DNA of 62,544 nt, the filler included, from Collodictyon triciliatum (lineage: Eukaryota), in the NCBI GenBank assembly GCA_043381765.1. It is 9 parts of 9 records of this genome, joined end to end, with 100 filler letters (N's around TTAATTAATTAA, not from the genome) between each part and the next. Parts side by side here need not be neighbours in the genome. Positions count along the whole stretch, not along the records: positions 7,660 to 15,215 come from JBHJMP010003842.1; 8 more parts are not named here. One strand, given 5' to 3'. The stretch's first letter is position 1; each line of letters starts with the position of its first letter. The notes beneath the pieces were generated by a model that did no database searches, was not told the DNA's origin, and was given only the letters and a program-made list of their open reading frames with translations. A program made the translations under genes and the position numbers. This document shows, one piece after another, positions 1-62,544 of the stretch.

Positions 1-104
1 TTTTTATTCTTTTTATTCTTTTTATTCTTTTTATTCTTTTTATTCTTTTTATTCTTTTTATTCTTTTTATTCTTTTTATTCTTTTTATTCTTTTTATTCT
101 TTAT
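1..104. repeat. (TTTTTATTC)n tandem repeat; reads (AATAAAAAG)n directly after the 3' end of the adjacent non-LTR element
   Basis: 9-mer array seen directly; on the minus strand it follows ...CACAAAATTGA. Confidence 0.9.
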
Positions 105-633
105 TCAATTTTGTGCAGGATGGTGGAGATGTTGGCTTTGGTTCACTAGCCATCGTTTGCATGGATGCCACTTGCCGGCAGGGTGGCGGAGAAGTAGTGC
201 GTAAACAGGAATTGCATCCTGCGGTTTGGCTTGCAGCCTGGGTCTTGTGCTTGCATGAGAGAGGCAAGGCGAGGTTGAATATCTTTCCCAGCCTCTTTCC
301 ACATGTCTCTTCTCACAGGGTCTGATTATTAGAGAACGTGCAGGCGAAGAAAGCTGTTTAGGAAAGAGAGTTGTATGATGTCATCCAGCCTATTACCAGG
401 AATGGGTGGCTGGTTGTTGAGTCTTGCTTTGCGCGAGTATATGCGCACTATCCACATAGTCCATAGCAAATGGCCTCGCGTCACTGCCCAGAATGTTTTT
501 GCATATGGACGCAGCTGTTGCAGAGGCCCAAACATCGCCTGGATTGGACAAAAAGCTGCGGTCGTCTTGAGTGCCAGCCGAAGAATCTCGCCGGCTGTTT
601 TGCGCAGGTTTTGAGCGAAGGGACATTGCATAA
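105..633 (-). mobile_element. 5'-truncated L1/Tx1-like non-LTR retrotransposon, 3' end of ORF2 (copy 1)
   Basis: Encodes QCPFAQNLR...WAVTRGHLLWTMWIVRIYSRK, the helical region after the zf-RVT CCHC motif; clearly homologous to 14589-15215 and 39362-40026. Confidence 0.8.
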
Positions 634-2106
634 GTGAGGTGATAAAAGAGACTATTTTTAAATAAATATAAATTCCAAAAAAAAATCTAAATGGCCGGCC
701 AAGTGGGTCAAAAAGCTCTACATTGTGGAATTCTAGAAACATTTTACTAAAACAGGATAATTCTAAACCCCTAAAGTAAATTTTTGCCGGTTTAGACACA
801 TAGTAGTTAAGCTCTTTTTAGGCTGTGGTCTTGAGGGCCGTCGTTGGGGCACAATGGCGGCACAAAGGACGCACTTTAGCTTAAACTATACGATGGCAGC
901 AAAGACTTACAGGGCAAATGAATATGCCCTTGTCGGTGTGAAATAAAAATGCATAAAAACTAGAGTTCGAAGGTTGGTTGTGGTTGATGTTCGATTCTGT
1001 CATGTCTTCGCAACACTGACAGTGGGGTTCATTCGTCTTTGGCGTCTGCTAGGGTTGCGGAGGTTATTTCCCCTCGAGTCTCGGTGGTTTAAAGGCAAAA
1101 CATATTTTTTGTGGAAAGAACAGATTTTTCGGTTGTTCGGATTTGGTTGTTGAAATTTGGACGTCAACTAATACAATCCGTTTACGTCTGAAACATTAAA
1201 TGAAAGTATCCTGTTTGGACAAAATTCATTGCCTGTGCGGTAAAACTACCCGTAGACATCAACATACAAAAGTTGACGTCCAAAGCATTTTAGTTGTGAG
1301 GCTATATGCAAATCACCACCCTCACACGAAGAGGAAAAAATCGCATTGCACTGTCGCAATCACATCAGACACAGACCATTTGATGCTCACTCCAAGCACG
1401 AATGGTGTGCCTTGTCGTCCTTTCCATTGGCCTCAGCGTTATTTGTTCGTGCGTGCCATTGCTTTGTACCCACAAAACACAAGAGTGCCGCCTGGATGCT
1501 TCTTTATTTGCTTCGTTGAGTTGGGATGTGAGTAATCCTAGGGTTGACAAATAGAATGTTGGCGTTATTTGTTGGCTTCCTGTCCAAGGGCTTTTTTTCT
1601 TGGTGAGCTCTGTTAGAATCCTTCCATTCCATAGTATCATTGTAACTCATCAGCTTCGTTTATACCCGGTCTTGGCCATTACATCTGAGCTGAATGGACT
1701 CAATGCCATTAAGGCTCTTTTCTCCCTCGAATATACCTCTTGCCCGTGCAAAATCGTGTTGTGACTTCAAAGTAGTTTATTAATACACCCCTGCTCACAT
1801 TAGTCGCACGTTTCTTTCTGTTGATGGTTGATTGCTTTGTCGTTTTAACACTGTCTTCGCATTTGATCTCTAAAGCAGATCTCGTTAAGAAAACAACATA
1901 CCTCTTTATTAATCATGGATTTCACATTTTGTTTTCTAGTTGGTATAAAAATTTTGAAAGTATGCAACTCGGTGCTTATGCCAGCCATTCAAATACAACA
2001 TTAAGAACTTGTAATACTTTTTTTAAAATTATAAACATACAGCTCCAATCCTGTCAAAGGAAAAAGTATGTCTTCACAAGGAACTATATCAAACGCTGAA
2101 AGAATT

Positions 2107-3948
2107 ATGGAAACCACAACTCCTAACTCAAGGTAGAGTAAACCTCATCAAAAATACAGTAATGCTACCTTACCATTATTACTTTCAGAATTTGATTCAT
2201 CAGTTTAATCTATTTACACTTATTTTCTAAGTAGCTATAACTTACTTTACCCTAACAATTATTTTGGTATGGTAATGCAAAAGGCTAGCCAGTCGCGAGA
2301 TTAATGTCCTTCGAAATCAAATTGCTAGTATCAAAGATGACTTGGGAGGGTTCGTAATGTTCATTTTTAGAGGATGTTTGTGATCAATCCACTGGAGTTT
2401 CACTATATTTTGAGGAATGATTTGAAATTTTGTCTCCATGCAGTTTAAGTCCATTTCATGTCTTATGGGAGAAAAGCTATGAGAAGCCAACGTTCCAAGG
2501 GTTTCCAACTGTGAGTGAAGAATCCGTCACTAAGGCGCACTTCCCAGATTTCGGTTACCCTATGCACCTAATTCTGGTGCGCTCTTACACGATGAATCTC
2601 CAAGTGATTGTGGCTCCGCATATCCTGTGTTTACTTGATAAGATTTCCTTTCGTATCATCGACCACTTTGGAAATTCAGTTGAAAACATCCTTGGTTTGA
2701 AAGGTTCAGCTGATGTGTTGGTAAGATATTTTAGTAAGCAATATCCCATCGCTTCTCAAAAAAAAGTTAAAAAAATCATTCTATAATTATTATTTTCGCT
2801 ATTGCCGCTTAATGTTGCCCTTGATAAAAAAAATGGAATAACAATCCAGAAAAACACAAAGTATTTAAATCTTTCTAGATGCTTTGAATATTGCGATTTT
2901 CGTATCGAGTTCACAATTGAGCATATTATATACATAATTTTAATATTGTCTCTTGGTACTAGGACAAATGTTTTCTTCCATATGAAGAAAACATCAGAAC
3001 TTTCATGATGAGAGACATAGGATTTAACATGACCAGTCCGATGTACTACTCATCAAACTACACTGATTTTGTGCCGAACAAAAATGGAACTTTTAGAGGC
3101 GTCGTCACCATACACCTAAAGACTGGTGATGAAATATACACAGTCCTCCCTGAGTTTTGGTGTGTGAGTAAACCACCTGAGCGACAACCTGAGCTACTTT
3201 CACTTTATCGAATAATATCAACCAGGTATCGAAACCTGGAACATCCACCTATTCTTTGTGAAAGAGTAGAGGGGCTCGGTTATAAGAGATGCAAAGCCAT
3301 AGCTGTTTATGACGGTAAATTTAGATTTCCTTTTAGATTTCCAGCTTGACTTGCGTTACTATTAACCCAATCTAGAGTAAAATTTGATTATTACTCTTTG
3401 CAGGCCTCCTTGGAGGTTATTTTACAAGCTCTGTATCTGGACCTAGCTTTGTTAAATATTTCGATAGAAGTTCAGAGCTCATAAACGACCAAAAGGTTAT
3501 GATAAGAGTTCGGCATCCTACCAGTAGTACAGGGTCGCATATTTCTCGTGACATTGATGGAGACCCCATCTTTGATGATTTGATGACTCCAACTCAAACA
3601 GTTGAACACTGTGAATTTTACGGTAATCCCTCTGGTGAATCGTCTTGTCATAGTCAATCTTCCTTGACTACTACAGAGAAGGATGAAAACAGCTCTCGTG
3701 TATGTGTTGTCGTGGCGGTTCCACCACATTACAATCAAAACCAAATACCATTATATTACTCTACCAGACCACTGCCCAATCTCGGTTTGACTAGTGAAGA
3801 ACCGTCTGTAGCAATTGGGGATGGTAGCAAATCTCTTAAACCAAGTGCATTCAAGACTGGGCCTGAGGATACTCCGTGCCTTGTCGAAGACGATGACATG
3901 TTTTTTTTTTCAAAGTTAGTCCATATATGTTCTACCTTACATATTTGA
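2107..3948 (+). CDS. Spliced orphan protein (at least 4 exons), possibly an Ig-fold DNA-binding protein; 3' end uncertain
   Basis: METTTPNS-AG|gtagag...cag|T-LSPFHVLWEK...SADVL|gtaaga...tag|DKCFLPYEE...AVYD-G|gtaaat...cag|GC-LLGGYF; all junctions GT-AG and frame-consistent. Confidence 0.65.
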
Positions 3949-4014
3949 GTATCATCCTCTCAGAAACTTTCATTTCGATTTAATAATATAATCCCCCCCC
4001 CCCCCCCCCCTCAC

Positions 4015-4050
<36 letters not shown>

Positions 4051-5230
4051 TTTTTTTATACAACTTAATTGCCGCATTTCGACTCAGCAACTGATTCGTG
4101 TAACTATAAATCTTAGTTCACTCTCTCCATAACTCGGATAAAAGGGATTTGGTATCAGAAATGGACCATACTGCTAGTGACGCCTATCCTGTATCCCGGG
4201 TGGATACTGCGATTTATTATGTACTAAATAAGGAGTGAAGATGAACGGCTCAGCGTGAGATACACATATCTGATGTTTAGCAAATTCTGCATCCTAGTAT
4301 ATCGCCTTGGTTCGCATTCTCGACCTTAATGCAGATATAGCTCGTGGCAACTGGCTACAATCAAAAAAAAAAAATATGCATACCGGTACGCGCATGTAAT
4401 GCAGCATCCTCTATTGGAAATGGACACATTTTACCACAACCCCATTCATAAAAAAAAGACTAAAAAAACACGAAAAAAATAACTAAAAGGGTATCGATTC
4501 ACCGACAGCGGCATTTTATGCGTTGGCCAAGACGAAAATATGTTAGACTGTGAGAAGAGTGAGATAGACTGATAGAATAGGAGAAAATATTTGGTGTTTG
4601 GTTGGTCGGACGTTTTCTCTTTTATTAGATTAAAATAGTTAAGATTGGTTGCTATCTGTTTCATTGACATTCTTGATCAATTTATTCAAGTTTGGATGTC
4701 TCGGCCTTGGTGTGATTGCCTTCATACGAATAGCTACCGCTCAAAGATTGGTTGGCTGAGGAGTAGACAGGCCATTTTATCCGGGACAATCTGGGTGAGA
4801 AAAGTGAAACAGGAAAGGAACGTCTCATATGTTTGCGAAGAGCCGGTGCTCGTGGGTGAAATTCGAAATGAAAAATATATGGGGATGTATTGTTTGCATC
4901 TGCTGTTTCATCGTGATATGTCCCACATCCAGGCTATATTACATGCTACATGAGGATGTATAATGGTAAATGTCATTGGAAATGATCAAGCACAAAAGGA
5001 TATGGACAAATAGGATTGGACAACAAATATATATTTTTTGTTATAGGAAAGATAAACATATACACTGAGAAACTGCTGGAGTCTTGTGGTATATCTAGGT
5101 ACTTGCTCAGAAAATCATGAGTGCTTACTTGAGAAGAAGGGGGAAACAAGACAACTTGAAAAAAAAAAACCAGCGGAACGTGATTATATATGAAAAAGAG
5201 GATGGACAAGGAGTCATACATCATTTTGAT

Positions 5231-6867
5231 TTATTGGTCCATTGAGGTTCTATGAAAATCATTTGCACTCTTTAATGGGGGCTGCAAAAATGGCGCATCG
5301 ATTTCCTCTCTATTGAAGTAATGTATGTCTTTGGTTGTTGCTGCCTTATTAACTTTTCCAGAAGAGGACATAGGCGGATGATTCTATGGGAATGAAAGAG
5401 TTTTGGTTCTGTGTCGACTTGAAATGAGGAAGGGGATCAAATAGAATACAAAAATGAAGAAAAGGGAGTAGTAAATAAGAAAATATAGAGTAAGTTATCG
5501 AACAAAAGTATATATTGGAATAAAGATTTAGGATTTGGTGTATACAAAGAGGAATTTATGAAAATGAGTAACCTGTTGTGGTAAAGAGTTCTGATATTTT
5601 GAGTGGGGTGTATTTGGGTCTAAACAATTCTGGGGAGCTAAGAAGCTTGTATGATAATTTCCACAATGAGATTGACCATCAGGGAGAGCTGACCCAGCTA
5701 CATTGACATGTGATTGGTCGCGTGTTTGTTCTTCTTGTCGTTCCCTGGGAAGGGTCATGACTGTATTGAGCATTTTCATCACAGGCTGGTTTTGTTCCAC
5801 CCAAACTACAAACTTTGCCTGTTGCTGAGGGGTAAACAGAGTCCGAATTTCGTTGACACATCGTTGCAAAGAATCAAGGCGATGACATATTTCATCGCGA
5901 AGAAGGTCGAAGTTATGAATACAAGTTGTAAGTTCTTTGTTTTCGGCACGAATAAAGTCTCTATACTGGACCAGCCGCTGACGCTGTTCATCTGTCCAGC
6001 CCAATTCTTCTGATAGCATGCTCCAGATAGTTCCCCCAGAAGACTTTGAGCCCATGTCATAAAATTCGTCATGCTGATCAAGTCCCCATAGTATAAATTT
6101 GAGTTGCTGGGCAGGGATAAGCAAGTCTTTGATCTGCTCGAGATGGTAGAGAATGGCTGATTGACCTTGTTTGTAGCATATATCAGAAAACCGAGCGAGC
6201 AGCACGGCACAGTCTTTTTCTGTATCCTTTCCATTAACGAGCCCCTCCAATGCAATGGCTACTTTTCGCTGCTCGTCTCTAAGCTTCTCCTTGGTATACC
6301 AGTATTCTTGCTGAAGCTCCTGAATCCGGCTTGATAGTTGACCTACTTTCTCTTCCAATGAGTGGATATATGCTTTCTTTCTGTGCCTGCATAGCCTGGC
6401 AGATTCTCTATTCCGCTCTAGTCTGGTGAAGTATATGAATGTTAAATATAGACTTGAAAAATGAGCGAGAATGGTGATTGTGGTTTAAAATATATATCAC
6501 CCCTGAATATCATGATAATTGGTTCGCTTATTTAATTTGATGGATTTGAGAATCAGCTACTTTTTCGAGCGCTTGGATTCGTCTCCTACTGATTCGGACA
6601 TGTCATCGAGTCCTGAAAATGATTTTGAGTCATGAGTGGAGGCTGTTCCAAGTGTAATCAGACTAGGTTCACTGTATTCAAAAGATGAGGACGTTGGAAA
6701 CTTTGGGTATGGTCCTCGATGATGCGGTTGATGAGAGTGGGATGGTGCGTGAGAATGAGGCTGTGTTTGGATATTCATATGAGCATGTGGCGCTGGCTCT
6801 GGCTGTGAGTGTGGCAGCGGCTGCGAATGAAGCATCGAGTAACCTACGAATGCAGTTGTTTTACCAA

Positions 6868-6910
<43 letters not shown>

Positions 6911-7155
6911 ATCGGCTTTGAATGCAACTTTTTAAGGAATAGCCCATAAATACAGGCATCTAATCTGTTTTGCATCTACCGTTGAACTTCAGACATGCAA
7001 GAGTAAAATAATGCAAGCGAGTCAATAAAAGAATTTGGTCGGGTTCGATGAAGCAAAGGAAAATGGTACTCTGAAAATGGGAAGGCGGGTTCTCATGAGA
7101 ATTATCAAATATGAAGGGCTCAGTTCGTCTTCTGTCTAGTTGGCTGTTGGGCGGG
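5231..7155 (-). CDS. bZIP transcription factor with C-terminal helical domain (5' partial)
   Basis: Spliced basic region KRSKKLERNRESARLCRHRKKAYIHSLEEKVGQL plus zipper; His/Pro-rich upstream exon; protist-type PAQQLKFILW...ELGWTDEQ...FTPQQQAKFVVWV domain; last exon ends SMDQ-TAA. Confidence 0.85.
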
Positions 7156-7429
7156 CTGAAGAGTGTACCAAAGAGAGGGAAAGGTCGATTATTTAGTGTA
7201 AGATGTTATAAACTGTCATCTAGACTAATGGTAGATATGATTGTGACAGGGGTTGTTAATAAATAGCTTCTTTCTTATATAAAAATGTATCTTGGACAAC
7301 TGAATGTGGATCAATTGCAATGTTGTCTAGTAATTGACAGGCTGCAAGAGTGATGATATTCTTGTAAAGAGGAAGATAGCCTGAAGAATCATGATGTGCG
7401 AGGCAATGGTTTTTTTTTGGTTTTTTTTT

Positions 7430-7559
7430 GTTTCTTTGTTTCTTTGTTTCTTTGTTTCTTTGTTTCTTTGTTTCTTTGTTTCTTTGTTTCTTTGTTTCTT
7501 TGTTTCTTTGTTTCTTTGTTTCTTTGTTTCTTTGTTTCTTTGTTTCTTTGTTTCTTTGT
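7430..7559. repeat. (TTTCTTTG)n microsatellite at contig end
   Basis: Seen directly. Confidence 0.95.
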
Positions 7560-7659
7560 NNNNNNNNNNNNNNNNNNNNNNNNNNNNNNNNNNNNNNNNN
7601 NNNTTAATTAATTAANNNNNNNNNNNNNNNNNNNNNNNNNNNNNNNNNNNNNNNNNNNN
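7560..7659. other. Artificial contig linker N44-TTAATTAATTAA-N44 (also 15216-15315, 22871-22970, 30520-30619, 38169-38268, 45768-45867, 53409-53508, 61071-61170)
   Basis: Identical 100-nt spacers with stops in all six frames; intervening pieces are all about 7.5 kb and mostly end in microsatellites. Confidence 0.97.
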
Positions 7660-10600
7660 CAGATTCTTGCTGGTTGGCGGCGTCAGATTGTCTGCTTGGT
7701 GATGGCTCGGACATCTTCCTGTTGATTAAATGCGAATAATATATGGGATTAAGAATTGTTTAATGATATAATTTAATCGTATGCTATTCTCTCTGTTTGA
7801 CCGCCTCGGATGATTCAATACGATTAATCGGCTCGTAAAATTCCTCTCACTTTTGATTTTCATGATAACTCCACTAAAAGGAATATTATTCATACAAATC
7901 TCTCGGATATATATATTTTTGTATAATAGTGAGGGTTAAAACTCCACCCTTGATTACAATCTTATTTTTCTACTATAAAATGATGAATCTTTAACTAAGC
8001 CCATATTTGAAAGTTAAAAAAAAAGTAAAATATTGTGTGAATCATGAAAGATGAAGCCTTTTGAAACAAAGTATTTGCTTTTAAATTATGCATTATATTA
8101 TATTTGAAAAAAATATCTGAGAACAAAGAAATAATTAGTTTAGATCATTCCGACCCAATAGCCAAATAGTACTTGAATGTTCTTGATAAAAAAAAAGTAT
8201 TCTCATTTTATTAAGCAATCATATATACAAAAAAATGCATCTCAAATAATCCAGCAGCCGATGCGAAAGGCCTGTACATTCCGCTACATTCGTACGTATC
8301 CTCCAAGGAACGGCATGAAACTGTAAATGGGACAGCCTTTTAGTGATAACCTTTCCGTAATTTCGAATCGAAGATAATTGGGAGCCACAGTCTGAGCTGA
8401 AAGGAAACAAGCACTTTTTTTTACAAATTATTAATACCAACAAATGAAAATGTCGATTGCAATAACTATGAGACTTGCTCACTCATAATCCCGTAGATTT
8501 CGGAAATGGTTCGACAAATCTGCATATCTGTTGTATAATTCGGATTAAGATCAATATGATATATAATATTTGCCTTGTATGAATGCGGGTCAAGCAAAAT
8601 AAAATGAAAATATAAAGTTGGCATTTTAATTGTTTAACATATGATAAAGAAGAGGTGACTTCATGACCCATAGAACAGTCTAACTTTCAAATCAGGCATA
8701 ATCTGAGAAGATGAATCGTATTGTCAGAGTTTGAAGCATAGGCGGTGGACGCAAATCGACTAGCTCCGTATAGTTAATTTTTCTTAAAAAAAATCATTTT
8801 ATCGTACATAATTCTTGTTGAAATATGAATAATATCTGAGTACAAATAAGAAATACTCACAGAAGAAAGGGCGTGGTCTGTCTGCAAAAATGTGGTTCAG
8901 TCATCAAATTCAGGACTGAAAATATAAGCTTTTAACTCACGTGTTGAGTTGGAGGGGAGGGGTGTGTGGATTATTCGGAAATCTTCAAGCCTACAAATCC
9001 TGCAAAAAAAAGTATGAAGACGAGTAGAATGAGAATTGAAAACCCTTTTCCTTAAATCGCATAAAGAAGCATTATATAAGCATGAGTACAAAGCTCACCA
9101 TATAGTAAACCTTCATATGTTGGTGAAAAGGCCTCGAACGGTGGGTGTATAGAGGCAGTGCCAGTGCGTTGTTTGTATTCTCATATGTCCGGGGGAGGGG
9201 TGGTGTCTGGCGTATCTCTTTTTGGTGCGGGTTCATGACTTCAATAATACCGTTAGCCTGCTCTCTAAACAATTTCCGCTAAAAATTATCAATTGTTTAC
9301 ATAATTAAATATGATTCCTGATACGAATTCGGACGGCGTGACGGAGGCACAAGTTAGGCTTTTTCTGTTCTCTATTGAAATATTTAAACTTTTCATAAAA
9401 TGTATGTGAATATAGAAGCGTCATATGAAGTTGCTTCACTGCCAAGGGAAACTCCTAAAATAGGGAATTGAGACTGTTTTAAGAGAGTTTAGTAAACGAA
9501 CATAAGCATTCATCTTTCTCTGTAAAACAATTAAATTACTAATTGTCTGGTGTAAACGCGGCATTGTAGCGTAGATGCATGTTCTTCTGATCCAAACCAA
9601 CAAATACCACTAAATGATTCTTGAGTCTGCATGATAGGGAAAAATTAATCTGGATACTATGAATTCATTTTAATCTCTTGTGTGAGCCATTAATCATAAA
9701 GTCATATGTACCTTGAATTTGTAGGAGCCGCAAGAAAGTCATTTCCCAGTCTCCTTAGATTTGAAAATCATAGTTTTCTGATTTTTTTGGTATTTTTTGA
9801 ATGATTAAACAAAGACGTACTTACTTCCACACACAACACACACAACACACACAACACACACAACACCCCCACCGTGCGTTCTTAGGCCTTTACTTCAGGC
9901 CATCGGGAAAACTAGGAGCCGCCGATCCACCACCCCTCCCCCTCCTCCAAGTAGTAGATCCAAACAGTTCCCTTTCCCACGGATTTTTGTCTTTTCTCCC
10001 TTCCATTTCAACAGTATCTGAGTTTTTCCATGACTTTAGTTTGAACATTTTCCGATTCAAAATGAATAATCAATGCTTAGTATGGTATATTGAATAAAAT
10101 TATGCGATTTTTCAGCTGGTCTATGAATTAGCCAGGTTGGACCTTTTATCGAAAAAAAGGGCATTGGCACAGAATGGAGTTTGTTTGATTCTCATTTTGT
10201 TATATTTTTGCTAGGCGAATTGAAGCTCAGTGTGTGTATTTTGTGTTCTATTGTTGAGTATCAATCATGTGATCAATTATCTGTCATGAAATTTATTATC
10301 CTGATCATTTTTTTTTTGTTTTTAGAAGTAAAACATACCAAATTTTTTTGTATGATAAATTTATCAGATCCACACTGTTCTACTATGAGAATGCTTGTGA
10401 ATTCTGGCCTAAAGATTTTACTCTATTGTAAAATGTGCGTTGAATATGTTAATTAAGGATTTTTCTATGTATTGAGATAATTCAACATATAATATAAATA
10501 AAAAAATATTCCTTATAAAAATGAAACGAACAAAATTCACAATATGGCTAGTATATGACCTAAAATTGCGAGCGCAAAGACTTCTGTGCGGTGAGATAGG

Positions 10601-11949
10601 GAAAAATGAGCCTATTTGGCCAGTTCGTCAGATGCTACTATAAAAAGCATTTGTTAGATTCCACTGAGAAAGCATTAAAATTACTCTATCCGTAATTTTG
10701 TATATCTGGTGGATATCTGAAATGATTAAACTTTTTTGTTCCTTAATTCGATTCAAAGTGCAGCGCGGTTTTGTCATACAAAGGGACAAGATAAGTGCGC
10801 CTGGTAGAGAGCAAACGCGAGTAGAAGACACCACCTAAGGAAAGGCAAGCAATATCTATAATGTTTATTTTAAAATCATTTCATGTCGTAAAATTCAATC
10901 ATCTTTGTTTTTCGAACATATATTCTTATAATTCATCCATCATCCAATATCATTTGTGCTCATGTGTGAGATAAAGAAAAATTTTGTAATGATAACAAAG
11001 AAGCAGAGTCTACTACTTTCTTAGGATTGTATAATCAAAGGACTCATGTATTAAGCCATGTTAAGTGTATCATACTTAAATACGACTAATTGAAGTGTAG
11101 TTTTGCGACTATCTCCAGACTATTTGGAATGTACAATTGTTTGTTTAAGTTTCCAAAATATTGAGGTTTAATATAGTATAATTCAACTATATATATGTAT
11201 GTTTTTTGGAGTCTATCCAACAAATCAAAAGCATTACTCTTACGAATCCACTATTGCCTTTGTTTCAGAAGTTGTGCTGTATGTAAGCTATTGCTTGTAA
11301 TCGACTGGATACTAAATGTGAATTGATCAATAAAAACGATTTCTAAAATTTAACGAAATCAATATAAAAAAAAGAATGGGGTAGTAAATATCAGAAACAG
11401 TAAATAGAGTAACCGCTTCTTCATCACGCAGATTTCTTCCTCTTCTTCGGTGGTGGGAAATATTCGAGTGAACAACTAATGTTGCGGATTATCTAATTAT
11501 TATTATAATTTAAAAATTACATCATGGCGTCAATAAAAAAGTATTTTTTGATACACCTTACTTGTTAAAAGGTTTCATTATTAAATTTCTGGTGCCAAAT
11601 GATCAGCTTCAGTCGCAGGATGCCGTCATTATAGATGAACTTTTCCTCCCTTTTTTGCCATAGCTCAACCATTTTCTCTATCATATGGACAGTGAGGGTT
11701 ATTAAGGTATTGTTTATAATAGCATGACTAATAAAAATAAATGTTATCATATATTTTGATACGGCCTGCAGTTAATGAAAAAAAACTTAACAATCATAAT
11801 AAAAAGACAATGATAAATAACTCATCTCTTACCCTTACTCATAGCGATTCCCCGAGCACAATAAACGATGAGTTGTTTAGACTGTTATCCTGATAGTATG
11901 TTCCCAGGCACGTTAAATTGACAGCAGCTTCGCTTGATAATAAAATAAA

Positions 11950-14565
11950 AATATAGAGGGAGGAAGGCATATAATTATTATATAGATCAGAATATGTTGT
12001 ATTTTTTCACTACTAAATGAATCCCATAAAAAAAGCCTGGGTTGAGAAGAGATAGGCAAAAAGATCAAAATAACCGAAATGATAGCAAGCACGTGACTAA
12101 ATGAGATGTGCTTAATGTTTGCGTCTTTGGAAGAATCCATCCGAATGAGTGCGATGTGGACAACAGAGTAACCAATGTCTCAGTCGCCATCATGCCCGTG
12201 AAAATTATCCCAAGCTGCGCATGATGGGATTAGAGTCCAATATACACCAAAAATAATATTGAAACTAGAGCTATAGCTATGAAGATAAAAGAATAAAGTG
12301 AACATGGAGATTTGGGTAGCTCAGAAAGTGTGGCTGCGGGGCCAAAAAATCTCTGCTACATGATGCTCCATAACTTGAATAGTCCCAGTTCTTCTTGGCT
12401 TGCAGATTGCTGTATAGATGAGAGCCCCAAAAAATTGGCACATAAAATTAGAAAACTTGAATTTATTAATCATTTAGATACCAAATTGAGTTTTCATGAG
12501 TTATTTGAGTGGTGGGATGATGAGTAATGGTAGAACCAGATATTATACAAGGCAAGGACTAAGCCAAACACATTTTGGTTTGCTGGAAGGAATCGTTTAG
12601 TGTCCTTGCTTGTATCTTTTATAGTTTGTATTATTTCCCAGCATCCGATAGACAACCCCTCTCTCGATAAAGTCTTTTGGCTTTTTGAAGATATCAAACT
12701 CGCTTAGGTTTAGACCTTTGCCTACTTAAAAAAATAAAGCTGTGTTTCCATGTTGGTTTTTTAGTTTGCTTGGCATATGTTGATATTGTTATTTGTGTGG
12801 TAAAAAGAATGAGTGTCCCGCCAATTGGATTCTATGAATAATCTCTGTTCCGCTCTGCTGGTCTTTAGCTTTTGTTCTTGACTGTCTGTGTGCTTTCGAC
12901 GATAGGGCCGGTAGAAATGCGTTTGTGAGTTGATCTGCTATACACTGACGAGCTGGTTTTCTTGTTATGGAATGAATAATATTTTACATTTTATGAGTAC
13001 AATAACATTAATAAATGTTTTTTAATAATAAATTTTAGTTACAAATATAAATTCACATCAAAAAAAATTACAAAATCAACCCAAAATGATGGATGGTGCG
13101 AATGTGGAAAAAATGGGGCTAGTGTCTTAGAGAACTGAATAAGCGAGTTTGTGATTGTCTCCAAAGTAAACATAGCTTGGGATATATATTGCTATCTAAC
13201 TCCGCCACTCAATCCATCTCTTCTATGACATTAGGAACTCTTCATCGATTCTCCATTTTTTTTATTTGTAACGGCCTTTGAACAGAGGGAAATATTACAA
13301 CTGCAAATAATAAAATGCGAACCTATGGAAAGAATATTAACAATAACATTCCCATAGCAAAGCACAAAAGTACCGGATGATCGCATTGTATTAGTTGAAG
13401 AGAAAAGCACATTGCGCGCGACAAATGGCCAACATATCGACCTTATCCAATCGGATATCTGATGGAAGGGATACAGTCTGTGATCTAAAAAACCAGTGAA
13501 TCAAAGCACTTTAATGCATTTCACAGTTTATTGTTGCTCTTGAAAGCACTGCAGGCACATATCAATGTGGAAATCTAATGTCTAGGTTACTGGCTTGTTA
13601 ACCTCTTCCTTCTTTTCTTTCTTTTTTCATTAGTTTATTGATGAAACATGTCGCTTAAGATGAATACCATTTCTTTTTAATGTATTTTTTTTGAAAAGGC
13701 CGATATTTCATGTGGGTTTAAGTGACGCGTACCACCTTTCAAGTGTCTCTATTGACTCATTTTGGTGGCTTACAAAACCTGACACAAAGCAAGGGTTTAT
13801 GCCATAGTCTTACATTTTTTTTAACTTTTCAAAAGAAATATATGATATTATTGGATATTCTGTAAAAATAATAACTTTAGATCACTGCTAGAAATCTCTC
13901 TTTTTTTGTAAGTTATATATTCTTAACTACTATCGTTAAGGTCAATGTGGCTCATTGATATTTTTCGTTTATATTTTGGTAAAGGAAAGTGTTTAATTGT
14001 TATTTTACAGCCCGCCCTAGTTGTTGCGCCTTGGTTGAGAGCACGAACGCGTTTTGGATTCATGTGCAGGTCGGTTTGACTAAGAGACTAAATTCATAAC
14101 TAATCTGAATATATCTATTTTGGGTCGAGTTTCATACAATCCTCAAAAGCTGTAACTACCAAAGGCCCTGACTTGGATTCAATCATAGGCCTAACTTCCG
14201 GCAAAGTCCAAGGGACGCAGCTGATTTAAATCAGACGATGAATGCGTAACCAGTAGGCACAACATGTGAAAGTCGCTAATTTTATTTTAAAAAAAAAAGC
14301 GGATTCAATTTGGATGTAGTGCTGTATTTGGTTTTTTGTATTGTCATTTGATTGAATGCCTTTTGCCCGTGATGAATATATGTATCTGAACTGTGCTGAC
14401 TCACAACGACCCATTTCCTGAGTAAACTCGTTCCACCATTTGATGCAATGCTCTGTTTAAGTACATCGTTCAAAGAATCTATCGCATTCGTATAGTTTTT
14501 TATCCACGAAGACGAAGCCGAAGTCGAAGCCATTATGCCAAGCTAACAAACCCATCTTACTGGGC
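11950..14565 (-). pseudogene. Degenerate intron-containing gene of unknown family, copy A
   Basis: Colinear with 40043-43100(+); exon-like blocks YECDRFFERC, QHYIQIE, GFVSHQNES, HQISDWIRSICWPFVA, FHGHDGD*DIGYS with in-frame stops; synonymous differences versus copy B; shared ttttAG acceptors and GTACTT donor. Confidence 0.65.
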
Positions 14566-14588
14566 CATTCTTTGCTGTTTTATTTTGT

Positions 14589-15215
14589 TTATTTTTCTTT
14601 GCGTGTGGAGATAGAGTTCCTGTCTACAAGGTGCCAGCCTTCTTTCGCACTAATGCTGCTTGATTGCTGCGTGGCGGAGAAGTAGTTGGTAATCAGGAAT
14701 TGCATCCTGCGGTTTGGCCTGTAGCCTGCGTCTTGTGCTTGCATGAGGGATACAAGGCAAGGTTGAATCTCTTTCTCAGCTTCTTTCCACATGTCTCTTC
14801 TCACGGGGTCTGAGTAGTAGAGAACGTGCATGTGGCGAAGGAAGCTGTTGAGGAAAGAGATTCGTATGATGTCATTCAGTCTATTATCAGAAATGGGTGG
14901 CTGGTTGTTGAGTCTAGCTTTGCGTGAGTATATGCGTGCTATCCACATAGTCCATAGCAAATGGCCTTGCATCACTGCCCAGAGTGTTTTTGCATCTGGA
15001 TGCAGTTGTCGAAGAGGCCCAAATATCGCCTGGATTGGGCCAATAGCTGCAGCCGTCTTGAGTGTCAGTCGGAAAATCTCGCCGGCTGTTTCGCGCAGAT
15101 TTTTGAGAGAAGGGACATTGTACAAATGTGTGCTCAATGGATTCATCACCGTTGCTGCAAAGCGTGCATTGTTGGGAGACTTTGCCAGCTTTTGCCGCGC
15201 GTGTGCCTATCCATA
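14589..15215 (-). mobile_element. L1/Tx1-like non-LTR retrotransposon ORF2 3' end (copy 2, cut by contig end)
   Basis: WIGTRAAKAGKVSQQCTLCSNGDESIEHTFVQC is a CCHC zf-RVT motif; a 1-nt frameshift follows, then LLWTMWIARIYSRK. Confidence 0.85.
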
Positions 15216-16098
15216 NNNNNNNNNNNNNNNNNNNNNNNNNNNNNNNNNNNNNNNNNNNNTTAATTAATTAANNNNNNNNNNNNNNNNNNNNNNNNNNNNN
15301 NNNNNNNNNNNNNNNAATCCACGTTGCGCAGGAAAAGAATCGAGAATCATGAGAAATAACTGGATAGGGTGAAAGATTCGAAACCATAAGGCTCTATAAA
15401 TACCATGTTTGTTTTTTTTTTTCCTTTATTCGGAATACCATGTTTGTTTGAATGTGTGTGTGTGTGTTTTTTTTTTTTTTTTACATGCTGTGTGCTAATA
15501 TATCAACGCACTTGGAGTTCGCGTTGATTAATAACACACACAAACTCATATGACTACCCGAACCCAAGACTGTTGGCTCATCCAGGGGCGAAATCCAAGG
15601 TCAACGACACACAGAATTGCAAGAAAACCACCAATAAGGCCTTGCGAATACATACACCCACATGCAGCAATGCCTCTGAAAAGATTGCTCTTTTAAAACT
15701 AGCTCTTCCACATACATTTTCCCTGTCACTCGCGCCGCATCCGCCTATGCATATAAATATTCATGTATCGATTGCACTTTCCTCATCATTCACGCACTGG
15801 AAACCAAGCATTTGTCCAATCTTCACATCAAATAAAATGTTCCAAGAAATAATCGTATGTGGAAGTTCATTAGTTTGTCGAATTTTTTGAAGCCCGTTGT
15901 ATAGTTATACGACTTTATTTGCAAATCAATATTGTTTTTAATTTTTAAAAAAAAGTAACTGCTACTACCTAGCCAGTTTACGAACTTGCAGAAAGATGCG
16001 TGAGTATAAAGAAAAAGGATCATTTCGCATATGAGTGATGAGCGAGATGACGTGTTCAGGTAGTGGTTAAAGTGTATCAAAAAAAAGTAGAAAGGTAC

Positions 16099-19000
16099 TC
16101 AATGACTTTCGATTTTCGCGTTGATGCGGGTGATGACTTCGGCACATTTTTTTGTGCTATGATGTCCTGCTCCGACTAACCGTAGCAGCATCTCATATGC
16201 CAGTGTGGCCTTTTCCAAAGCATCCGGAAACTGTGACTGTCGTTCATGGATGAGCGCAATATTTTCCAGAGTTAGTGCTACTTCCTGATGCTCCGTTCCA
16301 AAGACCTTTCTCTTGATTCCCAGAGATTTCGAGTAGTAATCAAGCGCATCATCGTATCTGCATTTGTTTAATAGCTTTAGATGGGTAAAGCTGCATATTG
16401 AAGAGATGTTAGCTAGCTCAAAGAAGGAAGAAAAAAAAAGAGAAATAAAGTCATTGTACAAAAAAAAATATTTCGTGTTCTAGCTCTTGTAAATGAGGAT
16501 ATCTATAGTGCAGCATTTTGAGCGTCAGATTTACCTATCATTTAGAAAATATATCACAGCTATGTTATTATAAGTTGCAGCGACATCAGCATGGTCTTCT
16601 CCGACAGTTTCCAACTGTATTTGCAAGGCCTTGATGTACGAAAGAGCAGCCTCACGGTATCTGAAAAAGAGTGTTAAGATTAAAATTGTGTGGCTGATTG
16701 GTTGATTGGCTGATTATTTATTTTTTTGTTTGTTTGTTTGTTTGTTTGTTTGTTTGTTTGTTTGTTTGTTTGTTTGTTTGTTTGTTTGTTTGTTTGTTTG
16801 TTTGTTTGTTTGTTTGTTTGTTTGTTTGTTTGTGTGTTTTTTGCTTGTTTGCTTGTTTGCTTATTCAGAAAAGCTTTTCTGAATTAAAGCATTTTCATAA
16901 TTGAATTACTTTTGCTGTGAACGGTATAAAATTCCCATATTGTGATAAATGGTGGCGATGGCTGGGTGATGCTTTCCATGTACCAATAAATTCAACTCGA
17001 GCGCTCTGTTGTAGTTGGCTAAGGCTTCGTCGTGACTATCATGCGTCATAATCATAAATAAATTAAAATAACAATAACAATTAAAATAATAATAATAATA
17101 AGAGTAGAATTCACCTCCCAGTTGAAACCAGAGCCATTCCAAGCCAAATGTGTTCATGACCCTTTTCTTCTGTAATTAGAGTCGTAAAATAATATTAATA
17201 ATCATGACAATCGCAATCACTTCAAAAAAGACATTGAAATTATGGAAATTAGAAATATCATTTATTTGACCCAAAAGATGTTAATAGGCTCATTACCATC
17301 CGTTTCCACCGATTGAAGCCGATCTGATATAATCTCTTTAAGTGACCAGAAGTCTCCCTTTTCTCTAAAGTATTCTACAAAGTTTTTCCCTATTTTGCTG
17401 GTATCCTAATTTTTATATAATACAATCATCGCAACTTAACGCCACTATTTTTATTTTATTTATAGTTATTTACAATTCGCATATATTGGATGTGTCATGC
17501 AATTGAATTTTTTTAAGATTTTTCCATAGAGACACACAACCTTAGCCATACTCTTTAACCACTCAATATCACAAAAACCATGCTTCCGCACCAAATCTAA
17601 GTAGTAAAAGTAATCTTTCTTTGAAGGAATGCTCAGGTAGGCCGTGAAAATCTGATATTTCCATTAGATGTATTCAATTTATTTCCGTCGGATGCGAAAA
17701 TATCATGATTGAAATGGCGAGTACATTTGTTGATAATAGACTTTGCATATTAACCCCTTTCTTTTATTTATATTGTCCTTTTCATTTTATAATTTAAAAG
17801 ACTATACCGTTCTACGCATTAGAAATTCAGCTAATTTCTCAAAGTTGTGCGCATTAGTAAGAGCATAACAAATTTCCTTGATATAAATGTCCGCAGGGAT
17901 ACTTTGGTTTTCCAGATACAACTCCAGGTAATTTGCATAATCATCGTATGAATCGCGCCTTTTCATGTCGGTTCGTGTGTATCGATCAAACAGTGCATCC
18001 TTAAGAATTCGATGAAATACATCAAAACTAAAGGGATCATATTGATGAGTGAGGTGTTATTTATAGTTACAACTATATGGAAAAGCGATATATATGTATA
18101 TCACAGATGAGATGATATGTAATGACTGAAAATCAAGAATTAAGATAAAAAAATGTTACCGCCCGTTTGATTCATGCAGAATTTCGTTGCACAAAGTCGC
18201 GAAGTAGGCATTCCTGAATGAAAAGTACACTATATGATTCTGATATATAGATAAACAAAAGCGTTAAAATTCCTAGTAAGATAGAAAATTAAACATTGCT
18301 ATGAAATTCTACCAAGTTTGCTCGTCGTAAGGTCTTCCAGTTAGTTGAAATCCTACAAATCGGTATAAAACAGACTCAGAAATACCTATCCGTGAAACCG
18401 CGATTATACGCATGGAAGTCTCCACTTGGTGTGACCCTACATAGAGAAAATATATACTTTTTTTTTCAATGGGAGCTACTATCTGTATTCCAAAAAAATC
18501 AAGAATTTTTTATAGGAAATTACCATAAATGTTTCTCCATATGAAATCGATTATGTAATCTAAAAGAAAGCCCAAGGAGGTGTTTGTTGATAGAATATCT
18601 AGGACCCTATCTGTGCTTTCCATCGCACCATTTCTAACTACTTGGTCCATAAGCAACTTGAGATAAAGGGGTTTCCCTTGGAATATGGGAGATTATTCGG
18701 CTTTAATTTATGATTGCAAGCTTTATTTGCTGAATTGAGCTTTATCTCTCTTTTGAAAATAATCTTTAAACAGATGATCTCTTTTGTCTCTTTACGAAGC
18801 GGGCATTCATTAAAAAAAAAAATTGTTACTGCATGACTGAAGCTCGCATATCTTTTGGATTTCATGTTCAGGAAGAAAGCAAGATGACTTATAAATGTAG
18901 TCGGATACGATACTCTCGACATCTCTATGCTCTAACTCATCCAATTTGAAAGACTCCCAACCTAGTTCCAGTATTTTCTGTATATATAAAAGCATAGAGC

Positions 19001-22000
19001 AAGATAATAATAAAAACAAACAAATGACAAATGACAAATGACAAATGACAAATGACAAATGACAAATGACAAATGACAAATGACAAATGACAAATGACAA
19101 ATGACAAATGACAAATGACAAATGACAAATGACAAATGACAAATGACAAATGACAAATGACAAATGACAAATGACAAATGACAAATGACAAAGGAAAAAG
19201 GACGAAGGAAAATGAAAATGAGTAGGATTGGTGGGTCAGAGACAGCGTATAATATGTGGTTTTGAATTCGGTAAAACATCTTACATTAAAATGATTGTTT
19301 GTATATGAGTTGGTATTGAAAAAGTTCCGTAATATGTATGTTTGAAATGTATATGGGTATTTGAAGTATTTGACCATGTTTTCTTTCGAGGAAACCGAGA
19401 ACATATATAACCTGAATTGGTCTATTATGCCGTTCAGATAAACTAGAATCCTCTACAGTAGAGAGAATAACATGTACGTTCTTCGGCAGTCTGGATGGAA
19501 GCCAATCGAGCGTATATGGGTCATCTTCTTCCCCATTTGGTCTAATCTGGTTTAATCCATCTATCACGATGATGTATGTATAAAGCCTACGAGTATTTCT
19601 GCTTTAGATTTTATTGAAAGTGGTAGACGAACAGAGAATCGACTATTCTGCGATGCATAGTCCGATCGGAATTTTAACAATGTAAAATAAGAGACAGGGG
19701 GTAGGCTACAACTTCAGTCACATCACCTATGTCTCCCAGTTTGAGCAAGCTCGATTAATTCAAGCATGGCGCCCCTTTCTCCAATATTTGAATCTAGAAT
19801 AAACACATATTCCGAAATCATTTGATTTCATATTTAGCTAGGAAGTTGAGCTGAATTACACATTACTCTTTCTTCCATCAAATACTTACGGATATCTCCC
19901 GGATTGGATTTTGGATGAAATATATTAAATTTGTAGCACAATTGTGTGTATAAGTTGATTCCAATACTATACAACATATTTTCGATTAATAAATAAATCA
20001 TATATTTATAGAATGCAAAAAAAAAAAAAGTTGAAGGAAACGGACTAACCTCTCTACGTGGGTACTTTGGGGTGTACAACCGACGTAATGGGACAGTACC
20101 ACAACTGATTGTGATGGTATCCCTTCAAAGAGAACCCTCAGATACGCACTAATTGCCGTTTTACCAATACCTGGAAGAAAGATAATGCTCGTTCCTTAAT
20201 AAGTATCTTCTAAACGACCCTTCTTGAAAATTGGGTAAATAACCACTCAGGTATGATATTTATCTTATGAGGCGCTCGACACATAGACAAATAATACAAA
20301 CCAGATGCTCCATATATAACTATGGGCCAGTGATCTCCGAGCCTGTTTTTTTCAATCTGACCCCGTAAATGTAAATTTCATTTTTGTGTTAATTCAAAAA
20401 AAGTATGTCACTGTTGTATGCGGAATTTTATGGCTGTATTTCATCCCATTTCAAATAAGAAATCACTTAATCATTGTGGAATGCATTTAACCTTCTCTTT
20501 AATCCAACTAAACACTTTCGTCCTCCCGTTGAAGAAACGTATTTTGTTAAGGGCAAATATTTCGTGATATTTGTCCTCAGTAGATATACCCTTTTTTTTT
20601 TAAAAAAAAAAAAACTATAATTATAATGATCATATGCCATGAATTTGGTGTTATTTCTCTAAGTGACATTCCATAAGAAAAAGCAAGAATTTTATAAAAA
20701 TAAATGATCAAACATTAAAAAAAAAATCCTAGCAATTTATTTTTTTTTAAAAAAAGAAAAAATTTAAGGTATGGTTGGTGTTTAGTCAATTACTCGAAGC
20801 GAAGATTCAAAATCCTGGTGAATTGCCAAAGAAAGGTCATGCACCATTTCATCAACGAGGTCCACATCACTTTTCATAAGGATAACTGGAAATTTTCTTC
20901 GAACATCAGCCTTCAATTGGGAAAGCCTTGAATACCCCTATTTATATTTTGTGATGAGAAATTGATGGATGACATTTGGTTCTAGATAAGCAAGCATATT
21001 ACTTCAATTGCATTTTTCTCCGCAGCATTATCGTGTGACCGTATATAAAAGTAACATCGTGAAGCAATTCCCTCCAAATCGAATCCCACCGCTCGAATCT
21101 AAGATTTTGATTAAATGAAGTATATCTGATTTAAAATTCTAAAACCAAAAAAAAAAAAACCCTAAATCGACAGATGCAAGATTGACCGAGAGTGGCAAAA
21201 GAAATTATCTATATTGTGTTCGTAATTGTGATTTTGGTATTAAACCTGCATTTCCATTATACTTGCACCATGGTATTTTTTAAGCCAAGGATATACCTCT
21301 GTTGTCATTGATTCATAAGCTTTATCGCATTCTTGTTCGAGAGTCTCGCCGTATCTTTGAACAAGTCCCGAAAAAGGAAAATGTTGAGGTTTAATCATAT
21401 TTTGAATCAAAATCGCTTCTCTGTAAAGACATAGCGACTATGAACCAAGATTCAAATTGGTTAATTTCGTACCTTTCTCCTACGACGGCGATAAGGTAAT
21501 CACATGATAGTGACTCATCGATGATTCTTTTTATTCCCTTTTATGAGTAAATGATTGTTGATAAACTTAGTATTTGAGCCGGTAGAAGCTACGATGAAAT
21601 TATAATGTCTGGAATGATAATAATAATATATTTGATATTAAATTACAGAAAAATCCTGCTTCATCTTTTTGTCGAAAGTCAAGTACACAAAAGAAATATC
21701 CCAACCAAATCTCCGGAGAATCCTTCGCAATCTGTCGATATCATTCGTACATAAAGTGGTCGATGAGGAATATAATTTAGGTAAGCGACATCAGGGTGTT
21801 TCGAATGCTGCTAAATCCAATCAATCATGTAAAAATATGTATTCACTTTGAATCGAATAAAGGGAAAAATGTAAAAATATGCATTGTATTTATTATACCT
21901 AAAGGCAAAAGAAGAAGAAAAAACAAACAAGGATGTATGCTCTACACATCTATTCGTTTGTTAAAGTAGGGAAATAAATCACCTTGGTTGTACAAGTGTG

Positions 22001-22131
22001 AGAATTTGGTTGCGCTCTTGCAGCGTGTCTGCGTTGGTGGAAGAAATAAGGACACGGATGTTTCTTGTCTGGAGACTGCGAAGCGACAGACTTTCGCGTA
22101 GGGTATTTGACTTTGCGATTTCATTTCCCAT
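16099..22131 (-). CDS. DUF4062-NACHT(STAND)-TPR protein, NPHP3/TTC41-like, multi-exon
   Basis: Start MGNEIAKS; IRVLISSTNADTLQER, CDYLIAVVGERYG, SIMEMQ (DUF4062-like); Walker A GASGIGKT split by an intron; Walker B IIDGLNQI; WLP; C-terminal TPRs (HPAIATIYHNMG, HQEVALTLENIA). Confidence 0.85.
16726..16830. repeat. (TTTG)n intronic microsatellite
   Basis: Seen directly. Confidence 0.95.
19021..19191. repeat. (CAAATGA)n intronic 7-mer array
   Basis: Seen directly. Confidence 0.95.
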
Positions 22132-22415
22132 CCTATAATTACATGGATTATTGTTTTTTTTTATACTTATTGTGCGTGTGGGGGTTATTGCTATTGGTTC
22201 ATGTTTTCACTGTATTTTAGTTTTTTATTGTGTTTTTTATTGTGTTTTTTATTGTGTTTTTTATTGTGTTTTTGTGGGTTCATTTAATTGAAATCCAGAA
22301 ATGGCTGTGAATGGGACATTTGAAAAAGCACACGACTTTGATCGGAGGTGCAGATCAGAGATAAACGCGACAACAGAGCAGCGGTAACAAAACACAGCCG
22401 AAATCACAGCAGTGG

Positions 22416-22523
22416 ATGTCAGAGTTGTCAGAGTTGACTTCGCCCGAGGCGACTCCGTTGATTCCAAAAGACGCTGCCGCTGATGTATCCCGCAGACCGT
22501 CTGCCTGGTTGAAATCCTATGTG
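22416..22523 (+). CDS. Probable first exon of a gene divergent from the NACHT-TPR gene (3' partial)
   Basis: MSELSELTSPEATPLIPK...KSYV|gtaatt; EATPLI fits a [DE]xxxL[LI] sorting motif; followed by an intronic repeat and the contig end. Confidence 0.5.
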
Positions 22524-22529
22524 GTAATT

Positions 22530-22870
22530 TCTCTCTCTTTTTCTTTTTCTCCTTGTCTTTGTCTTTGTCTTTGTCTTTCTCTTTTTCTCTGTCTTTCTCT
22601 TTTTCTCTTTGTCTTTGTCTTTCTCTTTCTCTTTCTCTTTGTCTTTGTCTTTGTCTTTCTCTTTCTCTTTGTCTTTGTCTTTCTCTTTCTCTTTGTCTTT
22701 CTCTTTCTCTTTGTCTTTGTCTTTGTCTTTGTCTTTGTCTTTGTCTTTGTCTTTGTCTTTGTCTTTGTCTTTGTCTTTCTCTTTCTCTTTCTCTTTCTCT
22801 TTCTCTTTCTCTTTCTCTTTCTCTTTCTCTTTCTCTTTCTCTTTCTCTTTCTCTTTCTCTTTGTCTTTCT
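22530..22870. repeat. Mixed (TCTTTG/TCTTTC)n microsatellite
   Basis: Seen directly. Confidence 0.95.
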
Positions 22871-22970
22871 NNNNNNNNNNNNNNNNNNNNNNNNNNNNNN
22901 NNNNNNNNNNNNNNTTAATTAATTAANNNNNNNNNNNNNNNNNNNNNNNNNNNNNNNNNNNNNNNNNNNN

Positions 22971-23161
22971 GAAAGTAAAACATGGAAAGTAAAACATGGA
23001 AAGTAAAACATGGAAAGTAAAACATGGAAAGTAAAACATGGAAAGTAAAACATGGAAAGTAAAACATGGAAAGTAAAACATGGAAAGTAAAACATGGAAA
23101 GTAAAACATGGAAAGTAAAACATGGAAAGTAAAACATGGAAAGTAAAACATGGAAAGTAAA
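22971..23161. repeat. (GAAAGTAAAACATG)n 14-mer minisatellite
   Basis: Seen directly. Confidence 0.95.
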
Positions 23162-23205
23162 TATACATATATAGATACATATTGCTTCATACCAACCAAG
23201 AAGCG

Positions 23206-23277
23206 GGCTCCATGGTGTAACGGTTAGCACTTCAGACTCTGAATCTGACAATCGCAGTTCAAATCTGCGTGGGGTCA
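23206..23277 (+). tRNA. tRNA-Gln(CTG)
   Basis: Acceptor GGCTCCA/TGGGGTC, D arm TGGTGTAACGGTTAGCAC, anticodon arm TCAGA-CT-CTG-AA-TCTGA, T arm CGCAG-TTCAAAT-CTGCG, followed by a T-run Pol III terminator. Confidence 0.95.
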
Positions 23278-23810
23278 TACTACTTTTTGCAGTCTGCGCC
23301 CTGAAATCTCCGTTTTGCGGTCGGCGAGGGTGTTCGATGTGCAGTTTTTTTTTTCTTGTATTTAATTCATTTTATTTTCTCCGGGTATGTGAGACAGGGC
23401 ATACAAAACGCAAGAAGCAAAAGTGTCCGGTGTGGGTTGAGAAGGAGAGGGAAAGGGAGATGGAGAGGGGGAGAGAGAGAGATGGATGGGGCGGAGGAGA
23501 GAGCATGCAGGAAAGAACCGAGAGTGCAGCTGGAGAGACATCGGTGCCAAGAAGGAAGGAAGGAAGGAAGGAAGGAAGGCAAGCGAGGAAAAAAGACAGG
23601 GGAGAGGGAGGGAGAGGGAGAGAGAGGATTTCGGGCGGCGGAAAAGTTTAATGGTTAGGGTTTGCTACATGGCGTTGTGTATAAGTGAGCACAGGCGGGT
23701 GTGCTTGCTTGTGTATATGCTTAGACGCAGGGCTTGTGGACGGGCGAGTGTGTGTGTGTGTGTGTGTGTATGTGTGTGAAGGCGAACGCGTGTCGTGTGC
23801 ACTCAACGGG

Positions 23811-28383
<4,573 letters not shown>

Positions 28384-30164
28384 GTTCTGCTCGGCTGCGA
28401 ATCGAAACGGTCTTGTCTATCACAGGGAGTGAGTCGGAATCTGCTCAGCGAGGCAAGGTGAGTTTCATAGTACAAAGGCATTTGCGGCAAGGGGATTGAG
28501 CGAAGGTAGAAAGGGAATGTTTTGAAAGAAAAAAAGAAACAGGGAGAAAAGAAAGAGACACAAAAGAGAAAAGGAACTTAGTTAAACTCTCTTTTGCTTC
28601 CATAAGGAGGGCCAGGGAAAAAAAAGCTTCGTGACATAGTTTTGGCTCGTAGAAGAGGAAGGAGACAAAAAAAAAGAGTGTGATCAGCTGCTATGGCTTT
28701 GCCAACAAGTAAGTAGTCATCAAAAGGCCACGAAGAGATTGTGTGTATCAAAGACTGCTTGCGGTCGGCATTGTGGAGTGGAGTGGAAATAAAAACTCAG
28801 AATTGTCCAGCAAACAGCACATTCCCCAGGCCCTTGGCGTGGAATTTACTTGCCTTCTGTTACTAGTCAAAGGGCAAGGTATTCCTTTTCTCTCCTTTTC
28901 TTTCTCTCTCCTTTTCTTTCTCTTTCTTTCTCTCTTTCTTTCTCTCTTTTCTTTCTCTCTCTCTTTTTTCTTTCTCTCTTTTTTCTTTCTCTCTTTTTTC
29001 TTTCTCTCTTTTTTCTTTCTCTCTTTTTTCTTTCTCTCTTTTTTCTTTCTCTCTTTTTCTTTCTTTTCTGGCCGGAAGAAAAAAAGCTTGTGGGAGAAGA
29101 GAAGAGGAAAAAAATCCCAGGAAACGGAGAATGGGCCGACAAACATGTCTGGGTGAGTAAACATAGCTGGCAACTTCCGTACTTCAGCGACTTGGAATAC
29201 TCTCACAGGCAGTTTTCGGCTTGGTTCTTCGTCTGCCTTATGAGATTTATTTGGGACGGGACGGTCACTTCGTCTTGCTTTCAGGGGATCGGGTGGGTTG
29301 CGTTCTGTCGCGGGTGTAGATTGATCAAAGATGTGTCTCAGAATCGAATGCCGGACAAATAAAGCCAGATTGTCATGGTGTGCAATTGCTGTTCACTTAA
29401 AATCGACCAAAGAGGATAATTTCCTCGTGCTATTAAAATCTGGATTACTTAAATTTTGGATTTTTTGGAACATTCATTGATTATGGATGGAATGGTATCC
29501 AGGGTGCAACTGGCACAGAATAAAATCCAATAATAGCAGTTCTCAGTTATTGTAAATAGCCGGATTATAGCTATTTCGCTAATGCATCCGCTATGTGGTC
29601 AAAATTAATCACGAGGGATAAACGCGACTACACATTAGGCATGAGAAGTTTGCATCATACGTAATCTATAGAATTTAAATAGTGTACATATAAGATGTAA
29701 ATTACATATTTTCTAACAAAAGTATCCATTAATTGGTTTTACAGTTGATGTAATAATGATTATATTATTTTTTCCATATTTGAACTGAGCACAGTGCCGC
29801 CTATCTTTGCTGTGTGGCAAATTCACGAGATGAATCAGGTTCCTGGCATGAATCCACCACGAATCAGAGGACAAAGCACAGACAGCAACGAGGCAAGTTT
29901 CTGATCCAAGCCTGTCTCCTTGTTGTTGGCGTGAAGGTTGAAGAGCTGATTCCAGAGCCAACTAAATGAAAAATAGCAACAATTTTTTCAAAGCTACAAT
30001 TCCCTTCTGACTATATCTGTCTTTCCCTTTGAAGATTGTAAGATGTATTTTCTGCCAAAGTCGGCTTTGAGCCACGCCGAAAAACTTGCCAACAACTCCT
30101 GACCCTGACTCCATTACTATTAATAAGTCTCACAGAAGCCGCAGGGTGCAGGATCTCCACAAGC

Positions 30165-30385
30165 ATGTCTTTTGAGCCCTTTATCGTGCTCCCGGTTGTT
30201 ATCGGACTCCAGCAACTGGACCTAAAAAATGAGCAGATTCTGTTTCAACTGCGTGTGGCCTTCTTTGCTATCCATTTTCTGCTGCTTGTGGTTTACTGTT
30301 TGATCGGACTTCGAATCCGCTCGGCAAACAACCGCGACACAGTCTCGGCTGTGAAGGAGTCAACATTCATGGAGAAGCTGAATGG
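30165..30385 (+). CDS. PHO88: Pho88/SND3-family ER membrane protein, first exon (3' partial)
   Basis: MSFEPFIVLPVVIGLQQLDLKNEQILFQLRVAFFAIHFLLLVVYCLIGLRIRSANNRDTV matches the Pho88 N-terminal pattern (hydrophobic-D-x-D/N...R...Y...I..xND); ends at gtaaaa. Confidence 0.7.
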
Positions 30386-30779
30386 GTAAAAAAAACAGCT
30401 ACAATTAGACAAATAATAGAAAATAAAAAAGAATAAAAAAAGAATAAAAAAAGAAAATAAAAAAGAAAATAAAAAAGAAAATAAAAAAGAAAATAAAAAA
30501 GAAAATAAAAAAGAAAATANNNNNNNNNNNNNNNNNNNNNNNNNNNNNNNNNNNNNNNNNNNNTTAATTAATTAANNNNNNNNNNNNNNNNNNNNNNNNN
30601 NNNNNNNNNNNNNNNNNNNCAATTGTTAGTTTTGCAGGGCAAAAAAGGAAAAAGAAAAAAGAAAAAAGAAAAAAGAAAAAAGAAAAAAGAAAAAAGAAAA
30701 AAGAAAAAAGAAAAAAGAAAAAAGAAAAAAGAAAAAAGAAAAAAGAAAAACATAAAAACTAAACTAAAATAAAACGTAG

Positions 30780-33700
30780 GCTGGATTTTTGAACGAGAGT
30801 GTAATCATTCGTCCTTTGAGTATACATAAACCTGCGCTATTTTGCAGTGGACTTCGTTGTTCATTCAAAGGAATCAGCTTTGAGGGTTCGCAAAGTAAGG
30901 ATATTTGCAAGTAACGAGTACATTACCCTCTTTTTTAAAAAAAAATTATCTAGACATGATTTTGATGGACATCTATCACGATTTGAACGTTTCATAGCGC
31001 ATATTTTCGAAGTGTATAAATTCATGTAGTATTGGATTCAACCAAAACACATAACCAATCAAAAATCTTGTGGGATTTTTGCGTGGGCTTAGTCGCAATC
31101 AGCCGATGTCATTTCATTTTTCTGATACATGCACTATTATATAGGTTCAAGCAATATTCTGAGCAATCTGGAGGCCAATTCTAGCGTATTGGCATTGTCA
31201 CTGATTCTGGTAGAATACAAAATCCGCATTCAAATATATTCCTCTCGATTCTTTTATCGCCATTCAGAAAACCATTCGTTTCTTGAACATTTTTTTTAAA
31301 AAAAATTAAAATATATCTATTTTTGAAGATAAGAAATGGAGACGCATCCTTCGCTGGATGTAAGTTCAGTTTGACCAGAGGGACAGGAATAGTATCATTT
31401 GGTTCGAGAGCCACGTTGGAACTTAATGACTGTGATATTGACGGGAAGTCCTCTGGAAATATTGGTTTATTATTTGAAACAGCCAAAGCTTCTATCCAAA
31501 ACACTCGTATTTCCGGGTTTAGAATAGGCTTGCGTGGTTTCAATAAATCAGAGATTCGAATAACAGCCACAACAATATCAGATACATCGGCATACGGTTG
31601 CGTCTTTCTCGATGCAAACGAGGTTTATCCTTCTAGCAACATATTTCCAAAATTATATTTTTTAAATTTAAAAAGGGTTAATCCATGATTGGCTGTCATG
31701 CAAAAGAAAAAAAAATAGAAAAAAGGAAGGCATCTTTTATATAGAAAATAAGCCGATAAGTTTTTAGAGCGATGTTCAATTTCACCTTCAATATATTCTA
31801 AATATCGCTTTTTTCTGTTCAATTTCACTAGTGCACGGTTAGTTCTGTCAAAATTATTAAAAATTCAGGCGTTGGTATTCATGGTGATAATTCGACTTTG
31901 TCCATAACAAATTCCACAGTGGAGCAGAATAAAGAAGGCGGGATGACAATTTTCAATTGCCCACGCTTCTCTGTGAAAAACACCTCTGTGAGGCAAAATG
32001 GACAAGATGGAGTCATAGTTGATGGATGTCTTAACTTCAACATATCCCAAAGTATCATCAGCGAGAACTCTATTGCTGGCTTGTGGATTAGAAATTGCAT
32101 CACTGGATTGATTTCGTCTGTTACCATGAAAAAAAACGGGAAGGATGGAGTAAGGAAAACGAAAAATGTCAATTTTTCGTTACTATTTTTCTCCTTCTTA
32201 TCCACGTTATAACGTATCATACTTTATATTCGTTACATATAATAGAAGAGCTTATAGTTTAGTAATATTGTATTTTTTCCATGTTTATTGTACATATTGC
32301 ATTTTAAAAAAGAGGATAAAATACAAACATATCCTTTTTTTCATCATAATTTGTAAAACGATGCAGGTGGTAATCCAATCAAGTANNNNNNNNNNNNNNN
32401 NNNNNNNNNNNNNNNNNNNNNNNNNNNNNNNNNNNNNNNNNNNNNNNNNNNNNNNNNNNNNNNNNNNNNNNNNNNNNNNNNNNNNNNNNNNNNNNNNNNN
32501 NNNNNNNNNNNNNNNNNNNNNNNNNNNNNNNNNNNNNNNNNNNNNNNNNNNNNNNNNNNNNNNNNNNNNNNNNNNNNNNNNNNNNNNNNNNNNNNNNNNN
32601 NNNNNNNNNNNNNNNNNNNNNNNNNNNNNNNNNNNNNNNNNNNNNNNNNNNNNNNNNNNNNNNNNNNNNNNNNNNNNNNNNNNNNNNNNNNNNNNNNNNN
32701 NNNNNNNNNNNNNNNNNNNNNNNNNNNNNNNNNNNNNNNNNNNNNNNNNNNNNNNNNNNNNNNNNNNNNNNNNNNNNGAGAACAACGTCATCATATTGCC
32801 TCATGGTTCCGTCAACAAAGCCGTTGTAGACTTTGACTCCAGTAAGGGGAAGGAAGTAAAAAGCCAAAATGGTAGCATCTCTACTCCAAGGGGCGAACGA
32901 TTTGCTTCGCCCCACTCCACAATGAGTCCTCGCTTCATGGATTCCCCCCGTAAAGTAAGCACGGACAAACAAAGACCTCCTCTTCGTCGTGCAAATACAC
33001 CTCCTCCACCAAAGAAAAAGGACAATACCACCTCAGGTATCTATATAAGTCATTATTTAAAACTTTTTTATATTCCGTATTTTATTCAATATTAATTTAT
33101 TTTTCAACATATGTGTATGAATATAAAGTAATTCATTTAAACAGTAAGAGATACGCATTATTAAAAAAAAATTCCTGCTTGGCTGTAGAGCAAGAAGATA
33201 TTGACGATGAAGAATCTAGCTGCACAAATGTATTTTCTTTGCGCGTTGTCTGCAAGCCAACAGTAATACTCCCTAAATCACCCCTTCCTTTCGTGTACAT
33301 ATAGCTAGTATCGAGAGTAGCAATTCATCCTGATATGTGTGTGGTGTATATGAAAGAAAACTGATTTATTTACCATCGCAATTGATATTTATAGTCCCTT
33401 ATTGCCACATGATAATATGTACTCATACCTGAACATCGCAAAAATTTTTTTTCACAGTACAACACTCATTTCTTATTTTTTCTTTCTCTTTGGAACCCGC
33501 CCACAGTTTAATTTAGTTAGCTGTCTAAAGTCGAAAAGTGAGAAGCCAAATGGTGCCAAAGCAGTACAATTTTGTCGCGAAATAGAGTTCAAATCAGTCG
33601 ATAATGAAATCACCCGCGTCGAAGACCCAGAATGGAGCCACTACAAGAAGCAAACACAACTGATTACAGAAAGAGACAAAGTTTCGCACGAATATCCCAT

Positions 33701-35403
33701 GGAATCATACAAACAGCCTTCCATCGAGCTACCGCCTCCAACTCCTCGCTTCTCGTTTGTGGATACTGATAATAGACAAGAGAGCCTCCTTTTAGGTTTC
33801 GGCGAATCAGGCGATGAACAGAGCATGGCTGTCCTTGAGTTGGACGACTTATCACAATCACAAAAAAGTTTATTCAATCCACGGCAGACCTCATCATCTC
33901 TTGGAAAGCCAAGCAATCAAATATCGGATATGTTCGGCCCACCTATCAGAATGCGGCTGCATTCCGAACAAAACGAATCATATACTCGGGATTACGACGC
34001 AGGAACTAGAGTTGGCTCCAGCAATCAGGATACTTTGGGGTCGGAATTAATGACTGAGAAGCATGGCATAGGGAATGCCGATAAAAGAGGAAGCTGGCAA
34101 TCTGAGCTTCTATCACCGTCAAAGATTCTGGACCCCGCCGTAATGTATGTGCGATAATACCCGTAGATAAGCGCTTTTTTCCCCTTTATTCGCTGCATCC
34201 TTTCTTTCCTTTGCCCTTCTCCCTATAAATTTTTTTTCTACATATAAATAAGTATCCCATCCCTGCAAAGGACAGGATCCGGACAATTCGCGTATATTTA
34301 TATTAATTTATAGATATTGAAAAGTTATTGATAGAGTCAAGATTATTCATGACTTCGCAATTCACATGTGTCTTTATGTGTTTCGATAATCACTGACTGC
34401 TGTGTGAGATGAACATAACTTATTCTAAACACCGGATTTATTCGAATCACTCTATAGTGTCACTGATGTTCCTCGTGGAAGGTTTCCTTTTTTATACTTT
34501 TTTAACAAAAAGACAGAAGTGAAGAAAAAAAAGAAGAAAAAAGAAGAAAAAGGAAAAAGAAGAAAAAGGAAAAAGAAGAAAAAGGAAAAAGAAAAAGGAG
34601 CATCGAATTCACCACTCTTTGACTCTACACTCAGTTTCAACTTCGAGAGCCAGGCAAGCCTCACCCGAATCCAATCTGCGCCCACATTGCCCGCGACTGT
34701 GCTCCAACCCGCCAAGCCTGCGCCAGATAACGCTCGTGTTGTGAGTGCCGTGGGGAAGTCATCCTCAAACATTTTCTTCACATCGGACGCTGTGGACAAG
34801 AAAGAACCGCGCTCATCAACCGAGCAGCCGACGCCAAACTCAGAGCCAAGACAAAACGCCGAGAGACTCAAAGAGGACGAGCTGGAATCACGGCCTCGCA
34901 GAATCAGCCGTCGCATAATGGGCTCGTTGGGTATTTTCCCATGGGAAAGAGGACAAGAGGGCCAAAGGCAAGCACTCATCATCATCATCACCATCAATAA
35001 TCAGCAGCTGATTACGAATTCTCTTTTCTTCGCCCCACTAAAAAAAAAGAAAAAGAAAAAGAAAAAGAAAAAGAAAAAGAAAAAGAAAAAGAAAAAGAAA
35101 AAGAAAAAGAAAAAGAAAAAGAAAAAGAAAAAGAAAAAGAAAAAAAATGAAAAGAAAAAGAAGAAAAAGTAGACTATGAATAAAAGTGACATTATCCAAG
35201 AAGACTCAATTCACGAGTATTGCAGAACCCCGACAGAGCGAGAAGAGGAATCACCTGCAGGGCCGATGCGCAACCGACGCGCAGGTGCGATTGGCTTGTC
35301 TGATGCGCGCATGAATATGCTGCAGCCACTCGGCCCGGGTTCAGAGGGCGACGCCGACGGTTTGCCTCCTGCTTCGGGGACTGATGGCTTTGGCAGCAGA
35401 TAA
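30780..35403 (+). CDS. Right-handed parallel beta-helix (pectin-lyase-like) protein with long S/P-rich disordered tail (5' partial, spans N gap 32386-32778)
   Basis: Repeats such as LSITNSTVEQNKEGG, FSVKNTSVRQNGQDG, FNISQSIISENSIAG; downstream exons join in frame through GT-AG introns to GFGSR-TAA. Confidence 0.7.
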
Positions 35404-35674
35404 CCGTGTGAGAGCTCGTTTGCACCCGTGTTTACGGGAAGCAGTCTATTGGCCACGGCTCTTACAGCCATCTGTTCTGTAAATGCAATCACATGGAGGG
35501 AGCTTGAGCATTTTTTTTCCTCCTTTATTCTCCCTTCATAAAAACTAAGTGCCCGACATTTCGAATTCGGTAATTGACATCACCCCTCCTTTTTCTATTA
35601 TCAGTATCTTAATTGTGACGAACAGGAAATATAGTTGGTTTATTCTGGCCATAAAATCGACGACCGAGCTATTT

Positions 35675-37003
35675 CTACTCGTTCAACACTGTGATAATGA
35701 ACGGGAGATTATGAATTAATTCAAACAAAAATTCAATGGCAACCACAATATATGGGAAAAGAAGAAATAACAAATATATATATGTGCCATACTAGCTTTG
35801 AACTCCTCGTAGTCGATGAAGCCAGAATGGTCTGTGTCTGTTTCTGCTATCAGTTGCTACACACAAGAACACCAGCATGAAAGATATAAAGATTAGTGTT
35901 TCTGGTTGGTTAAGAGCATAACTATCTTTGCAGCGACACGATAGCAAATGGAAATATGATTGCCGAATTGCAGCAGACTCACCTCGATATCAATTGTCAA
36001 GCCGAAATCCTTGATTGTTTTGATCAACTTCTCGACAGATATCTGACCAGTTTTGTCTGGATTTCCGCCCATGGCAACAAACGCATCCACTGCAGAGACG
36101 AGCGAGATGGGAACAAAATCAGTACTCTTATTTCACTTCAGAGGATATGGCAAAGTACGCGCATATAAATTCTGGTATTGAAAGAAACCTGTGTCACTGT
36201 CATCATCCACTTGTACGGATTGAGCCTTTTGACTTGCGATAACCTTTAGAAATTCCGAGAACTCTATGTTAAAATGATGCCGTAAGAATGTGATGTTGTT
36301 TCTGATCGAATAAAAGGAATAAGGGATGAAAGGAAAATAAAACAAGCAAGATTAGGAGCACATTATGCGATACTTTCATGATTAAAAATTAGACCTATGC
36401 AGCCGCTGCCGTCATCATCAACTTCGCTAATCATCTGAAAAAGCTCCTCTTCTGTTGGATCCTGACCCATTGCTACAAATGAAAAAAAAACCCACATTAA
36501 GTGTATATCTAGCAAATATGTATATATAGTACGATGATTAATTAGTGGTAACAAGGGATATAAAAATAGAGGAGAAAAAAGAGTAGATATAATTGCATCG
36601 ATGGAAAATATATTTGACACACCAACACCGTGTTATTGGTAAGTGCAACAAACCACTAAAATTCAAATGAGCCAAGCAGGGAGTAAAAACATATCATCAT
36701 CATCATCATCATCATCATCATAACAATAACAATAACAATAGTAATTTTAATAGCAATTCTAAACGAATGCAGGTACGCTACACCATAATACACGGTACTC
36801 GAATGGATTAAAGTATGAATCCTCGTAAAATCACAGTCTGAGATGAAAAAGCATCGTTGCGGAATATCAGCAAAAGCAAAACCTTGAAGAATCCCTCGCA
36901 ACTCCCACATGTCGATGCTGCCACTCTTGTCCTTGTCAAAGGCATCAAAAGCCTCGCGACACTTGTCAATGTCCTCTTGGGTTAGTCGTGCTGTGGCCGC
37001 CAT
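35675..37003 (-). CDS. Calmodulin-like EF-hand protein, flagellar outer-arm dynein 18 kDa light chain (LC4), 6 exons
   Basis: [44 protein letters not shown], diagnostic DAFVAMGGNPDKTGQIS...KDFGLTIDIE, DTDHSGFIDYEEFKAMLNE-TAG. Confidence 0.9.
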
Positions 37004-37530
37004 TCTACCTTTCTCTTTCTCTTTTTCTTCTTCTTTGTTTCCTGACTGTTTCGGGGTTTTCCAAGCGAGTGTTATTTATACAGGCGCGCTGCTTTGATCT
37101 ATGGAACAGAACAGAGGTTAATCCTTATAGACTGGTTCATACTGATCACCCCATATGAAAACTGCGAAAAAGACTTTCATTGGTCAGCATCATCCAAGTT
37201 CTTTCGGTTTGCTTTGATTGAGACAACCTTTAACTGTGCCTCTTTGCTTACAATGCAGATTCACTCTGGATATATTAATTGAAGTGATATGATAAAAAAA
37301 AAACACGATATAGTCGGGTGTGATGATCAGAATTAACGGAAACCAACCGAAAATCCACAACTGGTTTTTTCTTTGAATAAAGTGCATAAGTGGAAAAGGG
37401 CAGAGTTAGATTACGTCCGGCTGTCAAAGCGCCACAATGAAAGATTTTATTTTGGGAGAGGAAAGAGGGAAGGAGGATGGGTTGTGGGGCAGGTGCAAAG
37501 AAGAAGGAGTCTGCTTGATATGGATGGCAT

Positions 37531-38011
37531 CTACTGATCTCCATCGGGTATTAGCACGGCCAAGTCTTCACCTCTTTTCCCCCAGTCTTGCCAGTTTGCT
37601 TGGAATACACCAAGCCAAGTGAATAACGCCACCGAGTAAAGGACACATCCCAGCAGCGAGAAGCGCGTATCTGGATTTCATATCGAGCGGTGTTAAAAGT
37701 GTTTCAGTTGATTAAAAAAAAACGAAATAGAAGAAAAGAATAACACCAAAACTAATCATGGCAACAGCATGTTTCGTGATATCTTGACCTGCCGTCTAAC
37801 GATAATGACATATTCGGACAGTTTTTCACTCTTTTCTGCATCATAAAAAAAAATAAAATAAAAGACTTGTGGCGTGTATCCCACACACATGCAGGGATGT
37901 TTTTACATGTTGTCATCAGTGGAGATGGGCCACCCGTCAAGGCTGCTCGAAACCAGAATGCATTCACCAGCCATAGCCAAGGAAGCCCGAAAATCCCTCC
38001 AAGAAACAGTT
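37531..38011 (-). CDS. PSENEN: Gamma-secretase subunit PEN-2 (5' partial, 2 exons seen)
   Basis: LFLGGIFGLPWLWLVNAFWF then YTRFSLLG...TWLGVFQANWQDWGKRGEDLAVLIPDG. Confidence 0.9.
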
Positions 38012-38746
38012 CTTTTATTTGCAGGGATTCAGCAGAGACAGCGAAGAATTTCATCACCAATAGAAAAAAGAAAAAGAAAAAGAAAAAGAAAAAGAAAAAG
38101 AAAAAGAAAAAGAAAAAGAAAAAGAAAAAGAAAAAGAAAAAGAAAAAGAAAAAAAGAAAGAAAAGAAANNNNNNNNNNNNNNNNNNNNNNNNNNNNNNNN
38201 NNNNNNNNNNNNTTAATTAATTAANNNNNNNNNNNNNNNNNNNNNNNNNNNNNNNNNNNNNNNNNNNNTTTTTTCCAAAAAAAAATAATATCCAAGCCCT
38301 AGACAGAGTAGACAGGTCATATTTGTCAAGCATTATATCCGAATAGTTTTTCACACGAGCATGATTTTTGATGGGCGAAAAGGAATCATAATCCTTATCT
38401 AATGATGTTTTTTTTTTTTTTTTTTTTTTTTTTTGGTAGAGCCTTCCTCATAATCCTAGTTTTTTTTTTTTGAAAAGCGGTAACCAGCCACCAACTCGAC
38501 TTTAACCTCATGCTTCGCCAACTTTGAATCGATTAAAGGAAAAAAAAATTATGCTTCGCCGAATATCGAATAACTAATTTATAATTATGTAGAAATGTGT
38601 TGGTTATAATTCATTTTTCTTCTTTTATCCGCTGGTGGAGTTCATATGCGAGACAACTGGTTGGATGCTGTCTAAATTTCATCTGCATTATGTTTAACCG
38701 CTATTTATCGATAATGTTGAAGATTATTTACCTTTGCCCGCGCCTG

Positions 38747-40026
38747 ATGGAAAACACAAGCCGAGACGGGGAGATCAACACAAGCCGCGACCCGTCGAAG
38801 GTTTTGAAAGTTGCAGCCAGTTCTTCTGGTTCTAACGCTGGTGCGGAAAAACCATGGGTTGCACGTAAGTCTAGGAAGTCCCGTGCAAGGAAGCCGACAG
38901 CAAGTCTGTGTGAGCGGACAGTATTTTTGCACGGGGTCGAGCAAGTCATTCACAACAAGAACAAGGCACGGAGACTCACAGATGCGCTCGCCTCCTTCTT
39001 GAAAGCGAACAAACTTTGGGAAGAGTCCATCCGATTGCGCTTAACGGACAGCAAAGGCCTTTGCCTAATTGCCTCCCGCACTGCAGAAAACGCCCGAAAG
39101 CTTCTGGAGCTGAAGCAGGTAAGTTTGATCGATATCATGAACAGCTTTAGTAGAAGTAAACCAACAGAGACCTCGGTGATGCTCTACCAACTACCGCTGG
39201 ACGTGTGGCCGCAACTCCTTCGTGAGGAGTTGAGACCGTTCAGACCGACTCGCGTAGAGATCAAGACAGGACAAAGGCTTCTTCACAGACACGGCCGTGG
39301 TGGAGCTTCTTTGTCACAAGAACCAGCTCCCTGCAAAGTTTACAGTCATGGGTTAAAAGACCTTCCAAATCACCGCTCTCTAATGCTTAATATCACCAAT
39401 AGGGAGCTATGGATAGGCACACGCGCGGCAAAAACTGGCAAAGTCTCCCAACGATGCATATGCGCAGCAACAGTGACGAATCTACTGAGCACACATTTGT
39501 GCAATGTCCCTTCGCTCAAAACCTGCGCGAAACAGCCGGTGAGATTCTTCGACTGACACTCAAGACGGCTGCAGCTGTTGGCCCAATCCAGGCGATATTT
39601 GGGCCTCTGCAACAGCTGCGTCCAGATGCAAAAACATTCTGGGCAGTGACGCGAGGCCATTTGCTATGGACTACGTGGATAGCACGCATATACTCACGCG
39701 AAGCAAGACTCAACAACCAGCCACCCATTCCTGATAACAGGCTTAATGACATCACACAAATCTCTTTCCTCAATAGCTTTATTCGCCAACTGCACGTTCT
39801 CTACCACTCAAACACTGTGAGAAGAGACATGTGGAAAGAGGCTGAGAAAGAGATTAAACCTCGCCTTGTCTCTCTCATGCAAGCACAAGACCCAGGCTAC
39901 AAGACAAAGCGCAGGATGCAATTCCTGATGGTCGTCTACTTCTCCGCCACCCGGCCACCAAGCAGCATACATGCAAGCATTGGCTGGTAGCTTAGAGACA
40001 GGAACTCCATTCTCGCACAAAATTGA
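38747..40026 (+). mobile_element. Internally deleted L1/Tx1-like element: ORF1 fragment fused to ORF2 C terminus (copy 3)
   Basis: 38747-~39360 is ORF1-like (SVMLYQLPLDV...EELRPF; after a frameshift GFFTDTAVVELL...LPAKFTVMG); from ~39362 the zf-RVT region (ELWIGTRA...DESTEHTFVQC); no endonuclease or RT motifs. Confidence 0.8.
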
Positions 40027-40042
40027 AAGGAAGAATAAAAAA

Positions 40043-43000
40043 GCCCAATAAGATGGGTTTATTATATGAGTAAAATGACCTTGACTTGGACTTATTGGAA
40101 AAATAAATACACGAATGCGATAGATTTTTTGAACGATGCACTGAAACAGAGCTTTGCAACAAGCACTGAAATGAGGCTACTCAGGAAATCATGTATTGAG
40201 TCAGTACAGTTCAGATGCATATATTAATCACGGGCAAACGACATTCAACCAAAAAACAATACGAAAATTATAATGCAGCATTATATACAAATTGAATGCT
40301 CTTTTTTTTTTTTTTTTTTGGAATGGGACTAGATAATTTCGCATGTTGTGTTTGCTGATTACACATTTATTATCTGACTTCAATTTTTTTATTCTAATAA
40401 TCTCAGCTGTTGAGCCCGTCTCAACAATCTTTCATTCAACCATCAGGAAAGTAGTTCCAAAGCAGGTGAGGATGAGTGGGAGATTGAAAAAAGAAAAAAA
40501 AGGGATAAAAATATGAGAAATAGGGAAAGAGTAGTCCTTGAGGTTTATTTGACTTCAATTAGTTGCATCGCTTCGACTTTGCCGGAAATTTGGGCTCATG
40601 AATTCAGGTAAAGGCATAGGTAGTTGCAGCTCTTAAGAGTCGTAAGTAACCTCGACCTTCATAGATGTATTTTGGTGAGTCATAAATCCAGTTTCCATAC
40701 CAAACTGTCCTGCACCCAAATTCAAAACGCGTTATTGCAATCAGCCAAGGCGAAACAACTATGACAGGCTGTAGAATTATAATAAAACTATTTCTTTAAT
40801 ATAAATATAAAGTAAAAGAAACATCAATAAGTCACATCAACCTTAAAGGTAGTCAAGAATCAATAACTTCCATTTAAAAAGTTTTCTAACAGTAATCTAC
40901 TAGATTATGGTTTCTTTTCTACATAATTTTTTTATTCTTCCTTTCAAATTTGTGCAGGACCGCGGGGATGCTTGGCTAACTCTTCTTTTCTACAGAATAT
41001 TTAATAGGAAATCATATATACCTTTTAAAAATAAAAATGCAATTATAAAATATAACATAAAACTTTGTTTTGAGTCAAGGTTTTGCAAGCCACCAAAATA
41101 GGTCGGAAAAGACAATTGTAGGTAGCCCGTGTCGCTTAAGCCCACATCAAATATCAGCCTTTCTTTAAAAAAACTCACATGTACCTATAAAAAATAGTAT
41201 ATTTATCCTTAAGCGATGTGTTCGATCAAAAAGCAATTGAAAAGTAAGAAAGAAGGAAAAGAAGGTAGAAGTCAATAAGCTATTAAACTAGACTTTGGAT
41301 TGCAACATCGATGAGTACCCGCAGCACACACAAGAGCAACAATAAGCAGTGAAAAGTATCAAGGAGTTCTGATTGAGTTGTTTTTTTTTTAGACCGTGGG
41401 CTGCATCCCTTTCAACCAGATATCTGAATTGATAAGGTCGATAACTGGGCCATTTGTTGCGCACAAACCTGCATTTGTCTCATGACAACAATATTTGGAG
41501 ATAATCATGTACTTTCATATTTAATAATGAGAATTTGAATTTAAATACGTGGGTATTCATAGAATCGTCCATTGGTACACATTTTATTATGCGCAGTTGT
41601 ATTATTTACATTCTGTTCTGTGAGTGGTTATAAATGGTGGTGAAGAATCGACCAAGAGTTAATTCATTTCCGGAATAAATTATGTACAATCCATAAAAAT
41701 TGTACATGTTAAGACATAATCAATGAATCTTTCTTCATTTCGCGGCAAAACCAGTCAAACCCACGTTGCATCTCACAAAAAATGTCACTTTTTAAATTCA
41801 ATCATATGATGAAAGTAAGAGCATGGAGAGCTAATTTTAGACATCGTATCCAATATCGGCTATTTGCTATCAAGACTATGGCTAACCCGCTTATTCAGAT
41901 AGCCAGGACATTAGCTACATTTTTTCATTTTGCCCCGTTCCTCATTTTTCCTTTGATTTCTACCTTGGGTTTCCTGTGCGGCTTAATTGTGTTGTAAGAA
42001 CGAAGATTTTCTAATATTTTTGTCTCCGAATATAAGATAATTACCAATTAACAAATGAAAAATATGTTCCGAGCTTTGAAAAAAATCAAGCGCATTAGTA
42101 TATGAAGCCTATTTCACCACCAGCACATTTCTATCAACACAATCACACAATCATTCAAGCACCAAAGCCGAAGACCAGCACAACACAACAAAGCCATTAA
42201 TTCCCTTTCGTGAGGACCCTCATTTATTTTTACCCCAAAAAACAAACAATATCAACATGTGGCCAAGCAAACTAAAATACTTGACGCGAAAAATATATCA
42301 TTTTATTTAACAAAGCGAAGGTTTTTTCCTATGCAAAACTAATAACTCATTCCAAAAGCCAAAAGACTTGGTCGAGAGTGGGGTAGTCTATCAAATGCTG
42401 GCAAATAATAATAGGAAAAATAAATAATCTAAAACATAATGGAGGGTTCCATTCAATAATTTTTTTGAGTATCTCTGTTCTTGCCATATGAAATACGTGG
42501 ATCCTGTCGTAACCTGCCAATCCACAGTTCAAAACCCTCATGAAGCTCAAATATATGTCTAAATGACTATAAACTAAGCTATTTATATGTCCTGTGGCTG
42601 TTGTTGGAGCTGTTGATTTTGCATTTACCGAAAATCAGGAGTGCCGGGATCGAACGGGCCACAATGCCTTCCTGTTGCATCACACTATCGGCCGCGCATC
42701 TACGCTATCTTAACTTCTCATCAAACAGGTCGTTCTGTTAGTCTCATAAATGAACCCGGCTGAGGCTGATATGTCTTTATTTTAAATTATTAATCATTTT
42801 CATTGGATTCTAATCTCATCGTACAGTTTATGCCGCTTTCCAAGGGCGAGGTGGCGATTGGGATTCTGGTTCCTCTTCTGCTCGCACCACAGTTTCTTCG
42901 ATAGATTTTTCATAGAAAAATACTATAACATTTATTTTAGTCAAATGCTTGCTCTCAGGATGGTTTTTAATATCTATCTGCCTTGGTCTTCTGAACTCGG

Positions 43001-43100
43001 TGTTTTAAGTGGAATTTGCATATTTTTTTGTGAAAATATAATGAATAGTATTGTCTCTATCATAAATAATCCTGCTCCTTTAGATTTATTTCTAGGTTTT
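40043..43100 (+). pseudogene. Degenerate intron-containing gene of unknown family, copy B
   Basis: Colinear with 11950-14565(-): HECDRFFERC, QHYIQIE, GFASHQNRS, QISELIRSITGPFVA, FQGRGGDWDSGSS; many stops and frameshifts. Confidence 0.65.
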
Positions 43101-44632
43101 ATTTTGTGGTGATATCAATATACTTAATATTAAGTACGTATTGATATCATTGTGGTAATTCCATCAGAATAATAGGCAAAGTTAATTTCCAATAAATATT
43201 ACATTACACCCAATAATTAATGTCTTAGAAAGGAATAGTTACGCGGATGTTCAATTTATATATTTCAATATCTAAAGCCAATTTTTTAAAAAGGAAATAG
43301 TATTAACCATTTTTACAAGATAATCACATTTTGATAAAATTCGTTAGGTAGTGGTTACTTCCTTGAACTGGAAAACAAAGTCATTTCGTACTATTTTAAA
43401 GTTAACAGACACATTCTGCAAGACTTCAAGATGTATGTGTATACCAGTAGACTAGTATTTAAATTCCCATATATTTTATCAACCAATTATCATTTGTTAA
43501 TATTTGTATCATCAATTCAACCATTCTATAGGAGAACTGAGAAACAAAGACAAAGTTAATTTATGATAGACATCGTGCTTAATCAATCGATGAAAATAAA
43601 ATGGATTACTTGTACAATAAGAGGTTTTCATTTCAGAATGTCTGATTCAACATTGAGTCTATTTATGACATCTTATCAATTGAATTATACTAAATATATA
43701 TGAGAACAATAATTCAAATAATCGCTTAGTTTTTTCTACCAAGATACGAGTTATCAATAGTTTGTATGGATATTTAATTTCTTGGCACGTATCTAGAACA
43801 TATACTTGCTTTATCATATTACTACTTAATCGAACACATTTATTAGAAAACATTTTAAATTTAATATTTTCCGCGTATTCGTATGAATGATAGAATGTTT
43901 CTATATAGAAGCTCGTGCAATTGATTGAGGAAGCACTTATGTGAAACCATCGATTATTCTGAATTCTACTTTTTTTTTGTTTTGATATCTGACCTTTACA
44001 AACCAACATTATCGGTCTCAAACTGAAACAATCCTTTAGCTATGATTTAATTCGGAGTCCAAGGTGTTTTAACTGATTGCTATGTATTTATACATAGAAA
44101 TGATACATTGGATGAGTTTCATATTGCTTTTTTTTGTAGATTGTAAAAGCTTTTTGATGAACATAAAATTAATCTAATAAATTTTAATGGCTTTTTCAAA
44201 AAACTCTGCACCAAAATCTAAAATATTGATTAAACACTGCAACTTTTTTAAAAGAAATACATAATGCTATACATATCATTTTATAAGTCCAAATTTAAAA
44301 TTATTCAAATAATATAGATATAATCGATTAAGTATGAATTGAAAATATGTTGCACTTTTATTTGTATAAATATTCATGAATTAATTAGTCAATCACTATT
44401 ATATCAAAAAAATAGTAAAAATTAAAAGTTGATATATATCGAAACGCCTTTATTTGGAGAGAATATACCAAATTTGCTGAATTCATTTTTATTTGGTTTA
44501 AAGCTATGTATTTCTGAACCATTTATGAGATTTAATCATTAAATATTCCATAAATAATAAAAATGTCTTGAGTAAAAAAGCATATCATTAAAAATTTTCA
44601 GACATTTAAACGCACATCACGATATTCATAGA

Positions 44633-45767
44633 ATGCGGTTGAATCCGAAGACTTTAGCATCCATGTTGCTGTTGGGTTCGTTGTTCTATTAAAATTATAT
44701 AATTTAAAAATTATTGACTACAAAACATATATAATTATATAATAACCATTCACAGGAGTGATATTCCACTGCCATTTGTGTCTTGTTGAGGGGCAAGGAT
44801 ACCTGATTCGCACATTAACTGGTCATACAAGTCCTGTTCGCACTGTTGCTACTTCTCCTGATGGCTCAAAAATTCTTTCTGGAAGCGAAGATAATACAGT
44901 CAAAATTTGGAATCCGTCTGATGGAACTTTGATTCGAACGCTGACTGGTCACACAAGTTATATTCGTAGTGTTGCTACTACTCCTGATGGCTCAAAAGTT
45001 TTTTCTGGAGGTCACGACAATAAAATACAGATATGGAATCTTTCTGATGGAACTTTGATTCGCACATTGACTGGTCACACAAGTCCTATTTTCGGTGTTG
45101 CTGTTACTCCAGATGGCACAAAAATAATTTCCGGAAGTGGTGATGCAACAGTCAAAATCTGGAATCTTTCTGATGGAGCTTTGATTCGCACATTGACTGG
45201 CCATACTCGTGTTAACAGTGTTGCTGCTACTCCTGATGGCTCAAAAATTGTTTCTGGAAGTAGTGATAAAACAATCAAAATTTGGATTCTTTCTGATGGA
45301 GCTTTGATTCGCACATTGACTGGTCATACTGGTAGTGTCAACTGTGTTGCTGTTACTCCTGATGGCTCAAAAATTATTTCTGGAAGTGGTGAAGGTACAA
45401 TCAAAATTTGGATTCTTTCTGATGGAGCTTTGATTCGCACATTGACTGGTCATTCTGATGGTGTTAACAGTGTTGTTGTTACTCCTGATGGTTCGAAAAT
45501 TGTTTCTGGATGTGGAGATCAAACAGTCAAAATTTGGAATCTTTCTGATGGAGCTTTGATTCACACATTGACTGGTCATACAAATGGTGTTGAAGGTGTT
45601 GCTGTTACTCCTGATGGTTCAAGAATTGTTTCTGGAAGTAATGATATAACTATTAAAATATGGGGAGGTATTCCTGAGATGGCTTCTCAGTCCCGTTCAA
45701 AGACTAAATCCAAATCTCTCTCAAAGTCCCGCTCTAAGTCCCGCTCCAGATCCCAATCCCAATCCCA
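44633..45767 (+). CDS. Signal-peptide-bearing 7-repeat WD40 protein with S/K/R-rich tail (3' partial)
   Basis: Exon 1 MRLNPKTLASMLLL-G, 80-nt GT-AG intron 44676-44755, then VIFHCHLCLVEG-QGYLIRTLTGH; seven ~42-aa GH...SGS.D.T.KIW repeats. Confidence 0.85.
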
Positions 45768-45867
45768 NNNNNNNNNNNNNNNNNNNNNNNNNNNNNNNNN
45801 NNNNNNNNNNNTTAATTAATTAANNNNNNNNNNNNNNNNNNNNNNNNNNNNNNNNNNNNNNNNNNNN

Positions 45868-45966
45868 TTTTAGTTTTTTAGTTTTTTTAGTTTTTTAGTT
45901 TTTTTAGTTTTTTAGTTTTTTAGTTTTTTAGTTTTTTAGTTTTTTAGTTTTTTAGTTTTTTAGTTT
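45868..45966. repeat. (TTTTTTAG)n microsatellite at contig start
   Basis: Seen directly. Confidence 0.9.
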
Positions 45967-46395
45967 GCAGAGGGCAATACAGCAGATCGCGGAGATGAAA
46001 AGACTGGTGGGTACCAAGGGAGATGCACATACCAATCCATATGAATATTAACGATCATACGAATTATTACTCAAATTTGCTTAACAAGGAAACATATTCT
46101 ATTTCACAGAATTTTATGTGGAGTTATATGTATTTTCCAGATATAAAAACAGATTCCGTTCGTTCTTTCACTTTGCTTTCGCTGAATGGCGGAATCTAAA
46201 CAAAAGAATGAAAACAAAAGAATCAAAAGAAAAACGAAAGAAAAAACAACAAAAAAACAACAAAAAAACAACAAAAAAACAACAAAAAAACAACAAAAAA
46301 ACAACAAAAAAACAACAAAAAAACAACAAAAAAAAAGCAGAACAACGACGCCGGCAAGGCTGCAGCAGAACCCCGAGTCTTGCACGCCGGAGACG

Positions 46396-48010
46396 ATGGA
46401 GAGCACCGGGGACGAGACGCAGCTTCTGACCCCGCTGCTCGTGGGATCGCCCGGGCCGGAGTTGCGCCTGTTCCGATCAGACGAGACGGCTGCAGCCTTC
46501 CTCCGCAGGACGCAGTTCCGAGCCCCGGCTGCTCCGCCAGCGAGTGCGCTGCGCCTCTTCTTCCCGCACGGCCTTCCCCGCGGCTCCATCCTTGCGTACC
46601 AATCCCCGCCGAGCGCGCCGCTCCACCTCCTGCTGAGAGCGTGGCTGTCCCACTTCCTGCTGCCCTCCGAGGTCTCCTGGGACGACGTGAGTGCGCCTCC
46701 TCTGTCCCGCCCTCGGGCCTCCCCTTCTTTTCCTTGTGCTGCCCCGCCCCTCTTTCTCCTCGTCTCCTCCGCCCAAGGCAGACACTCGCTCGAGGGTCTG
46801 CCATGGCGTGGTCTGGGAACACCCAACGATTCTGCCTCCTCTGTGGGCGCGGTTTGGTGCCCCGTCCTCTTTGTTTTGGTGCTCAAGTGTGCCATTCCTG
46901 TCTGCCCCAGCGAGCCGTCCCCGTCGGTGGGTGCCACTTTGGGGTGGTCTACTTCGACTTTTCGTACCGCATCGATATCCACGCATTGAGAGTCGCACTC
47001 GAGAGGCAGCTGGAGGCGACGCTTGCGGCCAGCGAAATTGTGCTCGATTCTATCGCAAAAAGTATGTTGAAAAATGGCTTAGTAGTCTGATGGAGATATT
47101 ATCCACACGCTTTCTTGTAGAATCCCCTCTTCGCAAGACCTCTTTCAACATATTCTACTCTTCATTGTCGGTGAACTCGTATGCCTTGCTGACCTTTCCT
47201 CCCCTCTCCTTCATTCCTTCGACAAGATCGCATTCAAGAAATCGTATCCACATGTCTGCGAAGGGTCACAGTCGTCCGATGCGAGACCCACCTAGAATTT
47301 CTCCTTCACTTGCGGCAACTAAGGTTATTATCTGGAAAATAGTAAAATAAACAAAATACAAATCGTGAATGCCATAGCTCATCGCATATATACCAAAATG
47401 GCACCCCGTCCTTTTTCTGTAGAGTTATGCTAACATGAGTCTACTTTCTCTTCCACTGCATCGAGCAGGACAGTTGTTTCGCAGGATGAAACTGTCCGTG
47501 GCCTGATTATCGACTCGATCGACAGCCTGGCGCACATGACGAAGCTTGGCGAAAAGGTCGGACTGAACCAAAGCCCGCAGATATGCCAGGTCTTCACAGA
47601 TAGAGTGTTCTTTCAGCAGCAACGTGGCAAACGTGACAATCATATGAAACATCACGAGCTCATAACCCGACATCCAGGTGATTGAGGAGCTGGCAAATAA
47701 CTATCGGATGGCGGTGGTGTCTACGCAGTCCGAGCCCCAGAGCAGGACAGACTCTGCCCCGCCCGTACATCTTGGAAGCCGGTGGAACAAGCTAGTGACG
47801 CACAGGCACGCAGCACAACACAACACAACACATCGCATTGTCTCGTATCATATCTCAAGGCTTTCTCAGAAAACTCATGTTGGCCGCGCCGAATGACGCA
47901 GGTTTCTCGTGTCCAGCAGAGCAGCGGAGCTCCACATCGCCTGCGTGCAGAGCCCGTCTTCGTCGTCGCTGGACCGGATGTCTGCTGTGTTTCCAACGCC
48001 ACAGGCATGA
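46396..48010 (+). CDS. XRCC2: RAD51 paralogue XRCC2, multi-exon; last exon uncertain
   Basis: ETAAAFLRR; HFLLP; GVVYFDFSYRIDIHALRVALERQL; IVSTCLRRVTVVRCETHLEFLLHLRQL; Walker B GLIIDSIDSL; HLGSRWNKLVTHR. Confidence 0.8.
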
Positions 48011-48169
48011 GAGAAGCTGCAGCCTCGTGTATTACCTTGTATATCGGCGGGAATGTGTTTGTACCAGACATAAACCGGAGCAAAATCCAGCAACCGGGGC
48101 GGCACAACTTTCGGCCGCGTTTAATGGAAAAGGAAGAGTCTATTGGCAACAGAGCAGCAGAGAGGCGGA

Positions 48170-51100
48170 TTAGGAGAACGGCGACTGTGCGGCCGCGTGG
48201 GTGGATGAGGATGCGGACGGGGACGTGGATGCAGATGCGGATGCGGATGCGGAGGCGCTTCTGCTCTTGGCCAGCAGGTCGAAGGCAAAGCCCGCCGCCA
48301 CAGTCGGGTCCCGCCGCGGGTAGAGCGGCTCAAAGGCGTACGCCATGCGGAACAGAACGTGCTCCTCCCACGGCCGGCCCATCAGCTGCGTGTGTGTTGT
48401 GTGCTCGTCAGTGGGGAAGGGGGGCAAGAAGGGCAAGAAGGACAAAGAAGGGCAAGGAGGGCAAAAGAAACAGGAGCAGCACAGGATGCGCATGTGTGTG
48501 TGCAACCTGCAGTCCGATGGGCAGGCCGGCCGCGTCGAAGCCCACCGGGAAGGAGATGCACGGCAGCCCTGGGAAAAGACTGCTGAGCGCACTTACTCGC
48601 CAAAACACACCCACCGTTTCTGGGTGTCTTCTTTCCTTCTTTTCTTTTCTAAGTCTTTTCTCAGAGGCGTGAGGCTGTGTTTTAAGCAAACCTGTGAGTG
48701 CGCCGAGGAAAGAGTATCGCATGGCTTCCGTCGATGTGGCGTTGTCCGATTCGCCTATCACCAAAGAATTGTAAATAAAAAGAGAGAGAGAGAGGGAGAG
48801 AGAAAAGAGGGAGTAGATGTGGGTTTGTGAAGGCACTAATCCGCGTTCTACATGTAAGCTATTGCATATACATGTGGGTGTGGGTGTGTCTTGCTCTTGG
48901 TGCAAGGTGCACACAAATAACCACGACAAGGCAGCGAGCGGGTCAGAAGAAATGCCCTTACCATCCGATATCGCAGCACTCGAGATTCTCGGGGCTGTGA
49001 CGGCTGTGGACGGCGTTGCAATCACGTCGACCTGAATCCACACATAAACACGACCTTGTGAGCCAATTTCCAGTATACTAACTCATGTGACCATGTGGAA
49101 GAACCATCATCAAAGCAAGAAGCAAGAAACCATGCCATCAAGTGCCCGGATCATCAATGACCTCCCCACCTTTTTTAGGACCCTCAACAAAGCATGAATC
49201 ATTTTTGTTCGGATCTTTTGTGATTTGATATAATCCACGCCAGTGAGTGTCCTACACAGATTGAAGCGCTCTAAATCACACAACCTAGGTTTAAAATCTG
49301 CCCATGGCATCGATGAAGAATGAGCCCAATAGAGGAGATAGAGAGGAGGTTTCCGCATATCTTAATGCGCTTGTGTGTACCTCGCCGTCGCCAGTAGGAT
49401 TCGTGTGTCTGCATTGAAGAATTTGGAGCATTTCTATGCATATTACCCGCAATTTCATTAAGCAGTACTTAATGCGAATACAAATGAAATGTGCCTGGTT
49501 CTGTGCGTATGTCGTTTGATGGAAGGAAGAAGCTGACTTTGTAGTACATGTCGGTCGAGGCGGTGACTTCAGAGAAGAGAAGAGCAAGATGCGCAACACG
49601 GGCGATATTCAAATGTGGTATAGAAACTAAAACAAAGAACTTACAGCTCTAAAAAATAATAATAATGGCATAATGGAAACATCACGGTGGATACAAGAAT
49701 ACCAAAAGGTTCATATAGACAAGTAGTATCTTGCAAGGTCATGAATGAAAGATATATGCTGATACAAATGACTCTAACCCTCTCTAACGTCTGCTCCCAT
49801 TTCTCGTAATCTGTAATAATTTTTTTTATTCATGTTAAACTACTTGAATGCTTTGAACCTCGCCTCTTACAAAATCATATGATATTTTTGGATTTTTTTC
49901 ATATGTTGGAACCGACTGTACCATATCAAATTAAAGTGAGGTAACTGATAAAAAAATCGTGGCAACTTATAACCTTTCAATGGCTTCCGAGCAGCATTTA
50001 ACAATATCCGGTGTGGCATGGTTAAAATATGGCTGATAAATGCCTATGGAGAGCCCACTGAGATTGCGATTTGTCATGTTGTAAAAAGTTACTGGTGGCT
50101 TTTGAAAAAAAAAGAGGAGGATTTGTCAGTAGGCTGAATTACTCTCTTTCTTATCGTTTCATATAACACAAAAGATACAAAATATACAAAATATACAAAA
50201 GATACAAAAGATACAAAAGATACAAAAGATACAAAAGATACAAAAGATACAAAAGATACAAAAGATACAAAAGATACAAAAGATACAAAAGATACAAAAA
50301 ATACAAAAGATACAAAAGATACAAAAGATACAAAAGATACAAAAGATACTAAAGATACAAAATATACAAAATATACAAAAGATACAAAAGATACAAAACG
50401 GGACACAATTGTTTTAGAAACCCCCATAGAAACAAATGGAAGCTAGACCTGGGATAGGGATACAACATCATCTGAATCCGCACCAGACACAATAGAGTAT
50501 GTCAGAGCGCAGTCTATAGTCGTTGCAGCAACAATACCCACTTGTGTATTTGACCATGACAATGGAAATAGGCCGTGACTACTGATACGACCATATGTGG
50601 GTCGCAATCCCACAGTTCCACAGTAACTGGCAGGAATCCGGATAGACCCACCTGATAATGCAGGATTTTCCTCAGGAAAAGAAAAGCAGGAGAGCTGATG
50701 TCTCCAGGCAATGTCACAAATTAAGAAATGAAATAAAATCAAGATAACGCACCAGAGTCAGTAGCCAGAGATATTGGACATAAACCAGCTCCAACAGCTG
50801 CTGCGGATCCCGAGCTTGAGCCACCAGAGTAATGATGCATGTTGTACGGATTCCGACATGCCCCTACATTACGTCGGCATTTATTCTTGTGAGAGAAATT
50901 GACTGTTTCGTAAAAAAATATAAAAAATGCTGATGTAATTTTATGAGCAGGGTATATCTTACACAGTTAGAAAGGAAAAAAAATACAAGAAAGAATGATT
51001 GTCTAATATTCTAATACCAAAGTGTGGGTTACATCCGCTGACTCCGCATCCCAATTCGTGCATGGCTGCGGTTTGGTTTGAGTAAGATATATAAAGAATT

Positions 51101-53084
51101 AATACGTGGTAATCAAATGACAGCCTTTTACTTTTTGGTTACTTGAAAAACTATGAATTGAACAAAAAATATAAGTACGAGATAAATTTAAGCTTGCTCA
51201 AGGCATGTAGCATTTTTTTTTCTGAGATAAAAAAACCTGTCTTTCCAAATAAAAGAGCTCCTGATCGTCTTAATCGTTTTACACATGTGGCATCCTCTTT
51301 TTTTATATAGTATAACAAAAAAAAATCAAAACATGACATACAGTTAAAAGATCAATCAATCCATATTTTGTAATTAACAGATAGATATCTTATTATGTCA
51401 AAACACAGAATCGTTCAAGAAATACGCCGTGTCTTTTTTCTACCAACATAAACATAGTATGCACTAATGAAAATGTCTGCATATTGATCACAGAAAACCT
51501 TGTGGTTGTAAAAGAAGAAAATTTGTTCCAGCAGATGTCGCGTAAGGAAGCTGTCAAGAAAAAAATGAATGAATGCTGATTTTCTAAAAATGTGTTCATA
51601 AAACCTTTTCATTAGCCTTTTAAAAATAAGATTACAATTAGGCGTAGAATGATTATTTTTTTTAAAAAAAAAAAGACAACAGGAAAGACAGACACACTAC
51701 CATATCTATCTCGTCTTTGACGCAGATTGGCACACCATCTAGTGGAGAAAGAGGAACTCCCCTTCGATACCGCTCAGTTGAGGCTGCAGCTTGCACAAGA
51801 ACCTCTCCTTCGACCATCTTCCATCAAAGGAATTGTTAGCTCAGTCGTTGATGGTGAGTATAGTCTCATCAGAATAATGGTACGTATTTGTGAAATAGAA
51901 AATCAGCAAAACCAATAGAGGAAAGAGAAAAGAAAATGAAGATTTAATCGTGCTTTTCCCTTTGGGTAAAAAAAGCCGTTCGAAAAGGTAGAATTGATTA
52001 ATCAATTAAATATGTGCCCTTATGTTTATGAAAAGTAATAAGAACCTTAACAACCGCGCGTAACGGAAGATCTGAATGATTTGATTTTCTTACAGAATCA
52101 ATCAAATTCTGTGCAACCTGTGTCGGGGTAATATGCCCCAAAGAATATGCCCGATAATAATCTATGTAGCTATGGGGCTTCTTTATTGCTTGATTCTATT
52201 ATATTAATTCAGTAGAAAAATATGGAGTTTTTGAGTTAATGTGCGCTGAGAGCAACTCTGTTTGAGCGAGTCAAGGATATCTAGGTGGAATAATAGCAAA
52301 TCTTATAATGAAAGAGATATTACCTCCCACGCATAAAAGTCGAAAGTATCTCTGGGAACTGAATCTTCCGGAGTAGAATTGTGAAGCGGCGCAGGTGTAG
52401 GGTTTTCTTCACAGATTGAGTCTGAGAGATAAGAGTCAAAGAATGAGCACAATATGGGATATAAATTAATTTCATAATATATCAAATATGTTTTCTATTA
52501 TTTTGCAGATTTCTTTTTTCTGCGAGAAATGCCCCCAGAAAGAATTTAATTCAAATTATGCACAGCTAATACAAACCAGTGAGATCCTGAAAGCCAGCCT
52601 CAGCCTTTAGTCTTGGAATGAGAGCCCAGTTTGTCATGGAAGCTTCGAGGCTTGCAGCAAACATCCGCAAAGAAAAGCCGGTAAGCTTAGGGTGTGGGAC
52701 AGGCTTCAGGTCGTATACAATAGCACCCTCCTCCTCGTCCTTCACATGGCGCATGAATTCATGGATTATAATGCATGAGTGAATATTTATCAGTGGTTAT
52801 CACAGCTTTTGTTCTTTCAATTCTCTGGGAGATAGAATTCGCATCCCACACAGACACACAGACACACAGACACACGGACACACAGACACACAGACACACA
52901 CAGAGGAAAGAAAGAATAAACAGAGGGACCGAGGCAGCCATGAAGATGGGATAAACGAAAAAGAGAACGAAAGAGACACCAAAGATGGAGTTCCAACCTC
53001 GAGATCGTCTTCGAACGCGCTTGGGATGCCGCTGGACTCGGACGAGGAAGGCTGATCGAGCTCAAACGCAGGGTTCGTGGCCAT
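48170..53084 (-). CDS. FAAH: Amidase-signature enzyme, plant-type fatty acid amide hydrolase, multi-exon
   Basis: YDLKPVPHPKLTG N-terminal extension; [87 protein letters not shown]. Confidence 0.88.
50170..50398. repeat. (AAAAGATAC)n intronic 9-mer array
   Basis: Seen directly. Confidence 0.95.
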
Positions 53085-53508
53085 TGAAATGTGCGACTTC
53101 CGCGTGCCTAAACACGTTCGTGCGTCAATACAGGCAGAAAGAGAGGCCCGGAGCAGCAGAGTCGGGTGATCGGTAGCGCTTTCGGTTGCAGAGTACAGGC
53201 GCGCCAGAAAAACAACGCGTCCCAAAAGCACCAGGCAGCCAACTTTTCAAGTGCGCCCAGGAAACGTGATGGAATAGGCGGTGCCACTTGCAATTATAGA
53301 TGTATTCGGTAATCGAGGGGAAAAGGTGGCGTTTTTTTTTCGGTGCTGTAGTCCCCAAAATCGTCCGCCAAAAAAACAAAAAAAACAAAACAAACAAAAA
53401 AAACAAAANNNNNNNNNNNNNNNNNNNNNNNNNNNNNNNNNNNNNNNNNNNNTTAATTAATTAANNNNNNNNNNNNNNNNNNNNNNNNNNNNNNNNNNNN
53501 NNNNNNNN

Positions 53509-56500
53509 CACGCTAAGCTCGATAATCCTTGTGGCAGTGACATCAGCTGATTTTGAGAGACATCGAAGCGAATAAGACCATTCAAGCATGATATTTCTGA
53601 AGGTAGTGATGACAGCTGATTTTGAGAGACATCGAGGCGAGTAAGACCATTCAAGCATGATATTTCTGAAGGTAGTGATGACAGCCGATTTTGAAAGACA
53701 TCAAGGCGAATGAGACCATTCAGGTGTGATATTTCTGAAGGTAGTGATGACAACTGATTTTGAGAGACATCAAGGCGAGTTAAAACCGTCAGGTGTGATA
53801 TTTGAGCTGGTACTGATGATATCTGTAAATCATAGTAAATGAGCAGAATGGAGGTATGAATGAGGTTGATTCAAATGCAAGTATGAAATTAGTAAATGAA
53901 AGAAAAAAAAACACAAGCGGAACACCTTATTTTTTGATAAGTCCAGATATAATAGGCTTGTAAGAGTGAAACATGGCTCCGGGAAAGATGCAAGCTGTAA
54001 AAAGGAGGTAAGTTTCAGTTCAAATAAATATTAAATGAAAATAATGGTTCACTTAGATGTTGTGAAATATTACTTTGTTTGAATGGACGTAGAGTTTCTT
54101 TAGCCCAACTAAATGCTTAAGCCAATTAGGAATTTGAGAGAGCTTCATATCACCCATCCACAGCGAAGTTGCGTGTTGGATTCCATGATTGTAAGGGGTG
54201 TACTGCACATTCATATATTGAATTTCTTCCAATTCTTGAAGGGTACTGGAGCTTAATGGATGTTTAGGGGACTCAGTCTCATTTGGATGTAGGTGGTCGT
54301 TTATGAATTGGGATACAAACGAGAGTTCTTGCTCAGAAAGCGAATGGGTCGTATGGACATCGGGCTGGTCAAGCTTGGATATTGTGCTTCCATCAAGCTT
54401 CAAGGCTTTCACTTTCCCAAGCAGTCTTTCCGACAATTCGTCTTTCTTTTTCTGCAGATGAGTCACCAATTGGGAATAAAATAATTCCTTAACTTTCTTT
54501 AGAGATTTTGAGCTGCCACCTCCAACACTTTGATTTGAAAATTCTACAAATGCACAAATGTCATCTGACGATATGTGATACATATCAACCATCGTGCTTT
54601 CATCTAGTTTGTCTTGAATTTCTTGGAATCTTCCCCAGCTTTGATTTGAAATTGTATCGCTTAGTTTTAAAAAGCCATGTTCTCGAAGCCACTCCACAAA
54701 TTCGCCCTGGTACATATCAGCCAAAATAGCATATTTAATTGGAAGCAGTTCGTTAATTATCTTTTGAGAAAGCTTCTGCTCATTTGATTTCAAGTTATCC
54801 AAGTATACACAAACTCGATTCAGAGAAGGTCGGAGCTTGTAGTTTTGCCTCCAGCACGCTCTGATAAGATGGTTGAGCTCACGAGCGGTTTCTTTCGGTA
54901 TTTCAAGCCGTAATCCCCTGATAATGAAGCTCTGTGGTCGTGCCTCGTTCTGGAAAGGCTCGACTCCAGAAAACATGTACCAAACGAGCATTCCCAAAGC
55001 ATACACATTACTTGATTCTCCTCGGTGGCCAATGTTTACTTCATCATCACCATACATTTCTGGGTTATCATTATAAAACGGTTCGCAGGAAACTTCATGG
55101 ATTTCCGGTGCTTGCCAATTAGCCGTTCCGCCTTGCTTGTTCTCACCAAATCTCGTCGGTAAGTTTGACCCAACTTTTTCAACTTCACGAAGGCTCACTA
55201 TCCCAAAATCCACAATTTTTACTGTTTCACCCACAATCATAACGTTATCGGCCTTCAAATCTTCGTGATACAGGTGTTTGGAATGCATGAAAATGAGACC
55301 CTTGCAAAGTTGCTTTGTGTAAGAAATTATTTGAGATAATGTTGGCTTAACCTTTTTCTTCTCCAACATCGCTTTCAACGAAATACCTGCATTCTCCATA
55401 ATCATGAAAAAGTCGTCATCTTTACGATACACACCAAATAATTTGACTATATTTTCACATTCTTTGCATTCATGCAGATACTTGCTTTCAGAAATGAGCG
55501 ATTGAATCACCTGGCTGAGGGTCTGCTCCTTGCTCTTCTGGATGGTTTGGATTTTCACCACAGCACTTTTTCCTTCGAGCATTGTTGTATAAACTCGCCC
55601 ATACGCCCCCTTTGCGAGATAACCTGACAGTTCTATTTTTTCATGAATCCATTGGTCTATTAATTCTCGGTCGATTGAATCCAGCTCAAGAATTGCTTCA
55701 GCAGATTGAGGCGTCTTTTTCGTTTTTGCTCTCACCACAGAGGAGAATCTCTTTGAAATCCCTTTTTTAAAAAAAAAATATTTATAAGCTTTCGATAACA
55801 TATAATCAAATTATCATTAAGTTGAAAATTAACATTTTTTGAATATATTTATTATAATAAACCTTGTTCCAGATAGACACGCCCTTGCTTTACTGCACTC
55901 GCATCCAATTGATGGCTCTTAGTACACACCTCCAATTCTGATTCATCTATCTTTGCCGATGTTTGAATGTATCCGTCTAATCCATGACGTTGGCATTCAG
56001 GGCATTCAAACTGGTATGCTTCCACAAAATTTGGTCGAATTGATGATATTTGTTTGATGAAAGTTGAAAGAATGTCAAAAATCCTGACGAATCTATCACC
56101 TTCATGAACCTCATTTTCGTATTTTCTAATCTTGACTGAAATGCTCTTCTGGTGGATTTGATACAGAATAATCAAACCGTCTCCAGGAAGCAGTTGAATT
56201 TCATCTGTTCCTGTTTTGTAGGAAGCATTCAGATGTATGAACGCTACATCTCTGAAAAACTGGTCGTCATATTGAACTCCAGATTGTGCCTCTTTTGTCA
56301 AACGAAGCGCTTGCATGACGACGTTACTTTTGTCAGAGAGCTGTACCTCACCATTGGTTATTATTTTTACAGAGGTTTCAACGATGCAGTTTGACTCTGC
56401 TTTTTCATTCCATAATGCTTTGAGATTTAGGCAATCTTCCATCAATGAGGGAAAGGCGATGCATTCTCTGTTGAATTGAATCCCAAGGCCGAAATGGTCA

Positions 56501-59500
56501 AAGATTCGAAGAATTGTATTGAACACATGTTCGTCTAGTTCCGCATTCAGTTCGTGTTTTATTTGGTCTTTTAGCTTGCCCAACAAAATGATGCCACTTG
56601 TGTCCTTCCCGATGCCTTTGAAGCTAAAGACACAGCGGAATATGTTGATGAGAAATAGAGGGTCTAAAAATATAATGTCTTTGATATATTCAAGTGATGA
56701 ATACCAAACGACCGAGCCAAGGTCGTGGAGGAATTTGAGAGCACTTTCGCATCCATTTCTGTCCATACCCAGCTGCTTCTCAGCAAAATCGTAAGTATCT
56801 TGAATTCGTTCGTACTTTGATATTTGGCCTTTTGAATCCAGATAATCTTTCAGCCCGATATATGTTTTTGGAACGTCCTTGTTCATGTTATCAAGCCTCA
56901 TCATTCCTTTGTATATCTCTCCCTTCAAATATGAGATTTTTTTCCCATTTTTACTGCTTACTCTTAACTCTGTATTGATGAAGATGTGGCGAGCCTTTTC
57001 ATCCAGTTTCTGCTCATTTACTTTTTTAATTCGTTCAATTTCTTCCATCATTTCTTGCTTACAGACCCGGATTTGACAATCTTTGCGAGTCCCGGCAATT
57101 ATGATTTTTGAGCCAGGTGCAAACTCATCAAGCATTTTGACCCAGCGGCTGAGATTGTTCTTCTCCTTGCCTTGGTCGAGTCTGTACAGGATTAAAACGA
57201 GGGCGCCTGATGACAAAAAGAATGGGTGTGTCACTTGGAACTCGTCTTGTCCTCCAAAGTCCCAGATTCGCATGGATATCTTTGTCTTGAATAATCCACC
57301 CATCATCGACTCATCGATATCAACGTGGGCAATACCATCAGTTGCAATCCTTGGCTGGTCTGTCATATTCTTAAAAAACATAGATTTTTGTGTGATTGAT
57401 TTGATAAGGGTTGTCTTCCCTGCCTCCCCCTCGCCCAATAGTAGGAGTCTTCCTTGGGTCCATTTTACAACACCATTCATGGAGTTTGCCAGGAAATCAA
57501 AGATAGCCTCAGACCCATTTCTGATGACGTTCTCTGGGATATTTTTGATATGATTTCCTTGGACATTCAGTCCACCTCGAAGGCCTTTAAGCTTGGCGAT
57601 GAATGGAGGTATAACTCCGATCTGTTTGTGTAATTAATGTTTTCTTTAATTTTTTTATTTTTGAGTAATTCGGCCATATAACTTAATTGAAAAATCCCAT
57701 GGAGGATTTAAATAGAAAAGTGGTTGACCTTGTTGTTGGATATGTCCAGTTTTTGAAGATTTGCAAGGTTTGCTATGTCTTCTGGGATGTGTGAAATCTG
57801 GATTTGTACGATAGGTGAGGTTTAAATGGCTATTTGATTACTATAGTTTGCACTATTGTTCATTCTTTAGTTGTTTTTTTTTTACATGTCTGTTGTGTAG
57901 CTTTATAACCTGATTTCCAGAAATATTGAGGGCCATGATAAGTGTTATTGTACAGATGACTGTGGGGAATGCGTCGAACTGAAATCCCCACATATTTTTC
58001 ATTTAATTAAGTAGAATGTATGCTAGGCTGTTTTAATTGTGTTTTTTAAATATATTCAATATATATATGTATGTGTGTACTTTATTGTCGCAGATGCTTA
58101 GATTTGTGAGATTCGTCAAGTTTGACATGTTTGCTGGCAGTGTTGATATCTATTTATTTATTAATTAAATAATTAAAGAGGGTTTAATTTCAATCATGTT
58201 ACTAATAAAATGTATTAATGAAGTATAGGAATGTCTTTTAAAGAAAAAGAAACAGAAAAAGTTGCCTGGTTGGTAGATATGTCAAGTCCGTTGGGTTTGA
58301 TGGGCAGCATGAACAGCTCATTTGGTAAATCTATGATATTTCGTCCAGATAGACTTATTCCATCGCTATTTGCGAGATTGATTGAGTCTAAAATTTGTTG
58401 GATGTGCGATGGAAAAGCATTTTGCTTCGTGTCCAGCTTCTTGAGTTTTGTCAACGCTCGCAAATCAGGCAAAGTGGATATCTGTTAATTGAAGGGAGGG
58501 GGTTTCCCTTAATATCGACGGCTGGTGCATGAATCCACAAGCAAATCACAGGCATATCGTTTGGTGTATGATTCAATCTCTTAAATTATTCGGTTATAAT
58601 CGAGCTTAAAGTATTCGTACCTTGTTGTTGCTGATGCTGAGATTTGTGAGATTAGTCAAGTTCGACATGTTTGCTGGCAGGGTGGATATCTATTTATTTA
58701 TTGATTAATTAAAGAGGGTTTAATTGCAATCATGTTACTAATAAATTGTATTAATTAAGTATAGGAATGTCTCTTTAAAAAAGATTTAATCACCTGGTTG
58801 GTGGATATATCGAGTGATGCGACGAGCGTCAATGTGCGGATGGCTGCAGGCAATGCATCGAACTTTGGTGTGCATGTATTTGTCAAAACACTCTCATTTA
58901 TGATAGACTGGGATGTATGTTTATATATTCTTGTTAACTCAAGTATTCGTACCTTGCTGTTGCTGATGTTGAGATTTGTGAGATTCGTCAAGTTCGACAT
59001 GTTTGCAGGCAGGATGGAGAGACCCATTCCGTAAAAGTTAAGTGATTGGAAGCCGACTTGTCTCGCATTTGGAATCCAGCCTTCTATCATCATATCTTCC
59101 TCCTTTTTTTTTATTTCTCAGTTTCTTTAATTTGCGAACAGTCTCATTTTTATTGATGTATTTATGTTTTCTGATTAAAAAAAAAAGAAGGAAGGAAAAT
59201 ACTCACAGGGGTTTCATATAGCTGAAGTTTTTTGAGGGCATCTGCAACGCTCATCGTGCCTGATGAAGGTTTTTCCGTGTTTGTATAGCACGGAAGGATT
59301 GAAATGCCTCGTGGTGCATTTTTTGTGTTTGTCTGTCCCCTCCTCTCGATGATGAGCGTCTTTAGGTTTGTGAGTGCCGTGATTTGGGGCGGGAGCTCTT
59401 CAATCTGAGTATATTGCCATTAGATGTCAGTATTTTCTTAATTCAGAATGTATGCATTCTGGACAAACGTAGTGCTGTTTGCACGGTCATCTTCAACATT

Positions 59501-60764
59501 GTTGCACCGTGTTACTGTGATAATGTCGTCTTTTTTTTAAAAAAAAAAAAAAAGAATAATTGAGAATGAGTGAAAAATTTAAACCTAATCATTCGAAGCA
59601 TCGATTATCGCCACACGGCCGCCATGCAGAATGGTAATTAGTACCAAATCATGTGGACTTGTTGTTTATCAATCATTGGGATTTATGCTTATTACGGCTT
59701 TTGATTCACATACCTTGTTCTGGCTGATGTCGATGAAGCTCAGATTCACCAGGAAGGAGATGTTGGCAGGAAGCACAGAGATGTTTCTTCCCGTGAAATT
59801 CAGCGAGTGGAGCTGGATATATGCCTCGCTTGGTGTCCATCCCGGCTTTAGAATTTCGTCTTCCTGTTTTTGCTGTGTATTTTAGGATACTTTTCGTTAT
59901 TTTATTATTTGTCTATGTGCTTACGGGGTCGTAGAGCTGCAGCGCGCGGATGTGTTTGTTTTGTGAGTGCCCTGTGTTGTTCCACACTGGCAGGGCCGTG
60001 ATGCCACGCGGCGCTCTCTTTATGTAAATTCTTCCATAGCCTTTGATGTAGAGTTCCTTCAGATTTGTGAGCGCTGTGAATTGTGGTGGAAGCTCCTCCA
60101 TCTGCGTGTATGATTGTCAGCCACTTTATCTTTCAACATAAAGAAAAAAAGATATAATAAATGAATAAAAACATACAGGGTTGTCGCCAACATCAAGCTC
60201 AGTGAGACTAGTCAAACACGATATTTGTGGAGGCAACGATGACAACTGATTGTAACCAACACTATGCTCAATGAGACCAGTCAAACACGATATTTGTGCA
60301 GGCAACAATGACAGCTTATTGTCATTAACGCGAAGCTCCGTAAGACCAGTCAAACACGATATTTGTGGAGGAAGCGATGACAACTGATTCCCATAAAAAT
60401 TCAAGATTTTCAGACTAGTCAAACACGATATTTGTGCAGGCAACGATGACAGCTTATTGTTTCTAACATCAAGCCCAATAAGACCAGCCAAACACGATAT
60501 TTGTGCTGGAAGCGATGACAGCTTATTGTCACTAACATTAAGCCATGTAAGACCAATCAAACACGATATTTGTGGAGGAAGTGATGACAACTGATTGCTA
60601 TAAAGGTACAATCCTTTCAGACTAGTCAACAAAAAGACGCCATGAGGAACGGACGTCAGCTTCTTGGAACGGAGATCCAGATTCCCGGAGCTTTTTAAAG
60701 AGGCGATGTAGTCTTTCCCGGCGATTTTTCGGACCTCTTCTAAAAGCGCGGCCTCGTCGGCCAT
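53509..60764 (-). CDS. Roco protein: LRR-ROC-COR-protein kinase-SAM-like-LRR (3' partial)
   Basis: Start MADEAALLEEV; 23-aa LRRs; ROC GEGEAGKT, WDFGGQ, GTRKD, VSSK; COR LKFLHDLGSVVWY, IFLDP; kinase GAYGRVY, HEDLKADN, DFG, GTANWQAPE; further LRRs to the contig end. Confidence 0.92.
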
Positions 60765-61231
60765 GCCGGCAGAAGTGGGGCGGGGGTGGTTTGGACGGGT
60801 TCTGGGGGCTGTGTGGACGGGTGGCCTGGGTTGTGTTAGTGCACAGCGGTGTTTATTTGTTTTGCGACTGCACTTGACAAGCCACACAGACTGGCGTTGC
60901 TCGAGGGAGAACGGTGCGGTTGTGCACACAGAGAATAGAACACGCGTTGCCAATGAGTGATGTGATAAGGTGGCGAGAAAGAAAGAGCGCAGGGCAGCAG
61001 CGATTTCGACGGGACGAAGGTTAAATATCCCACAAAGGCCGGCGAATCTTCCTTACGAATGAAGATGTGGNNNNNNNNNNNNNNNNNNNNNNNNNNNNNN
61101 NNNNNNNNNNNNNNTTAATTAATTAANNNNNNNNNNNNNNNNNNNNNNNNNNNNNNNNNNNNNNNNNNNNTTTTTTTTTTTTTTTTTTTTCCTTTTTTTT
61201 CTTTTCTCTTTTTTTTTTTTTTTTTTTAAAG

Positions 61232-62380
61232 CACTCTGGTGATTTGGACAAAGCTCGTGAATGTGCAAACGAAGCTCGAGAACTTGACCTCGCTGACAGG
61301 AACTTGAATACAAAGTGTGTAAAATATACACTACGCAATGACCAGCCCGAGCTAGCTGAGTCTATTGCAGCTTTGTTCATTAAGGTATGTGCATACACTC
61401 ATATATATACAAAGATTATGGAAAAAAAAACCCATCAACCTATTTTCATTCGCATGCTTGTTGACCAAAGGCAATCCTATATGCAGGAGGGCGGAGCAAA
61501 AGACTATCTTGATGGGATACAGTGTATGTGGTACGAGACCGAGGGTGGCCGAAGCCATCTGCGTAAGAATAACCTTGGAAAGGCACTCAAGAATTTTACT
61601 GAAGTCAGGAAGGTTTGTCATTTTTTTTTGTTTTTCTCTTTCTCATTCTGATGAATGGATGTTATCATCACGGGCGTCTACTTAATACATGAACCCTTTT
61701 AGTACCGCCCGATTTCTCTCTATATCAGATAATGAAGCTTTTGATATAATTACATTTAACATCATGCATATTATTTTCAGCACGTGGACGAAATGATTAC
61801 AATCCAGTATGAGTTCCATGGATTTATTCCCCGAAAATTGACCCTAAGGTTTGCACTATCAATTTCTACGCGATAACAATTAAAAGTCAAACAAAGTATA
61901 TTATCGTCGAATATTGTAATTGCGAAGGGTTTTTTTTTTAAAAAAAAACTCGCATTTTTACTTGTAGGACCTACTTCGATCTTTTGCACTTTGCGGATAG
62001 AGTTTATTCTCACCCCTTCTATTTCAAGGGCGTCTCTGGGCTTATCCAGGCAACCAATCAAAATTAAAATCAAAATTAAAATCAAAATCAAAATTAAAAT
62101 TAAAATTAAAATTAAAATCAAAATTAAAATTAAAATTAAAATCAAAATCAAAATCAAAATCAAAATCAAAATCAAAATCAAAATCAAAATCAAAATCAAA
62201 ATCAAAATCAAAATCAAAATCAAAAGAATAATAAAATTTGATAATATCACTATAACTGGCGAATTTTCAAGAAACGGTTTGCCTCTGATGATTATTTTTG
62301 ATTATTCAACCAGTCATACATCGCCTTGCACGAAAGTCGACTCAATCCTCAAGTCGAAACAAGCGAGGAGGATGTCACCG
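61232..62380 (+). CDS. NAA15: NatA N-acetyltransferase auxiliary subunit, internal exons
   Basis: HSGDLDKA...ARELDLADRNLNTKCVKYTLR; QCMWYETE; GKALKNF; QYEFHGFIPRKLTLRTY; HPFYFKG...YIALHE. Confidence 0.92.
62057..62225. repeat. (AAAATC/AAAATT)n intronic microsatellite
   Basis: Seen directly. Confidence 0.95.
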
Positions 62381-62544
62381 GTAGAACAAATTTTCACCAA
62401 TAATATTGTATTTAACACTACAAAAAAAATACTTAAAAAGAATAGCCTTCTCCCCCCCCCCCCCCCCCCCCCCCCATTTTTTTTTTTTTTTTTTTCAAAC
62501 GCAATAAAACTCCTAACAAAAAAACAAAAAAAAAAAAAAAAAAT

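Follow-up and report, generated by a model that had tools for sequence, protein, structure and literature searches.

Why do two contigs of the protist Collodictyon triciliatum carry similar L1-like fragments at the same position of flanks that are far more diverged than the fragments themselves? The stretch analyzed here (the window, 62,544 nt) joins nine short contigs of assembly GCA_043381765.1, which comprises 75 Mb in 14,576 contigs. An earlier note on this DNA had taken the arrangement for a candidate target-specific retrotransposon that inserted independently into a dispersed repeat, with conversion of an old insertion as its alternative. The question turns on three fragments, copies A, B, and C, and on the DNA downstream of the first two, arm D.

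14665..15215, minus strand: body of copy A, the 3' part of an L1-like ORF2 from the zinc-knuckle region onward, cut by the contig end
14575..14664, minus strand: old-type tail of copy A (about 75 nt) and A-rich stretch; the ORF ends with EGWHLVDRNSISTRKEK and a stop
14548-14565, minus strand: shared 18-nt motif GCCCARTAAGATGGGTTT on contig C3842, copy A side
7660..14565, minus strand: arm D in copy A, a decayed noncoding segment that is itself a mosaic
39357..39965, plus strand: body of copy B, a young-type L1-like ORF2 3' part
39966..40042, plus strand: tail of copy B, a mosaic in which an old-type tract gives way to the final ~30 nt of the young family and its A-run
40043-40060, plus strand: shared 18-nt motif GCCCARTAAGATGGGTTT on contig C3847, copy B side
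40043..43000, plus strand: motif and copy B version of arm D; this D lineage has diverged deeply (26%) from the main group
91..636, minus strand: copy C, a 3' fragment of the young type whose tail is a tandem (GAATAAAAA)n array

Long copies elsewhere in the genome define the family. One of them (L192) gave Pfam matches to PF03372, PF14529, and PF00078 above cut-off, that is, an APE endonuclease and a reverse transcriptase (RT); another (L130) holds a 565-codon frame ending in a zf-RVT CCHC knuckle (E 4.7e-08), a domain matched weakly by copy B (E 0.026). L186 bridges the two, overlapping L130 at 92.8% on the amino acid level and L192 at 94.5% on the nucleotide level. Among longer proteins, the best named relatives were plant L1-like proteins and horse L1 ORF2; in the PDB, it was human ORF2p. 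None of 29 matches in a length-limited protein search was a protein named Tx1. Like human and horse L1, the family has an upstream ORF1, an APE endonuclease, an RT, a C-terminal CCHC knuckle, an A-tail, 5' truncation, and 10- to 18-nt duplications at unrelated sites. Its ORF2p is only ~26% identical to that of mammals, and, unlike mammalian L1, it has almost no 3' UTR and very many stubs of 30 to 70 nt; its long copies, again unlike L1, mostly lack paired duplications. Best matches and domains make it a probable L1-clade (APE-type) LINE, one without target-sequence specificity.

The family is abundant. Its young 3' end has at least 662 exact 20-mer matches genome-wide (control, 0), and the tail matched exactly in 23 of 72 sampled free 3' ends, which implies about 2,000 family copies, the sample consisting of best matches to A, B, or C rather than random draws. 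The 3' flanks of free copies are unrelated to one another. Copy C has an unrelated 5' flank and no D within its contig; its (GAATAAAAA)n array (window 1-110) reaches the contig end. Within D of copy B, the same LINE has made an ordinary insertion at another spot.

40923..40983, minus strand: young stub of this LINE within the arm D of copy B, short and flanked by a 12-nt duplication at 40912-40923 and 40983-40994

A second LINE family, ~70% alike in the RT (L185, L187-L189, and L193), has a 3' end in the flank of copy A, at ~10735-10835 on the minus strand.

The observations from which the earlier note started were largely borne out. The identical motif lies at both places on two separate contigs, where ~2e-6 occurrences per window would be expected by chance, and the colinear flank that had been claimed to follow it does so, with similarity fading outwards: over 14565-11950, A and B mismatch at 250/983 (25%), 313/934 (34%), and then 251/628 (40%) positions, plus indels. 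The discordance between element and flank likewise holds in a full alignment, the bodies differing at 59 of 549 positions (10.7%) versus 25 to 40% in the flank. Its size had been overstated, since the quoted block, with its 8 mismatches, comes close to the best available: among 120-nt blocks, the range is 7 to 17 mismatches and the median 13. Synonymous sites, described as mostly unchanged, proved otherwise: four-fold sites differ at 7 of 55 (12.7%) and are kept no better than the rest. The two bodies, 6.3% (A) and 5.0% (B) from the family majority, are no closer to each other than family copies generally (free-free mean, 8.8%), and the body of A is missing among the 40 best matches of the body of B.

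The divergence between the copies steps up ~75 nt inside the element, not at the element-flank junction. In the last ~85 nt before the motif, A and B differ at 30 of 86 sites, and 35 diagnostic columns separate the tail of A from that of the young family. D-linked copies generally have this old-type tail of ~75 nt, and their bodies share almost no private changes. Across five old-tail lineages (10 pairs, with ~55 tail sites per pair), divergence is 0.279 in the tail, 0.271 in the flank, and 0.155 in the body; in bins of 80 nt, the bodies of A, B, L073, L225, L226, L229, and L232 show 0 to 8 mismatches and the old-type tails 20 to 39. Equal divergence of element and flank, which had been named as evidence against independent insertion, was thus found for the tail and not for the body, which is less diverged. 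Independent insertion predicts a step at the junction, so a step inside the element counts against it and indicates that the junction is old and inherited and the body new. Rather than marking a target site, the motif opens the duplicated arm D downstream. Two bodies appear less converted (L228, 16.7%; L227, 11.8%). The tail of L227 is 6/55 from the main tail while its flank is ~21% away, which suggests that old tails may also have been exchanged. The old-type tail is almost confined to D, with exceptions on C2395/C12922/C13996, C13551, and C10592; considered as the tail of the second LINE family, it gave no match.

Arm D belongs to a much-duplicated host segment. All 30 loci nearest to copy A run on into D, and most of these that have upstream DNA also have a common AT-rich arm, U, and one 5' junction. 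The U-element-D unit spans at least 12 kb, and the main group also shares at least 4.7 kb upstream. D extends at least 7 kb to contig ends, with subgroups diverging at different places; its identity switches from ~90% to ~70% between subgroups, without a LINE at the switch, and arm D of copy A is common to C1872 and C3276 up to the contig end, at 85 to 87%. In the flank tree, 30 rows form a main clade, and nine old rows, among them copy B, fall into eight long lineages. In contrast, the body tree, from which eight odd or old-tail free copies were excluded, is a star: 7 of 80 inner branches are well supported, and eight old rows are scattered, needing seven label changes. Main-group bodies cluster more than under shuffled labels (14 versus 25.7 changes) and thus are not wholly randomized. 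Mean divergence, computed without L163 (a near-copy of L232, 95.9%), is 0.124 in the body and 0.300 in the flank for old rows.

These data bear on a plain segmental duplication in which purifying selection or base composition slowed the element part. For the recent main group such a duplication suffices, body and flank diverging alike (0.097 versus 0.118). The LINE fragments are, however, dead, with frameshifts; four-fold sites differ by only 12.7% between A and B; and the bodies are as similar to unlinked young copies as to one another. Moreover, the synonymous share of changes is 0.38 in old copies and 0.39 in free copies, so selection does not explain the young bodies. We consider this account highly improbable, and for the old lineages segmental duplication alone is already refuted by the synonymous-site count and the body tree.

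A target-specific element would make a different prediction: like Tx1 in Tx1D, either the family as a whole or its old-tail subfamily would insert independently into one particular site of a dispersed repeat. It would account for a 3' end at the same spot in nine flank lineages, for the different 5' ends among old copies, and for an old-type tail found almost only at D. Yet the flank search proposed in the earlier note for empty sites and target-site duplications yielded neither. None of 50 flank-proximal places, found by two flank searches and one tail search, is empty (at least ~50 of 57 first-look candidates were covered); the element lies directly upstream in 49, and the remaining one (C11632) starts ~80 nt inside D. 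Arm U gave 35 matches, 33 of them reaching the junction: 16 continue into D, 8 into a young tail with another flank, and 2 into a broken element, 6 stop at a contig end, and 1 (C9485) turns from U into unrelated DNA a few bases short of the junction. Not one of the 33 runs from U into D without the element. In 12 tested D-linked copies without U, no duplication was found at the D junction, the longest match of the flank to its own 3' side being 4 to 9 nt and mostly A-rich; arm exchange could have erased the halves. The upstream arms of old D copies are unrelated to each other and to U, and the U-linked group has a single 5' junction, which together with a tail as diverged as the flank also weighs against independent insertions.

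Genome-wide counts point the same way. The ~50 D-linked loci, against at least 662 exact tail matches, account for at most ~7% of the family, less than PMC4494074 requires of a target-specific element, namely that a single type make up >20% of its flanks. Of the 40 best body matches, 2 are on known D-linked contigs. When downstream flanks were tabulated from the element 3' end, as had been suggested, most copies had unrelated flanks, and the motif was present at 0 of 72 free family 3' ends. As in the account of Tx1 and Tx1-Mar in PMC4494074, the element 3' ends lie at one position of a dispersed repeat; unlike those elements as described there, the share is ~7% or less, with no empty sites, shared upstream half, or duplication, and the junction is inherited. 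The headline of independent, target-specific insertions thus did not stand: most copies have unrelated flanks, no empty site appeared, and the tail is as diverged as the flank. We regard this explanation as improbable and already largely refuted.

One observation retains part of the claim. A young tail is present at 5 of 45 D-linked loci (B, L225, L226, L229, and L231), against ~0.025 expected by chance in 45 x 40 nt, a further point in favor of site preference. Young 3' ends did come to the site repeatedly, then, as independent arrival would have it, but they lie in register over the old tail: the five young tails stand in its place, meet D at A-runs that differ between loci, and are not accompanied by a duplication.

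The different truncation points of the old D copies also fit a 3' transduction, in which D would be read-through of a source LINE, element and D being reverse transcribed together and the bodies later freshened by recombination (compare PMC4859970). The point of 5' truncation varies among the old copies, and the DNA upstream of them is unrelated; distal D is somewhat more frequent than proximal D (90 versus 57 first-look candidates), and C2122 has distal D without the proximal part. No common 3' end or A-tail was seen, however, in a D of at least 7 kb to contig ends, the DNA shared by the main group extends upstream as well, and the young bodies would still require recombination, given synonymous shares of 0.38 (old) and 0.39 (free). 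Transduction is a minor rival, which we judge unlikely.

Several features point to exchange between copies. The loci L225 and L073 (C3498 and C2346) have flanks 3% apart and bodies 4% apart with shared private changes, but tails of different type, young and old being exchanged in register across ~100 nt; 560 nt further on, the same pair differs by an ordinary 44-nt stub with a duplication and an empty site, which serves as an insertion control. Mosaic tails occur in B, L226, L231, and L224, the switches falling within 30 to 60 nt. Further, the same 5' junction is found with D and with an unrelated 3' flank in L066/L127 (90.8%) and L210/L224 (85.8%). In L129, L253, and L254, U is 19 to 27% diverged and the bodies 8.5 to 9.4% at the same 5' junction; a divergent U with young bodies at one 5' junction is not producible by target priming at the 3' end. 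Two loci (L247 and L250, on C3766 and C6488, 89% alike) join U and the element to the flank of a second, inverted stub inside D, a structure that looks like an inversion between the two fragments. The alternative offered earlier, conversion of an old insertion, is thus supported by a tail that aged with its flank, by mosaic tails, and by arm swaps.

This pattern resembles Alu non-allelic gene conversion, in which, according to PMC8230782, an older element at a fixed locus is replaced wholly or partly by a younger subfamily. That source reports two-element hybrids and 40 AluS-to-AluY cases, and treats conversion as rare, with 98 clear cases among 68,097 insertions, shown with orthologues. Here, too, the element type at one locus is replaced (L225 versus L073) or hybrid (the tails of B, L226, L231, and L224). 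Unlike the Alu cases in that account, most old flank lineages are touched, the element is a LINE fragment in a protist, and the copies compared are paralogues of one assembly.

Taken together, the data make it probable that one old LINE insertion in a much-duplicated segment had its body later refreshed by recombination with young copies. The 3' end of an older variant would have come to adjoin segment D long ago, as a tail that aged with its flank indicates. The junction would then have been copied with D in an old wave, represented by eight lineages with flanks 22 to 44% apart, and in a recent wave of ~35 to 40 copies, ~12% apart, most of them fused to U and at least 12 kb long. Because the fragment stayed homologous to the ~2,000 younger copies, its body could later be replaced by non-allelic recombination. 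The pattern suggests that this proceeded through arm-swapping crossovers and through shorter conversion tracts that stopped near the diverged tail. At the five loci with a young tail, the swap in register most likely came from reverse transcription that started at the old A-rich tail, its product then perhaps annealing to the resident body; the same tail pattern would result from a DNA donor sharing microhomology at the A-run. Replacement guided by a reverse transcript has precedent. On this view, copies A and B would represent two lineages of D whose bodies were refreshed independently, which is why the bodies look young and the flanks old.

It follows that finding a young element between old flanks does not prove that it inserted independently and that target specificity can be faked; what decides is where divergence steps up and what the upstream flank shows. 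In this genome, element divergence cannot be used to date insertions. For 3'-end replacement, L225 and L073 provide a case that can be tested directly.

Target-site duplications suggest that exchange may reach well beyond D. Among 40 free copies (L105-L233; nine copies of the second stub inside D were excluded), duplications flank all 12 copies shorter than 120 nt versus 3 of 28 longer ones, with 3% under shuffled pairing, and a wider scan raised the count for long copies to 6 at most. A search of 44 x 67 flank pairs for a reciprocal partner with matching duplication halves gave none beyond chance-level scores of 11 to 12; 44 of 110 long copies are cut on the 5' side by a contig or locus end. 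The loss of duplications in long copies reflects either genome-wide flank exchange or assembly mis-joins, and if real it would imply an unusually high rate of ectopic recombination in this lineage. We put forward only tentatively, as a doubtful possibility, that dispersed-LINE recombination in vivo is near-universal, most copies longer than ~150 nt being flank exchanged, and that transcripts of young LINEs, steered to old copies by homology, overwrite their 3' ends in register. If this were true, there would be a recurrent integration hotspot ~200-fold over chance without a sequence-specific endonuclease, a target preference by homology.

Mis-assembly could mimic some of these signs, were a short-read assembler to have mis-threaded repeats longer than the read length, swapping arms and importing young bodies. 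The assembly is fragmented (14,576 contigs), contigs often end inside the element, duplication loss begins above ~120 to 150 nt, a threshold resembling a read length, and just one of eight near-full-length copies of another retroposon, element E (see below), has a clear duplication. Such mis-threading would, however, need long identical words, which a resident body 25% diverged should not supply; mosaic tails switch within 30 to 60 nt; L225 and L073 share private body changes and yet differ in the tail; and recombinant forms recur in separate copies ~90% alike (L247/L250). Some of the arm swaps and some of the duplication loss may stem from mis-joins. Young bodies on flanks 25% apart and the short tail switches are hard to account for in this way, and as the source of the whole pattern mis-joins have little likelihood.

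Copy B is in addition a chimera on its upstream side. Reading downstream, an arm X is followed by the 5'-most 625 nt of element E, which meet the LINE fragment at a microhomology.

38269..38734, plus strand: arm X, upstream of copy B; L058 (C3284) has a paralogue
38735..39359, plus strand: part of element E (625 nt from its 5' end); a short microhomology marks the join with the LINE fragment

The paralogue of X in L058 lacks the insertion and continues into non-D sequence. Element E is an ORF1-only poly(A) retroposon of ~1.77 kb (L107:2432-4199, L108) with 451 first-look candidates, ~28-nt tandem units at its 5' end, a common 3' end in at least seven copies, no Pfam domain, and, in L108, a 16-nt duplication. 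Its ORF1 resembles that of the LINE in one 85-nt match (85%) to one decayed copy, and a comparison with L257, upstream of a family endonuclease, gave 54% over 37 amino acids. E is thereby similar to HAL1 (half-L1), described from mammals in PMC5753468, in being non-autonomous, with ORF1 only and an A-tail, and, going by the single 85-nt match, perhaps in having an ORF1 related to that of an autonomous L1-like partner in the same genome; unlike HAL1 as presented there, its host is a protist. Further chimeras of an E 5' end and a LINE 3' end, with other join points, were seen at L115:1638-3015 and 7346-8369. In contigs of four sequencing runs that cover E and the LINE body, the chimeric junction was unbridged and the usual continuations appeared at 39357/39359, a result without bearing on this assembly.

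In the duplicated segment itself, neither an RNA gene nor a known protein was recognized. Rfam gave no match in four loci and no tRNA was found in six, which argues against an RNA gene as the target for insertion. A scan of 49 of 60 listed ORFs found no transposase or helicase, giving just LRR matches of a neighboring gene and three sub-threshold matches, and no reading frame is conserved between old D lineages; a coding host repeat is rejected on these two grounds. None of six telomeric repeat patterns was present in the loci scanned. The U-element-D unit does carry relics of other repeats, among them one arm of an old inverted repeat.

13976..14197, minus strand: arm of an old inverted repeat of ~250 nt, the pair ~70% alike and 2.0 to 2.4 kb apart in other D copies

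Pairs were found at L064:5001-7474, L228:1139-3554, and L225:709-3309, and further single arms in U. The pair is a possible DNA-transposon relic, perhaps Mutator-like. In the flank of copy B, a 165-nt A-tailed insertion of another family (window 40386-40549, minus strand) has an 11-nt duplication at 40375-40385 and 40550-40560.

Several genes lie near these repeats. A WD40-type repeat gene is located downstream of D in copy B (44746-45819) and at L225:7123-8269, ~78% alike, and may mark the far end of the old duplicated segment. Members of a large LRR receptor-like gene family occur near the repeats in L110, L112, L118, L124, L061, and L228, one such gene being broken at the 5' junction of L228, and L183 (C929) has a long open gag-pol-like frame of an LTR retrotransposon. 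In the window itself, 54053-57633 on the minus strand holds what we take, by eye, to be a Roco-like gene (LRR, GTPase, COR, and kinase), with a paralogue in L114.

Follow-up and report, generated by a model that had tools for sequence, protein, structure and literature searches.

Does a gene whose leucine-rich repeats (LRRs) sit on exons of identical length and phase belong to a diversifying receptor system built from interchangeable exon cassettes and comparable to that of the brown alga Ectocarpus, as an earlier note on this DNA proposed, or does it owe its regular structure to ordinary repeat duplication? The question is raised by a ROCO gene of Collodictyon triciliatum, the only one in a 62.5-kb stretch of DNA that was analysed whole (hereafter the window). 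Collodictyonids, predatory freshwater flagellates, form a deep-branching group near the base of Amorphea.

The gene was modelled on the minus strand as 15 exons encoding, in order, LRRs, a Roc GTPase, a COR domain, a kinase, and further LRRs (Table 1). The spliced model comprises 5652 nt without a stop codon, corresponding to at least 1884 amino acids; exon 1 may start further upstream, since the frame is open to 61052, and the model stops short of the 3′ end, where exon 15 meets a run of N at 53465-53508. Phase 0 was found in 13 of the 14 introns of the model, in agreement with the proposal that the COR/kinase join is the sole exception among otherwise uniform introns; that intron itself (55762-55862, phase 1) was predicted from frame logic only, without RNA support. 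GC replaces GT as the donor of the intron that follows the exon at 58266-58481.

Table 1. Exons of the Collodictyon ROCO gene and duplicated tracts within it (window coordinates; motif positions are residues of the spliced model).
Feature	Position	Strand	Description
Exon 1	60177..60764	-	ATG at 60764, 196 aa; seven 23-aa LRR units; LRR_8 2e-21
Exon 1 block duplication			three units, aa 49-117 vs 118-186; family D1, 84% identity at 207-nt shift
Exon 2	59925..60101	-	177 nt, 59 aa; one LRR plus irregular insert (xEELPPQ..KRAPRGIxxLPxW..LQLYDP)
Exon 3	59714..59863	-	150 nt, 50 aa; linker plus one LRR, end ISQNK
Exon 4	59207..59404	-	198 nt, 66 aa; older copy of exon-2 module
Exon 5	58953..59102	-	150 nt, 50 aa; older copy of exon-3 module; family D3, 68%
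Exon 6	58794..58862	-	69-nt cassette, type A, FDALPAAIRTLTLVASLDISTNQ; donor confirmed by RNA joint 58794 to 58689
Exon 7	58621..58689	-	69-nt cassette, type B, ISTLPANMSNLTNLTNLSISNNK; acceptor confirmed by RNA joint
Exon 8	58266..58481	-	216 nt, 72 aa; conserved three-repeat module (TLPDL..KQNAFP..LD..LS..LP..LDISTNQ); followed by GC donor
Exon 9	58081..58149	-	69-nt cassette, type B; 87% identity to exon 7
Exon 10	57910..57978	-	69-nt cassette, type A, FDAFPTVICTITLIMALNISGNQ; donor confirmed by RNA joint 57910 to 57797
Exon 11	57729..57797	-	69-nt cassette, type B, ISHIPEDIANLANLQKLDISNNK; acceptor confirmed by RNA joint
Exon 12	55863..57621	-	1759 nt; last LRR before Roc GTPase (GEGEAGKT at 671, DFGGQ at 729, TRKD at 786), COR; ends in phase 1
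Exon 13	54074..55761	-	1688 nt; kinase (AVVK at 1261, HEDLKADN at 1360, DFG at 1379, APE at 1412), ~230 residues without domain assignment, first C-terminal LRR; donor confirmed by RNA joint at 54074
Exon 14	53926..53994	-	69-nt cassette, C-terminal LRR region, LASFPEPCFTLTSLLYLDLSKNK; both splice sites RNA-confirmed
Exon 15	53509..53822	-	at least 4.5 LRR units; acceptor RNA-confirmed; families D1, D2
Tract copy 1	58617..58815	-	~210-nt duplication/conversion tract, families D3-D5
Tract copy 2	58077..58290	-	last 24 nt of upstream exon, whole intron, type-B exon, 4 nt of donor

Identification as a Roco gene was borne out by Pfam, with matches to Roc (1.1e-18; 68 bits, cut-off 27) and COR-A (2.7e-11; 44 bits, cut-off 35.3) adjoining within one exon, to Pkinase (4e-37), and to LRR_8; among the sequence relatives listed, PF08477 was present in 110 of 110 and PF16095 in nearly all. 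The GTP-binding motifs of Roc are present and the catalytic set of the kinase is complete (positions in Table 1), and judging from these intact motifs the kinase is probably active. The best solved relative of the Roc-COR portion was LRRK2 (3e-17), and the best solved matches of the kinase were EGFR, TTK, and RIPK1 (1e-16 to 1e-19); the kinase sequence is not specifically LRRK-like, and known ROCO proteins all show low identity. Human LRRK2 and LRRK1 have the same succession of LRR, Roc, COR, and kinase and likewise intact GTPase and kinase motifs, and Dictyostelium Roco kinases have the same order. Unlike LRRK2 and LRRK1, however, the Collodictyon gene has a second LRR block after the kinase in place of WD40 repeats, and the exons scanned with Pfam matched neither ankyrin/armadillo repeats nor a C-terminal WD40 domain, the final stretch of the gene being masked by N.

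The six exons singled out by the earlier note (exons 6, 7, 9, 10, 11, and 14) were recovered at the coordinates it gave: each is 69 nt, or 23 codons, encodes one LRR, is preceded by AG and followed by GT, and ends in N-Q or N-K (TNQ, NNK, DNK, GNQ, NNK, and KNK, respectively). Because phase 0 on both sides allows a cassette to be skipped or duplicated in frame, the proposed symmetry stands, and it holds for the whole set of ten internal exons in the N-terminal LRR region, each of which could be dropped in frame; interchangeability is not supported, as 14 of the 15 cassette pairs share only 39-65% of their bases. The cassettes form two alternating types, A and B, set among longer conserved module exons. 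A profile of the six cassettes (nhmmer), run against both strands of the window, gave seven matches at E 3e-10 or better, all of them in coding exons of this gene and one of them the last 69 nt of exon 5 (1.2e-11), with the next best at 0.21, and revealed no LRR relics in introns, in antisense, or elsewhere in the 62.5 kb. Inverted repeats in 57600-60200 were A/T-rich only, and no inverted LRR copies were found by that search. Metagenome contigs held no match to a degenerate DNA pattern derived from type-B cassettes, and a Roc-COR protein scan of them yielded 101 pattern matches, none confirmed.

Exon translations place 11 of the 13 phase-0 introns at one position of the repeat, between LxLxxNx and LxxLP, so that the combination of equal exon length and phase is not due to chance; since homologous repeats inherit the position of an intron, the 13 phase-0 introns are not 13 independent events either. 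Single-exon units account for only six of the ~26 recognisable LRR units in the gene, and the arrays of exon 1 and exon 15, which share 61-70% base identity with each other, are free of introns.

Duplication is evident both with and without introns. The copies of the ~210-nt tract are 87-88% identical (intron, 91 of 104 bases; exon, 60 of 69) and their flanks are unrelated; the nine differences between exons 7 and 9 comprise seven silent changes at third codon positions and two that alter exposed residues (positions 7 and 8). Constraint on the duplicated intron, as a splicing selector or small RNA, was considered and rejected, as its divergence (13/104) equals that of the exon (9/69) and Rfam returned nothing; testing third codon positions against the intron in the duplicated tract gave p = 0.053. 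Neighbouring copies in the two intron-free arrays are up to 84-85% alike, with 83-86% identity in the three-unit block duplication of exon 1. Introns are therefore not needed for repeat turnover, because exons 1 and 15 duplicate repeats without them.

In the exon-1 block, represented by three unit pairs, dN at exposed positions was 0.59 against a scaffold dS of 0.13, a ~4.5-fold excess (Fisher p = 0.004), and 31 of 33649 column subsets were as extreme as the exposed set; against all silent sites, the excess in these three pairs gave p = 0.055. The C-terminal LRR array showed no excess of replacements at exposed positions. Gene conversion of the conserved repeat half, which could mimic positive selection, was rejected, since the interleaved scaffold codons (1, 4, 6, and 9) were as low as the rest, with one silent difference in three pairs, making a conversion limited to the conserved half unlikely. 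The excess in exon 1, as read from three unit pairs, would fit a fast-evolving receptor. Among 40 listed of 224 differences from environmental relatives, replacement and silent changes numbered 11:4 in LRR exons and 12:13 elsewhere, a difference that is not significant and in which repeats were possibly aligned to the wrong unit.

RNA data consisted of assembled contigs from a freshwater metatranscriptome (X3) with 90-99% identity to the window, and stretches of the gene outside their cover carry no evidential weight. Contigs join exactly across introns 53823-53925, 53995-54073, 57798-57909, and 58690-58793, all GT..AG on the minus strand, so that the exon at 53926-53994 is confirmed at both ends and four further 69-nt exons at one end each; another contig (record 24) spans 58266-58483, covering exon 8, with its flanks unaligned. 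All four observed splice joints link neighbouring exons and none among the X3 contigs skips an exon, which is weak evidence because assembled contigs lose rare isoforms. Since the confirmed donors vary anyway (GTGTTC, GTAATA, GTTATA, and GTGATT), weak-looking splice sites are uninformative. Four X3 contigs end or join at the acceptor of exon 2 (60102), where the short sides (21-28 nt) make the evidence weak, and four different RNA contigs carry differing last repeats before exon-2-like sequence, again with matching sides of 21-28 nt, which hints at several expressed paralogues. Joints from 60102 to 60272, 60273, and 60331 (RNA) and from 53621 to 60346 (DNA) were rejected as splicing of this gene on account of replaced letters and sides of 21-28 nt, and are taken to come from paralogues or relatives in which the repeats aligned with a different unit. 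Sampled words of the window were found at 5-7% in only three public runs, all freshwater, a share that implies no claim as to habitat or strain.

By far the closest relatives of the gene were LRR-Roc-COR proteins of Diphylleia rotans (EukProt EP00002), whose Roc-COR regions are 26-38% identical to its own (E 1e-28 to 1e-60); the best match from any other source (1e-32) fell amid weaker D. rotans matches, and no protein among 1.84 billion representatives exceeded 38% identity over Roc-COR. The comparison with D. rotans covers cDNA-derived proteins and transcripts only; these represent at least 11 distinct expressed LRR-Roc-COR genes (Trinity; e.g., P0053, P0115, and P0056), and the Collodictyon gene itself was not found in the D. 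rotans transcriptome set. Its LRR region and Roc-COR are colinear with P0053 (residues 121-1052, 31% identity, 1e-101), and peculiar LRR modules (NPxxELP..RAPxGIxxLPCW..LxLY and KxNxFP..LD..LS..LP..DLSxN) are common to D. rotans in the same order, the exon-2 module being kept in its ROCO proteins and the exon-8 module present several times in P0115. As these odd modules match their counterparts, the repeat order is conserved rather than scrambled. No LRR unit was common to two genes in 55 pairs of 11 related genes (best 23-aa stretch, 12-17 of 23 identical), and no LRR-unit differences were found among D. rotans isoforms (22 proteins, nine groups), in which the one insert, of 49 aa, has the look of intron retention. 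D. rotans LRR units lack recent internal copies (best match, 11-14 of 23 residues), whereas the best internal match in the Collodictyon gene is 23 of 23. The outputs also differ: none of the five D. rotans proteins scanned has a kinase, and their tails carry DUF4062 with AAA_16 (P0055 and P0056), AAA_16 without a DUF4062 match (P0053), a PH domain (P0054), or no recognised domain (P0057). No paper that mentions Roco together with Diphylleia turned up in a full-text literature search.

A neighbouring bZIP gene in the window encodes a protein 84% identical to one of D. rotans. Compared with that value, the identity of at most 38% in Roc-COR could mean rapid turnover of the ROCO family.

In two papers on brown algae (PMC3341825; PMC11378527), the LRR-ROC-COR genes of Ectocarpus and Saccharina are described as having single-LRR exons of 72 nt (24 aa) and phase 2 (GxxPxxL...LxLxxNxLx), which make up nearly the whole LRR domain and number as many as 49 in a tandem row; alternative splicing of LRR-ROCO genes is reported there, and the shuffled groups are LRR-ROC-COR without a kinase. 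The main evidence for shuffling in Ectocarpus is that introns contain silent or inactivated LRR copies, which occur on either strand and often on the non-coding one (PMC3341825). Further marks of the algal group are diversifying selection on concave-face LRR residues and a large, clustered family with pseudogenes and with recent duplicates whose LRR exons differ. The Collodictyon gene resembles the algal genes in its Roc-COR core, N-terminal LRRs, and equal-length one-LRR exons that can be gained or lost in frame. Its exons, however, are 69 nt and phase 0, and are cut two residues earlier, and these differences in length, phase, and cut position suggest an origin independent of the algal exons. 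Unlike the algal genes in these accounts, it also has single exons for a minority of its units, shows no relics within the window, carries a kinase and a second LRR block, and gave no sign of alternative splicing, the last being a weak contrast drawn from assembled X3 contigs. The earlier note's likening of the gene to the Ectocarpus system is not supported by the design.

Regular one-LRR exons are not confined to such systems. In vertebrate glycoprotein-hormone receptor genes, all of phase 2, each LRR has its own exon of similar size (cited in Teng et al., 2024, PMC11378527), and these equal-phase exons came about via exon duplication in ordinary, non-diversifying genes; their LRRs are extracellular domains of G-protein-coupled receptors, unlike those of the Collodictyon gene. 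Lamprey variable lymphocyte receptors are a true LRR-cassette system with somatic assembly from flanking arrays (cited in Zambounis et al., 2012, PMC3341825), and no such flanking arrays were found in the window.

The reading we favour, with appreciable reservation, is that the gene probably encodes a germline LRRK-like sensor kinase of a collodictyonid near D. rotans, with an exon pattern inherited via repeat duplication and no cassette swapping. By analogy with LRRK2, Dictyostelium, and bacterial Roco proteins, the LRR solenoids would engage a ligand or partner, conformation would be set by the Roc-COR GTPase switch, and the kinase would relay the signal. An ancestral repeat unit may have carried a phase-0 intron just after LxLxxNx, and tandem duplication of repeat-plus-intron units would have spread that intron, producing symmetric 69-nt exons automatically. 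Over evolutionary time, diversity would arise in the germ line as repeats duplicate and the amino acids of the concave face then change rapidly, and we infer that cassettes are neither alternatively spliced nor used in combination within one organism.

We regard as unlikely the competing view of an Ectocarpus-like diversifying receptor, in which symmetric one-LRR exons would be shuffled within or between loci, or spliced, to generate many pathogen or prey specificities. Part of what it predicts is present: the internal N-terminal LRR exons are symmetric, one exon-plus-intron tract has recently been copied, the predicted binding face has an excess of replacements (in three unit pairs) and both replacements in the recent cassette pair fall on exposed residues, D. 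rotans has a sizeable family of at least 11 genes in which three of the five proteins scanned have an AAA_16, STAND-like tail (two with a DUF4062 match), and the immense set of representatives holds no close orthologue. Against it, few of the units occupy an exon of their own and the cassettes, dissimilar in sequence, are old; neither intronic nor antisense relics occur in the 62.5 kb, no skipped-exon joints were seen among the X3 contigs nor LRR-unit isoforms in D. rotans, no unit is shared by any of the 55 gene pairs, module order is conserved with D. rotans, and intron phase and position, exon length, and domain order are unlike those of the algal genes. The interpretation in the earlier note is supported in part only. 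Improbable, in our view, is regulated splicing of a few cassettes (e.g., exons 6-7 or 9-11) that would tune the length or curvature of the LRR solenoid in an ordinary signalling kinase, serving neither immunity nor diversification: the symmetric 69-nt exons occur in A-B pairs, removal of one pair would keep the alternation, and the donor after exon 8 is non-canonical, but the four RNA joints all connect neighbouring exons, the nine D. rotans isoform groups contain no comparable isoforms, and weak-looking sites say little where confirmed donors vary. That the neat exon pattern is a gene-model artefact of a decaying or mis-assembled copy is largely refuted and very improbable. The runs of N at the 3′ end, the uncertain start codon, the eight of 14 introns without direct RNA support, and the absence of the gene from the D. 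rotans transcriptome set speak for it, but the long open model retains all catalytic motifs, four introns and the exon 2 acceptor are seen in RNA contigs, and colinearity with cDNA-derived D. rotans proteins extends across the junctions that RNA does not support.

If the sensor-kinase reading is true, the gene offers the first exon-level view of a collodictyonid ROCO gene, of descriptive value, with the order LRR-Roc-COR-kinase-LRR, and a clean example of one intron position spread through a repeat array by tandem duplication, giving symmetric exons without a cassette system. Because its phase and cut position are unlike those of brown-algal exons, one-LRR exons in ROCO genes would have arisen at least twice, and the pattern alone would thus be a poor sign of adaptive-like immunity. 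A bolder reading, which we hold to be rather unlikely, is that collodictyonids carry an expanded LRR-Roc-COR receptor family, in which a common sensor of duplicating LRR modules is joined to differing outputs (a kinase and LRRs here; in D. rotans, a PH domain or DUF4062 with a STAND-type ATPase), with 69-nt exons independent of those of brown algae, serving rapid remodelling of binding surfaces that recognise viruses, parasites, or prey, possibly with cassette-level splicing of a kind that contigs would not reveal. Were it true, candidate diversifying LRR-ROCO receptors would extend to a lineage near the base of Amorphea, and discrimination of self, prey, and pathogen by unicellular predators would become a testable question.

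The ROCO gene was modelled from strand reading and scripted splice-site tests as a minus-strand gene of 15 exons (numbered 5′ to 3′) and 5652 nt, with no internal stops; the resulting count of at least 1884 residues is a lower bound, as the last exon meets the N run at 53465-53508, and the start codon at 60764 is provisional because the upstream frame is open as far as 61052. Pfam matches comprised LRR_8 in exon 1 (2e-21), Roc (1e-18) and then COR-A (3e-11) in exon 12 (1759 nt), a protein kinase in exon 13 (4e-37), and a second LRR_8 in the last exon (7e-18). The GTPase motifs of Roc (GEGEAGKT, DFGGQ, TRKD) and the kinase motifs (AVVK, HEDLKADN, DFG, APE) are all intact. Human LRRK2 was the best solved relative of the Roc-COR part (3e-17), and the best solved matches of the kinase were EGFR, TTK, and RIPK1, with no specific LRRK affinity. 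An amidase gene of several exons lies directly downstream.

The six one-LRR exons, or cassettes, named in the earlier note are each 69 nt with a terminal N-Q or N-K, as it described, and each lies between AG and GT. Its account of intron phase also held, in that 13 of 14 introns are phase 0 and the exception lies at the COR/kinase join (predicted intron 55762-55862, phase 1, placed by frame logic). Were the chance of phase 0 one-half per intron, a typical figure, at least 13 of 14 would give p ~0.0009 by our own arithmetic, although the introns are copies of one another and not independent. Eleven of the 13 phase-0 introns share the cut site LxLxxNx / LxxLP, the stroke marking the cut. RNA contigs from a freshwater metatranscriptome (X3; 90-99% identity to the window) join exactly over introns 53823-53925, 53995-54073, 57798-57909, and 58690-58793, all GT..AG on the minus strand. 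Exon 8 is followed by an intron with a GC donor (58264-58265), whose duplicated sister begins with GT. A further X3 contig spans 58266-58483 with unaligned flanks, its match stopping exactly at the exon 8 boundary, a pattern consistent with splicing on either side of exon 8, GC donor included. The remaining eight introns are based on open frame and colinear alignment to cDNA-derived relatives. Separately, in one contig of a DNA run from freshwater (X1), a stretch of exactly 102 nt (34 codons) is missing from within exon 2, 59944-60045, corresponding to the irregular insert of that module; the contig's matching side is only 28 nt, and the contig may derive from a paralogue or another organism.

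Comparison of the cassettes did not bear out the proposal that they are interchangeable, as only one of 15 pairs is alike (those beginning at 58621 and 58081, 87% of bases) and the other 14 agree at 39-65% of bases and 22-57% of residues. Two types alternate, FDAxP...NQ (type A) and ISx(L/I)P...NK (type B), and longer exons coding for irregular modules (59, 50, 66, 50, and 72 residues) are interspersed with them. Single-exon units account for only six of about 26 recognizable LRRs, exon 1 holding seven and exon 15 at least four and a half. By alignment, the order of the LRR region and its irregular modules is colinear with ROCO proteins of Diphylleia rotans (EukProt EP00002); residues 121-1052 of the model match one of these, P0053, at 31% identity (1e-101), and the 72-residue exon matches a module repeated within another, P0115.

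Searched against 1.84 billion representative proteins, the Roc-COR part found none above 38% identity. Among the 16 top matches looked up, 11 were distinct D. rotans Trinity genes, and of the others, Logan assemblies supplied two, a bacterial MAG one, and ENA one, the last being an unnamed EukProt protein. Five D. rotans relatives were scanned and none carried a kinase. In P0055 and P0056, LRR-Roc-COR is joined to DUF4062 plus AAA_16, a STAND-like ATPase, and the tail of P0053 has only the AAA_16 part, with no DUF4062 match; this design fuses two different switch NTPases behind a single LRR sensor. The tail of P0054 is a PH domain, and no recognized tail domain was found in P0057.

Within the gene, a tract of ~210 nt, consisting of the final 24 nt of an exon, an entire intron, and a type-B exon with 4 nt of its donor, is present in two copies 540 nt apart, with 91 of 104 aligned bases identical in the intron, 60 of 69 in the exon, and unrelated flanks. 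In the exon, nine bases differ between the copies: seven of these changes are silent, at third codon positions, and two are replacements (S/C and N/D), which affect positions 7 and 8 of LxxLxLxxN. Exons 2-3 and exons 4-5 stem from an older two-exon duplication. Intron-free arrays at the two gene ends, 60136-60687 (before Roc) and 53512-53850 (after the kinase), have 61-70% of bases in common (neighbouring units up to 84-85%), and both carry NxLSSLPxxISCLxGL; because of this common signature and base identity, one array was probably seeded from the other, 6.5 kb apart in the same gene.

Exon 1 contains a three-unit block duplication (83-86% identity). Across the three unit pairs, the five exposed positions (2, 3, 5, 7, and 8 of LxxLxLxxN), which in LRRs line the concave face, had 15.2 replacement differences in 37.2 sites (dN 0.59), versus 5.0 silent differences in 41.8 sites at scaffold codons (dS 0.13; Fisher p = 0.004); with all silent sites as the reference, p = 0.055. 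Of 33649 five-column sets, only 31 held as many replacements as the exposed set, and scaffold codons interleaved with the exposed ones were as quiet as other scaffold codons. No excess of replacements at exposed positions was found in the C-terminal array.

Several other features were observed in the window. Eight pairs of 44-N runs, with 12 bases between members, recur every 7600-7660 nt, a regularity not expected of ordinary assembly gaps; one of these pairs masks the ROCO gene at its 3′ end, and a second lies a short way upstream of that gene. The WD40 frame, which meets an N run, has at least seven near-identical 42-residue repeats (consensus TLTGHT..V..TPDGSKI.SGS.D.T.KIW.LSDG.LIR), and the 4.7 kb upstream of it showed no NTPase domain; WD40 repeats of such uniformity are characteristic of sensor domains evolving through repeat turnover. 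One frame, seen in translations in three copies, reads ..NLRETAGEI.RLTLKTAAA.GPIQA.FGPL.QL.PDAKT.WAV..GHLLWT.WIARIYSRKARLNNQPPI.., had no Pfam match in the two copies scanned, and is probably a dispersed repeat or mobile element. The bZIP-type frame, a weak Pfam match, has two D. rotans transcripts as relatives, at 84% and 75% identity; with the Roc-COR matches above, this places the source organism among the collodictyonids, close to the D. rotans strain but probably distinct from it. Long microsatellites are frequent.

Coordinates of the cassettes and other features in the window
Feature	Positions	Strand	Match
Six 69-nt cassettes	58794-58862, 58621-58689, 58081-58149, 57910-57978, 57729-57797, 53926-53994	-	
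N-run pairs	7560-7659, 15216-15315, 22871-22970, 30520-30619, 38169-38268, 45768-45867, 53409-53508, 61071-61170		
Single run of 392 N	32386-32777		
Amidase gene	50446-52800	-	Pfam Amidase 9e-21 (one exon)
WD40 open frame	44746-45819	+	Pfam WD40 6e-84
Three-copy frame, copy 1	329-817	-	
Three-copy frame, copy 2	14589-15206	-	
Three-copy frame, copy 3	39403-39990	+	
bZIP-type frame	5531-6400	-	Pfam bZIP_1 2e-4
Right-handed beta-helix fragment	31290-31688	+	1e-7
tRNA gene, one	23206-23277	+	
Microsatellites (examples)	22261-22914, 50133-50442, 61900-62300		

The earlier note had likened the cassettes to a diversifying receptor system of the brown alga Ectocarpus. In the brown-algal accounts, most ROCO genes encode every LRR by an exon of its own, 72 nt long and described as phase 2, with as many as 49 such exons in tandem, and the genes show silent intronic copies, splice variants, concave-face selection, and no kinase (PMC3341825, PMC11378527); the silent intronic and antisense LRR copies of Ectocarpus are the main evidence for shuffling (PMC3341825). 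Set against those descriptions, there is a real likeness, in that a ROCO gene growing by duplication has symmetric exons of one LRR each, but the exons here measure 69 nt, have phase 0, and are cut two residues earlier; the differing phase and cut site point to an independent origin. Hormone-receptor genes, moreover, are described with equal-phase one-LRR exons and no diversifying system (Teng et al., PMC11378527). One-LRR exons are also few here, a kinase is present, and no relics were found in 62.5 kb: on both strands, a profile built from the six cassettes matched these exons themselves and the last part of exon 5 (E 3e-10 or better) but no further copy (next best E = 0.21), and inverted repeats in 57600-60200 were A/T-rich only, with no LRR copies.

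Nor were exon-skipping joints found in the X3 contigs, where all four splice joints link adjacent exons, though this is weak evidence because contigs lose rare forms. Among D. rotans Trinity isoforms (nine groups, 22 proteins) no LRR-unit differences were found, and the one internal difference in an LRR region, a 49-residue insert, reads like a retained intron. No LRR units were common to related genes in 55 pairs drawn from the ROCO gene and ten D. rotans genes (P0268 was left out, its Roc domain being missed by the P-loop pattern); the best shared 23-residue stretch had 12-17 identical positions. Of the defining algal features that could be compared, some are absent here and none is clearly present. 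An Ectocarpus-like cassette system is improbable. What the earlier note observed is borne out, and its diversifying-receptor proposal is supported in part. On balance, we moderately favor reading the ROCO gene as a germline LRRK-like sensor kinase, the exon pattern of which was inherited via tandem duplication and the N-terminal LRR surface of which is fast-evolving.
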